A stretch of 64,000 nucleotides of DNA from an uncultured virus (IMG/VR IMGVR_UViG_3300030329_002891) (IMGVR_UViG_3300030329_002891), one strand, 5' to 3'; positions 1-64,000 are shown, counted from the first letter of the stretch. The notes: generated by a model not told the origin, from the sequence alone. Program-made: numbers and translations.

Positions 1-792
1 AATGGAGATATAGGTATTAATGAAGATTTAGGAGGTGATATAAATGCTGTTCAAATCCAAACTGATAGTGGCGCGGGTAGTAAAGCTTCAGATCTTGATG
101 GTATAGCTGAGTTTAGTTTATTAGGAGGTGACGGTATAGATGTTACTAATAGTGGAACTACTATTACGGTTGCTGGAGAAACTGCTACTGATTCAAATCC
201 AGGTATAGTAGAATTAGCTACAAATGCTGAAGCTTTAGCTGGAACAAGTTTAACAAAAGCTATTACTCCTGCAGGATTAGCTCAAAAACATGCTTCTGTT
301 CAGAGTGGATTAAATTATAGAATTATTAATACTTCTTTTCGTCAAGATATTGGAACTACAAAATATTATTTACCTTTAAAATCACAAGACGAACAAACAG
401 CTTTAACTAGGGAAGAAGTTTCAGAACTTTCGGTATGTGATGGTAGAATTGTGTCTGTAACATTTAGAGCTGAAAATTTAAATACTCATACAGGTGATGC
501 AACAATAACATTTGGTGTAGAAGCTAATACTGTGGGTTCCGCTTATAATGCAGGATTTTCTGAGGTAGAAACAGAAAGCATTACTGTTAATTCTGGAGAT
601 GATCATCATTTATGGCATGCGGTATTTAGTGCAGATAAACATTGGGATTCTACAGATATGTGGGCTGTATCTATGGTTTCTAACACAGATATTTCAGGAA
701 GTAATGAAAGATTTTTTGTTACAATAGTGGTAGAAGATGATTGGAGCACTTATTTAGCTGGATCTACAAGAGAAATTGACACTACTCCATAA
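1..792 (+). CDS. Tail fibre-like protein, 5'-truncated (frame is open from base 1, longer than the ORF track shows)
   Basis: Frame 1 has no stop from 1 to 792. It contains the tail-fibre repeat-like segment TATDSNPGIVELATNAEALAGTSLTKAITPAGL. Confidence 0.6.
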   Translation, partial: NGDIGINEDLGGDINAVQIQTDSGAGSKASDLDGIAEFSLLGGDGIDVTNSGTTITVAGETATDSNPGIVELATNAEALAGTSLTKAITPAGLAQKHASVQSGLNYRIINTSFRQDIGTTKYYLPLKSQDEQTALTREEVSELSVCDGRIVSVTFRAENLNTHTGDATITFGVEANTVGSAYNAGFSEVETESITVNSGDDHHLWHAVFSADKHWDSTDMWAVSMVSNTDISGSNERFFVTIVVEDDWSTYLAGSTREIDTTP

Positions 793-810
793 TTTAAAAA
801 TTAATATTCT

Positions 811-818
811 TATATTTG
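811..818 (+). promoter_or_regulatory. Bacteroidota housekeeping-sigma -7 box (TAnnTTTG)
   Basis: TATATTTG, 4 nt before the ATG at 823. Confidence 0.6.
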
Positions 819-822
819 TACT

Positions 823-1413
823 ATGCCTATAATTAAAGATAAATACGGAGCTAAAGGAGAAAACACTAGATCTAAATATGTAACTCGTAAAAATAATACA
901 GTTATAGATTCTCCAAGTAGTGGTATGTCTACTTTTCAAAAAAAAGAATTAGAAGCTGATAATATAAGATCTGCAGGAGCACAACAATCTTTATATGGAA
1001 GTCAATCAAATATAATAACTTCTGAAAAAATAGGATTAATATCAGGATTTAGAATGGGTTCTGTTTCTGGATTAGTAAATACTTTAGAAAATGTTATAAC
1101 TTTAAATGTTGGAGAGTCTCTAAAAAGTATAAATATAAGTCATCATCATGGTAGTGGCACTTCTACTGTTTTTAGTTTATATTGGAGCGCCTTTCCTTTA
1201 CAAGAAATTGCTTATACTACAGGAACAGGATTTTTGTCTAGCATAACAAGAGGTACTTTGTATAGAATAATGTCAGACACTTTAGTAAGCTCAAGCACAT
1301 TAACGTTAAATGATAATAATGTGCTTAATGGTTTTAATAATATAAACAAAACTATTTATATTTATGCGATTTCAAGCGTTAGGGGAACAGAATTAACTAT
1401 ATTAAAATGTTAA
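823..1413 (+). CDS. Hypothetical protein
   Basis: 196-aa ORF directly after a promoter box and overlapping the next ORF. Confidence 0.6.
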   Translation: MPIIKDKYGAKGENTRSKYVTRKNNTVIDSPSSGMSTFQKKELEADNIRSAGAQQSLYGSQSNIITSEKIGLISGFRMGSVSGLVNTLENVITLNVGESLKSINISHHHGSGTSTVFSLYWSAFPLQEIAYTTGTGFLSSITRGTLYRIMSDTLVSSSTLTLNDNNVLNGFNNINKTIYIYAISSVRGTELTILKC

Positions 1414-1661
1414 ATGAACAACCAAATAATAAATACAAAGTTCCTATTTGGCTAAGTAATTGGGTTTTTAAAGATAAAAAAGGAAAAAAATATACAGTTA
1501 ATTTACAAGTAGTAAAAGGGTATAGTAAGGGTACTATATTTACTGATCAAAGTATTGTTAATAAAGTAGTTAAAAAAATTATTGGGAGTAGGAAAAAACA
1601 CACATTAGTTCCAGTAAATTTAACACTCGTAAGCCAACATGGTTACGGAATAGAAGAATAA
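1407..1661 (+). CDS. Hypothetical protein
   Basis: 84-aa ORF in operon context. Confidence 0.55.
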   Translation: MLNEQPNNKYKVPIWLSNWVFKDKKGKKYTVNLQVVKGYSKGTIFTDQSIVNKVVKKIIGSRKKHTLVPVNLTLVSQHGYGIEE

Positions 1662-1675
1662 TTAACAATAAATAA

Positions 1676-2977
1676 ATGTCACTTAATGATCAAATTAGAG
1701 AATATCTCTTAAAAAACCCACATCTAATGCGTAGTAAATACGCAGATACTGCCAAAAAATTTGGTACTAATTACGAACAAATTAGAACAGTAGCTCGTAG
1801 ACTACGAGAAAGAAATCCTGATGTAGAACCAAAGGAAAAAGAAGTTTTAAATTTTCAAGAAACTAAAAATACTGCAGTAGTAACAGCAGAAAATTGCACA
1901 AGAGTTAAATCTTTAGAAGACTTATTGGCAGCATGTGAGGTTGATCTTGACATGTGGGAAGTAGACAAATACGATATAGGTACATATGAGGTAACAGGTT
2001 TTGATAATGATAGAAAACCTATTACTATTACTATGTTTAGAACAAAAGCATTTTTAAAACGTATAAAGCCAGAGTTAAATTTAAATAAAATTAAACAAGA
2101 GCTAATAGAAGACTTAAGAAATCTTTCCCCTGTAGTATCTAAAATTGAAAGAAAAAGACCTGATGATAGAAAAGATTTGCATTTATTAGAAATATCAGCA
2201 TTTGACTTACATTTAGGTAAAATAGGTATAAAAAAAGATAAATATAGTTTAGATATAGCTCAAGAACGTCTTTTAAGCGCCATAGATCACTTATTATATA
2301 GAGCTCAAGGGTATTACATAGATAAGATACTTTTTATCGTAGGGCACGATTTATTAAACTCTGATAAAGATTGGCCAGTGCCTTCTACTACAAGAGGTAC
2401 ACCTCAATTTAATTCAGATTATCATATAGATATGTATAGAGCAGCAAGAAAGCTTATGATAAAAGCTATAGATATATTGTCTGAAGTTGCAGATGTGCAT
2501 GTTATGGTAATTCCAGGTAATCATGATAGAGAATCTGTTATGCATTTAGGGGACACATTAGAGCTTTATTACGGTAATAATGAAAATGTTAAAGTAGACA
2601 ATAATGATTGTTTAATGAAAGCTTTACCTTATGGTAACAATCTTATAATATCTGATCACGGTGATGGACCTAAAACAAATGATTTGCCAGGTATAATATC
2701 ACAAAGGTTTAAAAATTTATGGAGTGATGTAGATTATGTAGAGGTACATAGAGGTCATTACCATACTAATAAGGCTACTAAATTGCAAGCTATAGAAGAG
2801 CTTAATGGTATAACCGTTAGAAACTTATCTTCAATGTCAGCTACTGATTATTGGCATGACAGTAAAGGATTTATAGGTAACATAAAAAAAGCACAAGCTT
2901 TTATATATAGTAGGCAAAATGGTTTACAGGGTATTTTAAATTATAATGTATTTATAAATAAACGCTTAAAACAATGA
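1676..2977 (+). CDS. Calcineurin-like metallophosphoesterase with an N-terminal HTH-like segment
   Basis: Ordered motifs FDLHLG, GHDLLN, PGNHD, DHGD, GHYH. N-terminus ADTAKKFGTNYEQIRTVARRL looks HTH-like. Confidence 0.8.
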   Translation: MSLNDQIREYLLKNPHLMRSKYADTAKKFGTNYEQIRTVARRLRERNPDVEPKEKEVLNFQETKNTAVVTAENCTRVKSLEDLLAACEVDLDMWEVDKYDIGTYEVTGFDNDRKPITITMFRTKAFLKRIKPELNLNKIKQELIEDLRNLSPVVSKIERKRPDDRKDLHLLEISAFDLHLGKIGIKKDKYSLDIAQERLLSAIDHLLYRAQGYYIDKILFIVGHDLLNSDKDWPVPSTTRGTPQFNSDYHIDMYRAARKLMIKAIDILSEVADVHVMVIPGNHDRESVMHLGDTLELYYGNNENVKVDNNDCLMKALPYGNNLIISDHGDGPKTNDLPGIISQRFKNLWSDVDYVEVHRGHYHTNKATKLQAIEELNGITVRNLSSMSATDYWHDSKGFIGNIKKAQAFIYSRQNGLQGILNYNVFINKRLKQ

Positions 2978-3120
2978 CAACACAAGATAAAATAAGACAA
3001 TGGAAAAAATACAGAAGAAGATTGGAGAGATGGATTAAATATGTAGATAAATATATAATTAAACTAGAATCAAACTATGAAAGAAAGCCCAAAAAAACCT
3101 ATAGACAGGTCAGGAGTTAA
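2974..3120 (+). CDS. Small basic hypothetical protein (48 aa, not in ORF track)
   Basis: ATGA overlap with the upstream stop; translates MTTQDKIRQWKKYRRRLERWIKYVDKYIIKLESNYERKPKKTYRQVRS. Confidence 0.4.
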   Translation: MTTQDKIRQWKKYRRRLERWIKYVDKYIIKLESNYERKPKKTYRQVRS

Positions 3121-3379
3121 GCCTCCATCAATGTTTCAGATGTTAAAAAGTTTTAGCTCTGAATTGACTACTTATATAAAAAACGGATCTCCAAATGTTT
3201 CGGAAGAAAATTATACTAATAGATTAGCGGAATGTCATAGTTGTGAGCATTTAGATAAAAAACTAATGAGGTGCAAGTTATGTGGCTGCTTAATTCAGCA
3301 TAAGGCTAAATGGAAAACAACCACATGCCCTGACAATCCTCCTAGATGGGTTAAAGAAAATATAAATATTAAAAAATAA
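3077..3379 (+). CDS. Cys-rich DUF6171-like protein
   Basis: RLAECHSCEHL...CKLCGCLIQHKAKWKTTTCP pattern. Confidence 0.6.
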   Translation: MKESPKKPIDRSGVKPPSMFQMLKSFSSELTTYIKNGSPNVSEENYTNRLAECHSCEHLDKKLMRCKLCGCLIQHKAKWKTTTCPDNPPRWVKENINIKK

Positions 3380-3407
3380 ATTTTAATTAGGCCAAACGAC
3401 TATTAAT

Positions 3408-3641
3408 TTAGTATGCCTCATAGTCATTATTGTCATATTTATTTTTCCATTTATCCATTTCTTGAAAATAAAGGTCTCTAAATTTATCAACCTCATCTCT
3501 TAATGTTTTGTTTTCTCTTATTATAATAATTAAAGAAGTTAAAAATCCCAAAACAAACCCTATTATAAGTATAATTCCTATTATGCCTAAAGTAATAAAT
3601 TCTGTGCTATTCATACCAAACTTTATATACCTTAATACCAT
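3408..3641 (-). CDS. Small membrane protein
   Basis: One hydrophobic segment followed by a charged tail; coupled to the upstream gene. Confidence 0.55.
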   Translation of the reverse strand: MVLRYIKFGMNSTEFITLGIIGIILIIGFVLGFLTSLIIIIRENKTLRDEVDKFRDLYFQEMDKWKNKYDNNDYEAY

Positions 3642-3853
3642 CAGATGTGGTACATGCGAGTTCTTTTCTTTTTATTACTTTTTCCTGAGTCTTGCTTTTG
3701 TCCCAGTATTTTGGATTTTTGCTGTTCAGCTTTCTTTTTTTCATAATTTTCCAAATTAATCATTAACTTATCATTCTCATTTCTTACATGTGTTCTGTAA
3801 CTACATATAGTTAAGTACACTATAAGTATTGTTATTAAACTTGCTACTATCAT
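3641..3853 (-). CDS. Small membrane-anchored protein
   Basis: Hydrophobic N-terminus, basic tail, overlapping stop/start codons. Confidence 0.5.
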   Translation of the reverse strand: MIVASLITILIVYLTICSYRTHVRNENDKLMINLENYEKKKAEQQKSKILGQKQDSGKSNKKKRTRMYHI

Positions 3854-4125
3854 ATTTCTAGTTTTTCCAATTCAAACTGTAAATGTGCTATTGCTTTTTT
3901 AATACAATTAACTGGCGACTTGTGCTTACGATTTGCGCGCAATAAATACGTTACTGCTGTACCAATGTTATAGGTTAATTCAAAATCTTCTACTACTTTA
4001 CGAGCTTCATATTTATGATATTTTCCTATGTAATAAGTAGGTATTCTATTATCTATAGTTTTATCTGTTACATATAAATCCATGTTTCTGTCTTTTTCAT
4101 AATAATATTTACTGTGTTTATCCAT
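3850..4125 (-). CDS. DUF3310 (SaV-like / T7 gp1.7-like) protein
   Basis: PTYY...EARKVVEDFELTYNIGTAVTYLLRANRKH...IKKAIAHLQFELE. Confidence 0.7.
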   Translation of the reverse strand: MDKHSKYYYEKDRNMDLYVTDKTIDNRIPTYYIGKYHKYEARKVVEDFELTYNIGTAVTYLLRANRKHKSPVNCIKKAIAHLQFELEKLEI

Positions 4126-4517
4126 TAATCTAATTTACTTTTAAAATGATCAATAATTTTATTCATCTGTCTTTTGTAGAATAAATCAAAATCTACATAT
4201 TCCATTTCACCTGTATCACCATTCATGGTTTTAGGTTGTGTCTTTTCCCATAGTTTATACAACACTCCTCTCATTCTTTGACTAGGAGTTTTTTCACTAA
4301 ACTCTGAATTTGCTGTAGCTTTTTCTACAGCGTCTATCTGATCTTGATTAATATGATTAGCTGATATTAATACATAACCAGGTCTTTTAATTAATCCGAA
4401 TAGATTAACCATTGTTTCGTGCGCTAATTCAGGAGTACCTACGTAAATACGTAGACTCCCGTCTGCTAAGGTACTAACTTTATCAATACCTCCTTCAAAT
4501 ACAACTGAATTTTTCAT
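4125..4517 (-). CDS. Conserved phage hypothetical protein
   Basis: 130-aa ORF with KTPSQRMRGVLYKLWE motif; coupled on both sides. Confidence 0.6.
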   Translation of the reverse strand: MKNSVVFEGGIDKVSTLADGSLRIYVGTPELAHETMVNLFGLIKRPGYVLISANHINQDQIDAVEKATANSEFSEKTPSQRMRGVLYKLWEKTQPKTMNGDTGEMEYVDFDLFYKRQMNKIIDHFKSKLD

Positions 4518-5323
4518 AATATATCTTCATTCATTATATGTATAGTTCTTTCTGAATTTTTATCCAAATAATCAAAACCTTCACTTGGCCAATAATCATT
4601 ATCCATACAATATTTGTAAATTTCTAATTCTCTATTATACATTTCTCTACCCCTGTCTAATAGGTCTTCACCAAGCTCTATTATATTGATGCTAAATGGT
4701 GGATTTTTTTCTATTGCTACAATATAAAACTCTTGAGCCCTTACGGCGTCCATATAGAATGCAGCCTGTTTATAGTACTTAAACTTCCTTACAGAGCTTG
4801 CAAATGCGTTATATGAGCTATCTTGTGTAGTTTTAAGGTCTACTATTATATTTTGATCTGGTCTATATACATCAAGCATACCCCTGCATTTAATATCGTA
4901 TTCTTCGTTATACCATGCAATAATATGTTCTTTTAATCCATTAGTCAATAAAGTTTTTGCATCGCTATCTTTCATAAGTTTTAAAGTTAGCATTTCTATT
5001 AGATCATAGTCTTTTCCAGACAATACAGTTTTAAACATATTGTTGTTAGCAAATTCAGCAGCATCTTGCTTTCCTTGTTTAGTTCTTTTATCAAATTTAG
5101 GAGCAATAGCATAATGCTTGTTAAATTCTTCTGGCTGTAAAACATTCATGTGTAATGCTGATCCAAATTTCATAGCTGATGTAGCTGGCTGTGGGTTATC
5201 CATCATATATCTACAATACTCAGGAGAGTTGTTAGATAGATAATTTAGTATACTATTTGATACATAATCTTTATCATTATAGTAATTAGAGTGCGTTAAA
5301 TTGTGATTTTCTATTAATGTCAT
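4514..5323 (-). CDS. PD-(D/E)XK exonuclease, RecE/ExoVIII C-terminal-like (DUF3799)
   Basis: AMKFGSALHMNVLQP, KCRGMLD, IIVDLKTT, YYKQAAFYMD, FYIVAIEKNPPF. Confidence 0.85.
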   Translation of the reverse strand: MTLIENHNLTHSNYYNDKDYVSNSILNYLSNNSPEYCRYMMDNPQPATSAMKFGSALHMNVLQPEEFNKHYAIAPKFDKRTKQGKQDAAEFANNNMFKTVLSGKDYDLIEMLTLKLMKDSDAKTLLTNGLKEHIIAWYNEEYDIKCRGMLDVYRPDQNIIVDLKTTQDSSYNAFASSVRKFKYYKQAAFYMDAVRAQEFYIVAIEKNPPFSINIIELGEDLLDRGREMYNRELEIYKYCMDNDYWPSEGFDYLDKNSERTIHIMNEDIL

Positions 5324-5336
5324 ATTGTTTGTAAGA

Positions 5337-5368
5337 CATTAAGACCCTCCCGAAAGAGGGCCTCAATG
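5337..5368 (-). other. Stable UUCG-capped stem-loop in the 5' leader of the exonuclease gene
   Basis: Minus strand CATTGAGGCCCTCT-TTCG-GGAGGGTCTTAATG; no U-tract; TACTTTTG box upstream at 5413-5420. Confidence 0.55.
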
Positions 5369-5425
5369 CAATCAAAACAAAAACCATGAACAAACACGGT
5401 AAGAAAGTTATACAAAAGTAATAAA

Positions 5426-5785
5426 TTATTCTTTCGCTCCCTTAACTTTCTCTTTTTTGTTTTTTGATTTTGATTTTTTAATTTCTTTCTTTTCTTCTTC
5501 TTTTTGATTTTTTATATCTTCTTCATATTTTTTATCCATTTCCCTCATTCTTTCTAATACATCTTTAGAATTAGGTATTCTCATGCAATATTCATAAAAA
5601 CTTTTATTAAATATTTTTAAATCTGCTTTTTTTAAATTGCAATGATATGTTTTGTGAGCCCATGTTAATAATGCCACTTCATGTGCGTGTAAAGCGTCAG
5701 ATAATGCTTTCATTGTTTTTGCTACAGGTTCCTCAACTTTATATTTGGTACCCATAATGTTAATTTTTTCTTTTTTCTTGATCAT
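5426..5785 (-). CDS. Hypothetical protein with a Lys/Glu-rich tail
   Basis: 119-aa ORF in the minus-strand operon. Confidence 0.6.
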   Translation of the reverse strand: MIKKKEKINIMGTKYKVEEPVAKTMKALSDALHAHEVALLTWAHKTYHCNLKKADLKIFNKSFYEYCMRIPNSKDVLERMREMDKKYEEDIKNQKEEEKKEIKKSKSKNKKEKVKGAKE

Positions 5786-5790
5786 ATTTA

Positions 5791-6033
5791 TTAATTAAAT
5801 TTTCTTTTATTCCAATACTCTCTTAATTTTTCTTTTCTTTTTTCTTCTGAATAACCTGTTCTTTTACCATATTTTTGTGAAAATATTCGGTTAATAGTAT
5901 CCACAGTTACATCAAAAATAAAAGAAGCTTTTTTTATAGAGATTTCTTCATTTCTTATGTAAGACAGTATTTCTTTTTTTTGATTTTCATTTAGATCGCG
6001 AAATGGTATTACTTTTCTTTTTACTTTACTCAT
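5791..6033 (-). CDS. Putative helix-turn-helix DNA-binding protein
   Basis: EISIKKASFIFDVTVDTINRIF has HTH-like spacing. Confidence 0.45.
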   Translation of the reverse strand: MSKVKRKVIPFRDLNENQKKEILSYIRNEEISIKKASFIFDVTVDTINRIFSQKYGKRTGYSEEKRKEKLREYWNKRKFN

Positions 6034-6395
6034 AATATTTTTATTATTACACCTGCGTTTTCTTTGTCGTGTTTATACTTGCCAAAAGACGGTAACACAT
6101 AATCACAATTATCATCTTGTATGTAATCATATTGTACCATTAAATCTTGTACTGTTTGGCATGGGTTTATATAATCAAATTTTCTTCTACTGTTTCTTAT
6201 AAATGTAAACTCTATGTTGTATGGCGTTTCTTTATCTTTTATTAATTGTAAAAACTTTTCTTTATTTTCTAGCCAATCTTGTTTGGTTTTACTTATATAA
6301 TTTCTAACAGTTTTAGAATGTACTAAATATTTTCCTGTCCATACTTTACTGTTTTTTGAGGAAGGAACATTTCCTGCTATAAAAATTGTATCCAT
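6030..6395 (-). CDS. RusA-like Holliday junction resolvase (likely start 6395, not 6428)
   Basis: IAGNVPSSKN...RRKFDYIN...VQDLMV...IQDDNC. A TATCTTTG box at 6400-6407 lies inside the longer ORF, which favours Met at 6395. Confidence 0.65.
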   Translation of the reverse strand: MDTIFIAGNVPSSKNSKVWTGKYLVHSKTVRNYISKTKQDWLENKEKFLQLIKDKETPYNIEFTFIRNSRRKFDYINPCQTVQDLMVQYDYIQDDNCDYVLPSFGKYKHDKENAGVIIKIL

Positions 6396-6411
6396 TCCAC
6401 AAAGATAATAA

Positions 6412-6494
6412 AAATGTGAGAGTTGCACCCTTTGGTAATTACCACGACTTGTCGCACTTACATTTACTCTAGGGATTTGTTATCTCTCTCATTT
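6412..6494 (-). ncRNA. Intergenic multi-branched structured element
   Basis: Closing arms AAATGTGAGAG / CTCTCTCATTT; inner CCCT/AGGG helix encloses TGGTAATTACCA and CGACTTGTCG. Confidence 0.35.
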
Positions 6495-6502
6495 ATATAT
6501 CT

Positions 6503-7081
6503 TTAAAACGGCATGTCTTCATGGTCAGAAGTTGCACTCATAGAACTATTAGCTTTAGACCATTCTGAATGTTTCATACTAAATTCAGACATTTCTTCTT
6601 CATTTAATTCTTGATTCATATTAGCATTATATGTGCATTTTCCTCCAGATTTTGCAGACCATCTATATTTTACAGACGTTCTAATTACAGGCTCATCATT
6701 ATCTCTATTTTTACCTATATATTCTTCTGAAATAAATGTAACCATCAAAGAATTACCTATAGCATCATTCATAGCCTTACTGTCATCACTAAAATCTCTT
6801 ACGCCTGCATTAATTAAAAAGTCTTTTAGTTGTTTTGTTTTCCATTCTTTTGTTGATGGTTTATCTGTTTCTTTTACAGCCCAAAATCTACATCTTCCTA
6901 CTTTACCATTACTTGTAACAGCATAATCTATAAAAGGAGATCCCTTGTAGTCTTCTAATTGCTCTGATGTAGTTATTCCTGTAATTTTGCATTCATAAGC
7001 CCCAGGTGTAATGTATTCTACTTTTTCACCCTTAGCCTTACCTGTTGTTGTTGTGTTTAAATTAAATGGTAGTGTGCTCAT
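6503..7081 (-). CDS. Putative single-stranded DNA-binding protein (DUF669-like)
   Basis: ITPGAYECKI beta-rich N-terminus, acidic C-terminal tip DHEDMPF, located near the annealase. Confidence 0.6.
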   Translation of the reverse strand: MSTLPFNLNTTTTGKAKGEKVEYITPGAYECKITGITTSEQLEDYKGSPFIDYAVTSNGKVGRCRFWAVKETDKPSTKEWKTKQLKDFLINAGVRDFSDDSKAMNDAIGNSLMVTFISEEYIGKNRDNDEPVIRTSVKYRWSAKSGGKCTYNANMNQELNEEEMSEFSMKHSEWSKANSSMSATSDHEDMPF

Positions 7082-7298
7082 TATTTAATATTTTTAATAT
7101 TTTTTGTAATTTTTCTCTAGCCTCTATTAATTGTAGTTTAATATCTTTGCTATTATTTCTTAATCTTTCATTATCTTGTTTTAAAATATACATTTCGTCA
7201 AAATAATGCTTATCTTTAACTCGCGTTTCTTCAAACGTCTCGCTTTCTTTTTCTTGAGTTTCGTCAGTCCAAGTACTTATAGAATCATTTGTCATCAT
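7062..7298 (-). CDS. Coiled-coil hypothetical protein
   Basis: Heptad-like pattern LKQDNERLRNNSKDIKLQL. Confidence 0.55.
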   Translation of the reverse strand: MMTNDSISTWTDETQEKESETFEETRVKDKHYFDEMYILKQDNERLRNNSKDIKLQLIEAREKLQKILKILNNEHTTI

Positions 7299-7774
7299 TT
7301 ATTGTTTTTGATTTTCCAATTAATATATTTAGTTAATGTATCACCATCAAATATAATTTTATCTTTTTCTGGTGCGTAAGGATAGTCTTTACCTTTATAT
7401 TGCTTTGTAGTTAAAGTTTGTATTGATAGTCTATATAAGAATCTGCCTATACCCCATTTTACACATGCACGTTTAAATGCATCTGACACATGGCCTTTAT
7501 CTTTTTCTACATTAGATTCTGATCCTGTGTCTGACTTCCATACCCAATTATATTCTTGTGTGCTAATATCATTACAAAGAATACCTACTTTACAGAATAA
7601 TAATCCATTCTCTTCATAGAAAATACTTTGCCAGTTTTCTGGACCACAAACTTCATCTAATATATCCATGCAGTCTCTAGCGTCTATATACGCTACACAG
7701 GTTGTTTTACCATACTTAGTAGACTGTACACGCCACTTATATGGTATTTCTTTCTTTAAATCGTTTAAATTCAT
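7295..7774 (-). CDS. Rad52/Sak-family ssDNA annealing protein
   Basis: KWRVQS...AYIDARDCMDILDEVCGPENWQ...WKSDTG...KGHVSDAFKRACVKWGIGRFLY. Confidence 0.85.
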   Translation of the reverse strand: MNLNDLKKEIPYKWRVQSTKYGKTTCVAYIDARDCMDILDEVCGPENWQSIFYEENGLLFCKVGILCNDISTQEYNWVWKSDTGSESNVEKDKGHVSDAFKRACVKWGIGRFLYRLSIQTLTTKQYKGKDYPYAPEKDKIIFDGDTLTKYINWKIKNNK

Positions 7775-8010
7775 TTTACTTTCTCTTTTGTTTTGTCTTT
7801 CTTAATTTTTCGTACAGCTGCAGCAGCTACTACAAATTTTACAAATCTCCTTATCATTACAGGTTTACCTTTTAGCAATAAAGTTACTGCAAGCTCTTTA
7901 AATGTTAAAAGCAATACTTGTCTGACAAGTTTTTTGTCTATTCCTAGATCATATGCAATCTCACTAACAATAGATTTTATCTTTGATATACCTTTATCTT
8001 TCTTACCCAT
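7771..8010 (-). CDS. HU/IHF-like DNA-binding protein (likely start 8010)
   Basis: IVSEIAYDLGIDKKLVRQVL...LLLKGKPVMIRRFVKF; TATATTTG box at 8018-8025. Confidence 0.65.
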   Translation of the reverse strand: MGKKDKGISKIKSIVSEIAYDLGIDKKLVRQVLLLTFKELAVTLLLKGKPVMIRRFVKFVVAAAAVRKIKKDKTKEKVK

Positions 8011-8030
8011 ATAAAGGCAAATATACAATT

Positions 8031-8192
8031 TTAATCAACATCACCAAGTATTTGAACAGCTAAATACATTGGCAATACTATTATACCTGCAACAATTAAA
8101 GCAAATAGAATTGGTCCTACAAGAAAAATTATATAACCAATTGCGATTGTTGATAAAATAGGATATTTACCTATTATTTTAAACTTTTTCAT
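8031..8192 (-). CDS. Small membrane protein (53 aa, not in ORF track)
   Basis: MKKFKIIGKYPILSTIAIGYIIFLVGPILFALIVAGIIVLPMYLAVQILGDVD; overlaps the end of dnaB. Confidence 0.55.
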   Translation of the reverse strand: MKKFKIIGKYPILSTIAIGYIIFLVGPILFALIVAGIIVLPMYLAVQILGDVD

Positions 8193-9468
8193 AATCTATA
8201 AATTTTGTTATTTCACTTTTAAAGCTAAGTGTTATTTCTCCCACTCCTATATTTCTGCCTTTTGCAAAAATAATGTTAGCAGTACCTTTAGCCTCTTCTC
8301 CGTTATCATTATATTCTATTCCGTAATATTCAGGGCGATATATAAGCATAACTACATCTGCCGCTTGCTCTATTTCGCCTGACTCTCTAAGATCAGATAA
8401 TGTTGGTTTACTGTTATTGCGCATACCTACGCCTCTATTAAGCTGACTTAATGCTATAACAGTAATATTTAGCTCTTTAGCTAGATTTTTTAATGTTCTA
8501 GCTACTTTACTTACTTCTTGCTCTCTATTACCAGATTTATTTTTAGAACTAACTAATTGAAGGTAATCAATCATTACAAGCTTTACTTTTTTATTTTTTA
8601 CATATTCTTTAATTCTATGCACTAAATAACCTAAAGATGTTATATTGCCTTCATCTATATGCAAAGGTGTATTTTCTATAAATCCTATAGCTTCATGTAT
8701 TTTAACTAATTCATCATTATTTAATGTGCCATTAGAAATATACCTATTACTTATTTCTGATTCCATAGAAGCTAGTCTTCTTATTAATTGTAAAGCGCTC
8801 ATTTCATAAGAAAATATTACAGTTGGTGTTTTTGTATGTTTTGCAGCATTATAGGCAAGAGCAAGCGCAAAGCTTGTCTTACCCATAGATGATGCACCTC
8901 CTACTATTATTAAATCTGTTTCTTGCCAGCCACCTGTAAATTTATCTATGTCTTTAAAGCCTGAAGCAATTCCTAGTAAGCCATCTGTATTCATTCTTAA
9001 TTCAACATCATCAAGAAAATATTTAATTTGAGATTTTATATCTCCTAATACTTCTGGCCTTCCTATATGTAATTTAGACATTTCTGTAGTTAGCTTACCT
9101 ACAATTAATTCTAGTTCATCTCTATTACTTAATTGATTATGAACATCTTGAACTATACCTGTTAATGTTCGTTTTTGAAATTCTTCAGTCAAAACACCTA
9201 TACATGTTTTAACCTCCATGAAGTCAAAAGCTTTTTCAGTCATGTATGATAAATTTAAAACTACATCGTCACCCTTAATAAGCTTACTAACACTAAGTAT
9301 ATCTATAGTTCTATTTTTATTTCTTAAATCTCTTATAGCATGATATGTAGATTTATTAAACTCATATTCAAATAAATTTTCATGAATCAATTGTGAATAT
9401 TTGTCTATTAATTCTGGCTTAACTATAAGTTTTCCAAGTAGTGTTTGTTCTATTTCGTAATTGTCCAT
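8179..9468 (-). CDS. dnaB: Replicative DNA helicase
   Basis: Walker A GGASSMGKT, FSYEMS, MIDYLQL, LSQLNR, SDLRESGEIEQAAD, AKGRN; full N-terminal domain present. Confidence 0.95.
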   Translation of the reverse strand: MDNYEIEQTLLGKLIVKPELIDKYSQLIHENLFEYEFNKSTYHAIRDLRNKNRTIDILSVSKLIKGDDVVLNLSYMTEKAFDFMEVKTCIGVLTEEFQKRTLTGIVQDVHNQLSNRDELELIVGKLTTEMSKLHIGRPEVLGDIKSQIKYFLDDVELRMNTDGLLGIASGFKDIDKFTGGWQETDLIIVGGASSMGKTSFALALAYNAAKHTKTPTVIFSYEMSALQLIRRLASMESEISNRYISNGTLNNDELVKIHEAIGFIENTPLHIDEGNITSLGYLVHRIKEYVKNKKVKLVMIDYLQLVSSKNKSGNREQEVSKVARTLKNLAKELNITVIALSQLNRGVGMRNNSKPTLSDLRESGEIEQAADVVMLIYRPEYYGIEYNDNGEEAKGTANIIFAKGRNIGVGEITLSFKSEITKFIDYEKV

Positions 9469-9487
9469 AATTTTTTATTTAAGCTAA

Positions 9488-9495
9488 CAAATATA
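9488..9495 (-). promoter_or_regulatory. TAnnTTTG host-type promoter box upstream of dnaB
   Basis: Reverse complement reads TATATTTG, about 20 nt before the ATG. Confidence 0.6.
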
Positions 9496-9498
9496 TAA

Positions 9499-9801
9499 CT
9501 ATTCTCCATATTTTCTTTCGGCATCTGCTCTTTCTTCAATATAATTTTCTCGCATTCTTTCATTATACTCATCTTCCTCTTCTAAGTTTTCAGTCCAGTT
9601 GCCGCATTCGTTACATATATAGCCAGAACATAACGTGTTTTCCTTGCATTGAGGGCATTTGTCAGAATGACTGTATTTTTCTACATTACAACAGTCAGTA
9701 ATCCAGCTCTCTTCATGGCTTGCTCCACAACAAGGCGTAACCATATTATATCCATATCCATCATCTGTTGGGTTAGATAATTTCCACTGATCATATGTCA
9801 T
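9499..9801 (-). CDS. Cys-rich putative zinc-binding protein
   Basis: PCCG, DCC, CPQC and CNECG motifs. Confidence 0.6.
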   Translation of the reverse strand: MTYDQWKLSNPTDDGYGYNMVTPCCGASHEESWITDCCNVEKYSHSDKCPQCKENTLCSGYICNECGNWTENLEEEDEYNERMRENYIEERADAERKYGE

Positions 9802-9962
9802 TTTATTATTACTTCATTTTTAGTAATCATCCATTGACAATTACTAGCATCATGACCTAAATCATATAAAACTTGTTCTGTTTGACTATCATCCCATTTA
9901 AGATCTAGTTTTGTATAAATATATGTTATTCCTTTTCTAAAATCTAATACTATTAATTTCAT
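9798..9962 (-). CDS. Small hypothetical protein (54 aa, not in ORF track)
   Basis: MKLIVLDFRKGITYIYTK...CQWMITKNEVIIK, with ATGA overlaps at both ends. Confidence 0.55.
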   Translation of the reverse strand: MKLIVLDFRKGITYIYTKLDLKWDDSQTEQVLYDLGHDASNCQWMITKNEVIIK

Positions 9963-10183
9963 GATTGATTGTTTTTAAGCCATTCTAAAGCGTCTAAGAC
10001 AGCTTTATCTGTTTCTTTAGCGTTGTATTTGTCATAGCCCCCAACGTGGCTTAGAAGTCCTAATATAACTTTTTTAGCATTTTTTACTGAACTAAAATGT
10101 ATTTGATTTTGTTGACTTTTATACAAGTCTTCAAAAAATAATTTGTTGATTTCCTTTTTATTCATGATATTACTGGTATGCAT
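9959..10183 (-). CDS. Hypothetical protein
   Basis: ORF in the early operon. Confidence 0.5.
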   Translation of the reverse strand: MHTSNIMNKKEINKLFFEDLYKSQQNQIHFSSVKNAKKVILGLLSHVGGYDKYNAKETDKAVLDALEWLKNNQS

Positions 10184-10422
10184 TGTAATTCTTTTATTGT
10201 TGTATGTATTGCGCCGCCATCATTACCTTCGTCATCCATTGTTGGAAAAATCCAATCTTTGTTGTCTAAAAGTATTGCTATTGGCCTGTTATGCCACATA
10301 TTTTCTTCAGCTTCATCTCTAGGGATGTATTCTACTTTTGTTATTGTTCTACCAACTAAATGTTTAGTAATTAATTCTGTCCAATATTGTTCTACTGGTT
10401 TTCCTTCAATTTTATATTTCAT
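10162..10422 (-). CDS. Conserved phage hypothetical protein
   Basis: LVGRTITKVEY...PTMDDEGNDGGAIHT. Confidence 0.6.
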   Translation of the reverse strand: MKYKIEGKPVEQYWTELITKHLVGRTITKVEYIPRDEAEENMWHNRPIAILLDNKDWIFPTMDDEGNDGGAIHTTIKELQCIPVIS

Positions 10423-10435
10423 AATTTTATTATTT

Positions 10436-10777
10436 TTAATATGATGCCCAGCCTACAAAGTAAAAAGCTTTAATGCCTTTTTTGCCTTTATAGCCTCTTC
10501 TTTCTTTTATTCTTTTTAATACTGCTCCTGTTATTTCTACACAAACACAATCATATTTATTCATGTTATTGATCATTTTATCTTCCCATTTACTAAAAGA
10601 TTTTGTTCCATATCGTGGATTATCATTACGCATTCTAAAGCCATCTGTTGTAGATATTGTACCGTTATAAGGGTCATGACCGTGATCATATAATGCGTTT
10701 TCTACTAAATGGTTATAAGCTTCTGATGCGTTTTTATATTTACCTACTGCTAAATTTTCAAAAGTTGTTGCTCCCAT
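10436..10777 (-). CDS. Conserved phage hypothetical protein
   Basis: MGATTF...HGHDPYNGTIST...FYFVGWAS. Confidence 0.6.
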   Translation of the reverse strand: MGATTFENLAVGKYKNASEAYNHLVENALYDHGHDPYNGTISTTDGFRMRNDNPRYGTKSFSKWEDKMINNMNKYDCVCVEITGAVLKRIKERRGYKGKKGIKAFYFVGWASY

Positions 10778-10816
10778 AATTTTATTATTTTATTTATTAT
10801 TATTATTAAGAATAGT

Positions 10817-10880
10817 AAAAGGGGCAGGATAACAGCAAAATTTAGTTATCATTCCGTGGCCACACGCTACTGCCCCTCTT
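10817..10880 (-). ncRNA. Structured intergenic element or terminator with an internal hairpin
   Basis: AGGGGCAG...CTGCCCCT closing stem, inner GATAAC/GTTATC hairpin, U-tract on the minus strand. Confidence 0.45.
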
Positions 10881-10884
10881 ATTG

Positions 10885-11754
10885 TTAATATGCTTTTAGA
10901 AATTTAAAAGCTTTTTCATTCATTTTACCACAAGATCCTGTTAATATAGATTCTTGTTGTCCATGCTTTCTATTAGGAGCTGATTTTTCATGTGTAGTAT
11001 ATTTTGTTACACCATTAAATACACCCCATTTAGTATGTGATATTCTGTTAGTTTCTATATATATACAAGCACTAAGATCACGCACCATATTTGCTTTTCT
11101 AGTAGATATAGGCAATTTATCCGTAACAGCTAAATAATCAACTAAATCATTAATCAATTGTGCGTTAGCAGTCTCTACGCTAAATCTTTGCAAGTCTGCT
11201 AATCTTTCTTCTTGATCTGTAAAGTTAATTATTTTTGGTAATTCTTTTACTTTATCTTGTATAGATTTTGTATGTCTATAGCCAGAAAAAGCATTACCTG
11301 ATAGCCATGCAAATTGATTTTGACAAAATATAACTTTATTCATAAAGCCAAATTTTAATGATGAACTACCGTCATGTCCGTTAATTGCATACACATATTG
11401 TTCGGTAGGCTCATCACCTATCATAATTTTATGCTCCATAGGCTTTTTCATTTGTATCACAACTTTTCTACCACCATTTAAAGGTATTGCTTTTACAATC
11501 TCTAAATTATTTTCACCTGCAATTTCTTGCATAGTTTCAATAATTGTATGATTTTGTGTAGGCTCATAAGATTCTGATACTGTAGTGAATATTTCACCAG
11601 TATCTTCTCTTACTACACCATAGAATGGAGTTGATTTTTGCATTACACCCATTACGCCAAATGTATTTATTTCTTCTCCAGTGTAAAATAATGGTTTTTT
11701 AACTACATTCCAGTTAAGTCCATTTTGCTCTAAGATTTGTTCTGTATTAAGCAT
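10885..11754 (-). CDS. DUF932-family protein
   Basis: GLNWNVVKKPL...VSESYEPTQN...LNGGRKV...NGHDGSSS...IFCQNQ...RHT...TKWGVFNGVTKYTTH. Confidence 0.8.
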   Translation of the reverse strand: MLNTEQILEQNGLNWNVVKKPLFYTGEEINTFGVMGVMQKSTPFYGVVREDTGEIFTTVSESYEPTQNHTIIETMQEIAGENNLEIVKAIPLNGGRKVVIQMKKPMEHKIMIGDEPTEQYVYAINGHDGSSSLKFGFMNKVIFCQNQFAWLSGNAFSGYRHTKSIQDKVKELPKIINFTDQEERLADLQRFSVETANAQLINDLVDYLAVTDKLPISTRKANMVRDLSACIYIETNRISHTKWGVFNGVTKYTTHEKSAPNRKHGQQESILTGSCGKMNEKAFKFLKAY

Positions 11755-12181
11755 ATTCTTTTTCTCCTATTTTAGTTAATAATTCTTCTGGTGTTCCATG
11801 AAATACCATTTTAGACTCATTATATATTTCATAAACAGTTATAAATATTTGCCTATCTTTTCCTTCTGATATTTCATATATAAATTCTTCCCAACAATCT
11901 TTAGCATCAGGATGCATACAATATATTCCTCCACCTCCTGTTTTAAAATATGCAAACATTTGTGCTGCTAAACAATCCATGCCATTAAATATTGCTTTTT
12001 CTTTATCTATTCTCATTCCGTTTACCAAGGTATATCCTGCTAGCCATTGAGCTAATTCTACACCATGCCCACTCATATATCCATCATATTGACGGTACAT
12101 GGTAGTAATTGGTCGTGTATGTTTTCTACCTGATTCATCTTTCCAGGTTTGTATTACTTTAGTTAGTGATCTTGTTCCCAT
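11747..12181 (-). CDS. Conserved phage hypothetical protein
   Basis: MGTRS...YRQYDGY...HGVELAQWL...NGMDCLAAQ. Confidence 0.65.
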   Translation of the reverse strand: MGTRSLTKVIQTWKDESGRKHTRPITTMYRQYDGYMSGHGVELAQWLAGYTLVNGMRIDKEKAIFNGMDCLAAQMFAYFKTGGGGIYCMHPDAKDCWEEFIYEISEGKDRQIFITVYEIYNESKMVFHGTPEELLTKIGEKEYA

Positions 12182-12183
12182 AA

Positions 12184-12393
12184 TTATTTATTTATTTCTT
12201 TAATTTCCCAGTTTTCATGATCTATATCCATTTGCTCAAGTTCTTTTTCAGCTATTAAATCCCATAAACTCTCATCACCAGACAAGACTTTATCGTTAAT
12301 AGTTGCTTTATGATCTCTTCCATCATCTGGAAATTTTAATGTTACACGCGTAGTGTATTGCCTAATTACTATAAGCTCATATTCTTTATGCAT
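12184..12393 (-). CDS. Hypothetical protein
   Basis: 69-aa ORF in operon. Confidence 0.55.
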   Translation of the reverse strand: MHKEYELIVIRQYTTRVTLKFPDDGRDHKATINDKVLSGDESLWDLIAEKELEQMDIDHENWEIKEINK

Positions 12394-12490
12394 TGTCTTT
12401 TATTAATTTAGTTAATAATTTTACTAGTTTTTCTAAAGCTACAGCTACACGTTTTACATCGTTATGCAGCTCTTTTTCAGATTTGTTCAT
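12386..12490 (-). CDS. Small helical peptide (34 aa, not in ORF track)
   Basis: MNKSEKELHNDVKRVAVALEKLVKLLTKLIKDNA fills the gap and overlaps both neighbours. Confidence 0.45.
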   Translation of the reverse strand: MNKSEKELHNDVKRVAVALEKLVKLLTKLIKDNA

Positions 12491-12734
12491 AATAATAACT
12501 TTTTATTCTTTCTATTATACCTCTGCCATTCGCAGTATGAAACCCATAACTATGCGTATATAAAGAGGGTATTGGTTTATTTTCAATTAACAAATAAAAT
12601 AAATCCCATTCATCAGGATAATCCATATCCTGCTGTGTTTGATTTATAGCTTCTGCTAATGCATGTGGATCGTGCCTTAAAGCTTCTTTTCCATATGTTT
12701 TACATATGTATTTTTCTACTTGTAATGCTGTCAT
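12477..12734 (-). CDS. Hypothetical protein
   Basis: 85-aa ORF, ATGA-coupled. Confidence 0.55.
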   Translation of the reverse strand: MTALQVEKYICKTYGKEALRHDPHALAEAINQTQQDMDYPDEWDLFYLLIENKPIPSLYTHSYGFHTANGRGIIERIKSYYYEQI

Positions 12735-12994
12735 AATTCTAATTTAATTTGATTTTTACTAGGTTGCCATTGATAATAGTAAAGAGTATACGTTTTATCT
12801 CTACCAAACTTATCTGGAAAGGTTTGCTCTCCAAGTAATGGAGTATCTTTATCTATTATCATTTTCTTATCACTATATTTAACAAGTATTTTTTCGTTAG
12901 TAAACTTATAAGGCAAAGCTACAAGACTGTCTCCTTTGTATTTAGGATTAACCTTGTAGCCTGCTATAAGTTTCTTTAAGAGATATGATTTCAT
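12731..12994 (-). CDS. Hypothetical protein ending in QIKLEL
   Basis: 87-aa ORF, ATGA-coupled. Confidence 0.55.
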   Translation of the reverse strand: MKSYLLKKLIAGYKVNPKYKGDSLVALPYKFTNEKILVKYSDKKMIIDKDTPLLGEQTFPDKFGRDKTYTLYYYQWQPSKNQIKLEL

Positions 12995-13248
12995 TTAGTA
13001 TAGCTCTTAGCTTTGTATACTGTTGTATTCTTTTGACTGTCAACGTGTTGTATAGCTTTTAATCCTTGCCATATTTCTGTTTCTTTTTTAACAACATTAT
13101 AGCACTCTTCAATTAATTTTTCTCTTTGTATTTCTACTGGTTTAGTAGGATCTACTGTTATACTTTGACCATAATTAATCTTAATTGCTTCAAAGTTACC
13201 TATGTTAATAGTTTTACTAACATTAAATGATATTGTATTTGTTTCCAT
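12991..13248 (-). CDS. Conserved phage hypothetical protein
   Basis: SKTINIGNFEAIKI motif. Confidence 0.6.
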   Translation of the reverse strand: METNTISFNVSKTINIGNFEAIKINYGQSITVDPTKPVEIQREKLIEECYNVVKKETEIWQGLKAIQHVDSQKNTTVYKAKSYTK

Positions 13249-13250
13249 AA

Positions 13251-13499
13251 TTATTTATTTATAAATCGTTTAGTTCTATCGTATGCTTCTTGTGTTTTAG
13301 TTTTAATAAATTTAACATCAAGATAATGATTACATTTACCTAAAAACTCAGTGTTTAATTCACTTAATATTTTCTTAGTATTATTTATAGATTCTGGAAG
13401 TTTTTTCTTAAGTTTTGTATTTTGTATGTTATCGCTTACATATTCTTTCCATTCACTATATGATTTTGTAAGGCTTTTGCCTATTTTATTTACTTTCAT
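13251..13499 (-). CDS. Hypothetical protein
   Basis: 82-aa ORF in operon. Confidence 0.5.
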   Translation of the reverse strand: MKVNKIGKSLTKSYSEWKEYVSDNIQNTKLKKKLPESINNTKKILSELNTEFLGKCNHYLDVKFIKTKTQEAYDRTKRFINK

Positions 13500-14118
13500 T
13501 TATTTTAATTTTAGCAGGCCTAATTTGATTTGCATTCATACTTATTGTTTCTGTTTCTTCTTCACATATTAGACATTTTGCTTCTCCATGAAAACCTTCT
13601 TCATCAAATGATACTTCTGCTTCACAGCATTCTGATGCTTGATCTAAGTCCCAATGTAAATCGTCCCATATTACTTCATATTGTGCTGACAGTCTACCGC
13701 CAAAGCACATGCCTGGTTCCTCGTACTCTAATGTAAAGCATAAGTCAGGAAAGTCTTTCATAATATTATCTATCCAAGCTATAGGAGGACTCCAGGCTGT
13801 TTCAAATGATACTGCAAAATAATCTATATCATTATGATCTACATGGGCTTCACAAGCGTCCCATTTAGTTCCCCATTCTTCACAACGCCAATCATACCAA
13901 TCAGTATATCCATATTTGGCTTTGTTAAGTATAGCTTGTTCCTTTTCGTCTTGTGTTTGTGTGCCTTTAGTTATATTTAAATCTTCAGGCATAGGATATG
14001 TTCCATTAAATGTAAATTCATCATTTTTTTCAATATTTATTGTTGATTTTTCTACGAATTCTCGTAGTTGTATTTCGTCACCTGTTACTTCTAGGTGGTT
14101 CCAGCACCAATTTGGCAT
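13486..14118 (-). CDS. DUF1281 / YubB ferredoxin-like domain protein
   Basis: MPNWCWNHL...WYDWRCEEWGTKWDA...FETAWSPP...YEEPGMCFGG. Confidence 0.8.
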   Translation of the reverse strand: MPNWCWNHLEVTGDEIQLREFVEKSTINIEKNDEFTFNGTYPMPEDLNITKGTQTQDEKEQAILNKAKYGYTDWYDWRCEEWGTKWDACEAHVDHNDIDYFAVSFETAWSPPIAWIDNIMKDFPDLCFTLEYEEPGMCFGGRLSAQYEVIWDDLHWDLDQASECCEAEVSFDEEGFHGEAKCLICEEETETISMNANQIRPAKIKINESK

Positions 14119-14140
14119 AATTATTTGTTTTTAGGTTAAT

Positions 14141-14409
14141 AAAAAAGGAAGAAAGAGCTCTAGTTTACCGTACCGAGTTTCGGTGAGCCGAGTTTCGGTT
14201 ATTCGTTAAGATACTCTTTCAACCTATTTATAAAAGAAAGAGGAAGGCTAGTCCGTTTGTTAATTGTAAATTAATCTTTTATGTTAATATTCAATTTATT
14301 GTTGTTTGTCAATATTCTAGCCAACCTCTTTCTTATGAAAAAGGAAGGAGCCCAATCAGTGCGTTGCTTTATCTGACCTTAGTTAACACGCGTGGACTCC
14401 AACCTATTT
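14141..14409 (-). ncRNA. Tandem array of three structured RNA-like units with a conserved 2x2 internal loop
   Basis: Plus-strand arms AGG-AA-GAAAGAG / CTCTTTC-AA-CCT (14146-14225), AGG-AA-GGCTAG / CTAGCC-AA-CCT (14241-14327) and AGG-AA-GGAG / CTCC-AA-CCT (14342-14405). Confidence 0.55.
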
Positions 14410-14498
14410 GTATAGTAATCATCTACCAATGTATATTCACCTATGGCCTTTTTCAGCGAAGGGAATATACAAAATGTGGTTTGTGATTTACACCTATA

Positions 14499-14888
14499 CT
14501 ATATTTGTGATGCTAATAATTTAATCTGTTCAGGACTAAATGTATTAGATTCAGCTTTTCTTTTTCTTCTTTCTGCTCTATGTCTAGTGAAAGCATTTAT
14601 TATTTTAAAATATCTATTGATATGTGCTTTTCTATTTTTAGGATACAACTCATTAAGATTTTTAGTCATTTTCATTAATTCATTATATGTTGGGAACTTT
14701 TGTTCTGTTCCGTCAAGATATTTAATAACTAAGTCTATTTTATTGACTTTTTTAATAATTAGATGTGCATTGCTTTTTTCATACGATGCGTGTGCTATTT
14801 GGTATCTTGTAACGCCTTTTACTCCTTGTTTTAGGCATTTTTGTAAGTCTTTTAAATATTCTGATGATATTTTATAGTTTTCTTCCAT
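14499..14888 (-). CDS. Basic hypothetical early protein
   Basis: 129-aa ORF preceded by the TTTACTATTA motif. Confidence 0.6.
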   Translation of the reverse strand: MEENYKISSEYLKDLQKCLKQGVKGVTRYQIAHASYEKSNAHLIIKKVNKIDLVIKYLDGTEQKFPTYNELMKMTKNLNELYPKNRKAHINRYFKIINAFTRHRAERRKRKAESNTFSPEQIKLLASQI

Positions 14889-14924
14889 GGCAAAAAGTAT
14901 TTGGTTAATATTATTATTAATAGT

Positions 14925-15009
14925 AAAAGGAAGCGAAAGAGGAATTGTAATCGTTCACAAAGTATAACCGCTCAGTTATTAATTAAATTACTAACCCCCT
15001 TCACTTCCT
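14925..15009 (-). ncRNA. Long-stem structured element or terminator
   Basis: Minus strand AGGAAGTGAAGGGGG...CCTCTTTCGCTTCCT pairs fully only with G-U wobbles; followed by TTT and the TTTACTATTA motif. Confidence 0.5.
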
Positions 15010-15015
15010 ATTATT

Positions 15016-15279
15016 TTATTTATATTTTCTAGTTATTTCTTCTTCTATTTCTTCAGCTGTAGGTGTTGGCGTAAGTGCAGTAAATATTGAAAATATTACA
15101 CCTGCAACAACAGCAGTAGCTAGACCGCTAAATGTACCAATAAATAGTAGTGGCAGTAACAACGTGAAGAGAATATCCCAGAAAGTTTGTGTTTTAACCA
15201 GTCTACGCCTACCAATGGCCTTATATACTATGATATAATAGCCAATGGCAGCGAAGAATGCTATCCCTAGGATATTCAT
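15016..15279 (-). CDS. Small multi-pass membrane protein
   Basis: Two to three hydrophobic segments; tail PTAEEIEEEITRKYK. Confidence 0.65.
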   Translation of the reverse strand: MNILGIAFFAAIGYYIIVYKAIGRRRLVKTQTFWDILFTLLLPLLFIGTFSGLATAVVAGVIFSIFTALTPTPTAEEIEEEITRKYK

Positions 15280-15590
15280 TAGAACGGCATCTCTTTGGAT
15301 GCTTTATCTATAGCTTCTTTTGCATCTTTTTGAGGATTATACTCATTAAGTAGCATAGAATGAGAGAATTTTGCTTCAGCATTTGTATTTCTTCTTACTT
15401 CTAGGTTAACATAACCTTTCTCGTTTACGTGTTCTTGCATAAATTCACAGAATGCTTTAGCTTGAACAGCTACATTTAACAAGCTGTTACCGTCTTTAAA
15501 CGTAACTTCTCTGATAAATACACCGTTAGCAAATGTTTTTTGTGATTTTGTAGCTTTTGTTGTAGTTTTTGTTTTAGCTTTTGTAGCCAT
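15279..15590 (-). CDS. Hypothetical protein with an SSB-like C-terminal tip
   Basis: Beta-rich core, ends KEMPF. Confidence 0.6.
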   Translation of the reverse strand: MATKAKTKTTTKATKSQKTFANGVFIREVTFKDGNSLLNVAVQAKAFCEFMQEHVNEKGYVNLEVRRNTNAEAKFSHSMLLNEYNPQKDAKEAIDKASKEMPF

Positions 15591-15637
15591 AATTAAATAA
15601 TTTAAGTTAATACTAGTTTATTGTTATTATTAATAGT

Positions 15638-15670
15638 AAAAAAAGGAAGGAGCTGTGCTCTGCTCCCTCC
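15638..15670 (-). terminator. Rho-independent terminator
   Basis: Minus strand GGAGGGAGC-AGAGCACA-GCTCCTTCC-TTTTTTT. Confidence 0.65.
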
Positions 15671-15738
15671 ATGGTTATGAGTTTAGGTATCAAGTTTACG
15701 ACAAGTATTATTAATATAGCACAACCTACTCACAAGTA

Positions 15739-16275
15739 TTAAATACTTTTAAATGCATTTTTTCTGTTTTTATATTCAGAATCAACCTGAACCTCTAACT
15801 CCTTGTAATACTGCTCTATAACGCTTTGACACTCGTTTTTACAATATTCAAGAGTCTTGTATGTACGAGGTTTGCCCATCCAAGTTGTATCATCGTCTTG
15901 TGAAAGCGCGTAATCGCTTGAATGAGCGCAATCAAAACCTATCCAATCTAAATTTATATTAGGATTGGTGTTAAAACCTGTTGGATTTCCATGATATGTA
16001 ACGCCACCATGAACCGTAACCATATCAAGACGATATTGGTTATAATAAGGTGAATGTAATTTTTCAATAATTTCATGTCCATGCTCATCATATTGTCCTA
16101 TTGGCAAATCTATAGAACAAGGCAGTCCTATGTAGCCACAATAATGCCCATATCTTTTATGTCTTTGTATTACATACCAAACATTTTTATATTGATTGAC
16201 ATACCAATCAGGTTCTTTAGACACTTTGTCTTTAATATCTTGCTGTTCTGTTGAACTTATTTCAAGTAAAGCCAT
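15739..16275 (-). CDS. Conserved phage hypothetical protein
   Basis: GHYCGYIGLP...VHGGVTYHG...WIGFDCAH motif. Confidence 0.7.
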   Translation of the reverse strand: MALLEISSTEQQDIKDKVSKEPDWYVNQYKNVWYVIQRHKRYGHYCGYIGLPCSIDLPIGQYDEHGHEIIEKLHSPYYNQYRLDMVTVHGGVTYHGNPTGFNTNPNINLDWIGFDCAHSSDYALSQDDDTTWMGKPRTYKTLEYCKNECQSVIEQYYKELEVQVDSEYKNRKNAFKSI

Positions 16276-16298
16276 AATTATATATTTTAAGGGTTAAT

Positions 16299-16325
16299 AA
16301 AAAGAGTGACTAAATTGCCACTCTT
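16299..16325 (-). terminator. Rho-independent terminator overlapping a stop codon
   Basis: Minus strand AAGAGTGGC-AATTTA-GTCACTCTT-TTT. Confidence 0.55.
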
Positions 16326-16711
16326 ATGTTATCTACATCAAAGCAAGTAGCCCAAAATCTATTGTGTTCTAAATTTAGGCTATGTATCATATCATCATGC
16401 TCTTTTTGAGTTATTAGCTCTTCATCAAGCGCACATCCATATTGTGTTGCTAAATCACGTCTATACATGCTATCTAATTCTGCTTTGATATTGTTTTCAT
16501 GACATTCTAAATGCCATTCATCAAGCATATCTTTAAGTGCTTGGTCTTTAGCTTGTTGTATTATATCATTAAGAGGTGTAACCTCATGTGTATAATAGTC
16601 AACGTTTTGTATGTCGTGTGCAGTGCCACAAACAACGCAATCTGCTAATTTACTTGTTAGTTCTGTTGCTCTTGTAGAACCACAAGAACAATTAATAGGA
16701 TAAAGTTTCAT
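16310..16711 (-). CDS. Hypothetical protein with an N-terminal zinc-finger-like motif
   Basis: CSCG...CVVCG. Confidence 0.6.
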   Translation of the reverse strand: MKLYPINCSCGSTRATELTSKLADCVVCGTAHDIQNVDYYTHEVTPLNDIIQQAKDQALKDMLDEWHLECHENNIKAELDSMYRRDLATQYGCALDEELITQKEHDDMIHSLNLEHNRFWATCFDVDNIRVAI

Positions 16712-16780
16712 AATAAATATTTTAAAAGATTAATAACTAGTATTAATAGTAAATACGAGCGAGCGATCAGCGAGCGAGTT

Positions 16781-16805
16781 AAAAAAGAGAGACTTAACTC
16801 CCTTT
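16781..16805 (-). terminator. Rho-independent terminator
   Basis: Minus strand AAAGGGAG-TTAAGT-CTCTCTTT-TTT. Confidence 0.5.
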
Positions 16806-16994
16806 AATATGATTTTCATTGATATACTCAGATGCCTGTAAACAGCCGTTAATTGTTTCTAAGTCTTTATTAAATTTTTTATCACTCCAATGCGAGTGTT
16901 CTTTTAATTGTGTTGTAACTGATAAATATTTTATTAGGCGGCATAATGCTTTGTATTCTTCATCACTGAATACAGGTTTGGATAGTTTATCCAT
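16794..16994 (-). CDS. Hypothetical early protein
   Basis: 66-aa ORF preceded by TTTACAATTA. Confidence 0.6.
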   Translation of the reverse strand: MDKLSKPVFSDEEYKALCRLIKYLSVTTQLKEHSHWSDKKFNKDLETINGCLQASEYINENHIKGS

Positions 16995-17174
16995 AATTTT
17001 ATATGTTTTGATTTATACTTATTGTTAATTGTAAAAAAAAGAGAGGCATTGATGCACATCGCCTTTAGCATAAAGCATATTCGGCTTCGCATTGTCATTC
17101 TCTTTTATATTTTATAAAGAAAGAGCCACTAAGGTTGCCAAGCCTATATAAGCGCTTTAAGTGGTAATCTTTCT

Positions 17175-17342
17175 TTATGATTTCTTGTAATCTGTACCAT
17201 CTATGTACTTAATGTTATCCCAGTCAATATCATCTATTGCGTCTTCCCATATTCTTTTACGGGAAGCAGGATGTATTAATAAGATTGGCACTGTAATTGG
17301 TAGCAATAGTATTACTACAATGTTAAATAATATCTTTTTCAT
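17175..17342 (-). CDS. Small membrane protein (55 aa, not in ORF track)
   Basis: MKKILFNIVVILLLPITVPILLIHPASRKRIWEDAIDDIDWDNIKYIDGTDYKKS; TTTACAATTA motif upstream. Confidence 0.6.
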   Translation of the reverse strand: MKKILFNIVVILLLPITVPILLIHPASRKRIWEDAIDDIDWDNIKYIDGTDYKKS

Positions 17343-17688
17343 GATATTTATATTTTAGTTAATAATTAATTTATCTATTATTAATTGTAAATATTAAACA
17401 GCTAAATATATTACTGATATTAATTAAGAGAAAAAAACAGCAGAAAGACTTGACTATGTCAAATAAAATGTATAACTTCGCCATCTATTAGAGATAACGA
17501 TAGTTAATCATCTAAATATATTAAAGTATTATTATATACTTATTATAAATGATAAATAAACAATAACTGATTGATTATCAATTACTTATGTTAATAACAA
17601 TAGTATTTATAGCTATTATAGAGTGATTATAAGGGTTTATAGACTATATCATATTCACACTTCAATACGCATATTTTGTATCTAATTG

Positions 17689-17717
17689 AAAAAAAGAGAG
17701 AACTAATTGCTCTCTTT
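17689..17717 (-). terminator. Rho-independent terminator
   Basis: AAAGAGAG/CTCTCTTT stem with a U-tract on the minus strand. Confidence 0.5.
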
Positions 17718-17870
17718 CTTATACTTAGGAATGCGTTTTTCTATTTCTTCAGCAGTAGCAGGACTATGTTTCTTAATCCATACCCACACAGCAACGATTA
17801 GAACAGCAAAGAGTATAAGCTTTGCACAAGATAGTGCTATGATTAAGCACCAGATTAAAAAGTCTCCCAT
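17703..17870 (-). CDS. Small membrane protein (55 aa, not in ORF track); first gene of the early arm
   Basis: MGDFLIWCLIIALSCAKLILFAVLIVAVWVWIKKHSPATAEEIEKRIPKYKKESN. Confidence 0.6.
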   Translation of the reverse strand: MGDFLIWCLIIALSCAKLILFAVLIVAVWVWIKKHSPATAEEIEKRIPKYKKESN

Positions 17871-17900
17871 TATTATATATGTTTTGATTAATACTGATAG

Positions 17901-17910
17901 TAATAGTAAA
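17901..17910 (-). promoter_or_regulatory. Early-arm motif TTTACWATTA (first of 8 copies); candidate virion-RNAP promoter
   Basis: Plus-strand TAATWGTAAA at 17901, 17382, 17026, 16744, 15631, 14918 and 14261, plus a one-mismatch copy at 10810. Confidence 0.55.
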
Positions 17911-18008
17911 TCAGAAATTAAGGGTAGGGTGTCAAAAGTTTTGAAATGGGGAGGGGGATTTAAGCATAAAGTATCACTCCCTCACAAAAAAAAATAAAAA
18001 AAAATTTA

Positions 18009-18016
18009 TATCTTTG
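18009..18016 (+). promoter_or_regulatory. TAnnTTTG host-type promoter box starting the virion arm
   Basis: TATCTTTG; the same box occurs at 24338, 28223, 31021, 42533 and 60103, each before a plus-strand gene. Confidence 0.65.
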
Positions 18017-18044
18017 TATTTACTAATCATTTAAATATTTTCAT

Positions 18045-18530
18045 ATGTATACAGGTAACGATCCAGCAGCTCCACCAACAAGACAAGTCACAGGAAATAT
18101 AAATGCTATGCCCTATTTTTGGGAAGATCCAGCAAATACCACTTCTAACCCTATAGCTTTACGTAATCCTTCAGCTATGCCAAGTATCTTTGGTGGTTCA
18201 TTTGGAGGAGGAGGTGGTTCTGGAACTATGGATCCCTATATGTCAGATCTAATGGGATTAAGAGGTACTGGAGGAACAGGAGGAGGTTCTGAACAAACAG
18301 AAGGTAATATGGATGCTAATGATCTTATCTCTCTTAGTGAGTTTTTAGGAGAGAATGTTACGTCTTTTGCATATGGGGGTAAGATGAAAAATCCTTATCA
18401 GTATAGTCATGGTGGTAAAATGAGTAATATGATGAATCAATTAGCAGCGTTAAGCCAAATTAATAAAGTGGCTAAAGCCGCATACGGAATGAAAATGAAG
18501 AAAAAGTACACGCAAGGTGGTAGATTCTAA
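18045..18530 (+). CDS. Gly/Met-rich protein with repeated [FY]xxGG motifs, probably a virion cargo protein
   Basis: FAYGGKM, YSHGGKM, AAYGMKM, YTQGGRF. Confidence 0.55.
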   Translation: MYTGNDPAAPPTRQVTGNINAMPYFWEDPANTTSNPIALRNPSAMPSIFGGSFGGGGGSGTMDPYMSDLMGLRGTGGTGGGSEQTEGNMDANDLISLSEFLGENVTSFAYGGKMKNPYQYSHGGKMSNMMNQLAALSQINKVAKAAYGMKMKKKYTQGGRF

Positions 18531-19180
18531 TGATAACAGATTTAAACGACTTATTACAGCTTGTTATACAAGACAAGGGAGGAACTCCAGAGCAATATAA
18601 TAACTTAATGGATACAATTGCGTATCATGAAACTGGTGCGCTGCAAAGAATGAATCCTAGAGCCGTACAAGACGAAGGAGGTCCTGGTAGAGGACTGTTT
18701 ATGTTTGAAGAAGGTTATGAAAAAGGAGGAAATACTGCTGTTAATCGTACACACAAATACTTACAAACTGTAGGTGCTGAAATTCCTCAATGGTTAAACG
18801 ATATATGGGAAGGTAAAAAAAGCGTAGACGCATCTAAACTTTCACCTGAAAAACAAAGAATGTTATTCTTAGGTAACTATATGCAGCATCCAGAAGCCAA
18901 TCTTGCTGATGTAATATCTGGAGGTATGAGCACTAAAGAGTTTTGGGCTAATTATCATTGGGCTGGTAAACAAGATGATCTAGAAGCTAGAATGAAAAGT
19001 TTTGACGAAAGCCTAGCTGATATAAGAAAAAAGAATAACAATGATATAGCTCCTTTTGTTTATACTCCAGCTCCTATGACCTATACAAAACAAAAAGAAG
19101 AATTTGATCCTACGACTATATGGGACAATATATTTGGACAAAATAAATCATCAATAGTAGATAATATAGTAAAAGAATGA
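18530..19180 (+). CDS. Putative lysozyme-fold peptidoglycan hydrolase
   Basis: IAYHET (candidate catalytic Glu)...GPGRGLFMF...LSPEKQ. Confidence 0.45.
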   Translation: MITDLNDLLQLVIQDKGGTPEQYNNLMDTIAYHETGALQRMNPRAVQDEGGPGRGLFMFEEGYEKGGNTAVNRTHKYLQTVGAEIPQWLNDIWEGKKSVDASKLSPEKQRMLFLGNYMQHPEANLADVISGGMSTKEFWANYHWAGKQDDLEARMKSFDESLADIRKKNNNDIAPFVYTPAPMTYTKQKEEFDPTTIWDNIFGQNKSSIVDNIVKE

Positions 19181-19449
19181 GAGGAATAGAAAGAGAATTA
19201 GGAAAGGTATACGAAATAGATGGATATTACTTTCTTGAAAAGGTATACCAAGATCTTGCCGATTTAATGTCAGAAGAGCGAGAAATTAGAAATAAGGCAA
19301 TTGAAAATGGTTTTGTTGTGCATGACTATAATTGGAGTATAAAAAACAATCCTACATGCCTTATAGAGAGTATTGTGTATGACGGGGACAAAAGCAAGTA
19401 TAACGAAAATATATTTGTTTTTAAAATGAAACTAGAATATATGAAGTAA
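19177..19449 (+). CDS. Hypothetical protein
   Basis: 90-aa ORF, coupled on both sides. Confidence 0.6.
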   Translation: MRGIERELGKVYEIDGYYFLEKVYQDLADLMSEEREIRNKAIENGFVVHDYNWSIKNNPTCLIESIVYDGDKSKYNENIFVFKMKLEYMK

Positions 19450-19979
19450 TGTACTTGTTAAATTTAAACAGAAAGGGAGATGTGTTTAAGGATGATGACG
19501 GAGTAACAGCAGTTCCTGAATTTCTTACACTCATTAAGAAAGAAAAATTCGGGCCTACGGCCCTCAAATGGGTTGCGTTAGTCTATGACTACGAAAGCCC
19601 ATATAGACACTACAGTGAAAATGAGAGAGTTAAGGCTGTTTCAAAAGACCTGTATGATACTTATAACTGGAAGGGAGCTAAAGATGCAACACTAAAGGCT
19701 GCTTGTGATAAGTATAATGAATTACAATTTGATCCTTTAGATGAGCAGCTAATAGCTTTTAATAAGAAAATTAATCAATTTACTTCTCTTATTGATAGCA
19801 TGCATCTTGATGAAGAGAATGCTGAGCTGTTACAAAAGCTTATGATAGGGGTAGAAAAGATATTAAAGACAAGACAATCATTACTTGACGCTATAGACAG
19901 AAGAGGGGAAAGACAAAAGATAGCTGGAGATAAAGGCTTATCATTTTTAGAAAGAAGAAAAGAAATTAAAGAAATGTAA
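19449..19979 (+). CDS. Conserved crAss-like protein upstream of TerL; possible terminase small subunit
   Basis: Helical protein with YDYESPY motif, positioned before TerL. Confidence 0.5.
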   Translation: MYLLNLNRKGDVFKDDDGVTAVPEFLTLIKKEKFGPTALKWVALVYDYESPYRHYSENERVKAVSKDLYDTYNWKGAKDATLKAACDKYNELQFDPLDEQLIAFNKKINQFTSLIDSMHLDEENAELLQKLMIGVEKILKTRQSLLDAIDRRGERQKIAGDKGLSFLERRKEIKEM

Positions 19980-19980
19980 T

Positions 19981-20199
19981 TTGGCTAAGAAATTTAAATA
20001 TGATTTAGAATATCTCTATAATTCTTACAAAAAGAATTACAATAGAGGTAAAATGGAAAAAGCTGAACTATATAATAATATGTCAGTAAAATTACATGGA
20101 GTTGATTTAAATGTTATATATCATGATAAGTTAAGCAAACAGGAAGATAGGCTTGGTCCTTTTGGTATAGGGAAAGTAAAGAAGATTAAGTATGGGTAA
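19981..20199 (+). CDS. Hypothetical protein (TTG start)
   Basis: Fills the gap and overlaps the TerL start. Confidence 0.45.
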   Translation: MAKKFKYDLEYLYNSYKKNYNRGKMEKAELYNNMSVKLHGVDLNVIYHDKLSKQEDRLGPFGIGKVKKIKYG

Positions 20200-22006
20200 G
20201 ATAAAGTTTGATCCACAAAAATATCGTCCTATACCTAATAATGGTCATCCTGAATTAAATGCTGATTCTGTAGCATATCAAGAATATTGGGCAAGAGAAA
20301 CTGAAAGATGTATCAATGGGTTTAAGCCTAAAGGTATGAAAAAGATTTCTGGTAAGTATTATTTTTATTTAAATTATTATAAGATATTAGGTAATGATGG
20401 AACTTCAGGTAATCGTAAAACCTTAATACATCCCTGGTACAGAACAATGGATCATGAATATTTTGATACTATAGAAATCTGTAAAGAAGAAGGAAAAGGT
20501 ATGATTGTTATTAAAGCCAGAGATAAAGGGTTTTCTTATATGAACTCTGGTGCGGTAGCACATGAGTACACATTTTTTCCGTTTAACGATGTAGGCGTTG
20601 CGGCGGGATTACAAGCAACAGCAGATGCTTTCTTTGATAAAACCAAAAAAGGTCTTAACGGTATACATCCTAACTTTAAACATTCTGTTTTAAAAGATAC
20701 TGATGGTATAATGAGATCAGGATATAAGCAAAAAAATAAAGATGGCAAGTGGGAGATAGGAGGCTATCAATCTACTATAATTTGTAGAACGATGGATAAT
20801 CCAGAAGTATTTAAAGGTGAAAGGGTTTCTCTTATGGTCTTTGAAGAAGCAGGGGAATTTAAAAAACTTAAGAATGCATATATGTCATCAAAAGCATGTT
20901 TTATGGACGGGGACATACAATTTGGAGTGCCTATTGTCGGAGGAACAGGGGGAGATATATCTAAAGCTTCAAAAGATTTTATGGATATGTATTACAGTCA
21001 TGATGCTTATAATTTAATACCTGTATTTATTCCAGCATCAAAAGCATACTATGGATTTTTTAATATAACAACAGGAGAAGAAGATGAGGTTGGAGCAAGA
21101 GAAAAACTTATAGCAGATAGAGAAGATATACAAAAATCTGGAGATAATGAAGCGTATAACCTACATATACAAAACTATCCATTAACTATAGAGGAGGCAT
21201 TCTTAAACACTCACTCAGCAAGATTTGATATATCTTTACTTAACGCTCAACGATCAAGAATACTATCTAGTAAGGATTTTAGAAGTCAAATACAAAGAGG
21301 TTATTTAGATTGGGAGCTAGGAAAAGACGAGCCAACAGTTAGATGGAAACCACACCCGCAAGGACCTTATAAAATACTAGCTCATCCAGAGTTAGAATAT
21401 AAAAATTTAGACATAGGGGGCATTGATTCTTATGATCAAGATGAAGCTGGAGCGTCAGATTCTTTGGGTAGTGCAATAATTTATCGTAGATTTGCAAATA
21501 CCGACATGCCAAGCGATTACGTGGTTGCTGAATATACAGATCGTCCTAAGAAAAAAGAAGATTTTTGGGATGGTTGTTTAAAGCTAGCAGTATACTATGG
21601 CGCTAAGATGTTAGTAGAATATACAAAGATAGGTATTTTAGACTACTTTAAACGTATGAATGCTTTAAAGTATTTAAAGGAAAAACCAGAGTCTGCACAC
21701 AACCCTGGTACAAAAACTAGAAATAGGTATGGTGTGCATATGAATAAGCAAGTAAAAGCTTTATTAGAAGATCTTATTGATGATTATCTAAGAGAAAGCG
21801 TACAGGATATTTGGTTTATTGACCTTATAGACGAACTTGCTAATTATGGATTACAAAATACTGACCGCGCTATGGCGTTTGGCCTTTGTTTAATTCATAA
21901 TATAGATAATTATAGAATGCAAGCATCTATAAAAGAAGAGATTTTAGATATAGGATTTAAATATTATAAAATGGGTTATAACGGAACCCCAATACAAATA
22001 AATTAA
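20192..22006 (+). CDS. terL: Terminase large subunit
   Basis: YYFYLNY, Walker A KARDKGFS, Walker B MVFEEAG, GGTGG, nuclease motifs GIDSYD and NTDRAMA. Confidence 0.93.
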   Translation: MGKIKFDPQKYRPIPNNGHPELNADSVAYQEYWARETERCINGFKPKGMKKISGKYYFYLNYYKILGNDGTSGNRKTLIHPWYRTMDHEYFDTIEICKEEGKGMIVIKARDKGFSYMNSGAVAHEYTFFPFNDVGVAAGLQATADAFFDKTKKGLNGIHPNFKHSVLKDTDGIMRSGYKQKNKDGKWEIGGYQSTIICRTMDNPEVFKGERVSLMVFEEAGEFKKLKNAYMSSKACFMDGDIQFGVPIVGGTGGDISKASKDFMDMYYSHDAYNLIPVFIPASKAYYGFFNITTGEEDEVGAREKLIADREDIQKSGDNEAYNLHIQNYPLTIEEAFLNTHSARFDISLLNAQRSRILSSKDFRSQIQRGYLDWELGKDEPTVRWKPHPQGPYKILAHPELEYKNLDIGGIDSYDQDEAGASDSLGSAIIYRRFANTDMPSDYVVAEYTDRPKKKEDFWDGCLKLAVYYGAKMLVEYTKIGILDYFKRMNALKYLKEKPESAHNPGTKTRNRYGVHMNKQVKALLEDLIDDYLRESVQDIWFIDLIDELANYGLQNTDRAMAFGLCLIHNIDNYRMQASIKEEILDIGFKYYKMGYNGTPIQIN

Positions 22007-22010
22007 AATT

Positions 22011-24326
22011 ATGGAGAATACTTATTCATCAATGCCTTCAATGGTGATTTCAGAAAAAGAAAAGACACAAGAATGGTGTGAACAGGTTCTTAAGGCAATA
22101 ACAAGCTACATGGGAACTGGCGGAGGATCATATTACTCATCTAGAGTAAAAGACATAAGAAATTATCAAATATACAACGGAGTGCTAAGTCAATCTGATT
22201 ATACATACATTACAGAGCAGTATGGATTAACTTATCCAGCTAGACTTGTAAACTATCCTATTATAACTCCTAAAATAGATTTATTGCTTGGAGAAGAATT
22301 GCGTAGACCTATGGATATGAAAGTAACTACAGTAAATAAGGACGCTGTAATAAGAAAACACGATCACAAAGTAGGATTAATAATGCGACAGTTGCTTGGA
22401 GATTTTCACAAGGAGATTCAAGAAACAATGAATGTTGATGTACTACAGGAAGGAGAAGGTATGCCTATTCCAGAAGATATAGAAACCTATATGAAGTATA
22501 ACTATCGTGAAATGATAGAAGAAACAGCTCAAGATGGTTTAGAGTATATATCTAACAGATACAATCTTAAGGATATATTTAAAGAAGGTTTTAGAGATTT
22601 ACTTGTAACAGCAAAAGAATTTTATAAGGTAAATATCCAAAACGGAGATCCTTATGTAAGAAGAATAGATCCTAGAAACTTAGTCTTTGACGATTCTTTT
22701 CATTCTGATTATTTAGATGACGCTTCTTGGGTAGGAGAAGAGAGATGGATGTCTGTAAATGAAATTAATGATGAGTATAAAGACGGCTTAACTACAGAAG
22801 ACTTAATGGAGCTTGACAAAATGAGAAATTTATATAAAGGTTCTGATTTAAATAATTATAATAGCAGTTTTGAATGGATAGATGTAGGTCATGGTAAAGA
22901 AACGCGCGTGCGCGTAGTATCAGCAGAATGGAAATCGTTAAGAGCTATGAAGTTTAAATTATCTGAAAATAAATACGATCCATCAAGACCATTTAGAAAA
23001 ATGGTAAAAGATACTTATAGAAAAAGAAAAGGAGAAACTGTAGAAACTAAATGGGTAGATGATATTTGGGAAGCTACTATGATAGGGGGAAAGATATTGG
23101 TAAATGCAAGAAGAAGAGATAATCAAGTAAGAAGTGTAGATGATCCTGGCAAAACTCCATTGTCTTATGTTGGGTGTATAAAAGGACATACTACATCAAA
23201 TCCTGTGTCTTTAGTAGATTTATTAGATAATATACAAATGCTTTACAATATTGTGGTTTATCAAATAGAACTTGCAATGGCTCGTTCAGGAGGTAAGGCG
23301 GTTGTGTATGACGTATCACAGCTACCTACTAATGTTGGTATGGATATGCAGCAAGTATTATATCACTTAAAAACTGATGGTATTATACCTATTAACTCAA
23401 AAGATGAAGGTAATCAAATGCAAACTTTTAATCAATTCCAACAAATTGATTTTACATTATCTCAATCTGTACAGCAATTAATAAATCTTAAAGTAATGCT
23501 TGAAGAAATGGCTGGTCAAATTTCAGGTGTTACAAAACAAAGAGAAGGAGCTGTAGGAGAATATGAGTATGTAGGAAATGTACAAAGAAGTGTAGTGCAG
23601 TCATCTACTATAACAGAAAGTTGGTTCTATACTCACGGAGAAGTAAAGCAAAGAGTTTTACAAAGATTGTGTAATTTAATGAAAGTAGCTTGGGCTGGAG
23701 GAAAAAAGGCAGGAATGATTCTTGGAGACGGAGCTTATAAGTTTTTAAATGTAATGCCTGATATTGCTCTGCAAGATTTTGGAATTTACGTAGGAGATAG
23801 TGGTAAAGACGATTCAATGAAGCAGGTAGTACAACAATTAGCTCAAGCGTCTTTACAAGCTGGAACTATAGATCTTCTTGGTGTTATTAAAGTGCTTAAG
23901 GCTGATACCATGACAGAAGCTGAAAAAGTTTTAGAACAAGCTATGTCTGAAGTTCAAAAACAACAACAACAATCTATGGAAGAGCAAATGCAAGCTCAAC
24001 AAGCTGCCGCACAAGCAGAGCAAGCTAAGTTTGAAGCAGAAGCTCAGCTTAAACAAATGGACAACGAAGCTAAAATACAGGTTGCTCAAATTGGCGCAGA
24101 ATCTAGACTGGAGGTTGCTAGAATACAAGCTGATGTTGATAGAGATTTGCACGATACTAAAGAGAGAAATGAAATGGATAAAAAAGCGGCTGACTATTAT
24201 ATAGAAAGAAAAAATAAAGAAGATGATGATGAAAGAGAGGATACAAAAGAAGCTGAAAACAGGTCTAGAACCTCTGGAACATCAACAACTTCAGACGATC
24301 TTAAAAAAGCTGCGCAAAAAATATAA
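22011..24326 (+). CDS. Portal protein
   Basis: Follows TerL; NYPIITPKIDLLLGEE, WVDDIWEA, ISGVTKQREG; Gln-rich helical C-terminus as in crAss-like portals. Confidence 0.88.
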   Translation: MENTYSSMPSMVISEKEKTQEWCEQVLKAITSYMGTGGGSYYSSRVKDIRNYQIYNGVLSQSDYTYITEQYGLTYPARLVNYPIITPKIDLLLGEELRRPMDMKVTTVNKDAVIRKHDHKVGLIMRQLLGDFHKEIQETMNVDVLQEGEGMPIPEDIETYMKYNYREMIEETAQDGLEYISNRYNLKDIFKEGFRDLLVTAKEFYKVNIQNGDPYVRRIDPRNLVFDDSFHSDYLDDASWVGEERWMSVNEINDEYKDGLTTEDLMELDKMRNLYKGSDLNNYNSSFEWIDVGHGKETRVRVVSAEWKSLRAMKFKLSENKYDPSRPFRKMVKDTYRKRKGETVETKWVDDIWEATMIGGKILVNARRRDNQVRSVDDPGKTPLSYVGCIKGHTTSNPVSLVDLLDNIQMLYNIVVYQIELAMARSGGKAVVYDVSQLPTNVGMDMQQVLYHLKTDGIIPINSKDEGNQMQTFNQFQQIDFTLSQSVQQLINLKVMLEEMAGQISGVTKQREGAVGEYEYVGNVQRSVVQSSTITESWFYTHGEVKQRVLQRLCNLMKVAWAGGKKAGMILGDGAYKFLNVMPDIALQDFGIYVGDSGKDDSMKQVVQQLAQASLQAGTIDLLGVIKVLKADTMTEAEKVLEQAMSEVQKQQQQSMEEQMQAQQAAAQAEQAKFEAEAQLKQMDNEAKIQVAQIGAESRLEVARIQADVDRDLHDTKERNEMDKKAADYYIERKNKEDDDEREDTKEAENRSRTSGTSTTSDDLKKAAQKI

Positions 24327-24375
24327 TAAATAATTTGTATATTTGCAAATAGGGAAATAACTTAAAATAAATAAC

Positions 24376-25404
24376 ATGGCAGAAGAATCAAAATTAGTAG
24401 ACGAGGTTGTAGAATCAGCTGAGTCTAAAGAAGTAAAAAATGAGTTTAATCCATTAGCGTTTAATGCTGATGAAAATACTTATGGAGAAACAGAAGAGAA
24501 AACAGAAGAAGCAACTGAAGATGTAAAAGAAGAAACAAAAGAAGAACCAACTGAAGAAGTAGAAACTAAAGAAGAAGAAAAAGAACAAGAGGATGGTTGG
24601 GCTTGGGATTCTGTAGAAACAGAAACAGAGTCAAAAGAAGAAGATGATTATAACTGGGAGGGGACTGAAGAAAAAACTGAAGAAGCTCCAACACAAGAAG
24701 AGGCATTAACCTGGGCTAAAGTTGGAAAAGAATTAGGTATTGAAATTAACTCTAAAGAAGAGTTTATGAATACTTTAAATTCTTACGCACAACAATTACA
24801 AGGGCAACAATCTTCAGATAATAGCCAAACCGCAGAATTAAGAAGCTATTTAAAATACAATGATAGAGATTTAGTGGCGGAAGAATTAAAAGCTGATGGT
24901 ATTGAAGCTTCAGAAATAGAAGAGTCTTTAGATAAGTTAGAAGATTCTGGAATGTTAAAGATGAAGGCTAAAAGCATTAGAAGAACAATTAATAATGCTA
25001 TTGATCAGCAAACTGATGCGGCTAAAAATAAAGCAGCACAGGAGGATGCACAAAGAAAGAAAACTGCGGAGCAAGCAAAAGAACAATTAAAAAACGAAAT
25101 CAAAAACATGAATGAGTTCATGGGCGGGAAAGTAACAAAAAAACAGAAAGAAGAAGTATATCGTTATGCTACAAACAATATGATGAAGGACATTTACGCA
25201 AGTCATGCCAATGTTGCTGACGTTGCAATGTTTATGTTATATCGTAAGCAGATAGAAAAAATTCTTCGTTCTCAAGGATTGGAAGACGGCAAAGCCGCTA
25301 TCATGGATAGCATAGTGTCCCCAAACCTTAACAATGGAAAAGGCAAATCTAACTTCAAAGTGAAGACAGGTAAGTTTGATCCAAAAGCGTTCATGAGCGA
25401 GTAA
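24376..25404 (+). CDS. Acidic head-assembly (scaffold-like) protein
   Basis: Glu-rich N-terminus, helical C-terminus, lies between portal and capsid genes. Confidence 0.6.
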   Translation: MAEESKLVDEVVESAESKEVKNEFNPLAFNADENTYGETEEKTEEATEDVKEETKEEPTEEVETKEEEKEQEDGWAWDSVETETESKEEDDYNWEGTEEKTEEAPTQEEALTWAKVGKELGIEINSKEEFMNTLNSYAQQLQGQQSSDNSQTAELRSYLKYNDRDLVAEELKADGIEASEIEESLDKLEDSGMLKMKAKSIRRTINNAIDQQTDAAKNKAAQEDAQRKKTAEQAKEQLKNEIKNMNEFMGGKVTKKQKEEVYRYATNNMMKDIYASHANVADVAMFMLYRKQIEKILRSQGLEDGKAAIMDSIVSPNLNNGKGKSNFKVKTGKFDPKAFMSE

Positions 25405-25490
25405 GCTTAAAAAGTAAGACAAAGTCTGCTCATAGTTGAAAGTTAATTGAACAAAAGTAAAATAATGTTTAATTAATAAAATTTAAAAAA

Positions 25491-27026
25491 ATGGCAAATA
25501 TGTATACAGGCACTTATGGTGCTGGAACAACTGCCGAGAATGCTCTTAACACAGCGTTAATGCAATACCCAGAGATTGCTAGAACGCTTATTAAGCAGTA
25601 TCCTCGTTATGCGGCGACTTATCTTTTAGAAAGAACAGGTCGTTATGCAACAGAGAAAGTCCTAGGGGACAACTCTTTTGAATGGAAAGTGATGGGTAGA
25701 TATAATGCTCCATCATATTCTACTGGTTATGTTAAAGGTGTATCTGCTGATACTTCTTGGACTAATTCATTAACAACAACTACTGGAGCTGTTTGGGATG
25801 CTGCTGATGCAAATGGCGACCAATTTGAAGTTCTTATTGACGGAACGGCTACAGGAAGAACTCCTGACTTCTTAAATAAGTGGGATATGGTAAGATTCCA
25901 ATCTGGAGCTACTGCACTTGTAATTGAAGATCCTAGATCTAACGATTCAGGACAAGGTGCTTCTACTGATAGAATTGTAAAATTTGAAATGGTAGATGGT
26001 GCGTCAAATTCTGCTGTAGAAACTGATTTCGCTGATGAGGCTATTATAGCTTCTATTGGTTCTGCATTCCCTAACGGGTCTGACGGTGCTGATGTAGGTG
26101 AGAACTGGGTATATCCATCAACTCATACGAATTGGTTAACTACAATGCGTAAGAAATGTTCAGTAACTGGTAAAGACTTAACTGATGTAACTTGGATTGA
26201 AAATAACGGTTCAAAACTTTGGTACTTTACTAGAGAGCAACAAATGATGGATGAGTTTATGTACCAACAAGAGCTTCAAAGATGGTATGGTAGAAAGTCA
26301 GTAACAGACACTACAATACAAAGACCAGGAGCTTATACTTCATCTGCTATAGGTACTTCTGGTACTATGGCTTCTTCAGTTGTAACTGGAGATGGTTTAT
26401 TAGCTCAAATTGATTCTTCTAACCAAGCTTCTTATTCAATGGGATCTTTAACTGAAGATATTATCACTGAATTTATCGCTAAGATTTCATTAAACGCAAC
26501 TGCTGCTGAAGGTAACGAGTGGGTTGTATTTACTGGAACTGAAGGTAGATTAGCATTCCACAAAGCTATGAAAGATCTTATTGTTGCTCCTGCTGGTGCA
26601 ATGACAGGTGGTTCAATGAAAGGTGTAAGTGGAGACGTTCATCTTGGAGCAAACTTTGCTTCTTATAGTGCATTAGGTAACAAAATTACTGTTGCTTACT
26701 GCCCTGTATTTGATGATCCTAATTTACACTCTACTGCTAGTGGAACTAATTCATTTGGTGACAACAGATTGAAAGAATCTGCTAAGATGGTATTTATGGA
26801 CTTCGGAAAAACTTCTGGTGTTTCTAACGTTGAGTTAGTTACTAAAGGAGCTGAAGGAGTTAACAGAAGTATGATCAAGAAGTATGTAGCTGGAATGGTG
26901 AATCCTTATGACCAAAAAGCAATGTTAGCTGCTAACGCTGATGACAAATTTGAATGCCACGTGCTTTCAGAAACTGGAATCATTGTTAGAAACCCATTGT
27001 CTTGTGGTATCTTAAGCGCATCGTAA
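25491..27026 (+). CDS. Major capsid protein
   Basis: 511 aa; FEWKVMG, GDGLLAQI, VFTGTEG, CPVFDD, GIIVRNP as in crAss-like capsid proteins; strong codon bias; UUCG hairpin downstream. Confidence 0.85.
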   Translation: MANMYTGTYGAGTTAENALNTALMQYPEIARTLIKQYPRYAATYLLERTGRYATEKVLGDNSFEWKVMGRYNAPSYSTGYVKGVSADTSWTNSLTTTTGAVWDAADANGDQFEVLIDGTATGRTPDFLNKWDMVRFQSGATALVIEDPRSNDSGQGASTDRIVKFEMVDGASNSAVETDFADEAIIASIGSAFPNGSDGADVGENWVYPSTHTNWLTTMRKKCSVTGKDLTDVTWIENNGSKLWYFTREQQMMDEFMYQQELQRWYGRKSVTDTTIQRPGAYTSSAIGTSGTMASSVVTGDGLLAQIDSSNQASYSMGSLTEDIITEFIAKISLNATAAEGNEWVVFTGTEGRLAFHKAMKDLIVAPAGAMTGGSMKGVSGDVHLGANFASYSALGNKITVAYCPVFDDPNLHSTASGTNSFGDNRLKESAKMVFMDFGKTSGVSNVELVTKGAEGVNRSMIKKYVAGMVNPYDQKAMLAANADDKFECHVLSETGIIVRNPLSCGILSAS

Positions 27027-27047
27027 TTAATTTAATAATTTGATAGA

Positions 27048-27065
27048 GGGAGGTTTCGGCCTCCC
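27048..27065 (+). terminator. UUCG stem-loop after the capsid gene (weak terminator or mRNA stabiliser)
   Basis: GGGAGGT-TTCG-GCCTCCC, no U-tract. Confidence 0.55.
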
Positions 27066-27088
27066 AATATCGCCTAAAAAAATAAAAA

Positions 27089-27553
27089 ATGGCAAATTAT
27101 TTAGATATTTCAACAAAATCTGTTAATGCTGGCCAAGGCAGACTTCCTAAGTTTAGAGGTCATATCTATCCAACAATAACAGTAACAACAAGCGCAAGAA
27201 CATTGTATGACTATGAAAGTGGTTCTATAGTATTCTTGACAATTTCTGGTAGTAGTGATGTAGCTATTACATTACCTGCTGTAGGTCAGGCTGGACTTTG
27301 GTTCAGATTTATAGCAACAGCTAGTCCTTCTGGATCTGGCGATGCTGTAATTACTTCTGCGGCTGGTGATGATATAAATTACTTTGAAGGCCCTGATGCG
27401 GATGCAGACGGTAATTTAACTGCTGCTTCTGACACTGTAACATTAGAGGCTGCTGCTCTAGGTGGTGAGGTTATAGATTTCGTTTCTGACGGAACAACAT
27501 GGCACGCACATGGATATGTAGGTTCTCATAACGCAACGTCTACTGCTGGATAA
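27089..27553 (+). CDS. Putative capsid decoration/auxiliary protein
   Basis: ESGSIVFL...ITLPA...GLWFRFI...IDFVSDGTTW; paralog of the next gene. Confidence 0.6.
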   Translation: MANYLDISTKSVNAGQGRLPKFRGHIYPTITVTTSARTLYDYESGSIVFLTISGSSDVAITLPAVGQAGLWFRFIATASPSGSGDAVITSAAGDDINYFEGPDADADGNLTAASDTVTLEAAALGGEVIDFVSDGTTWHAHGYVGSHNATSTAG

Positions 27554-27670
27554 TAATTAATTAATTGGTATTTGTGAATAGATAGCCTATGCGCATGAAT
27601 ACCTTAGTAAATAACTAGATAAAGGGGGGTAAAAAATAAAAAACCCCCCAATATCACAAAACTTTTTAAA

Positions 27671-28168
27671 ATGGCTTTAAAATTTAGTTTTAACAAATTA
27701 AGAACAGCGGTAGCTGGATTCTTAACAGGTACAGACGTTGATGGAGCTAGCTTAGCTGCTGGCGAAGAAGCGGTATATGTGCCAAAATTACGTTCTGCAA
27801 AAATTGTAGAGCAATTAACTGGTGACACAACACTAACTGCTGAAGACAGTGGTAAAGTATTTATTGTTTCGCAGGCAGCTGCAGATGATGTTACTATTCC
27901 TGCTGTAACAATGTCAGGATGGAATGCTAAATTCATTGTAGGTACTGCTGGTGGTAATGATGTAGATATTATCGGAGGAACTGCTGATAAAATGGTTGGT
28001 TTAGAAATGGCTGACACCAATACTGCGATTACTGCAGATTCAGATAAGGTTACTTTTGACGCATCTAATGCGGGAGTAGGTGACTGGATAGAAGTTGTTA
28101 GTGATGGATCAAATTATTATGTGACACATGCTTCTGTGGCTGATGCTGGAGCTGAGCATAGTGGATAG
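27671..28168 (+). CDS. Putative capsid decoration/auxiliary protein (paralog)
   Basis: DSGKVFIV...VTIPA...GWNAKFI...IEVVSDGSNY. Confidence 0.6.
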   Translation: MALKFSFNKLRTAVAGFLTGTDVDGASLAAGEEAVYVPKLRSAKIVEQLTGDTTLTAEDSGKVFIVSQAAADDVTIPAVTMSGWNAKFIVGTAGGNDVDIIGGTADKMVGLEMADTNTAITADSDKVTFDASNAGVGDWIEVVSDGSNYYVTHASVADAGAEHSG

Positions 28169-28194
28169 TAGTTTGTAATGTAAATTTGAGTTTC

Positions 28195-28214
28195 GGGGGA
28201 GCTTCGGTTCCCCC
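28195..28214 (+). terminator. UUCG stem-loop
   Basis: GGGGGAGC-TTCG-GTTCCCCC. Confidence 0.55.
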
Positions 28215-28234
28215 AAAATTCTTATCTTTGTAAA

Positions 28235-28432
28235 ATGAGAACAAAATTAGTAGTAAGAAACGGGAAAGTAGTAGAGTTAAAAGAGGGTGAATTTGAAGAA
28301 CCTAAAGGTCCGCAAGTGTTTTCAATAGGAGGCAAATCTGGATTTAAATGGAAAAAAGAATCATCTAATAAAACTTGGATAGAGAACGGAAACGTTGTAA
28401 AAGAGAGAAAAGGTAAAAGAGTAAACAATTAA
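28235..28432 (+). CDS. Small hypothetical protein
   Basis: ATG 4 nt after TATCTTTG; internal repeat RNGKVVE / ENGNVVK. Confidence 0.55.
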   Translation: MRTKLVVRNGKVVELKEGEFEEPKGPQVFSIGGKSGFKWKKESSNKTWIENGNVVKERKGKRVNN

Positions 28433-28460
28433 CAGGGAGTATTAATAAAAAAGAAAAAAA

Positions 28461-29231
28461 ATGAAAAAACACATTGTATTAATCAAATCAAACAAACCAG
28501 ACAAATTTAATTATTGTAAATTCGGTAATTATAAGGACAAAAAAGGAAGAAATATAAACTTAGTAGATGTTAATGATCAAATGACAGATGGCTATGAAAT
28601 GCTTCAAGCTGTACTATCTTTGGATATTAATGACAAGCAGGACAATAGAGTTTATACATTTTTAAAAGATCATCCTTTAATAAGTAAATTTACTATTGAG
28701 GATTTAAGAGCAAACGAAGAAAAAAATGCTGAAGGCGCTTTAAAAAGCGCAGAAGCAATAACTAAAGCAACAGACCTGTCTATAAATGCTATGAAGGATT
28801 TAGCTTTATTAATGGGTATGGATCCTGATTTAGATGACACTATGTTAAAGGCAAAAATAATACAATTTGCTAATTTAAAGCCTGAAAAATTCTTAGATTT
28901 AACAGACGATATAGATCAAGAGTATAGAGTATTCTTAAAGAAAGCTGAAAACAAAAAGGTGTTAACAAGAATTAATGGCGTATGGAAAAACGGATCTTTA
29001 AATATTGGTTTATCAGATGAGCAAGCTATTGTTTGGTTAAAAGATAATGCCGATATATATGCTTTACTTAGAAAACAAGTTAGAACAGGAAAGGTTGAGG
29101 AGATTATAGAACAGCCTGTTATGCAAGAAGAGATGGCTATAGAAGCAAAGCCTACAAGTATATCAGGTTCTTCAATTAATCAGATGGAGCAAGAAACAAA
29201 AAAAAGCTGGTTTAATAGAAAAAATAAATAA
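28461..29231 (+). CDS. Conserved crAss-like hypothetical protein
   Basis: 256-aa ORF between head and tail-ring genes. Confidence 0.6.
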   Translation: MKKHIVLIKSNKPDKFNYCKFGNYKDKKGRNINLVDVNDQMTDGYEMLQAVLSLDINDKQDNRVYTFLKDHPLISKFTIEDLRANEEKNAEGALKSAEAITKATDLSINAMKDLALLMGMDPDLDDTMLKAKIIQFANLKPEKFLDLTDDIDQEYRVFLKKAENKKVLTRINGVWKNGSLNIGLSDEQAIVWLKDNADIYALLRKQVRTGKVEEIIEQPVMQEEMAIEAKPTSISGSSINQMEQETKKSWFNRKNK

Positions 29232-29233
29232 TA

Positions 29234-30166
29234 ATGAATATAGCGGAAATGCATTCATGGTTTGACATCCTTCAAGATAAAGGAGATTCACCATATTTTA
29301 CAACAGATGAAAAAACTCAGTTCTTGAATAGAGCGCAAATGAAATTTGTTAATGAGCATTTAAATAAATTTTTACTTGCTTCAGGAGCACAACCAGAAAA
29401 GAATGCAGTTCCCTATAGTAACATGGAGTCTATCCAAATGGGTGAGGATGCTTTAGGTCCGCTTATTACATCTTTACAAACAGGTAGTAATCATGTTTAC
29501 ACTACTCTTGGGCATGATGGGGCTTTTTCTCCAGCTTTATCATCAGCATCAACATTTACTGAAAAACAATTAAATCATTATGTGCAAGGAATGCTTAAGG
29601 TAAGAAATAGTAACTCTTATAATGCATCTACTTGGAAAAAAACAAAGATGATTAGTATTTTAAGTGTAACATGGTTTGTTAGTAATGATGATGTAAATAT
29701 AAGATACGTTAGACATCAAGATCTTTTAAAGATAGAAAAGAATGCTTTTAAAAAGCCTACAGTGCAAGATCCAGTATATACTCAAAGAATATCTAATGAA
29801 GACGGTAGAGTTTGGCAAGTAATACCAGGAATTAGACCTAATAATGCTGGAGCATCAGATAGCGGTGTGGCTAATTTGTGGGATAATAGTGGGGTACCAT
29901 ACACTTTTGCAGACATACCTTCTGCTAATTTAAATGCCGTAAGGTTAAACATTACTGTAATAAGAGAGCCTTTAGAAATGTTTTATGATCCTGCAACTTT
30001 TGAGGACTATCCTTCGTCAGCAAATGATAATGTAAGTTGTGAGCTTCCAGATTTTACACACGATGAGATTATGGCTATAGCTTTAGATGACGCAGGTGTA
30101 GCAAGTAGAGATCAGGCGTTAGTACAATTAAATCAAGCGTCCAAATCTAATATAACACCACAATAA
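29234..30166 (+). CDS. Tail ring / head-tail connector protein
   Basis: EKTQFLNRAQ...CELPDFTHDEIMAIA. Confidence 0.7.
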   Translation: MNIAEMHSWFDILQDKGDSPYFTTDEKTQFLNRAQMKFVNEHLNKFLLASGAQPEKNAVPYSNMESIQMGEDALGPLITSLQTGSNHVYTTLGHDGAFSPALSSASTFTEKQLNHYVQGMLKVRNSNSYNASTWKKTKMISILSVTWFVSNDDVNIRYVRHQDLLKIEKNAFKKPTVQDPVYTQRISNEDGRVWQVIPGIRPNNAGASDSGVANLWDNSGVPYTFADIPSANLNAVRLNITVIREPLEMFYDPATFEDYPSSANDNVSCELPDFTHDEIMAIALDDAGVASRDQALVQLNQASKSNITPQ

Positions 30167-30167
30167 T

Positions 30168-30926
30168 ATGACTATAACAGAAATGCATTCTTGGTTTGAT
30201 GTATTGCAAATGAAAGGCAATAATATTGATTTTACACTAAGAGAAAAAGATTATATTTTAAATAGAGCTCAATTAAAATATGTAAATCAAATGGTGTATA
30301 AGGTTTACATACCTTCTCTATACAGGCAGGAAAAAGCTCAAAACGTATATTCTTTATCTGAATCTACAGCTGATGGGTTTGAGCAGATAAGACCACTTAT
30401 TAGAGAGGTAAATGTAAATTCTCTTTCAACCGCTACAGGAGCGGCTCATGTAGGGGATATAACCTATGCAAGTATACAAAGTGCTTTAAACACACAATCG
30501 CTTCAAGCTCCTTATAGTTATCCATCTGGTTATAGCGATTCTATTGTTATGGTTGTTTTAGGTATTAATCACGCAAATGATGGCTACAGATTACGCTTTG
30601 TTAAAAATTTTGAAGCTCAAAAATATACACAAAATATCTTTAGACGGCCAAAAAGTCATCAACCTATATATACAATGAATGGAGATATAATAAGAATTAT
30701 GCCAGATGATGACGCTGGTGATCCTTATGTTGTTCAGGTTATAAAAGAGCCTATAAAGATGTTTTTAGATATGACAGGAAATAATAGTATAGATTGCGAA
30801 TTGCCTGATTCTTGTCATGATGAAATTATGGCGATAGCTCTTGATGATGCTGGAATAGCTACAAGAGATCAGGCTTTAATGCAATTAAACGCTGCAAACA
30901 AGAAGGATATAACTGCAGCAAGTTAA
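30168..30926 (+). CDS. Tail ring protein (paralog)
   Basis: EKDYILNRAQ...CELPDSCHDEIMAIALDDAG; termini nearly identical to the previous gene. Confidence 0.7.
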   Translation: MTITEMHSWFDVLQMKGNNIDFTLREKDYILNRAQLKYVNQMVYKVYIPSLYRQEKAQNVYSLSESTADGFEQIRPLIREVNVNSLSTATGAAHVGDITYASIQSALNTQSLQAPYSYPSGYSDSIVMVVLGINHANDGYRLRFVKNFEAQKYTQNIFRRPKSHQPIYTMNGDIIRIMPDDDAGDPYVVQVIKEPIKMFLDMTGNNSIDCELPDSCHDEIMAIALDDAGIATRDQALMQLNAANKKDITAAS

Positions 30927-30961
30927 AAAATATATGAGGAACTCTTTTGCTCCCTGCTGTG

Positions 30962-31000
30962 AAGAATAGGTTGAAACTAAATTAGTGGAGACCTATTCTT
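30962..31000 (+). terminator. Intergenic stem-loop
   Basis: AAGAATAGGT...ACCTATTCTT with inner ACTAA/TTAGT. Confidence 0.5.
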
Positions 31001-31046
31001 GTTATATGTAAATAATTAATTAAATTTGTAAAACCGAACTTATATC

Positions 31047-31985
31047 ATGATAACTCTCAACCAAATAGCGTATAATATACAAGATTTAATGTATCCTAAT
31101 ACATTAACATTAGAAGGTGAGGCTCCTATAGCACAAATAAAACATTGGATTCATTATCATAGAGCAAAATTAATAGAGGAAAACGTTAGTAAGGGTATTT
31201 TATCTAACAATAATTTATATCAACGTACAACTCTTACGAAGACTCCAATTGCTTATGATGGTGTAGATACTGATACGATAATACATGAAGGATACCAAAC
31301 TAATCCTATTTTAAATTTTACAATGGATCATTTAGATTTTTACGGAAGAAAAATATCTAAAACACAAGATAGAGGAGATTGGAGAAATTTAGGCTACGTA
31401 CCTTTAAATATGCCAGAAATTATTAACCTTCCTAATGATATAGGGTTAACAATTAATATGTCAAGGAGAGTGCATGACAAAGTTGGTTCAATGTCAAGCT
31501 CTAAGCCTCCTAAATTGATTGCGTTATATCGTAAATCAATAGCAGAGAAAAATTTTGGAGATTTTAATAAGTTTACAAAAAATGACAAGCCTTATTATAC
31601 TGTTGAAAGACAGATGTCAATTTACAATCCAATATCTCCTAACCATTTATCTCATAATGCTCGTTTGAATGGAAATACATTAGTAATGGTTAATGGATTG
31701 CAAATAAGTCCAAACAATTACGGAGATTTAGAAATGCCCGCGGGAGAAGATATAATTTTTGCGTATAGATTTTTTATAAATTTTATATTACAAGACCCTA
31801 CACAAATAGAAGAAGATGTGGGTGGTTTTTGGAGTCATGAAGGTGGTGGTCAAGGAGAGTTCCAAAAATTTGACGATGATACTACTCCATACCCTATACC
31901 TAGCCAATATGTAAAAGATTTAATAGAAAGAGTGGTAGCTGTAGAAGGAAACACAGTATTAAAAACTATGCAAAATGAGTCATAA
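31047..31985 (+). CDS. Tail ring-type structural protein
   Basis: MITLNQIAYNI...IKHWIHYHRAKLI...ILQDPT...DDTTPYPI. Confidence 0.6.
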   Translation: MITLNQIAYNIQDLMYPNTLTLEGEAPIAQIKHWIHYHRAKLIEENVSKGILSNNNLYQRTTLTKTPIAYDGVDTDTIIHEGYQTNPILNFTMDHLDFYGRKISKTQDRGDWRNLGYVPLNMPEIINLPNDIGLTINMSRRVHDKVGSMSSSKPPKLIALYRKSIAEKNFGDFNKFTKNDKPYYTVERQMSIYNPISPNHLSHNARLNGNTLVMVNGLQISPNNYGDLEMPAGEDIIFAYRFFINFILQDPTQIEEDVGGFWSHEGGGQGEFQKFDDDTTPYPIPSQYVKDLIERVVAVEGNTVLKTMQNES

Positions 31986-32409
31986 GTATAAAGATAAATA
32001 TGTATCAATAAAAGATATTTATAAAAGTATAAGAGCTTCTTTTGGTAAATATTTTCTTTATTGTAAAAAAAGAGATCGTAAGCTTTATAAAAGCGTTGAT
32101 TATGGAATCTATTATAATATTATAAAAAGATTTTGTGAAATACTAATAAGAGATACAGCTATTAGAGATAGAAAAGTTTATCTTCCAAATCAAATGGGAT
32201 ATATTTATCTAGGAGAAAGGCCACATAAAAGAGCATTTCATTATAGAATAGATAACGAAGCTACAAAAGAAGCAGGACAAACAGTAAGATATAGAGTTCC
32301 TATATTAGACGACTTTTACAAAAAGTTAATTTGGGTAAGACCAACAAAATATAGAAATTGTAAAATAATGCCTTTAGGGTATTCAAAAAGAATAATAAAT
32401 AAAAATTAA
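31975..32409 (+). CDS. Divergent IHF/HU-like protein of the crAss-like structural module
   Basis: Basic; YYNIIKRFCEIL...VYLPNQMGYIYL...IDNEATK; syntenic position. Confidence 0.55.
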   Translation: MSHKYKDKYVSIKDIYKSIRASFGKYFLYCKKRDRKLYKSVDYGIYYNIIKRFCEILIRDTAIRDRKVYLPNQMGYIYLGERPHKRAFHYRIDNEATKEAGQTVRYRVPILDDFYKKLIWVRPTKYRNCKIMPLGYSKRIINKN

Positions 32410-32414
32410 ATAAA

Positions 32415-32894
32415 ATGGCTACAAGAATAACAGGAGGAACATTAACTGTAACAATTACTGAGTCTTTAACTATGACTCATGCTACTAGTGCTGATAATAG
32501 AACTCATAGTCAAACTATAACCAAAACCTTTGCTGGTATTGATAATTTAGAAAAAAGAGTATTAAATTTACCAAATACCAATCAAGTGGAAATAGCTTCA
32601 CTTGGAGCAACTGCTGCGGCTGGTCTTGGAGTTTATAAAAGAGCAAGCATTGCTTATATTAGAATAACAAATTTAGATGATACAAATGGAGTTGCTGTAA
32701 TATTAGAAGATACAGGAGCAGATACTGCCGCTATATTGGTTGATCCTGATTCTACATTAATGTTAACTGATACACAAATAGAAGCGTTTACAGATGGAAG
32801 CGCTTTTTCTGGATGGAGTGATATAGATCAAATATTTTTAAAAGCAGCTTCTGCAAATACACAGGTAGAGGTGGTAATAGCAACAACAGAATAA
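32415..32894 (+). CDS. Putative structural protein
   Basis: Beta-rich; YIRITNLDDTN. Confidence 0.5.
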   Translation: MATRITGGTLTVTITESLTMTHATSADNRTHSQTITKTFAGIDNLEKRVLNLPNTNQVEIASLGATAAAGLGVYKRASIAYIRITNLDDTNGVAVILEDTGADTAAILVDPDSTLMLTDTQIEAFTDGSAFSGWSDIDQIFLKAASANTQVEVVIATTE

Positions 32895-32898
32895 TATT

Positions 32899-34020
32899 AT
32901 GCATGTACATATAGACAGAGTATTTACAACAGTATCTAGAAATTTAGGGCTAGAGGATTTTACAAGGTATACTAATAGCTGGATAGAATGGGCATATGAA
33001 GCAGAAAAGTTAATCGGAAGTAAAGATACCTTTGTTCAAAAAGAAGCCACTTATGATTCTACAGGAGCTAAAGCATCTGGAACTATAACATTTGCAGCCA
33101 ATCCTACATCTGGAGACTCTATTACTTTAAACGGTGTAGAATTATACTTTAAAACTGCAAGCAATTGGGGTGAAGCTATATCTCCAAATGAATTTAAAAT
33201 AGACTCTACATTAGCTTTAACTCTTTCAGATACAACTACATCTCCTTATGGGGTTTTACAAAGTTTAAAAGGATTTACTGGAACTGGCACTAGCCCTATG
33301 ACAGGTAGCTTGCAAGATGTAAGCGCTGTTTTACACTATCCTGAAGCTTTAAACATAGCAGACTATACAGTAGATACTTCAGCAGGAACTTTAACTATTA
33401 CAGCAAAAGAAATAGGTCCTAATGGAAATGATTATACATTAGCTTCAGATAATGCAAATGCTAAAGTAAGCGGATTATCATTAACAGGAGGTAAGGGAAT
33501 ATATAGAAACCAACAAATAACTTTACCAGAAGACAACATAAAATTATTAGGGGTAAGAGTGGGAACAGATGCTGCAAATCATGAGCATGCAGAATTAAGA
33601 AAAACTTCAGCTGTTCATAGAGGAAGAGTTGGTAAAAAAACAGATGATTCTGAGCAAAGAGCATTTAGATATTATATTGACGGAAATAGACTTAATATAC
33701 AACATGATAATTTAGATGAGATAACAATTGTTTATTTGGCATACCCTAAAGATGTGAGGGGGTGGCCTATGATTAAAGAAGGTCATGAAACTGCAGTTGC
33801 TCAATATATAATGTGGCAAATGAAATTAATAGAATTTTATAATGGTAAGCTTCCTCAATATATAACTAAAGATTTAGAAAAAAGATGGTACTTTTTGTGT
33901 GGTAAGGCTAGAGGTGATGATAGTATGCCTACAACAGAAGAATTAAAACAAATCGGTAATATGTGGAATACATTAGTGCCTATTACAAATGATAGAGGAG
34001 GAGGGTTAATAGATTTCTAA
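32899..34020 (+). CDS. Tail ring/tubular protein with an inserted beta-rich domain
   Basis: IEWAYEAEKLIG...YYIDGN...IVYLAYPKDVRGWPMI core, interrupted by an insert of about 145 aa. Confidence 0.65.
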   Translation: MHVHIDRVFTTVSRNLGLEDFTRYTNSWIEWAYEAEKLIGSKDTFVQKEATYDSTGAKASGTITFAANPTSGDSITLNGVELYFKTASNWGEAISPNEFKIDSTLALTLSDTTTSPYGVLQSLKGFTGTGTSPMTGSLQDVSAVLHYPEALNIADYTVDTSAGTLTITAKEIGPNGNDYTLASDNANAKVSGLSLTGGKGIYRNQQITLPEDNIKLLGVRVGTDAANHEHAELRKTSAVHRGRVGKKTDDSEQRAFRYYIDGNRLNIQHDNLDEITIVYLAYPKDVRGWPMIKEGHETAVAQYIMWQMKLIEFYNGKLPQYITKDLEKRWYFLCGKARGDDSMPTTEELKQIGNMWNTLVPITNDRGGGLIDF

Positions 34021-34021
34021 A

Positions 34022-37000
34022 ATGGCTAAGAAAAAGAAAGATATAAGCGGATATACAGAACCGCAAGGGTTTACCCACGGAATGATTAGTGATGTAGACC
34101 CTCATTTTCAATTAAAAGGAAGTTATTCTGACGCTCAAAATATAAGATTAACTAATTCCGAAGGAGATACGTTTACTGTAGAAAATATAGAAGGTAATAG
34201 TTTATTTGTTGATTTAGCAAACTTTTCAATATCTGTAAATGCAGGTCAGGGAGGGTCTTCAGATGTGTCAGACTATGGAACATTTTATGATAGAGGGCCT
34301 GATAACTCGGCATCAAATAATTTTGAGATGTCTAATAGATGTTCTATTGTAGGTCACGTCTCTTATGCAAATCAATTATTATTAATGATAGTTGGTAGAT
34401 TTGAATATGATCGTGGTTCTGACGGATCTTCATCTACACCTTTTGCCTCTCAAAAAGATAGGACAATATTTTTACTAGTTGATTTTAATGAAAATCTAAC
34501 TGTTAATAAAGTAAGTGATTTGCGTGTTTGCTACAACGCTCCTGGAGCAGGATCATGGCAATATCCAGATTTAAATATGGAATTAGATTCACCTGTAAGA
34601 ATAGAGCATATTATAGAAAACGGATGTATTTCTAGGATTTACTGGACTGATAATAAAAACCCTTTAAGAACATTAAATATTAATCAAGAAAGGCTAGATT
34701 TATTATCTATAGAAAGTTTAGATATAACACCTTTAATGAGTCCTTCACAGCCAGTATTAAATAGTACTATTAGCGGATCCTTACCTGTAGGTGTTTATCA
34801 ATATACATATAAATATATATCTGAAAATGGAGGAGAAACTAGTTTTTCACCTTTAAGTAATTTATACCATGTTTCAGACAAAGCATTTGGAAGTTCTGTA
34901 ACATATGGGGGAGGCCCTAAAGGAAATGTAGGAACACAGGGTTTTAATATAGACATTCATGATATAGACAATAAATTTGATTATGTAGAGCTATATGCTT
35001 TATTTTATGAAGATTTAAATAATCCACCTAGAGTGGCTGTAGTTAATAGATCTGTAATTACTAACTCTTTAACTGTTTCATTTACTCATGTTGGGTGGAA
35101 TAACGAATTAGAAAATGGACTAGAAGAAGTTCTTATAGCAACAAATACATGGGATGTTTGTAAAGATATTGCTATAAAAGACAATATTTTATTTGCAGCT
35201 AATTTAAAACAAAAAAGAAATTGGATTTCAGAAGAAGAGTGGAATGTCAAGGTTTTAAGACATGCACTGTTACCTGTTTCATCTCCACCTGCAGGGCAAT
35301 TCGCATTAAACGCAATGCTTACAACAAACGATCCAAATGTCAAGCATTATGACGGAAATGGAGAAATAGCAGAAGGTACTGCAGATGATAATGGAAGTAT
35401 ATGTGGGCATGGACAATTATTAGGAGCTGCAGGCACGATTTATGATTCTTCTACTCATACTTATTTAGAATATGACGGAAATTTAAATAATCCAATGTGG
35501 ACTACTTGTTACGCCCCAAAGCAAGAAGACGGTAGAGCAAAAACAAAATTTGTATTTAGATATTTATCTGACAAAAAAACACTAGGAGCAGAAAGTTTTA
35601 ATTATGGAACTAACACATTGGGAGGGTGTCGTATTACTTTTGGAATTAGTCAAAGAGAAGCTGATCAAACACAAAATACTAATACAGCTCCTTTTATAAG
35701 TGCTACATCTATGGATCCTCAAGCACTAACACTTGAGGAGAGCCCAATGGCAACAGACAATATATACGATGAAGGCTCTGGAGCTTTAGACACTAATACA
35801 AATACAGTTTTTCAAACATCAATGTCTCTAGGAGGAACAAAAGACCCTCATGCAGCTGGAGATAGAAGAGGTTATCAAAGAGGCGAGGTTTATAGATTTG
35901 GAGTGCAGGTTTATGATTTAAATGGATCTGCAGGAAACGTATTATGGATAGGAGATATACAAACTCCAGAACAATACGACCCTTTAAGAATGCTATTAAC
36001 ACAATCAGTTAATTACAGTCCAGAAAAAACTGTGTCAGAATTAATATCTGACAGTCTTTTTGCTTCACATCAAAAATGTCAAGACCATAGATTATCTTAT
36101 GTTTACGGTCATGTAGTGCCGCCTTGCGAGGTAGAATGGTTTACCCCAAGAAAAGCTGTGGGTCAAAACTCTCATTCTGATTCAGGCGCATACGTTAACA
36201 GGAATGGAGACGTGATAGATATTGATGTAAAGCCAGGCTCTAATGGAGGTTATAAAGGGACTAGTAATTCAGGACGTGTAAAAGGACTGGCATTTGGACC
36301 ATACGGAACTTATCAATCAGGCACTAGCTATATAAAGTATAAAAACAATACCGCTACAGATCCTTTTGATTTATATGATGCTTCAGTAGAAAAAAATGAT
36401 ACACATTATTTATTTGATTTGTTTATTCATTTTGAATTTGCAATACCAGAAGCTGTTTGTAAAAAAATATCAGGATTTAGAGTTGTTAGAGCAGAAAGAA
36501 AAGAAGAGGACAGAAGGGTGTCGCAGCAAGGGCTTTTAAATCAAACAGCTCAATATGGAGATGCCACAGAGCATCTTTCATACGGCTATGACGATACTAA
36601 TTTTTCTGCTGCAGACAATAAAGGTTTTGATGATGATCCTGTGTTTGTTAATCAATTAGCTGGAGACGGAGAAGATCCTACGCCTGTAGAACAGCCAGAA
36701 TACAATACGTATTTAAATGGGTATTTAGGTTTAGCTGAAAATTCTTTTTCGGCATGGATGCAACAAGACTTTACAAAACAAGATGGTAAAACTACTGTAG
36801 GAGGAAATACAGAAGAAAGAGTGTATTATCATCCAGAAACTGAAGATTCAAAGCAATGGGGTGCTCATAAACAAATGTATGCTGTTCCAAATCACAGGAA
36901 TCCTGCAGCATGGTTTGGGCCAGGAACATCCTGTAAAGATCAAGGCTTAGCTAGACATTGTAATTATTTTGGAGGATTAAATCATCATTCTTATAAATAC

Positions 37001-40000
37001 AATAATCAAAATGGAGATGAAATGATAAACCGTGGAAGAAATGCGGGTAATGCTCACGTAAGCGGAAGTGTATTTACATTAGATTCTCCAGATAGTGCTT
37101 TTGGCGTTAGGCCATATAGCTTTAAAAGTGGAGACATGTTAAGAATAGATTGTGTTTTAAAATTAACAGATTCTGAACGTTTTATAACTGCCGATTCTTC
37201 ACTTTCTGATATTCCAGTTAATGGTTTTCATGGTCATAATTTAAGAGTGGGTCAGGACTCCTCATTAAATCCTGGTTATCTGTCTGGAGGACCGCATGAA
37301 GGTACTTATGGTTTTGGTTTATATACTGGAGGAACAGATGACGCTCGTGAATTAACAAACTTCCCGTATGCTAAAGATAAAACAATACAAGAAAGCTTAA
37401 GATTTGCGTCTAGATATGATATAAATGAAAATTATGGAATTTTAATTGGAAAGTATTATTGTTGGGACACAGGATATGGTATTCAGTTAGAGATGAATAA
37501 CGGCGCAACTTATGGAGATAATAATGGTAATTCCCATTTAGGCAACAGACCAGCAACTTCTAACGGGTTTATGCTGCCTATAAGCAACGCTAAAGAATTA
37601 AGCGATGGAGAAATCGTTCCATCAGGATTTTTTAAAAATAGCAGAAAAGTAAAAAAAGGTAGAGCTTTAGGATTTTCTAATAATACTTTAGGGTATGTTA
37701 AAACTAGAAATACAAACGAAAAAGCATGTTATATATTTGGAGCAGTAGACAAAAAGATTTCAAGATATAATGGAGAAGATGCAGGATCTATTTACGGTTC
37801 AGATGGAACTTTAGATTGGGACGAAGAAAAACAAGCTAAAGATTTTAATTACGATACAGTCTCAACATTACAAATGGGACTAAGAAGTATTTTAATTGAG
37901 GTAAATAATGAAATAAAAAATGTAAGAAAATTTGGTCCTGGCGATGGAGATAGTCGTTTTACTGTTGATTGGAGTCAAGCGTCTGCAGTAAACTTTTTGC
38001 ATGACTCTTGGTTTGCGCCAGAAAATTTATCTGTTATAGCAACAATGGGAAATTGGAACGGCTATGAAAATGATGGTCAATCAGTGCATTATGGTGATCG
38101 TAGCGGTTATCCTACAAACGAAGCAGTTGTAGCAAGTCATAATCAGCAAAATTATACAAATGGATCAAAAGGAGATACAAATGGATTTGTTCCAGGCGAA
38201 GGTATAAACAGAACAGGATGTGCAGCTACGTGGAATAGAGGTTACCATCCTCATAAATATCTATGCTCTATTATTAGAAAGGTAACGCCATATGGAGGGC
38301 ACAATAAATCTGCAATAGAATCTACTAGATATATTTCTTGTGGTAATTTTCATCCAGTTAAACAAGATGTAGATGGAATGCAATGGCACACTTCTAAAGT
38401 TTTTGGGGGAGATACTTTTATAAATTTATATTCACATCAAAAAACATCAACACCATATATGAAAAAATCTATGGCGAGATGGCAGGTGTTTCCTGTAGAA
38501 TCATATGTAAATACAGACATGAGAAGTGGATTAACTTTAAATAACGGAGATGCAGAAATAGGTAAAGAAATGAATAAAGCTCCATACAGCAATGATTGGT
38601 TATACAACTCTGTTTATTCACAAGAAAATACAATAAAATCAGGATTAATGATTGACGAAAGTCAAAGTTGTGAAAATTTAGAATTACCATATGAAATAGC
38701 TTACTCTAACACAAAGGTATCTGGAGAGCCTGGAGATTCTTTTAGAAATTTTCCTATTAATCAATTTCACGACATGGAGGGTCTTTATGGAGAGATTAAT
38801 AGAATAATAAACTTTAAAAATGAAATATACGTTTTACAAGATTCTGCTTTTGCAAAACTTCTTGTAAATCCTTTATCTATGTTAAGTGATGATACAGGAA
38901 CGTCTTTATTTACTGGAACTGGAGAAACAGTAGAAAATCATATTTATATATCTACTAAGTACGGATCTAGACATAGGTCAAGTGTTACAATGAGTGAAAA
39001 ATCATTATATTTTGTAGACACTAATTTTGCAAGATTATTTAAGTATGATACAGAGCAATTAACATCACTAGGAGATGCTCTTGGTCAAAGAAATTATTTA
39101 AAATATATTATTAAAGATTGGGAAAATGTTGCTAAAAAAATCTGTAGTAAAAGCCATCCTGCTCCACCATGGGATGTATCAGGAGATCAACTTCATAGTC
39201 CCTTAAGGGGAAAATTAGATAGTTTGAAAAAAACGCCAAATAGTAGAAATTATTTTGCTGATAATCCTTTAAAGTTTTTAGGAATAACGTCAATTTTTGA
39301 TCATAAAAATAAAGAGCTTTTAGTTACGTTTCATAACTCTGCTTGGAAAGATTTAGATGACAAAAGGTTAACATTTGCAGATCCTATGGATAATCACTCT
39401 ATGGGTAATCCAGCTGATGGGCAGCCTATTAAAATTTCACAAACATTAGTTTATAATGAAAGTGTTAATGCTTTTACATCAAAATATTCTGTAGCTCCTC
39501 CACAATGGCTTACTGGAGGCCAAGGCTCGTTTATTTTATGTCCAGAAAATGAAATAGATGTAACATCAATATCTTATAGAAGTGGTGATCTTAATGACGA
39601 GCCTTATGAAATTTACGGTAGTAGTCAGGGAGGCTTACATGGTTTAAATGGCAGATGGTATATAAATTATAGACCAAATCCTTTGAGATTATGGTTGTGG
39701 GATCATCATGAAGAAGGTAAAAAAACAAATTTCTTTGGAAAAAAAGACGATACTTTAGAGGTAGATGACACTGGTCTAGGTCCAGACGTAGAATCACCTA
39801 TAGATGGAAATGATTACATGTCAATGTCAACTGTAGAGCTTGCTGGAACAAAATATGTTGCTGATGAAAGTTATATAGAAAAAGTAATTAATGATGACGC
39901 AGGAAATAAGAAAACATTTGATAATGTAAGAATAATTATGACCCCTTCCGATACTCCTTTTGAAAATGAGTTAGGGTATTCAGTTGTTGATTTTCGTACA

Positions 40001-42007
40001 GAGGTGACAGATTATCAACACTTAGTAATAAAAAATAGATTTGAATTTCAAGATGGTACAGATGGCTGGGTATTTTGGGACGGAACACAAAATATAAATG
40101 CCCAGATATTTTCTCCTGCAATAATAACAGGCTGTACAGATGATGCAGCAGTAAACTATAATCCTAATGCTAACAGTGATGACGGAAGTTGTATTGCTGC
40201 TCTTGACGGCTGTACAGATCCCGCAATGTTTAATTACAATCCTAACGCAAATAATGACGATGGCTCTTGTATAGCTTATGTGTACGGCTGTACAGATATT
40301 AACGCTTTCAATTATGATGCGAATGCTAATACTGACGATAATTCATGTTGTTATGCTTCAGGATGTACAGATCCTACCGCTTGTAATTATGACTCTAACG
40401 CTTGTTATGATGACGGAAGCTGTCTACATAATTTTGGATGTACAGATCCTACTGCTGCTAATTATGATAATGCAGCTGATTGTGATGATGGAAGTTGTTG
40501 TTATATTTCTGGATGTACTGACCCTACAGCGTGTAATTACGATTCAAATGCTTGTCATGATGATGGTAATTGTACATATGCAGCAGCTAACGCTGACTGT
40601 AACGGCAATTGTTTAGGGGGATACGTAGATGTTAATGGAACGTGCGTTTCAGAAGTTTTAGGATGTACAGATCCTGGAGCCTCTAATTATAACCCATCAG
40701 CAAACCTTGATAACGGTTCATGTATTCCATGTGTATACGGGTGTACAGATCCAACAGCTTTTAATTATAATCCAAACGCTAATTGTAACGATCCAAATAA
40801 TCCATGTCAAGCAATAGTAAATGGTTGTACAGACCCAGCGGCTACTAATTATAATTCTAATGCAAATACAGATGATGGAAGCTGTTGTTACACTGGTACC
40901 AATGGATGTACAGATCCAAATGCATGCAACTATGATGCAAATGCACTTTGTGATGATGGGTCGTGTACATATCCTATTGCAAATGCAGATTGTAATGGAT
41001 GTCTTCCATCATTTACAGATGTTAATGGAAGCTGTGTTCCTACAATGTTAGGTTGTACAGACCCAACAGCTGATAATTACAATCCAGCGGCAAATACTGA
41101 TGATGGTTCTTGTACTTATGGTAGTGTTTTAGGTTGTACAGATTCTAATGCTTGTAATTATGATCCATTAGCCACTACTGATGATGGAAGCTGTCTTACG
41201 CCAGACGGCTGTACGGATCCAGCATATGTTGAATATGATCCTAATGCGCAGTGCGATGACGGAAGTTGTACTACCTTATGTGTAGATGGCTGTACAGATT
41301 CTGCATTTACCGAATATAATCCTTCTGCTACGTGTGATGATGGCTCTTGCTCTACTGCAGTAGTACTAGGATGTACAGATCCTACACAGTTTAACTACGA
41401 TCCTAATGCAAATACTGATGACGGTTCATGTGTACCAATAGTAAATGGTTGTACAGATCCAACAGCTGACAATTATGATTCAGCAGCAAATACTGACGAT
41501 GGTTCTTGTACTTACACATCAACTCCTGGAGTAACAGCTTTTTGTAATCCTACTGGATATAGCCAAGCGGTCGGCTGTTATTACTGTTACAATTCGCATA
41601 ATATATCATCTAATAACCCCAACAGAAATCAGGGTAGTAAGTATGATGCCGTGAGTATTATTGCTAACAGTAGTAATATAGGCGTAACTTGGACTTATAA
41701 TGGAATTAATTATAGTGCAACAGCAGAAATAGATATGTGGAAAGATCTCAATACAGGACTTACTGTATACCCTTCTTCTGCTAATGGGCATAGCGTAGCT
41801 GACTATATAAACGGAACTGGATCGGTGTATAATGGAAACCCTCATCCTGCACCAAACTTTGCAGTAAGAAGGTTTTATGTACGTGATGTAGGAAGATTAG
41901 GGCAACCTCATACAAATTGCCAAACTTGTGCATATCAACAAGGTACAGATTTTGAAGCATCTACAACATTTACTCTTGATGCTCCAACTAACCCTTATAA
42001 TTTATAA
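34022..42007 (+). CDS. Tail stabilisation (muzzle-like) protein, N-terminal part, with Cys-rich repeats
   Basis: FTHGMISD...AQNIRL...IYWTDNKNPLR...GVYQYTY...GYQRGEVYRFG...FGGDTFI...YISTKYGS; GCTD repeats near the C-terminus. Confidence 0.8.
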   Translation: MAKKKKDISGYTEPQGFTHGMISDVDPHFQLKGSYSDAQNIRLTNSEGDTFTVENIEGNSLFVDLANFSISVNAGQGGSSDVSDYGTFYDRGPDNSASNNFEMSNRCSIVGHVSYANQLLLMIVGRFEYDRGSDGSSSTPFASQKDRTIFLLVDFNENLTVNKVSDLRVCYNAPGAGSWQYPDLNMELDSPVRIEHIIENGCISRIYWTDNKNPLRTLNINQERLDLLSIESLDITPLMSPSQPVLNSTISGSLPVGVYQYTYKYISENGGETSFSPLSNLYHVSDKAFGSSVTYGGGPKGNVGTQGFNIDIHDIDNKFDYVELYALFYEDLNNPPRVAVVNRSVITNSLTVSFTHVGWNNELENGLEEVLIATNTWDVCKDIAIKDNILFAANLKQKRNWISEEEWNVKVLRHALLPVSSPPAGQFALNAMLTTNDPNVKHYDGNGEIAEGTADDNGSICGHGQLLGAAGTIYDSSTHTYLEYDGNLNNPMWTTCYAPKQEDGRAKTKFVFRYLSDKKTLGAESFNYGTNTLGGCRITFGISQREADQTQNTNTAPFISATSMDPQALTLEESPMATDNIYDEGSGALDTNTNTVFQTSMSLGGTKDPHAAGDRRGYQRGEVYRFGVQVYDLNGSAGNVLWIGDIQTPEQYDPLRMLLTQSVNYSPEKTVSELISDSLFASHQKCQDHRLSYVYGHVVPPCEVEWFTPRKAVGQNSHSDSGAYVNRNGDVIDIDVKPGSNGGYKGTSNSGRVKGLAFGPYGTYQSGTSYIKYKNNTATDPFDLYDASVEKNDTHYLFDLFIHFEFAIPEAVCKKISGFRVVRAERKEEDRRVSQQGLLNQTAQYGDATEHLSYGYDDTNFSAADNKGFDDDPVFVNQLAGDGEDPTPVEQPEYNTYLNGYLGLAENSFSAWMQQDFTKQDGKTTVGGNTEERVYYHPETEDSKQWGAHKQMYAVPNHRNPAAWFGPGTSCKDQGLARHCNYFGGLNHHSYKYNNQNGDEMINRGRNAGNAHVSGSVFTLDSPDSAFGVRPYSFKSGDMLRIDCVLKLTDSERFITADSSLSDIPVNGFHGHNLRVGQDSSLNPGYLSGGPHEGTYGFGLYTGGTDDARELTNFPYAKDKTIQESLRFASRYDINENYGILIGKYYCWDTGYGIQLEMNNGATYGDNNGNSHLGNRPATSNGFMLPISNAKELSDGEIVPSGFFKNSRKVKKGRALGFSNNTLGYVKTRNTNEKACYIFGAVDKKISRYNGEDAGSIYGSDGTLDWDEEKQAKDFNYDTVSTLQMGLRSILIEVNNEIKNVRKFGPGDGDSRFTVDWSQASAVNFLHDSWFAPENLSVIATMGNWNGYENDGQSVHYGDRSGYPTNEAVVASHNQQNYTNGSKGDTNGFVPGEGINRTGCAATWNRGYHPHKYLCSIIRKVTPYGGHNKSAIESTRYISCGNFHPVKQDVDGMQWHTSKVFGGDTFINLYSHQKTSTPYMKKSMARWQVFPVESYVNTDMRSGLTLNNGDAEIGKEMNKAPYSNDWLYNSVYSQENTIKSGLMIDESQSCENLELPYEIAYSNTKVSGEPGDSFRNFPINQFHDMEGLYGEINRIINFKNEIYVLQDSAFAKLLVNPLSMLSDDTGTSLFTGTGETVENHIYISTKYGSRHRSSVTMSEKSLYFVDTNFARLFKYDTEQLTSLGDALGQRNYLKYIIKDWENVAKKICSKSHPAPPWDVSGDQLHSPLRGKLDSLKKTPNSRNYFADNPLKFLGITSIFDHKNKELLVTFHNSAWKDLDDKRLTFADPMDNHSMGNPADGQPIKISQTLVYNESVNAFTSKYSVAPPQWLTGGQGSFILCPENEIDVTSISYRSGDLNDEPYEIYGSSQGGLHGLNGRWYINYRPNPLRLWLWDHHEEGKKTNFFGKKDDTLEVDDTGLGPDVESPIDGNDYMSMSTVELAGTKYVADESYIEKVINDDAGNKKTFDNVRIIMTPSDTPFENELGYSVVDFRTEVTDYQHLVIKNRFEFQDGTDGWVFWDGTQNINAQIFSPAIITGCTDDAAVNYNPNANSDDGSCIAALDGCTDPAMFNYNPNANNDDGSCIAYVYGCTDINAFNYDANANTDDNSCCYASGCTDPTACNYDSNACYDDGSCLHNFGCTDPTAANYDNAADCDDGSCCYISGCTDPTACNYDSNACHDDGNCTYAAANADCNGNCLGGYVDVNGTCVSEVLGCTDPGASNYNPSANLDNGSCIPCVYGCTDPTAFNYNPNANCNDPNNPCQAIVNGCTDPAATNYNSNANTDDGSCCYTGTNGCTDPNACNYDANALCDDGSCTYPIANADCNGCLPSFTDVNGSCVPTMLGCTDPTADNYNPAANTDDGSCTYGSVLGCTDSNACNYDPLATTDDGSCLTPDGCTDPAYVEYDPNAQCDDGSCTTLCVDGCTDSAFTEYNPSATCDDGSCSTAVVLGCTDPTQFNYDPNANTDDGSCVPIVNGCTDPTADNYDSAANTDDGSCTYTSTPGVTAFCNPTGYSQAVGCYYCYNSHNISSNNPNRNQGSKYDAVSIIANSSNIGVTWTYNGINYSATAEIDMWKDLNTGLTVYPSSANGHSVADYINGTGSVYNGNPHPAPNFAVRRFYVRDVGRLGQPHTNCQTCAYQQGTDFEASTTFTLDAPTNPYNL
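40130..41509 (+). repeat. 16 in-frame GCTDPxAxNYxxxAxxDDGSC repeats
   Basis: Counted in the translation; unit about 25-28 aa, two with longer Cys-containing linkers. Confidence 0.9.
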
Positions 42008-42008
42008 T

Positions 42009-42572
42009 ATGATACAATTAGATTTTTCAGGATCAGGACAGGGTAAGTTTAGAAGCCCACAAAAAGACAGAGCTTTAAATATTGATGGAGCTCAAAACTA
42101 TATTATAAGAGCAAGAATAAATAGAGTTGGAGCGGGTGATTGGAATGGTACAGTTCGCTGGTATGGAGAATTAAAAGAGCCAGCAATACTACCTTTAACA
42201 ACAGCAACTTTAATACGTAAAGAAAGTAATACTAGGCAAAAAACAATAAGCGAACCAGAAAATTTAGATACTGATTTTGTTATTGTAGAATGGGATATGA
42301 GTGATGTTGATAAATGGAAGGACTGTATAATAAAACAAATAAATATAATTTTTGAAAATACAGGATCAAATGCAACGTATTATGTAGATTGGGTAGAAAT
42401 AGGCGGAGATGCTCCTTCAAAATACGAAGATGGTATATTAAGTTTTCCTTTAAGAACTAACGAATCAGCTAAAAGATTAAAGGGAACTTGGGCAAAAATA
42501 AAATATAGAGCAAAAACTACAGATAAATTTAATATCTTTGCAATACTTGCAAAGTACAGAGAAACTTATTAA
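42009..42572 (+). CDS. C-terminal part of the muzzle-like protein with a CBM-like beta-sandwich (likely start 42009)
   Basis: TAA-T-ATG coupling; YYVDWVEIG followed by KYEDGILSFPLR...RLKGTWAKIKY. Confidence 0.6.
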   Translation: MIQLDFSGSGQGKFRSPQKDRALNIDGAQNYIIRARINRVGAGDWNGTVRWYGELKEPAILPLTTATLIRKESNTRQKTISEPENLDTDFVIVEWDMSDVDKWKDCIIKQINIIFENTGSNATYYVDWVEIGGDAPSKYEDGILSFPLRTNESAKRLKGTWAKIKYRAKTTDKFNIFAILAKYRETY

Positions 42573-42582
42573 AAAATAAATT

Positions 42583-44631
42583 ATGGCGTATACAGACGTA
42601 ATAAAAGCTATACAAGATTTAAAAGCCGCTGGAGTTAATTCGCCAGAATTAGAGAATAAAGCGGCGGACTCAAAAGGAATAAATCCATATTCTTCTGCTG
42701 CCTATGGATTTTCTGCAGATAGTATATATAAAGATGTTCCAGAAGTAACAGATCCTAGAACCTTATATCGTAGGTACGGTAAAGGTAATTGGATGACTCA
42801 AGGAGGTCAAGGCTTAATGGGTTATAAAATGGGAGCTGGATTAGATCCGTTTGCTAAAGATATTGCTGGAACTTTTGGTGCAAGTTTTGGAGACAATTGG
42901 TCAGGCTTTGGTCCTGCAGGAGCACTGTATGGAGCTACACAAAATCAAAATCCTTATGACTTTACACAAACGGAAAAATTAGGAACTATTGGAACTACAG
43001 CTCTAGCCGCTCGTTCATTAGCACCTATGTTAAATCCTGTTATTGGTAAAGCGCTTAGCATGCCTTTAGCTGGAAGCGCTGCTGCTACTGCTGCAGGTGT
43101 AGCTGGTACCGCCCCAATATTAGGAATGCATCCAGCTCTTTTAGTAGGGAGTTTACTTTTAGGAAATATGTTTGCTAAGAAAAAGAAAAGAAGGGCGCAA
43201 AAAGCAAATGAAGAGGCTATAGAATCTGTAAACGAACAAAGAAGAGAAGGATACGAATCAAGATCTGAAAAGTTAATAGAAGCTAGAGAAGAGCGTGACG
43301 CATCTTTTGCAGAGCAGCTACACGCGCAAGAAGCTGGAAGATACGCAAATCAATATGGTGGTAATTATAATAGACCTATGGCAGAAAAAGGAATGAAGTT
43401 TACGCCGAAAGAAATGAAAAAAATGGCAAAAGCAGGTAGAAATGGAGACACTATGTTGGCGCATATAAACCCACAAGAAGCTGCTTTATTAAAAGCGTTA
43501 GGAGGAAGTGGTACAATAAATCCTTATACTGGAATGCCTGAATACTTTTTTAGAAGATTTTTTAGAAGTTTAGGAAACGCATTAACAGGAGGTGCTAGTG
43601 CGGTAAATAACGCTCTTAATACTATTGGCGTAACTGATGCTTTAAGCACAGGTTTTGGTGCAGTAAATCAAGCTTTAGACCCAGTTCATAACGTTGCTCA
43701 TAATGTTGTAAGTACAGCTGGAGACTTAACAAATACTGCTATAGAACAAGCTGTAGACGCTGGAGTGGAAACATTAAAAGCAGGAGGTGGTTTAGCTAGT
43801 GACACTATGAAACAAGCAAATAAAGTTATAGAGCCAGTCTTAAGACCAATCATGGAAAAAGGAATGGATATTGCAAACCCTATAATGGATGTAATAGAAG
43901 ATGTAACTACCCCAGCAATGGGCTTTTTACATGATACAGCAAAAATGGGTATTGAAGGATTTTTTGACGTAACAAAAGATGTGGGTCATGGGGTAATTGA
44001 TTTTTTAGACGAAAATCTTAGACCTATATTATTTGGTAGCCCGTCATCAGCACCTCCAGGGCTAGTAGGAAAACAGCAACAACAAAAAATAGATCGTAAA
44101 AATTTAAGCAGAAACCAAGCAGTAGATAGTGCAGAAGGTCCTACTGGAGAATCTATGTTAAGCGGATTAAAGCAACAGGCTGGAGGTGAAAAGCTTGATT
44201 TTGCTGATGCTGGATGGCTGTCCGATAAAGATAATCCTTATATTAGAGAGAATGTTGAAATGTATGATAAAGGAGGTAAGGCTAATATAGTTGCTGAATT
44301 TACAGGAAATGAATTAATAGTAAATAATCAAGATGCTGTAGAAAAAGGTTTGGCTTCTGGAAATTATGCTAAAGCAGCCGCACCTATTAGACAAGCAATG
44401 AAAAGAGGATACGTAACCCCTGGTATAGAAACTCATAGAGGCAATCCAATGCCTGTTGATGAATCAGGAACTATATATACTAAAGGTGGTAAATTAAAGT
44501 TTAAAGTAAATAAAGGTGCAGGTATATACGATCATGCTACAGATCAATTCAAACCCAATATGACAGATAAAGAAATAGCAATGGTAGCTAAAAAGAATAT
44601 TGCTAAGTGGAAATCAAATGGAATGGCATAA
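42583..44631 (+). CDS. Internal virion (cargo/ejection) protein
   Basis: Gly/Ala-rich hydrophobic segment, GRNGDTMLAHINPQEA motif, AEFTGNELIV...THRGNP motif. Confidence 0.6.
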   Translation: MAYTDVIKAIQDLKAAGVNSPELENKAADSKGINPYSSAAYGFSADSIYKDVPEVTDPRTLYRRYGKGNWMTQGGQGLMGYKMGAGLDPFAKDIAGTFGASFGDNWSGFGPAGALYGATQNQNPYDFTQTEKLGTIGTTALAARSLAPMLNPVIGKALSMPLAGSAAATAAGVAGTAPILGMHPALLVGSLLLGNMFAKKKKRRAQKANEEAIESVNEQRREGYESRSEKLIEAREERDASFAEQLHAQEAGRYANQYGGNYNRPMAEKGMKFTPKEMKKMAKAGRNGDTMLAHINPQEAALLKALGGSGTINPYTGMPEYFFRRFFRSLGNALTGGASAVNNALNTIGVTDALSTGFGAVNQALDPVHNVAHNVVSTAGDLTNTAIEQAVDAGVETLKAGGGLASDTMKQANKVIEPVLRPIMEKGMDIANPIMDVIEDVTTPAMGFLHDTAKMGIEGFFDVTKDVGHGVIDFLDENLRPILFGSPSSAPPGLVGKQQQQKIDRKNLSRNQAVDSAEGPTGESMLSGLKQQAGGEKLDFADAGWLSDKDNPYIRENVEMYDKGGKANIVAEFTGNELIVNNQDAVEKGLASGNYAKAAAPIRQAMKRGYVTPGIETHRGNPMPVDESGTIYTKGGKLKFKVNKGAGIYDHATDQFKPNMTDKEIAMVAKKNIAKWKSNGMA

Positions 44632-46448
44632 TGAAAGTATCTCAAAAAGAAATATACAATTATTTAATTAGCAAAGGACTTTCTCGTAATCATGCTTTAG
44701 GTATGCTTGCTAATATAAAAGCTGAAAGTAGTTTTGATCCTGGAATATTAGGAGATAATAATACATCTGGAGGATTGTTTCAACATCATGATGGCGAAGT
44801 TAAAAGATTCACAAAAATGAAAGAATTTGTTGGTTCTGATTGGGAAACAAATTGGAAGGGACAAATAGATTTTGCTTTACAAGAAAAAGATGGTGTTAAT
44901 TATAAAAATGAATCTTTTAACAGTCCACAAGAAGCTTCAGAGTCTTTTACTATGAATTTTGAAAAACCATACTCAACTATAGAAAAGCGTAAAGAGGAAG
45001 CAAAGAAAAGATTAAGTTTTTTTGGAAAAGATTTTGAAGTAGACAAAAAAGTTGAATTTAAAAATTTACAAGGAAAAGAAATTAGTATAAAAGAAGTTCC
45101 TTATCTTATAAATCCTAGAGGTAAAATAGACGGAAAAGATGTTATAATAAAAACAGAGGATTACGAAACATATGTATTACAAGGAGATTTTACAGATACA
45201 CAAAGAGATAAATTTTATAAAGATTATTCAAATAATATTACAACAGAAAATTACTCTACACAAGATTTTACAGATGATATAAATGAAGGAAAAATATCTT
45301 ATGATTTTACAAGTCAATATAATAAAGAATTAACAGAAGCTCAAATTCAACAATATGGTGAAGATTCTGCTCCTGAAGGCCCTTTACAAACTATACAAAC
45401 AGAACAGTTAGAAGAGGAAAGTGAAGAAACTAAAATAGTAGAAGAGAAGGCAGAAACACAAGAACTACTAGAAGAAACTAAACTTTTACCATCTGGAACA
45501 TATACGGATGCTGAAGGTAATCTTTGGAGAAAAGGAACAGAAGGAGGATGGCAGGTTAAATATAATAAAGCTACTCAAGAAAAAGGAGCTCCTACGGTAG
45601 ATGAATTTGGCGTGCCTTCTTTTAAAATGGAGTACGACTATGAAAAAGATTGGACCACATTAGATGCAGAAGATCCATTGCTTTCAGATGCGGGAGCATT
45701 TGAAAATCAACTTAGTGCATTTCAAGGGGATGTAGAAAATTTACCATCAACAATTACTGAGGAGGATAAGCCAGAACTAACTAATTTACAAAAAGCAGGT
45801 CAAGTAGGAACAACACTATTAGAAGGGGCTAGTAAAGCGTTAGACTATATTGGTGGGCCTGGAGCCATAGTTTCTTACATAATGGGTAAGAAAGGTTTAA
45901 AAGAAGCTATGAAAGAAGTGCAACCGCAAGGAAGTGCTGAGTTATCTCCAATGTTTATGCAACATTTAAGACAAACAAGAGAGCTTGCAAAGAAAGGTTT
46001 TCATCCAGATCAGGCTAGAAAAATAAGAAAAGGAATAGACGCTGCTTATCAAAAAGGATTAGATGATGCTGTAAGAGGTACTGGAGGAGATAGAGCAAAA
46101 TACTTAGCGCAATCTGGAATACTAGATGCGAAAAGATCATCTGCATTATTAAACTTTGCTGCAAAAGATGCAGAATTACAAAAAGCTAACGCAGATAAAT
46201 ATGAAAAAATAATGATGTTCAAAGAAAACTTTGACATAACACAGACAGAAAAAGAAAGAACAGAAGACATGGAAAGACAATTAGCAAAAAAGAAAGCAGC
46301 AACTGAATTTACCTCAGCAGCATTTTCTAATGTAATTTCTGGATTAGGAGGATCAAATTCTAATTCGGCAATCATACAGCAAATGATGAATAGATATACA
46401 GGAGGATCAGGAGGTACAAATTTATTTAATAGAATAGATAAAAAATAA
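44631..46448 (+). CDS. Cargo protein with an N-terminal phage tail lysozyme domain (likely start 44631)
   Basis: YLISKGLSRNHALGMLANIKAESSFDP...GGLFQH...GQIDF...FTMNFEKP. Confidence 0.75.
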   Translation: MKVSQKEIYNYLISKGLSRNHALGMLANIKAESSFDPGILGDNNTSGGLFQHHDGEVKRFTKMKEFVGSDWETNWKGQIDFALQEKDGVNYKNESFNSPQEASESFTMNFEKPYSTIEKRKEEAKKRLSFFGKDFEVDKKVEFKNLQGKEISIKEVPYLINPRGKIDGKDVIIKTEDYETYVLQGDFTDTQRDKFYKDYSNNITTENYSTQDFTDDINEGKISYDFTSQYNKELTEAQIQQYGEDSAPEGPLQTIQTEQLEEESEETKIVEEKAETQELLEETKLLPSGTYTDAEGNLWRKGTEGGWQVKYNKATQEKGAPTVDEFGVPSFKMEYDYEKDWTTLDAEDPLLSDAGAFENQLSAFQGDVENLPSTITEEDKPELTNLQKAGQVGTTLLEGASKALDYIGGPGAIVSYIMGKKGLKEAMKEVQPQGSAELSPMFMQHLRQTRELAKKGFHPDQARKIRKGIDAAYQKGLDDAVRGTGGDRAKYLAQSGILDAKRSSALLNFAAKDAELQKANADKYEKIMMFKENFDITQTEKERTEDMERQLAKKKAATEFTSAAFSNVISGLGGSNSNSAIIQQMMNRYTGGSGGTNLFNRIDKK

Positions 46449-48482
46449 TGGGAATAGACTACGGATTTTTTGAAGCCTTGACTGGACCTATGAAAACAGC
46501 AGGCGCAATACAAGATAACAGGGATCAACAAAAAATGCAACAGCTTCAATTATTACAACAACAACGTAATATGGAGTTGCAGCAATTAGACAAGCAAAAA
46601 CAACAACAACAGCAATTAAACGTAGCTACTAATGCTGCAATGCAAGATTTGTTTACTAAAAATAATTTTTCTAGACAAAAAGACATTGATGATTTTAGAT
46701 CATGGCATGCAACGTCTTCTGGTTGGGAAGAGATAAAAAATGTTATAGCACAAGCTGGCTCTGTAGATAATGCCAGATTAAATTATAACCTAGATTATTT
46801 AATGCAAGAATATTATGCTAATTTAAAAGACAATCCTGTATCAAGAAGAGCTAATAAAAATAAAGCTGCTTTAGAACTGTATCACTCTTTTGATTTAGAT
46901 AAAGCTAAAAACAGCAAACTAATAACTAGTGGAGCAAGAAAAAGATACGCTGATTTTGTTGGGGGTAAAACAGATAATTTTATATTTAATGGAGCTAGAA
47001 ATGATTATTTAGGTGAAATTACTAAAGGTCGTAGTATGGCTGACAATATAAATATAGATGATGTTATTGCAAGTAACTATAGTTCTATTATAGTTGACAT
47101 GGTTAATGATCAAAACCCTGCTGATCCACAAGCTTATATGCAAAGTTTAGACGATCAAGATATAAGAGATTGGGTAACAAAAGAATTAAATTATATGGAG
47201 TCTGGAGNNNNNNNNNNTAAGTTACTTTGGAGATAAAGCCGTATATGGAGAAAAAGAAATAGATACTGAATTTTCAACTGAATTAGTTAGATCTATTGAT
47301 GCTACTAATAAAACTCAAGTATATACAGGAGATGATTGGTTTAAATTTAAAGATAATGGAATTTCATTTAATAATGTATTTGACGAAAGTGTAGGTATTG
47401 AATGGGATAGATTAGGAGGTTATGATAAAAGTTCTGAAATGAAAAGTTATAAAGGTCTAAAAGCTCCATTTGCTAAGAATAGACAAGTAGTCGGTTCTGG
47501 TAGAATATTTGCATATAATAAAGGTTTAGAAGATCAGATAACACAGGCTTGGGCTGGTAATTATAACGATGAAGGTAAAACTCCTAAATACAATTCTAAA
47601 AATCGTCAAGTGTATGACGTAGACATGTTAGGTCTTTATGATTCTTATGGTCATAAAATACAAGATCAAGATATAGGTTCATATTGGATTACAGGAAAAG
47701 ATATGTGGCAAGAATCAGAAAATGATGATTTAAGATTAACTGGTTATCATATAGCATTAGAAGGCAAAAATGCCGATGGAGATTCTTTTTTACTTACAGA
47801 TGTAACTAATAAAAAAGATCTAGCTAAAATGAGAGAGCAATATGCCAATACTAAATTTGATTATGTTATTGTAGCAGAGCTTATAGATGATGATGCATGG
47901 ACTCATGATGATGCTTATTATAAAAAGGTTGATTTAGGAGACGCAACTATACAATCTTTTATAAATCAAAATATACCTAGCGAAAATTTAAATAATGTTA
48001 AAAAGCAAATGATAAATTACGAACAAGAGGTTAATTTAAATAAATTATCTGAAAAACGTAAAATATCTAATTCTTTAAAGTTGCAAAAACAAATGAATCT
48101 TCCTGATAATGCTGCTTTAGATCAAGTAATTAATGCTTACGATCAAAGCTTAACAGTAGGACTTGGTACGGCAGGTGTAAATTCTTCTAAAATTCAACAA
48201 GCATTACCTATGATAATTTCAGATTTATTTGTACTTTCACGTCAAGAAAGAGCTTATCCTCATAGTTTTGGTGATGGAACTGTAGCTAATAATTCTTCTG
48301 AGTATATGGCTTATTCAGCAAGAAGATTAAAATCAGGATTAATTAACGATCCTAATTTTGCAGAAATGTTAAATTCTATACAGGAGGGTAATTATAATGT
48401 ATATAGTCAATCAACTATGAATAATACAATGTATAAGCAAAGCAAAAGAATAAGCAAACTTATCTCTAAATATCAAAGATAA
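46448..48482 (+). CDS. Cargo protein; probably one gene split by the 10-N assembly gap
   Basis: N run at 47208-47217; the frame of the 47439 ORF is open from the gap onward (SYFGDKAVYGEKEIDTEF...). Confidence 0.65.
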
Positions 48483-51400
48483 TGGCAGATAATGAATATA
48501 CTTCAGGCCTAAATATACTTTTAGGTAATAGAGCAAATACTGGACAGGTTCAGCCACAGTCTCCAGAAAAAGATATACAAGATCAATATGATAGCGGAAT
48601 GTCTGGATTAGAAAGTTTAATTCAGGGCGCGCCTGCGGGAGCAGTAGAAAACACTACATTAGATAGATATGCGTTAGGTCAAGCTGCTAGCGGTATGGCT
48701 GCAGATGAATATAGTAAATTAGATGAGTTATCATATGGAAGCGCACCACAACAACAAATAGTTGATCCAGCTGAAATGATTAGCTCCCCTGGACAAAGAG
48801 TAGAAAGGGGATTAAAAGCAGGTTGGGGTGATTTGGTAAAAGGTACGGGAGATATGGTAAACTTTATGAATGCTTGGGTAAAACCTGGAGATCCAGATCC
48901 GTCAACACCTATCGGTGAATATCTTAAAAAAGTAGGGACAGAATTTCAAAATGAAAACGCATTAATATTATCAGAAGATCTACAAGACATTACATTTAGA
49001 GACATGCTGAGGGGAGAGTTTTGGAACTCTAAAATTTCTAGATTAGTTCCTTACGCTATGTCTTTTATAGTTCCTTATGGTGTGGGGGCCAGCATAGGTA
49101 GAGGGGCGGCAGGAATGTTAGGAAAATGGGGGGCAAAAACATTAAAGTCAGTATCTAAAGCAGATAAATCTAGAACATTTATGGGGATGCCTGTAGGTAC
49201 TATGGGTAAGGGCGTAGGAATGGGAAGTAGCGGAAGACAAGGTTCTGGTCTTTTAGGTTTTATTGCTAAAGATTTAGGAAAAAAAGGAATAGCGCCAACT
49301 AAAAAATTAAGAGATTTAGGAGGTTTTGTTGGGGGTGGTTTTGGAGCAAATATGGCAGAAGGAGCTTATTTATCTGGAGAAGCATATACAGAAATGCTTA
49401 ATGAAACAGATGAAAACGGAAATAAATTATTTACCCCAGACGAAGCGGCTTCTCATGCAGCAGGCGTTATGGGAGATAATTTAAAATGGGTTGCTGTAGA
49501 TGCATTACAATATGGTGTTTTGTTTGGGGGTTTAGGAAAAAACATGGCAAGAAGATTAGTTTCAAGCCCTGCACAAAAAGAACCTTTTAAACTAAGCGTA
49601 AAAGGATTAACAGATTTTGCAGTAAGAAAAGCACTTCCATTAATGCCTGCTGGAGCTGCATATGCAAGCGTAGAGGGAATAACAGAAGGTATACAAGAAA
49701 CATATCAAGAGTGGATAAAATACACCGCTATACAAGAAGCTAAAGGAGAGGATTACGAAACGTTAACTGATTGGGTAAAAGATGGTGATGGCGTAAGACC
49801 AGAAATAAGAGATTTATTTTGGTCTGCTGTAGGATTAGGAGCGGCAATGGGTGGTTCTAGAGGTTTTTACGATGCTAATGCAGAAAGGCAAAAAATGTTA
49901 GATGAAAAAATAGATTTGCTAAATAATAATGCAAAAATGCTAGATGACGCAAAAACTTTAGATGAGCAATATGAAGCGGAAGAGCGTATGTTTGATAACG
50001 TTATAGGCTTTAACGTTTGGAATTATGATGGAGACGGATCTATTTCTGTTGAATATATAAACAATTTAGTTAAAGACGGAAAAAGATCACAAGAATGGGC
50101 TGATGGAAAAATTAAAGACGTAGAGCAGTTAGAGAAAAATTTTGAAAAACATTCTATAAATAGTATATTAACAGAATCTGGAGCTAAAGCAGCATTTTTT
50201 AAAGAAACTAGAAAAACAAAAAAGTTAAAAGAAATAGAAATAGAAAAAGCTATTTACGAAAAAGATAAATCTATTATAAATGAAACTTATGAAAATTCAA
50301 AAGAAAGAGAAGAAAAACTAGCAGTATTAAAAGAAAATCATTCTATTGTTATAAAGGAAAAGCAAGAAGAATTAGACATCCTTAAAACAGAACTACAGGA
50401 CATATATACTTTAAGAATGGATAAAGCTCCTATTGCTAAAAAAACAGGCAAGCGAGACGCTAGGTTTAAAAAGCAAGGATTGACTAAAGAGCAGATGCAA
50501 GAGTATTCTCAAGAGGCAGTAGCAGAAAAAGAAAGATTAGAAAAGGGTGATTTTACTAAAGAAGAAAGAGAACAGAAATTATATGAACTAGCTGAAACTG
50601 ATAAATCATTTAAAGATTGGAAGGCTGATTTAGAAAAAGAACAAGGAGAGGGGTTTTTAGATCAATTTGATAATAAGTACGTAATGGATAAATTAAATCC
50701 TTCTATTGCTAAAAAGACAGTTGATACAGTTAAAGAATTAGGAACTAAAGCGTTTGAAACAGCTAAAGATTTAGGAGGTAAAGCTGCAGAAGGAGTTAAA
50801 GGATTGTTTACCAAAACAAAAGAAGTAGTAACATCTGAAGAAACAAAAAAAGAAGTAAAAAGTAATTTAGATAAAGCTAAAAATTGGGTAGAAAAGAATT
50901 TAGAATCTTCAAAAGAAGCAATTTCAGAAGTAATAGAAAAAGCTAAAAAAGAAGGTAAGACGGCTAAGGATGTTATTAAAGAGCTTAGAGTGGGGAAAAA
51001 ATTAAAAGGAGCTACAAAGCAAGTTTATGATGCTATTGAGAAATTTGCTGCCGCTAGAATAGCAGACAAAGAAGGCAAGACATGGCCTGAATTTATTAAA
51101 GGAATGTTTACTACACCTCAAGAAGGTGTAAAAAAAAAAGACCAAAAAAGAATAGTTCCTAAAACTAAAGACTATCAAAAACAAGAAGAATCTTTACAAG
51201 AAGGTCCGCGTCAGATAAAAAAAGCTGATATATCAAAAGGACCAGGAAACACCTATATTATTAAAACTCCAGAAGGAGATATTAGATACAAAGACTTTGA
51301 AGGGGCTTCAGATAAATATGTATTAGGAGAGGACACTGATATTGAATTGCGTCTTAAAAAACCAATCAAAGGTCAAGAAAATGTTGTTGAGGTTGATGGT

Positions 51401-54400
51401 AAATTATATTTTCAATTTAAAAAAGATGCATCTTTATACGAAAGCGAAATAGAAGTTGTTGCTAAAGGAGAAGTAATAGGTAAAGTAGCGCAACAAGACT
51501 ATAAAGCTAAAGGCCCTACTAAAAGAGCTAAGAAAGCAGATAAACGTGCTATAGATAAAATAATAGCAGGAGTTAAAGACACTAAAGAAAATATTAAAAA
51601 ACTACTTAGCAAGTCATTTAAAGACCATCCACAATTAGAAATAACACAAGTAAATAGTAATCATAATCTTTATTATGAAAGCGGATCTTATGCAAGCGCT
51701 AAAGTAGAAGAAATAATACAAAAGAAATTTCCTGGCAAAAGAGGTTATGTAATAAATAAACGACTAACAGATGATTACGGCAACGAAGTTACAGCATATG
51801 CTATAGGATCTGTTGTATTAATTAATGAGGATAGCGTTAATCAATCTGATATAATACACGAAACAGGACACATTTACTATTCGGTAATGAAGAATACTCC
51901 TTTAATGAAAAGGATTAGAAAGCTTCTTTATAAAACTAAATTGTATGAAGATACCAAAATGGAATATCCTGAATTAATATTATTTAATTATAAAGGAGAT
52001 AAAGTTACACTGGGTAATATATATGAAAATATACTTACAGAGATAAATAGAGATGAAAATATAGCAGGTGATTTAAAAGATATTGTTATAGAGATGAGTG
52101 ATGTGCAAGGTGTAAATGATGCGAGATTTAACGAACTGTTTAATGAATTAAGAATACAATTAAAGTCTAAAGGATATAAAGAAAGTAGGGTAGACTTACA
52201 AGAACATTTAATAGAAGAAACATTTACTAGAACTTTAGAGGCTTATTCTTATGGTACAGCAGATGCCGTATTAAAAGGATCTAAAGCTCAACAGCAATTA
52301 AGAAAAGACTTAATAGAGTTTTATAAAGAAAGTAAAAAACTAGCTACAGAAGAAGAAGCTAGAGATCTACTAACACTATCTGTAGATAATGTACCTACTC
52401 TAAGTTTAGAAGCAGCTATAAAGCACGTATTGCTTGATTTCTCTTCAGCAGATAGAACATCTCCTAAAGTAGAAAACTCTGGTTATGCTGGAGGTAAAAG
52501 AGCTAAGAAAAGCAGAAAACAAAAAGTAACTAGTCGTAGCGCTATATATGCTTATATAAGTAATTATACAGGGCGTAACCTTACAGATCAGCAAATTACT
52601 GATAGAGTTTTAAAAGATATAGAGAAGGATGGTAAATTAATATTAGAAGATTCAAAAATAGTAGAAGGATATATTAAGGCTGTAGTTACACAAAAAAGAA
52701 GAATGCAAGAGTTTAATAATATAGGAGAATTATTCAAAACTCAAGAAGATGAAGTAGACGATAATCAAACTGTAGATTATGATGAAGAAACTAAAAATTT
52801 AGGTGTATCTAAAAGCTTGTCTCAATTCTTTAGAAATATTATAAAATTACATAATGCTAAGAATCCTGACGCTTTAATGGATAAAAGAGATTTAATGTAT
52901 AATCTTATGGCGTTAGCAAAAGAATCAATGAATGATCCTTATACATTTTATGATAGAGTAAGAAATCATGATAATACTAATATTCAATCTATGTTAAGAG
53001 AATTGGATAGTCAGTTTAAAAATGATAAGGCTTTAACTAATGCTTTGTTATTACAAGTACAATCTCCTTTAGAAGGAATTAATATAGAAACATTATCACA
53101 TGGTGCTTTACAGTTTTTTAAAGATAAATATGGTAATGTTAAAAAACGATGGAAAAAGCATAGAACTATAAATAAAAGCGTAGAGGGATCTGCAATAAAC
53201 ACTATTATGAAAGATGTTAAAGATAATGGTAATAAAGTTGCACAAGATATAGCCGATGTTTATAATGAATTATTTAGCAAACGTAATCCTGATAGTTTAA
53301 AAGATAGATATGCTGCTGCTCAAAAAATATTAGATATTATATTAGACGATAGTGGTAAAGGTAAATATGTCTATAAACAGGCCCTATTACAAAATAGAAT
53401 TAACTTTAAAGGAGAACGAGATTTTTTACATAATATTTTATTTAACTATACAAAAAAGTTTGGAACTACTATATTAGATAATCCGTCCTTTATGCCTTTT
53501 GATAAAACAAAGCAAAAATTTATACCAGCAGTTAAAACTCAATTTGGAAATATTTTAGAACCTTATGCATGGATAGGAGACAAGCAAGGAGAATTAAGAG
53601 CTATTTTAACAGAAGGACTTATTTATTCTAGACCTTATAATTACTTATCTATGGTGGATAATGTACAGCAAGATGGTGTAAGTATATTTAATAAAGAAAA
53701 TAGTTTACACAACAGAATGAAGAATATTGCTGAGGTAGTTCAGAATGAAATAACTATTAGCGAGAATGATATTATGCATCCTGATAATAATATCTATACG
53801 TCCATGCTTTATAAACTAAAAGCAGATGGAGAATTAGCGAATAGAAAAGGAGAAGTTTTTACTAATCCATTTAATCTAACAATAAACTCTGGGCTAATGA
53901 GAAGATTTATAGGAGAAGTAAAAGATCCTGCGTCTTTAGAAATGGCTAACACTTTAAATGATTTAACTCCTACAGAATTATTAGCATATGATTTCTTTTC
54001 ATTTTTATCAAAATATAATGAAGGCATTAAGAATAAAAAAGAAACAATTACATATGACCAGCCTATTGCTGTATTTTCAGATAAAAGCAGAAGGTATTAT
54101 ATAGAAAGTATTATAGCTCATAACGATAAGAATAGAAAATTGTTATTATCTAAAATAAAAAATAATCCACGTTATAATGCTACTTATAAAAACGGAAAAG
54201 ATAAAGTATTCCCTTTTACTATTACTAATAATAAAATAGAAGGTATAGATGGGGCGGTTGTAAAGTTTAAAAAATATATAAAAGATAATAAAGAGTTATT
54301 TCAAAATAACGAAGACTTTAATGAAACTAAAAATGTTGATGCTGCACTAGAAGCTTACTATACATCTTATATTGCAAATAGATTCATGGCTCAACAATTA

Positions 54401-57400
54401 TTTGTAGCAGATCATATTCAAACTAAAGATCAAATAGATTATATAAAAAGAGCCGCTGGTTCTATAGCTGGACATACAGTATATGATAGAAATATAATGG
54501 TAGAGCCTGTTATAATAAAAGATTATTATAAAGATGGAGCTATTGAAAATGATGCTATGGGATATGTATTACCTAATCAAGCACAAGCTATAACAAGTAA
54601 ATATGGAGTTGTGCAAAAAGTAGGTAGTGTATTTAAGTTTGTGTATAACTATACAGAGATGGAGGGCAAGCATAAAGGCAAGAGTACATATCTAAAGTTT
54701 GCTGTACATGTTATTACTCCAAAGATGGAATCTGAAAATGCTCATATGAAAAACATAGCAGATGTATTAAGAGCAAGACAAGAAAGAGTGAATAAAATTT
54801 CTGGAGATCCAAGCAATTTAGTTATAGCAGCTTCAGAATCTGCAGCTAAAATGTTTGTAGGTGATAAAAATCATATATACGATATATCTCCTGATAACTT
54901 TAATATGGATTATATAAATGCACAGCAAGATAATTTATATATGGAAGGTGATGCTAAAAGCCAAATGTTTAAATTTAAAGGATTACATGGAGAAGGATTA
55001 GGAATACAATTAGAATTAGATAAAAAATCAGACGAAAGATTTTTCCCTTCACAATTATTTTATCACACCGCAACCAATATTAGTAACGCACAAGAACAAG
55101 CATTAGTTGATGAAATGTTTGAGCTTAGAACAGATGTAATGAATATAAATAATAAGCAAAGAAATGAAGGGCTTATTCCATTTAATAATGATAGCGTACT
55201 AAAAGAAAGAGATTTATTTAAATCTTCTATAACTGAAGATGTATATGGAAATTTAATAACCTCTATGTATGAATACACACACCCTATGTATCCTTATTTG
55301 AATGCTACACACAATTCAATGGCTACTGGACGTATTACACATAAGGGGACTAAAATGTATACTAAAGGAGCTATAGGTTATCAGTCTTCTAGTTTAGGAT
55401 ATGACTTAAAAGCTTATGAAGCTGGATTGTATGAGGGTAATGAAAAGGTGTTAGCATCAGAAGCTATTGTTCCTGAGTTTTTAGAAAAGCAAGGTGTTAA
55501 AAGAGGGGATGTGTTTATTGGGACTAGAGTTCCTGCGCATGGTAAAGTATCAAGTTCTGTATTTATAGTTAAAGATTTTCACGATCAAGTTCCAGGATCC
55601 GCTTCTGCTACATCTAATATTACTATACCTGCTGAGGTAAGTAAAAATTGGGGTGCTGATTTAGATGGAGATTCTATACATATGAATTTTAAATGGAAAA
55701 AAGGAGCTGAATTAAATCCTACTAAAGAGCAAGCTAAAGAAACTAATAATTGGAAAACTAAATCTAATAGATTTATAGATGCATATATAGATTTAATTTC
55801 AAGAGATAAAAAAGCAGAAATAACAGCAGATATTAATTTTGAAGAAGATGCTAAAATTGCTATAAAAAAATCAAAAGACTTTTATAAAAAAGGTCAAGAT
55901 AAAAAATCTTCACAATTAACACCACTTGGAGACGCAAAAATGTTTGAAGATAATGTACCAGCAAAACATTTAGTTGGTATAATTGCTTCTTTACAAAGAA
56001 CATTTAATATAATGTCTAATAGCCAAGATGCCTTACCATTTGACATAACCATAAAAGGAGTTGATAAAAAAGTTAAAACTACAGAAACTTTTAATGACAA
56101 CAAAGAGGATAAAAATGATCCTGGCACTTGGTTTGGTGTAGCACAGCTTTTAAATATTGCATTAGATAATGCTAAATGGCAGTATGCAGGTCAGTTAGGA
56201 TTAGATATGCAAAGTGTATTTTCTTATACAATGCTTAGAAGATTAGGTTATTCATTAAATGATTTATCTGTAATGTTTAACGATCCTATAGTTAAGGATT
56301 ATATGGAGTATAAAAGATCTAAAAGTAAAAACTATATATCTAATGATAGTGAGATAAAGCAACTATTTGAAGAAAAGAGCGATTTATTTGAAAATGAATT
56401 TTTAAACTTTACTAAAAATAAAGGCATTTATGCAAACTTAAATTCTATAATGCAGCAAAAAAAGATTGATATAAATTTAAATAATTTAAAAAACTCAAAC
56501 AAAAAAATAGTAAAAACAGAACAGGGTAAAGTTTTAGCAATGATTTATTCATTAGAAAAATTTAACCAACATATAATAAATCCTTTTTCTAAGGCATTTA
56601 CAGTTCATCAAAGTATTGAAAAGAATCCAAACGAACTAAATAAAGTTAATCGTGCAATAAAAGAAGCTAGTAAGCCAAATACTAATATTCCTTTATTAGG
56701 AAAAAAGGGAATACCATATACACTAAAAGATAAAACTATTAATAATCAAATAGTAGACCACGCTACAAAACTATTTGATACAATATTAGAAAGAGCAAGT
56801 AAGACAGATATAAGATATACTCCTTATATGCAAGATATTATAGAGCATCAAGACGATCCTACGTATATACCATATACAAATATTAGACAAAGTCCAAAGG
56901 TTGATAGTCAAATTATAAATCAAATTATAATAAATGATTTAAAAAATAATATAACAGTTTTAAATGATGGTAAAAGCCCAAAAGATTTAGTAATTGAATT
57001 TAAAGATTTATTAAAAAGAAATCCTGAAAATGAATTTCTTACCAAAGTATTAGAAATAAAAACACTTAAAAATGGAAATGACGTTGTAGTCCTTAATAGT
57101 ATAGAAACAGGAGATCTTGTTTCTCAAGCTAGAATAGAGGAATTTAGAGAAGCGTTTGCTGATTTAAATACTGATGATCAAAATCTTATATTTAAATTAG
57201 AATACCAATTTAATGGATTTGGATTAACAGGTGCGTATGGATCAGCTCAATCATTTACCCCTTTCTTTAATAAAGAATATATAGAAAAAATCAATGATTG
57301 GATTCAAACAATTGTAGATAACAATCAAACTAAAGAGCCTAGCGGAACAGAGCTAAGTCAAGCAATTTCAGATATAAAAAATAAGCCACAATCTTATGAT

Positions 57401-60091
57401 GCTAGAAAAGGTATTGAAGAAGCTAGTAAAAATAATAATAATTTTGAAATAAAACTACCTGGCAAAAAAGCTAAAAAGAGAATATATTCTGAAACGTCAT
57501 ATAATAATGATCATTTAGGAACAGGTACTGCTAGAATGACATTTGAAAATTGGAATAAAGATAAAGGAATAGATATATCTAAAATAGATAAAAATTCTAA
57601 AACTTATGAAATGTTGTTTGACAGATATAATTCTTATTTACATCAGCTAGGCTTAGTAAGAAATATGGAAAACAATCTTCTTAAAAAACCATTATCTAAA
57701 TACAGTTTAGAAGGATTGTATGATTTAGCTAGAGATTTAAGAAAGATGGATAATACTGCTAGTAAAGGATTGGCATATGAAGTTGAAAAAGAAATAGGTC
57801 AAAAAGCATTTAAAATGCAAGTTGAAGGCTTTAAGAAAACTAGAGACAGGGAAGGGTTTATTGGATTAAAAAAAGCAGGACTTAAACAAGGTTATAAATA
57901 CAATGTGCCTGGAGAAGATGGTGTGCCTCAAGAAGACTTATCTAATTTTAGAGCATGGCTAGGTTCTAACAATATGACATCTAAAAGACCTGAAATACAA
58001 TACTTAATTAACGAGGCTCAAAAAGAATACAGAAAGTATCTTAGAAGTTTTAAAAGATATAAGAATATGATAGAGGGAGCTAATAATGCTTTAATAAGAT
58101 CTAAAATGAAAGGTATTAGCGTATTAGAAAGAGTTAGACAAGGTTTTGATCAGAATGCTCGTTATCAATATATATATGGTAATATAGCAACATTAGAAGG
58201 TGGTAACATTAGACTGTTTACAGAAGAAGAAATAGCAGAAAATTTTGACAACCTAACACAAGAAGAACGTAACTATTATAATCAATATAAAGCTGTAGCA
58301 GAATTATTATTAGGGGCGCAAGAAACAAATGGCACAGTTGTGCCTGGTATGCAGATGGGTGAAATAGAAAATATGTCTAGGAGCGGTTTATTTAGCCTTT
58401 ACGACAGTATGATTGATTCAAGTGACTACAATAGAGTTTTAGTCTATGGAACAGATAAAGACGGTAAGAGGGCTTTAAAAACGTTTTATGAATGGAAGTA
58501 TGATGTATATAAAGGAAGAACTAAAAAGCTAAGACTAGACTCTGGTAGAGAAATATTAGAACTTGACAAATTAAGAACTAAAGCTAAACAATTAAAAGCT
58601 AAAGGTAAACATGAAGACGGTACTGATATTATGCTTTCTGATGCAGAATATGACGCATTAGTTAATAACGGAGCTATGTTAAAAAGAATGGTTGGTTATG
58701 AGGCTACTGGTATAGATGCTGAACTTATACAAGAATACGAAAGAAGAAAAGGTGTTAAAGCACAAAAGATAACATATGATATAAACACTACATTGTTAGA
58801 GTTTGCAAGAGGATCTATATTTAGACACGGAGAAAATCTAAATGAAATACCTGACGGTTTTGCAGGCATGGGTAATTTAGCTATACTTACAGATTCTATT
58901 ATTGCATTTAATAAAAATCTAGACAATAAGAATGCGGTTAACTATTTAACAAGATGGTGGAAAGAAGGATTTATAGAAAGAAAACAACAGCAAAGCCGTC
59001 TTGGAAAGTCAGGAGATAAAGTAATAGATTTATTTGTAAGACTAACATCTTTAAGATTACTTGGGTTTAATATGACTGTTGCTACGGGTAATGTATTGGC
59101 TGGTAAATATCAAGAATTACGTAAGCGAGGGGGTAAACAATTTATAAAAGGAGAAAAAAGATATTGGGTAGATCGTAAAAAATCTTGGAAAATACTTAGA
59201 GAAAATAGAATTATAGAATATAGTTTTGACGACTTTGTACATCTTTCTGAGCCTAAAGGAGTGTTTGGTCAAATAGAAAAACTTTCTTATATATTTATGG
59301 ATAAAACAGAGGGTTATATACAGGGTGCTGCTTTCTTAGGAGAGTTAACAGATCAAGAATATAACACTGGTAATATATCTGAACAGAGAGTAATGCAGAT
59401 AAATCATAAAATATCTACATTGCATGGAGAAGGATATACGGCATTAGATCAAAACATGTTAGCTATGTATTCTTATGGTAGAGCATTGTTACAATTTAAA
59501 AAATGGTTTGTAACCTTAATACAAGATAGATTTAAAGCAGAAGACATAGATAGATTTGGAGAAGTGAATGTTGGTAGTTATAGAGCTGCAGGAGAATTTA
59601 CTGTTAATTTATTTAAACAATTCTTCAAAGGAGAGCTCACAATGGAAAGTATTGTAAATGCATATAACAACTCTAGCGAAAAGAGACAAAAAGAAATGAA
59701 AGCATATATAAACGGTTTAGGTATTGGCGTAACATTGTTATCTTTAATTGCCATAATGGAAGATGATGACGATACAGATCAAGGCACATTAAGAGCGTTG
59801 AAAAAACTTTCTAATGATGTTTTTGTAACAACAGATTTAAAAAGATTTGTAAATTACACTATGGTTCCAGCATCTTTGAGCACAATGAAAAATACTATGA
59901 GAATGATGGAGGAGTCTGTAAGAGGTGATAAAATCAAACGTACAGGCCCTTACGGAGAGGCAGGAACATCTAAAGCTTTAAAGACAGCTAAGTATGACAT
60001 ATCACCTTATGCGTCTGTTAGAAAAAGTATTGCAAATAGATTATATACAGGCCCACAAGAGAAAAAGGAAACTAGTTCTTTAATTAGATAA
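48482..60091 (+). CDS. Giant virion-packaged two-barrel RNA polymerase polyprotein with a zincin-like motif
   Basis: DYIKRAAG, LGIQLEL, RVPAHG...GADLDGD (DLDGD at 55658-55672); HETGH at 51857-51871; size and position match crAss-like virion RNAPs. Confidence 0.85.
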   Translation: MADNEYTSGLNILLGNRANTGQVQPQSPEKDIQDQYDSGMSGLESLIQGAPAGAVENTTLDRYALGQAASGMAADEYSKLDELSYGSAPQQQIVDPAEMISSPGQRVERGLKAGWGDLVKGTGDMVNFMNAWVKPGDPDPSTPIGEYLKKVGTEFQNENALILSEDLQDITFRDMLRGEFWNSKISRLVPYAMSFIVPYGVGASIGRGAAGMLGKWGAKTLKSVSKADKSRTFMGMPVGTMGKGVGMGSSGRQGSGLLGFIAKDLGKKGIAPTKKLRDLGGFVGGGFGANMAEGAYLSGEAYTEMLNETDENGNKLFTPDEAASHAAGVMGDNLKWVAVDALQYGVLFGGLGKNMARRLVSSPAQKEPFKLSVKGLTDFAVRKALPLMPAGAAYASVEGITEGIQETYQEWIKYTAIQEAKGEDYETLTDWVKDGDGVRPEIRDLFWSAVGLGAAMGGSRGFYDANAERQKMLDEKIDLLNNNAKMLDDAKTLDEQYEAEERMFDNVIGFNVWNYDGDGSISVEYINNLVKDGKRSQEWADGKIKDVEQLEKNFEKHSINSILTESGAKAAFFKETRKTKKLKEIEIEKAIYEKDKSIINETYENSKEREEKLAVLKENHSIVIKEKQEELDILKTELQDIYTLRMDKAPIAKKTGKRDARFKKQGLTKEQMQEYSQEAVAEKERLEKGDFTKEEREQKLYELAETDKSFKDWKADLEKEQGEGFLDQFDNKYVMDKLNPSIAKKTVDTVKELGTKAFETAKDLGGKAAEGVKGLFTKTKEVVTSEETKKEVKSNLDKAKNWVEKNLESSKEAISEVIEKAKKEGKTAKDVIKELRVGKKLKGATKQVYDAIEKFAAARIADKEGKTWPEFIKGMFTTPQEGVKKKDQKRIVPKTKDYQKQEESLQEGPRQIKKADISKGPGNTYIIKTPEGDIRYKDFEGASDKYVLGEDTDIELRLKKPIKGQENVVEVDGKLYFQFKKDASLYESEIEVVAKGEVIGKVAQQDYKAKGPTKRAKKADKRAIDKIIAGVKDTKENIKKLLSKSFKDHPQLEITQVNSNHNLYYESGSYASAKVEEIIQKKFPGKRGYVINKRLTDDYGNEVTAYAIGSVVLINEDSVNQSDIIHETGHIYYSVMKNTPLMKRIRKLLYKTKLYEDTKMEYPELILFNYKGDKVTLGNIYENILTEINRDENIAGDLKDIVIEMSDVQGVNDARFNELFNELRIQLKSKGYKESRVDLQEHLIEETFTRTLEAYSYGTADAVLKGSKAQQQLRKDLIEFYKESKKLATEEEARDLLTLSVDNVPTLSLEAAIKHVLLDFSSADRTSPKVENSGYAGGKRAKKSRKQKVTSRSAIYAYISNYTGRNLTDQQITDRVLKDIEKDGKLILEDSKIVEGYIKAVVTQKRRMQEFNNIGELFKTQEDEVDDNQTVDYDEETKNLGVSKSLSQFFRNIIKLHNAKNPDALMDKRDLMYNLMALAKESMNDPYTFYDRVRNHDNTNIQSMLRELDSQFKNDKALTNALLLQVQSPLEGINIETLSHGALQFFKDKYGNVKKRWKKHRTINKSVEGSAINTIMKDVKDNGNKVAQDIADVYNELFSKRNPDSLKDRYAAAQKILDIILDDSGKGKYVYKQALLQNRINFKGERDFLHNILFNYTKKFGTTILDNPSFMPFDKTKQKFIPAVKTQFGNILEPYAWIGDKQGELRAILTEGLIYSRPYNYLSMVDNVQQDGVSIFNKENSLHNRMKNIAEVVQNEITISENDIMHPDNNIYTSMLYKLKADGELANRKGEVFTNPFNLTINSGLMRRFIGEVKDPASLEMANTLNDLTPTELLAYDFFSFLSKYNEGIKNKKETITYDQPIAVFSDKSRRYYIESIIAHNDKNRKLLLSKIKNNPRYNATYKNGKDKVFPFTITNNKIEGIDGAVVKFKKYIKDNKELFQNNEDFNETKNVDAALEAYYTSYIANRFMAQQLFVADHIQTKDQIDYIKRAAGSIAGHTVYDRNIMVEPVIIKDYYKDGAIENDAMGYVLPNQAQAITSKYGVVQKVGSVFKFVYNYTEMEGKHKGKSTYLKFAVHVITPKMESENAHMKNIADVLRARQERVNKISGDPSNLVIAASESAAKMFVGDKNHIYDISPDNFNMDYINAQQDNLYMEGDAKSQMFKFKGLHGEGLGIQLELDKKSDERFFPSQLFYHTATNISNAQEQALVDEMFELRTDVMNINNKQRNEGLIPFNNDSVLKERDLFKSSITEDVYGNLITSMYEYTHPMYPYLNATHNSMATGRITHKGTKMYTKGAIGYQSSSLGYDLKAYEAGLYEGNEKVLASEAIVPEFLEKQGVKRGDVFIGTRVPAHGKVSSSVFIVKDFHDQVPGSASATSNITIPAEVSKNWGADLDGDSIHMNFKWKKGAELNPTKEQAKETNNWKTKSNRFIDAYIDLISRDKKAEITADINFEEDAKIAIKKSKDFYKKGQDKKSSQLTPLGDAKMFEDNVPAKHLVGIIASLQRTFNIMSNSQDALPFDITIKGVDKKVKTTETFNDNKEDKNDPGTWFGVAQLLNIALDNAKWQYAGQLGLDMQSVFSYTMLRRLGYSLNDLSVMFNDPIVKDYMEYKRSKSKNYISNDSEIKQLFEEKSDLFENEFLNFTKNKGIYANLNSIMQQKKIDINLNNLKNSNKKIVKTEQGKVLAMIYSLEKFNQHIINPFSKAFTVHQSIEKNPNELNKVNRAIKEASKPNTNIPLLGKKGIPYTLKDKTINNQIVDHATKLFDTILERASKTDIRYTPYMQDIIEHQDDPTYIPYTNIRQSPKVDSQIINQIIINDLKNNITVLNDGKSPKDLVIEFKDLLKRNPENEFLTKVLEIKTLKNGNDVVVLNSIETGDLVSQARIEEFREAFADLNTDDQNLIFKLEYQFNGFGLTGAYGSAQSFTPFFNKEYIEKINDWIQTIVDNNQTKEPSGTELSQAISDIKNKPQSYDARKGIEEASKNNNNFEIKLPGKKAKKRIYSETSYNNDHLGTGTARMTFENWNKDKGIDISKIDKNSKTYEMLFDRYNSYLHQLGLVRNMENNLLKKPLSKYSLEGLYDLARDLRKMDNTASKGLAYEVEKEIGQKAFKMQVEGFKKTRDREGFIGLKKAGLKQGYKYNVPGEDGVPQEDLSNFRAWLGSNNMTSKRPEIQYLINEAQKEYRKYLRSFKRYKNMIEGANNALIRSKMKGISVLERVRQGFDQNARYQYIYGNIATLEGGNIRLFTEEEIAENFDNLTQEERNYYNQYKAVAELLLGAQETNGTVVPGMQMGEIENMSRSGLFSLYDSMIDSSDYNRVLVYGTDKDGKRALKTFYEWKYDVYKGRTKKLRLDSGREILELDKLRTKAKQLKAKGKHEDGTDIMLSDAEYDALVNNGAMLKRMVGYEATGIDAELIQEYERRKGVKAQKITYDINTTLLEFARGSIFRHGENLNEIPDGFAGMGNLAILTDSIIAFNKNLDNKNAVNYLTRWWKEGFIERKQQQSRLGKSGDKVIDLFVRLTSLRLLGFNMTVATGNVLAGKYQELRKRGGKQFIKGEKRYWVDRKKSWKILRENRIIEYSFDDFVHLSEPKGVFGQIEKLSYIFMDKTEGYIQGAAFLGELTDQEYNTGNISEQRVMQINHKISTLHGEGYTALDQNMLAMYSYGRALLQFKKWFVTLIQDRFKAEDIDRFGEVNVGSYRAAGEFTVNLFKQFFKGELTMESIVNAYNNSSEKRQKEMKAYINGLGIGVTLLSLIAIMEDDDDTDQGTLRALKKLSNDVFVTTDLKRFVNYTMVPASLSTMKNTMRMMEESVRGDKIKRTGPYGEAGTSKALKTAKYDISPYASVRKSIANRLYTGPQEKKETSSLIR

Positions 60092-60124
60092 TTTAAATTA
60101 AGTATATTTGTAAAAATTTAAAAC

Positions 60125-60499
60125 ATGAATGTTAACGATTTATTTAAAGCCTCATTTGGACAGTTTGGCTCTGTTTATTTAACTGGCGATGGAGCTATAT
60201 TAGATTTAGATGGTACATCTGCTAATAGATTTGTAATCGCTATAACAATGCTAGATGTAGTTACTTTTCAAAAATTACAAACTTTAGATGGCTTAGTTAG
60301 CTCTATAACATCATCTACAAATGAAGATGATGCAGGAGATGCTTTTGGGGCATTAACAAATGAAAGCACAAATACAAATATGGATACTATTGAAACAACG
60401 CATGAGTTTCCAAAAGGTATAACTATATATGGCAAATGGGATCATGTTGAATTAAATTCTGGTTCTTGTATTTGTTATTTAGCGCCAGTAGGATATTAA
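60125..60499 (+). CDS. Putative structural protein
   Basis: FGQFGSVY...FVIAITML...FPKGITIYGKW; paralog of the next gene. Confidence 0.6.
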   Translation: MNVNDLFKASFGQFGSVYLTGDGAILDLDGTSANRFVIAITMLDVVTFQKLQTLDGLVSSITSSTNEDDAGDAFGALTNESTNTNMDTIETTHEFPKGITIYGKWDHVELNSGSCICYLAPVGY

Positions 60500-60522
60500 T
60501 ATTAATTTAAAATAAAAATAAA

Positions 60523-60882
60523 ATGGCAAACGTAGATGATTTAGTAAAGAAAAGTTACGGTCAATTAGGATCTGTATTTTCAGATGTAGATGGAGCGATT
60601 ACTCCTCCAACTGGAAAGGTGTTTATAGCCGTAACATTTCTAGAAGACACTACTTTTGATGGTACTAGTGGATTAGTCGCTGATACAAATTACAGAAGCT
60701 GTGAATATATCGGAACAAATGCTGCTGCTCATGATGCTTCTACAGCAACTGTAACCTCTGGAACAGGAGGGGAACAAGTTGATGGTAGTAATACTTTTCC
60801 GCAAGGATTAACTATTTTTGGTCGTTGGACTGAAATAGATATAGGTACATCAGGAAGTCTAATCGCTTATATAGGAGACTAA
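60523..60882 (+). CDS. Putative structural protein (paralog)
   Basis: YGQLGSVF...FIAVTFL...FPQGLTIFGRW. Confidence 0.6.
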   Translation: MANVDDLVKKSYGQLGSVFSDVDGAITPPTGKVFIAVTFLEDTTFDGTSGLVADTNYRSCEYIGTNAAAHDASTATVTSGTGGEQVDGSNTFPQGLTIFGRWTEIDIGTSGSLIAYIGD

Positions 60883-61607
60883 TGTTATCTTTAGGTTCAA
60901 GCTTAAGTAGGCCTTCAATATCAAAAAAGAGTATTGTTAAAGATAATCTTGCTTTAATGCATGACTATACTAATCATGGTATACACCAAGTAAGTACTGG
61001 TGCTGCGTTTTTTGATAACAGCAATACTGATTATATTACAATGGGTGACGTTTGTGATTTAGGCACTACAGATTTTACTATATCTTATTGGGTTTATCTT
61101 ACTGTTGCTGGTAGTCAATTTATTATGGGTAAGCGACAAGGATCAAATGATTATTGGTTTTTTGGCACAAATAGTGGTGGTGGTCCTCGTTTTCTTTCAA
61201 CAGTTGGTGGTAGTACTGCTCAAGATTTAAGCGTTAGTGGTGGTGACCCAGTACCACTTAGAACTTGGACTCACATAGCTGCAAGTTTTGATAGAGATGG
61301 TTTAGAAAAAATATATATAAATGGAGTAGAAAGAGCGTCTGATAGTTGTAACGCTACAGATATAGATAATACTGGTGATTTAACATTAGGTTCATTCTAT
61401 GCTGGAGCTAATCATATGGACGATGGTTACTTGTGTAACGTGGGAATATGGAGCGGAAAAGCTTTATCTCAAGCAGAAATAAAATCTATAATGTGGAAAA
61501 ATTATACAGATCTTACATCTGCAGAAACAACAAGTTTAGCATCATGGTGGAATTTAAGTGAAAACGCAAACGATAATCACGGATCTAATAACGGAACTTT
61601 ATCATAA
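60882..61607 (+). CDS. LamG/ConA-like lectin domain tail protein
   Basis: DFTISYWVY...WTHIAASFD...IYINGV...LTLG...ALSQAEI. Confidence 0.8.
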   Translation: MLSLGSSLSRPSISKKSIVKDNLALMHDYTNHGIHQVSTGAAFFDNSNTDYITMGDVCDLGTTDFTISYWVYLTVAGSQFIMGKRQGSNDYWFFGTNSGGGPRFLSTVGGSTAQDLSVSGGDPVPLRTWTHIAASFDRDGLEKIYINGVERASDSCNATDIDNTGDLTLGSFYAGANHMDDGYLCNVGIWSGKALSQAEIKSIMWKNYTDLTSAETTSLASWWNLSENANDNHGSNNGTLS

Positions 61608-64000
61608 TGGCGACAACAATACAAACAATAGAAACACCGAAACGCGCAAGAGCGTTGGATACATCTGGTAATAACAACCACGGTCAAATATATTCTGGTA
61701 GAGCGTTAGAATTTGATGGGGTTACGGATTACTTTCAACATAATGGAGGTACCGCTATAACAGGAGTTAATAGTTTTGCAGATGGAAGTCCTTGGACTTT
61801 TGCTTGTTGGATGTATTTTAATGATGGTTCAGGAGAAGATTTTTTTGTTGGAAAAGACGGGTCTACCCAACCTCATTTATTATTTCGTCAAAATAGCAAC
61901 GAACATACGTTAAAATTTAGAGATAATAATGCTGATTATTATTTGTTTTCATCAACTGCATTAAATCTTAATACTTGGTATAGAGTAGTTATAACTACTG
62001 ATGGAACCTCTATGACAGCATATGTTAATGGTGTTGTTTATGGAACTATTACGGCTGGTCAAGCTAACGTTGCTGCAAACGATAATTTTGATACTACAGA
62101 AATGAGATTTACTGCTTGGGGAATACCATATGAAACTGGATCTGTTAGACAAAACGCGTTTGATGGCATGATGTCTGATGGTCAAGTTTGGGATACTACT
62201 TGGACTGCAGATGATGTTACTTACGATTACTTAAATCCAGAATCTTTAGCATTAAACAGAGGTGGTACATCACTTACAAACTCTAATCTAAAAATATGGT
62301 ATCCAATGCAAGATGGACACAGAGGCCAGCAATCATATATTTTAGACGCATCTAATACTGGACTTGGAGATAATATAATTGTAAACCCAACTTTTGCTAC
62401 TTCTATAGCTTTAGGAAGTAACGGTAGTGGTTGGGAAGATGAGAGTACTGGATCTTCTACCGCTACTTTTAGTGGAGGTGGAGGTAAACTACTTAGTGAT
62501 GGAAGTAATACTTGTAGACTTAGAGCTCATACAGCAGCTGATAGTGCAAATGTAGTGACTAGTGGAACTACATATAAATTAACATATGATATTATAAGCA
62601 ATAATAGTGTTGCTGCGGATAAATTTAGTTATTATGACGGTAGTAATACTGTAACAGTGTCTGAAGTAGAGGGATCATATGAACTTTATTATACAGCTAA
62701 AGGAACTGTTTTTCAATTTCAACTAACAGATAGTGGTGTAGATTCTGGTGATTATATAATTGTAGATAATGTATATTTATATCCTATAAACGATAAAAAT
62801 AACGCAACAACTGTATTTTATGGGGATGAAGAAGCAGTTAATGGTGATTTTGAAACATTCCCAACTTTACATGCTTCAAATGATGATACTTTCACGGATG
62901 AAAGCGTAGATGGTAGCCAAAACGTAACAATGGTAACTGAAACAAGCGTAGCAAATAATGGTTCAAAAAGTGCTAAGGCTACGTTAAATGATACTAGTGG
63001 GCATATAACTTACAATAAAACAGATTATGTAGTTGGTAGAACTTATGAAGCTAGCGTAGCAATGAGAGCAGGTGGAAGTCAAACTATAACTAATTTTCAA
63101 ATGTATGCTGCTGAGACTATTAGAGGTACAGCTACCGCTGGAAGCGCTATAACACCAACTGGTGGTTTTCAAACAGCATCTGTTACTTTTGTAGCAACCG
63201 CTACAACAATGTTTGTAAACATGAATTTTACTGGTACTAATGGACATTATTCATTTATAGATGATTTTAGTATCAAAGAAGTAGGTACTGCAACAGGTTG
63301 GACAGATGCTGATCAACAATTACATATTCCACAAACAGCGTTGCAATCGTACAATGAATTAGCTTGGTTTGATGGTTATGCAGATTATGTTCAATTATCT
63401 GATCCTTATAATCATAATCTTATTACTGTAAGTGCTTGGGTTTATGTAGGCTGGGAAACTAGTGCACATAAATGTTGGTTTGCTAATAGAGATTCTGCTA
63501 ATGACGGTTTGATGTTGACAGTTTCGCAAACAGAAAAATTATATGCAAAATTTAACGGGCAAACACTTGCTTCCAGTACAAGTATTCCTACAGGAAAATG
63601 GACTCATGTAGTATATACTTATGATGACGCAACAATGAAACTTTATATAAATGGAATGCAAGATAGTAATACCCAAGCATTTACTACTTCAGATATGGCT
63701 GTTACAACCAACGCTAGAATAGGAGTAGATTCTCAAGCTGGTTTGCTTTATGATTTTCCTGGAAGTATAACAGAATTATCTATATGGGCCGCGGCATTAA
63801 CACAGGCAGAGGTTAACGAGTTATACAATGATGGTAAAGCATTAAATGCTACTATTCATTCAAAAGCTATTACAGCAAGTACTAATTTAAAAGGATATTT
63901 TAGAAACAATGGTCTTTCAACTTGGACTGATTTATCTGATGATTATAGTAATAACGGCACATCATCAAGTCTTACAGAAACAATATTAATTGCAGAAGGT
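61607..64000 (+). CDS. Multi-domain LamG/CBM-like tail fibre or receptor-binding protein, 3'-truncated (not in ORF track)
   Basis: TAATG coupling; MATTIQTIETPKRARALDTSGNNNHG...WTFACWMY...WYRVVIT...AYVNG; second LamG segment WTHVVYTYD...LYING; frame appears open to the window end. Confidence 0.75.
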   Translation, partial: MATTIQTIETPKRARALDTSGNNNHGQIYSGRALEFDGVTDYFQHNGGTAITGVNSFADGSPWTFACWMYFNDGSGEDFFVGKDGSTQPHLLFRQNSNEHTLKFRDNNADYYLFSSTALNLNTWYRVVITTDGTSMTAYVNGVVYGTITAGQANVAANDNFDTTEMRFTAWGIPYETGSVRQNAFDGMMSDGQVWDTTWTADDVTYDYLNPESLALNRGGTSLTNSNLKIWYPMQDGHRGQQSYILDASNTGLGDNIIVNPTFATSIALGSNGSGWEDESTGSSTATFSGGGGKLLSDGSNTCRLRAHTAADSANVVTSGTTYKLTYDIISNNSVAADKFSYYDGSNTVTVSEVEGSYELYYTAKGTVFQFQLTDSGVDSGDYIIVDNVYLYPINDKNNATTVFYGDEEAVNGDFETFPTLHASNDDTFTDESVDGSQNVTMVTETSVANNGSKSAKATLNDTSGHITYNKTDYVVGRTYEASVAMRAGGSQTITNFQMYAAETIRGTATAGSAITPTGGFQTASVTFVATATTMFVNMNFTGTNGHYSFIDDFSIKEVGTATGWTDADQQLHIPQTALQSYNELAWFDGYADYVQLSDPYNHNLITVSAWVYVGWETSAHKCWFANRDSANDGLMLTVSQTEKLYAKFNGQTLASSTSIPTGKWTHVVYTYDDATMKLYINGMQDSNTQAFTTSDMAVTTNARIGVDSQAGLLYDFPGSITELSIWAAALTQAEVNELYNDGKALNATIHSKAITASTNLKGYFRNNGLSTWTDLSDDYSNNGTSSSLTETILIAEG

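Follow-up and report, generated by a model that had tools for sequence, protein, structure and literature searches.

Candidate RNA modules closed by terminator-like helices form variable arrays in the putative early region of marine crAss-like phages

The non-coding RNAs of phages are barely charted. Among published cases, the closest parallel to the elements described here is a pair of early intergenic RNAs of phi14:2, a cultured crAss-like phage of Cellulophaga, which are reported to lie above most genes in level and to be abundant throughout, with their function left open (bioRxiv 10.1101/2020.03.07.982082). Like the units of our locus, these RNAs are reported to be non-coding, to lie on the gene strand and to come from the early region of a marine crAss-like phage (bioRxiv 10.1101/2020.03.07.982082). 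The gap between g004 and g005 of phi14:2 (3392–3483), which is reported to be very highly transcribed (bioRxiv 10.1101/2020.03.07.982082), contains three GGUU...UUCC mini-hairpins, two of them followed by a U-run. The three read GGUUGAAAUUCC, GGUUGGAUUCC with U5 and GGUUUCAAUUUCC with U4, and a loose form of the pattern gives four forward matches in the 100-kb genome, three of which are those at 3392–3483. Comparison of phi14:2 with our locus gave no blastn match, and no stem-closed GGTT/TTCC unit was found in its first 12 kb. The second of the long early gaps without genes in the same genome, at ~4050–4560, appears tmRNA-like by eye, having a start typical of such genes and a 3' end that resembles a tRNA.

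Intrinsic terminators resemble the units in having a G+C-containing helix that leads to a U-run, an A-rich tract upstream and a position between co-directional genes. In contrast to such terminators, the loop here is a conserved structured domain of 40–130 nt rather than 3–8 nt, the units stand three to four in tandem 26 nt from the next start, and one of them, unit S, has no U-run. The RNase III sites of phage T7 are simple hairpins of ~60 nt between early genes, with about two turns of double-stranded RNA and an internal loop, and are not known to hold a conserved cargo. The units share with these sites the internal-loop hairpins between co-transcribed early genes and the occurrence as related, non-identical copies, but differ from them in that the collar (AGG-UU facing UU-CCU) is optional and the interiors are the conserved part. 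In the promoter-early stem-loop (PeSL) cassette junctions of T4-type phages, short conserved junctions flank swappable early cassettes in a hyperplastic region, as a start-signal motif and the collar and linker do here; unlike with PeSL junctions, no promoter was found ahead of the units, and what is exchanged as a cassette would be an RNA, not a small ORF. Another general bacterial class, the small RNAs that come from the 3' ends of mRNAs, shares the terminator of the mRNA; as would hold for the units, its members have no promoter of their own, are co-transcribed with the upstream gene and end in a terminator. The units differ from this class in that the two ends of a module pair with each other around the cargo and in that a search of the window found no seed-target pairing. 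To our knowledge, Bacteroidota lack Hfq.

The window, the whole stretch of 64,000 nucleotides from an uncultured virus (IMGVR_UViG_3300030329_002891) that was analysed, has a G+C content of 32% and belongs to a crAss-like phage, as indicated by a Crassvirus major capsid protein at 25491–27026 (Pfam, E 4e-34); a muzzle protein (Pfam, E 2.3e-142) and both tail ring proteins were also found. The capsid protein is only ~26% identical to those of catalogued crAss phages. Related IMG/VR genomes measure 65.7 kb (97% complete) and 68.4 kb (100%), and the DNA runs that match the window are labelled marine or estuarine. The structural genes lie on the plus strand from 18 kb onward. The minus-strand gene arm runs from ~17.9 kb down to 3.4 kb, with many small genes first and then DUF932, a DnaB-like helicase, Rad52 and a PDDEXK protein, a gene layout from which this arm is taken to be the early region. 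An ORF of 3869 aa (48482–60091, plus strand) has no Pfam match at E <= 0.001 and, from its position in a crAss-like genome, may be a virion RNA polymerase.

Table 1. Features of the minus-strand arm, with positions counted from the first letter of the window
Feature	Position	Strand	Description
Unit S	14410-14499	-	GUAUAG/CUAUAC stem; begins within the 129-aa gene's stop codon
Unit A	14342-14405	-	AGG-UU-GGAGUCCA...UGGGCUCC-UU-CCU, then UUUUC
Unit B	14234-14334	-	Outer helix AAGAAAGAGG/CCUCUUUCUU
Unit B inner helix	14327-14241	-	GGCUAG/CUAGCC; AU-rich interior; the 87 nt of the preliminary description
Unit C	14146-14225	-	Closing helix GAAAGAGU/GCUCUUUC, then UUUUUU
Unit C interior		-	Invariant internal loops UUAACGAAU and UACGGUAAACUA; variable apical hairpin
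Unit D	14928-15009	-	15-pair closing helix AGGAAGUGAAGGGGG/CCUCUUUCGCUUCCU, no UU loop
Unit G	10816-10881	-	Invariant core GCGUGUGGCCACGGAAUGAUAACUAA...GCUGUUAU, plain closing helix
129-aa gene	14499-14888	-	No known family; module array follows the stop in nearly every related locus
Downstream gene, 210 aa	13486-14118	-	DUF1281_C / Api92-like ferredoxin-like domain, E 6.9e-12
AU-rich start signal	14119-14145	-	UUAUUAACCUAAAAACAAAUAAUU before ATG; ~21-nt motif AACUAAAAACAAAUAAUUAUG
Ordinary hairpin terminator	15645-15670	-	GGAGGGAGC-loop-GCUCCUUCC + U7; equivalent intergenic position

The preliminary description of this locus had proposed three units of 64, 87 and 80 nt on the minus strand, separated by 14 and 15 nt, each of the form AGG-UU-stem...stem'-UU-CCU, with stems that differ in sequence yet remain complementary and with interiors unrelated to one another. 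Our analysis confirms these units, designated A, B and C, in length, spacing and form, and each is followed by a U-rich run. The closing stems do differ and do pair, both when read along the strand and in the folds, and the interiors are unrelated as judged by eye. When the window was scanned for AGGTT followed by a stem of at least four complementary bases and, farther on, the complementary stem with TTCCT, exactly three matches were found on the minus strand in 64 kb, all within 260 nt, together with one weaker, unrelated match on the plus strand (47926–48104). The gene-free stretch, initially put at about 270 bp, is really 380 nt (14119–14498) and also contains a fourth stem-closed unit, S, which the preliminary description did not include; beyond A, B and C the early arm thus contains three further stem-closed modules, S, D and G (Table 1). 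The closing stem of unit A consists of eight pairs, one of which is U-G, unit S is without a U-run and has an apical hairpin inserted in this lineage, and unit G starts 4 nt past the DUF932 gene. Single-sequence folding of both strands, compared with 200 shuffles, recovered the proposed closing helices of A, B and C. The minus-strand folds reach −20.3 kcal/mol for unit A (z −2.07, five of 200 shuffles as good), −21.3 kcal/mol for unit B (z −5.59, 0 of 200) and −26.8 kcal/mol for unit C (z −4.15, 0 of 200), and the plus-strand folds are weaker in all three cases (z −0.90, −3.83 and −3.32, respectively). Unit S folds at −24.6 kcal/mol (z −3.26).

The units had originally not been recognised as a known RNA family, and the same result was obtained when Rfam 15 was searched with a 3-kb segment, with 891 nt (E up to 10) and with 16 related loci; the best scores in the array came from snoRNA models, at 13.8–16.4 bits versus gathering thresholds of 37–50. 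ARAGORN detected no tRNA or tmRNA in the window or in 42 related loci. That the locus is not a CRISPR array, as also stated originally, is borne out by units that share only AGGUU and UUCCU and differ in stems and interiors. A solitary-repeat RNA anti-CRISPR was rejected, there being no near-identical direct repeats among the units. Type III antitoxin RNAs of the ToxI kind consist of tandem identical repeats of ~36 nt beside an endoribonuclease toxin gene; this identity was likewise rejected, the units here being unalike and 64–101 nt long, with a protein of no family and a DUF1281_C protein as neighbors. A resemblance of units A and G to SRP RNA and to a 16S rRNA segment was dropped, as the shared words are short and the Rfam models gave no score. 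Micro-ORFs in units B and G, where start-like codons are present, were dismissed because by eye their frames are not conserved among relatives. A blastn search of 50,697 phage records with 3 kb gave no match, exact patterns of the G core and the D core gave 0 matches each in 185,579 bacterial and archaeal species genomes (one per species), and the module core strings were not found in print in the literature searched. Within the window, sites antisense to the conserved loops (12 nt, at most one mismatch) comprised just the locus itself and AT-rich chance matches. None of the sequencing runs listed as containing window 13400–15000 was an RNA run, and three metatranscriptome runs from a sample containing the phage DNA yielded 0 contigs on 12000–17000, a result that is uninformative either way.

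Related loci were collected from IMG/VR via the downstream 210-aa DUF1281_C gene (35 loci) and from metagenomes via alignment of the upstream 129-aa protein (55 loci). One or two units of the same build lie upstream of the DUF1281_C gene in 17 of the 35 loci, and nearly all loci with the 129-aa gene have an array of one to three or more stem-closed units after its stop codon. A strict detector that demanded seven or more contiguous pairs, three or more of them G-C, a span of 40–175 nt and a U-rich tail was applied to the 400 nt downstream of this stop. It was positive in 36 of 39 distinct loci, with units visible by eye in the three negative ones, and in 0 of 39 when the coding sequence upstream of the same stops was used as a control. 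The detector was also positive on the reverse complement in 15 of the 39 loci and scored many coding sites across the whole window, making it too noisy on its own for mapping units, so the weight is placed on the difference between downstream and coding sequence and not on the detector itself. The units begin 1–14 nt past the stop codon in 19 of 36 loci. The carriers are related marine crAss-like phages with genomes of 65–68 kb. Unit D represents the most widespread module type, unit S is conserved in eight other loci, and nine other loci share the interior of unit B, which in them forms the inner part of a D+B composite. A 16-nt G core has 40 distinct matches in IMG/VR, of which 14 are distinct true G units. 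Other large stem-closed types (~110–150 nt) are present in the arrays of L192, L200, L015, L180, L173/L210 and L011/L186/L193; two examples of such units are GAGAGGUAGG...CCUACCUCUUUU and AAGAACAGG...CCUGUUCUUUUUU, and none matches Rfam.

Conservation and covariation in related phages, which the preliminary description had named as a check, were found for the B, C, D, and G types. The closing arms (P1) of the C, G and D types were picked by a script that required complementarity, and since pairing rates therefore arise partly by construction, only the variety of arms beside one core counts as evidence. Among 11 distinct G-type sequences, 31 of the 58 alignment columns are invariant, 99.5% of cells are paired (in part by construction), seven of 19 pairs have changed on both sides, and the covariation score was reached by 0 of 500 shuffles. 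The small G-type hairpin changes from CGUG/CACG to CGAG/CUCG in one phage, and a possible pseudoknot, involving A/U-GC with GC-U/G pairing, co-varies in two of the 11 sequences. An 8-nt palindrome in the G core, GUGGCCAC (window 10857–10864, minus strand), is replaced by GAGGCCUC, still a palindrome, in L207 and by GUGGCCAU in L022, changes compatible with a 4-bp hairpin capped by a tetraloop or, alternatively, with base pairing of one RNA copy to another. For the D type, 13 distinct sequences show 99.6% of cells paired (again partly by construction) and 8 of 18 pairs changed on both sides, with a covariation score reached by none of 500 shuffles; in the inner helix P2, which lies outside the script selection, three of five pairs have changed on both sides. 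The helices of the nine distinct C-type sequences were taken from per-sequence folds, as MAFFT/RNAalifold misaligned the variable hairpin that the invariant UUAACGAAU and UACGGUAAACUA flank. Their closing helices are of two unrelated kinds, GAAAGAGY/GCUCUUUC and GGGGUGGC/GCCACYYC. The apical helix takes three forms, CCGA/UCGG, CCGUG/CACGG and GGAUAU/AUAUCC, and is almost absent from one member. The inner closing helix of the B type has compensatory changes in three of six pairs. The A type is represented by only two variants, with identical interiors and either GGAGUCCA/UGGGCUCC or, in L293, GGGCCCA/UGGGCCC as closing, so that its internal fold is tentative (z only −2.07). At helix positions flanked by Watson-Crick pairs G-U and A-C, counted by the same rule, occur in a ratio of 12:1, the units invariably point in the direction of the genes, and U-runs are found on the gene strand, which together argue for RNA rather than DNA. 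The 12 G-U against one A-C, along with the better folding of the minus strand, support the selection at the RNA level on the transcribed strand that had been suspected from a single wobble pair. By these comparisons, the modules are confirmed as conserved, with predicted, co-varying RNA folds on the gene strand.

Unit A is found in four different neighborhoods, and the order of the arrays varies among close relatives, being S-A-B-C in the window, G-A-C in L183 and G-A-(D+B) in L182. A D+B composite is present in L171 and L172, the closest relatives, and its D domain is missing from the unit B of the window. Judged against these relatives, this unit B is a remnant of the composite, with two U's in place of the D domain, and its collar is the scar of the missing domain. 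The closing helix beginning GGAGUCCA wraps a different interior in L186, one interior can be found with different closings, as in the L293 variant of unit A, and in L187 a stop codon is followed by the apical hairpin of unit C without the rest of the unit. Comparison of these arrays shows the phages to gain, lose and swap the predicted modules as cassettes.

A reading that we favor tentatively, and that may well be correct, is that the units are terminator-closed, self-contained RNA modules whose conserved interiors bind something. Each module would be co-transcribed with the early genes or with its upstream gene, as suggested by the short distance from the stop codon described above and by the lack of a conserved promoter upstream of the units, where position counts are flat from −60 to −12; for the latter reason the units are not considered independent genes. 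A scan for sigma-70-type promoters reported 63 sites versus a shuffle mean of 87.9, i.e. fewer than in shuffles, and what we take to be the Bacteroidota −7 motif did not fit upstream of the units when compared by eye. The closing helix, with its purine-rich 5' arm and pyrimidine-rich 3' arm, would abut the U-run and clamp the conserved interior, serving as an intrinsic terminator that leaks, or as a hairpin that forms the 3' end, and shielding the RNA from exonucleases. A role in forming 3' ends is suggested by the junction of this helix with the U-run and by the ordinary terminators in equivalent gaps. Such termination would probably be leaky, since three to four units follow one another only 26 nt ahead of the next start and as many terminators in a row would starve the downstream genes unless they leak. 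In that case modules would build up, either at the 3' ends of early transcripts or as free RNAs of ~60–110 nt. The interior would be the working part, providing a binding surface for a protein or small ligand that differs for each type (A, B, C, D, G, S and others), and modules would be swapped at the shared collar and linker. That the interiors are tightly held and exchanged as cassettes suggests that each has a function of its own. Termination, accumulation as a discrete RNA and a binding or decoy function are what we infer from the sequence comparisons, and the size of the interiors, which at 40–130 nt are far from the 3–8-nt loops of textbook terminators, speaks against the terminator part of this reading.

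An alternative that we regard as unlikely is that the units are purely cis-acting terminators or insulators that time the early genes, with the large interiors as functionless passengers. The helices with G+C end 0–2 nt before the U-run in A, B, C, D and G, so that closing helices do run into U-runs as this alternative would have it. Simple hairpin terminators also occupy equivalent gaps, and the one at 15670–15645 pairs GGAGG with CUUCC and shares the CUUCC-U-run 3' end with the units. Units closed by a collar lie between co-directional genes in other phage contigs as well: they were found, with unrelated interiors, in two near-complete crAss-like genomes of 84.5 and 119.8 kb and in two near-complete phage genomes of 33–35 kb without a match to the crAss capsid, and the three examined (L067, L090 and L121) are each placed between co-directional genes. 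The collar unit of L132, with only five pairs, could be due to chance. A consensus terminator scan did not report the A, B, C, D, G and S units, the interiors of which have helices of their own, and the absence of any U-run from unit S is also at odds with a purely cis-acting terminator. A passenger should drift, yet L003 matches unit A at 64/64 positions beside flanking genes that agree at only 68% and 76% in DNA; this identity and the invariant columns of the G type indicate a constraint on the interiors that exceeds the demands of a terminator. Replacement of the closing helices likewise leaves the C-type loops and the G-type core invariant, and internal helices co-vary, as in P2 of the D type. 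If the units are only elaborate terminators, they would still represent an unusual design of transcription boundaries in Bacteroidota phages.

The UU/UU internal loop had been put forward in the preliminary description as a conserved structural signal at which a precursor might be cut, a role that does not extend to the units at large. Among 49 distinct units detected without reference to the collar, both GGUU and UUCC are present in only 22, one of the two in four and neither in 23. Interiors of the G, D and C types are also found with plain purine/pyrimidine helices running into the U-run; AGGAAG is fully paired to CUUCCU in unit D, the closing helix of unit G is plain, and in distant relatives the same G core is closed by ~12 bp only. 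Since the collar is optional and plain closings occur, the constant part is the pyrimidine-rich 3' arm leading into the U-run and not the U-U mismatches. These counts bear on a somewhat less probable explanation, close to that of the preliminary description, in which the units would be RNase III-type sites. A host enzyme would cut an irregular rod of ~18–21 bp, made up of the pairing of the A-rich leader with the U-run, GG/CC, the UU/UU loop and the inner helix, which would segment the early RNA, release the interiors and leave protective hairpins. Collar units can form such a rod, as the linkers between units have a fixed form, U4–6 followed by A-rich AUAAA(U)A, that is able to pair with the unit's own U-run; the collar contains a symmetric 2x2 internal loop, and the placement between early genes recalls the T7 early sites. 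The rod, however, is not conserved, given the 23 of 49 units without a collar and the ~12 bp that suffice around the G core of distant relatives, and a processing site needs no conserved interior of more than ten kinds.

That the units are attenuators sensing a ligand or factor, with the interior as an aptamer that decides whether the closing helix forms in time and so gates read-through, is quite improbable. The conserved asymmetric internal loops of the C type, the possible pseudoknot of the G type and the closing helix directly abutting the U-run would all suit such a device, but no module type is tied to a particular downstream gene, several different modules stand in series before one gene, no similarity to Rfam riboswitches was found, and no competing anti-terminator structure was seen. 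Elements acting at the DNA level, such as folded single-strand promoters, attC-type recombination sites or replication signals, are the least probable and hardly credible, for although the units lie at cassette junctions beside inserted small genes flanked by the start signal and have imperfect inverted-repeat ends with GTT near the 5' end, the excess of G-U over A-C and better gene-strand folding point to RNA, the units are always oriented with the genes, and the 5' collar GTT faces TTC rather than AAC, the paired RYYYAAC/GTTRRRY core sites at the two ends of an integron attC site being absent, which led us to reject that identity.

A more specific proposal, which we consider doubtful, is that the array is an RNA island for anti-defense or host takeover, in which the module types would be aptamer-like decoys that capture different host factors. 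The targets could be a nuclease, an RNA-binding protein, the 3' tail of the ribosome or an immune signaling nucleotide; the common terminator clamp would stabilize the modules, which would pass between phages much as accessory protein genes do. The proposal is compatible with interiors that are constrained, phage-only and turning over between close relatives, and with the position of the modules among early genes of the type found in plasmid leading regions (DUF932, DUF1281). The units define six or more new candidate families of RNA (A, B, C, D, G and S), of which B, C, D and G are backed by covariation. Their carriers are an abundant group of marine crAss-like phages known from uncultured material, and the modules invariably lie within a single accessory hot spot of the early arm. 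If these are stable RNAs with specific partners, the phages would carry swappable RNA "genes" beside accessory protein genes, and the modules would offer an entry point to the unexplained abundant early RNAs of phi14:2.

The 129-aa protein encoded upstream of the array matches no Pfam or PHROG family, and its homologues come only from marine or unnamed sources and have no Pfam domain. Its AF2 model (pLDDT 80) gave no match in the PDB with Foldseek at E <= 0.001, and the best Z of 5.5 in a wide VIA-align search is within the chance range for helical matches. The protein was thus dropped as an RNA-binding partner of the modules, as it has neither a family nor a convincing fold match. Contigs of DNA run X9 join across 14931/15302, 15053/15758 and 12511/12735, skipping 370, 704 and 223 nt, respectively, and one joint begins within unit D; the shorter side of these joints is only 21–22 letters, and related strains or other organisms are possible sources. 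On the other side of the array, the ~21-nt start-signal motif occurs once in the window and precedes many small genes in relatives (L001, L013, L017 and others), and its TAA doubles as the stop codon of the preceding gene. Relatives have extra small genes between the RNA array and the DUF1281 gene, each flanked by this motif in a manner resembling cassette junctions. Another motif, UUUUACUAUU(A/C)(A/U)UAAUAAUAA..., is found after unit D (14889–14927), unit G (10781–10815) and the simple terminator (15591–15644), all on the minus strand; it may act as a signal for a start or a promoter that accompanies terminators. Similar text is present after units in L016, L174, L189, L201, L212, L217 and L221.
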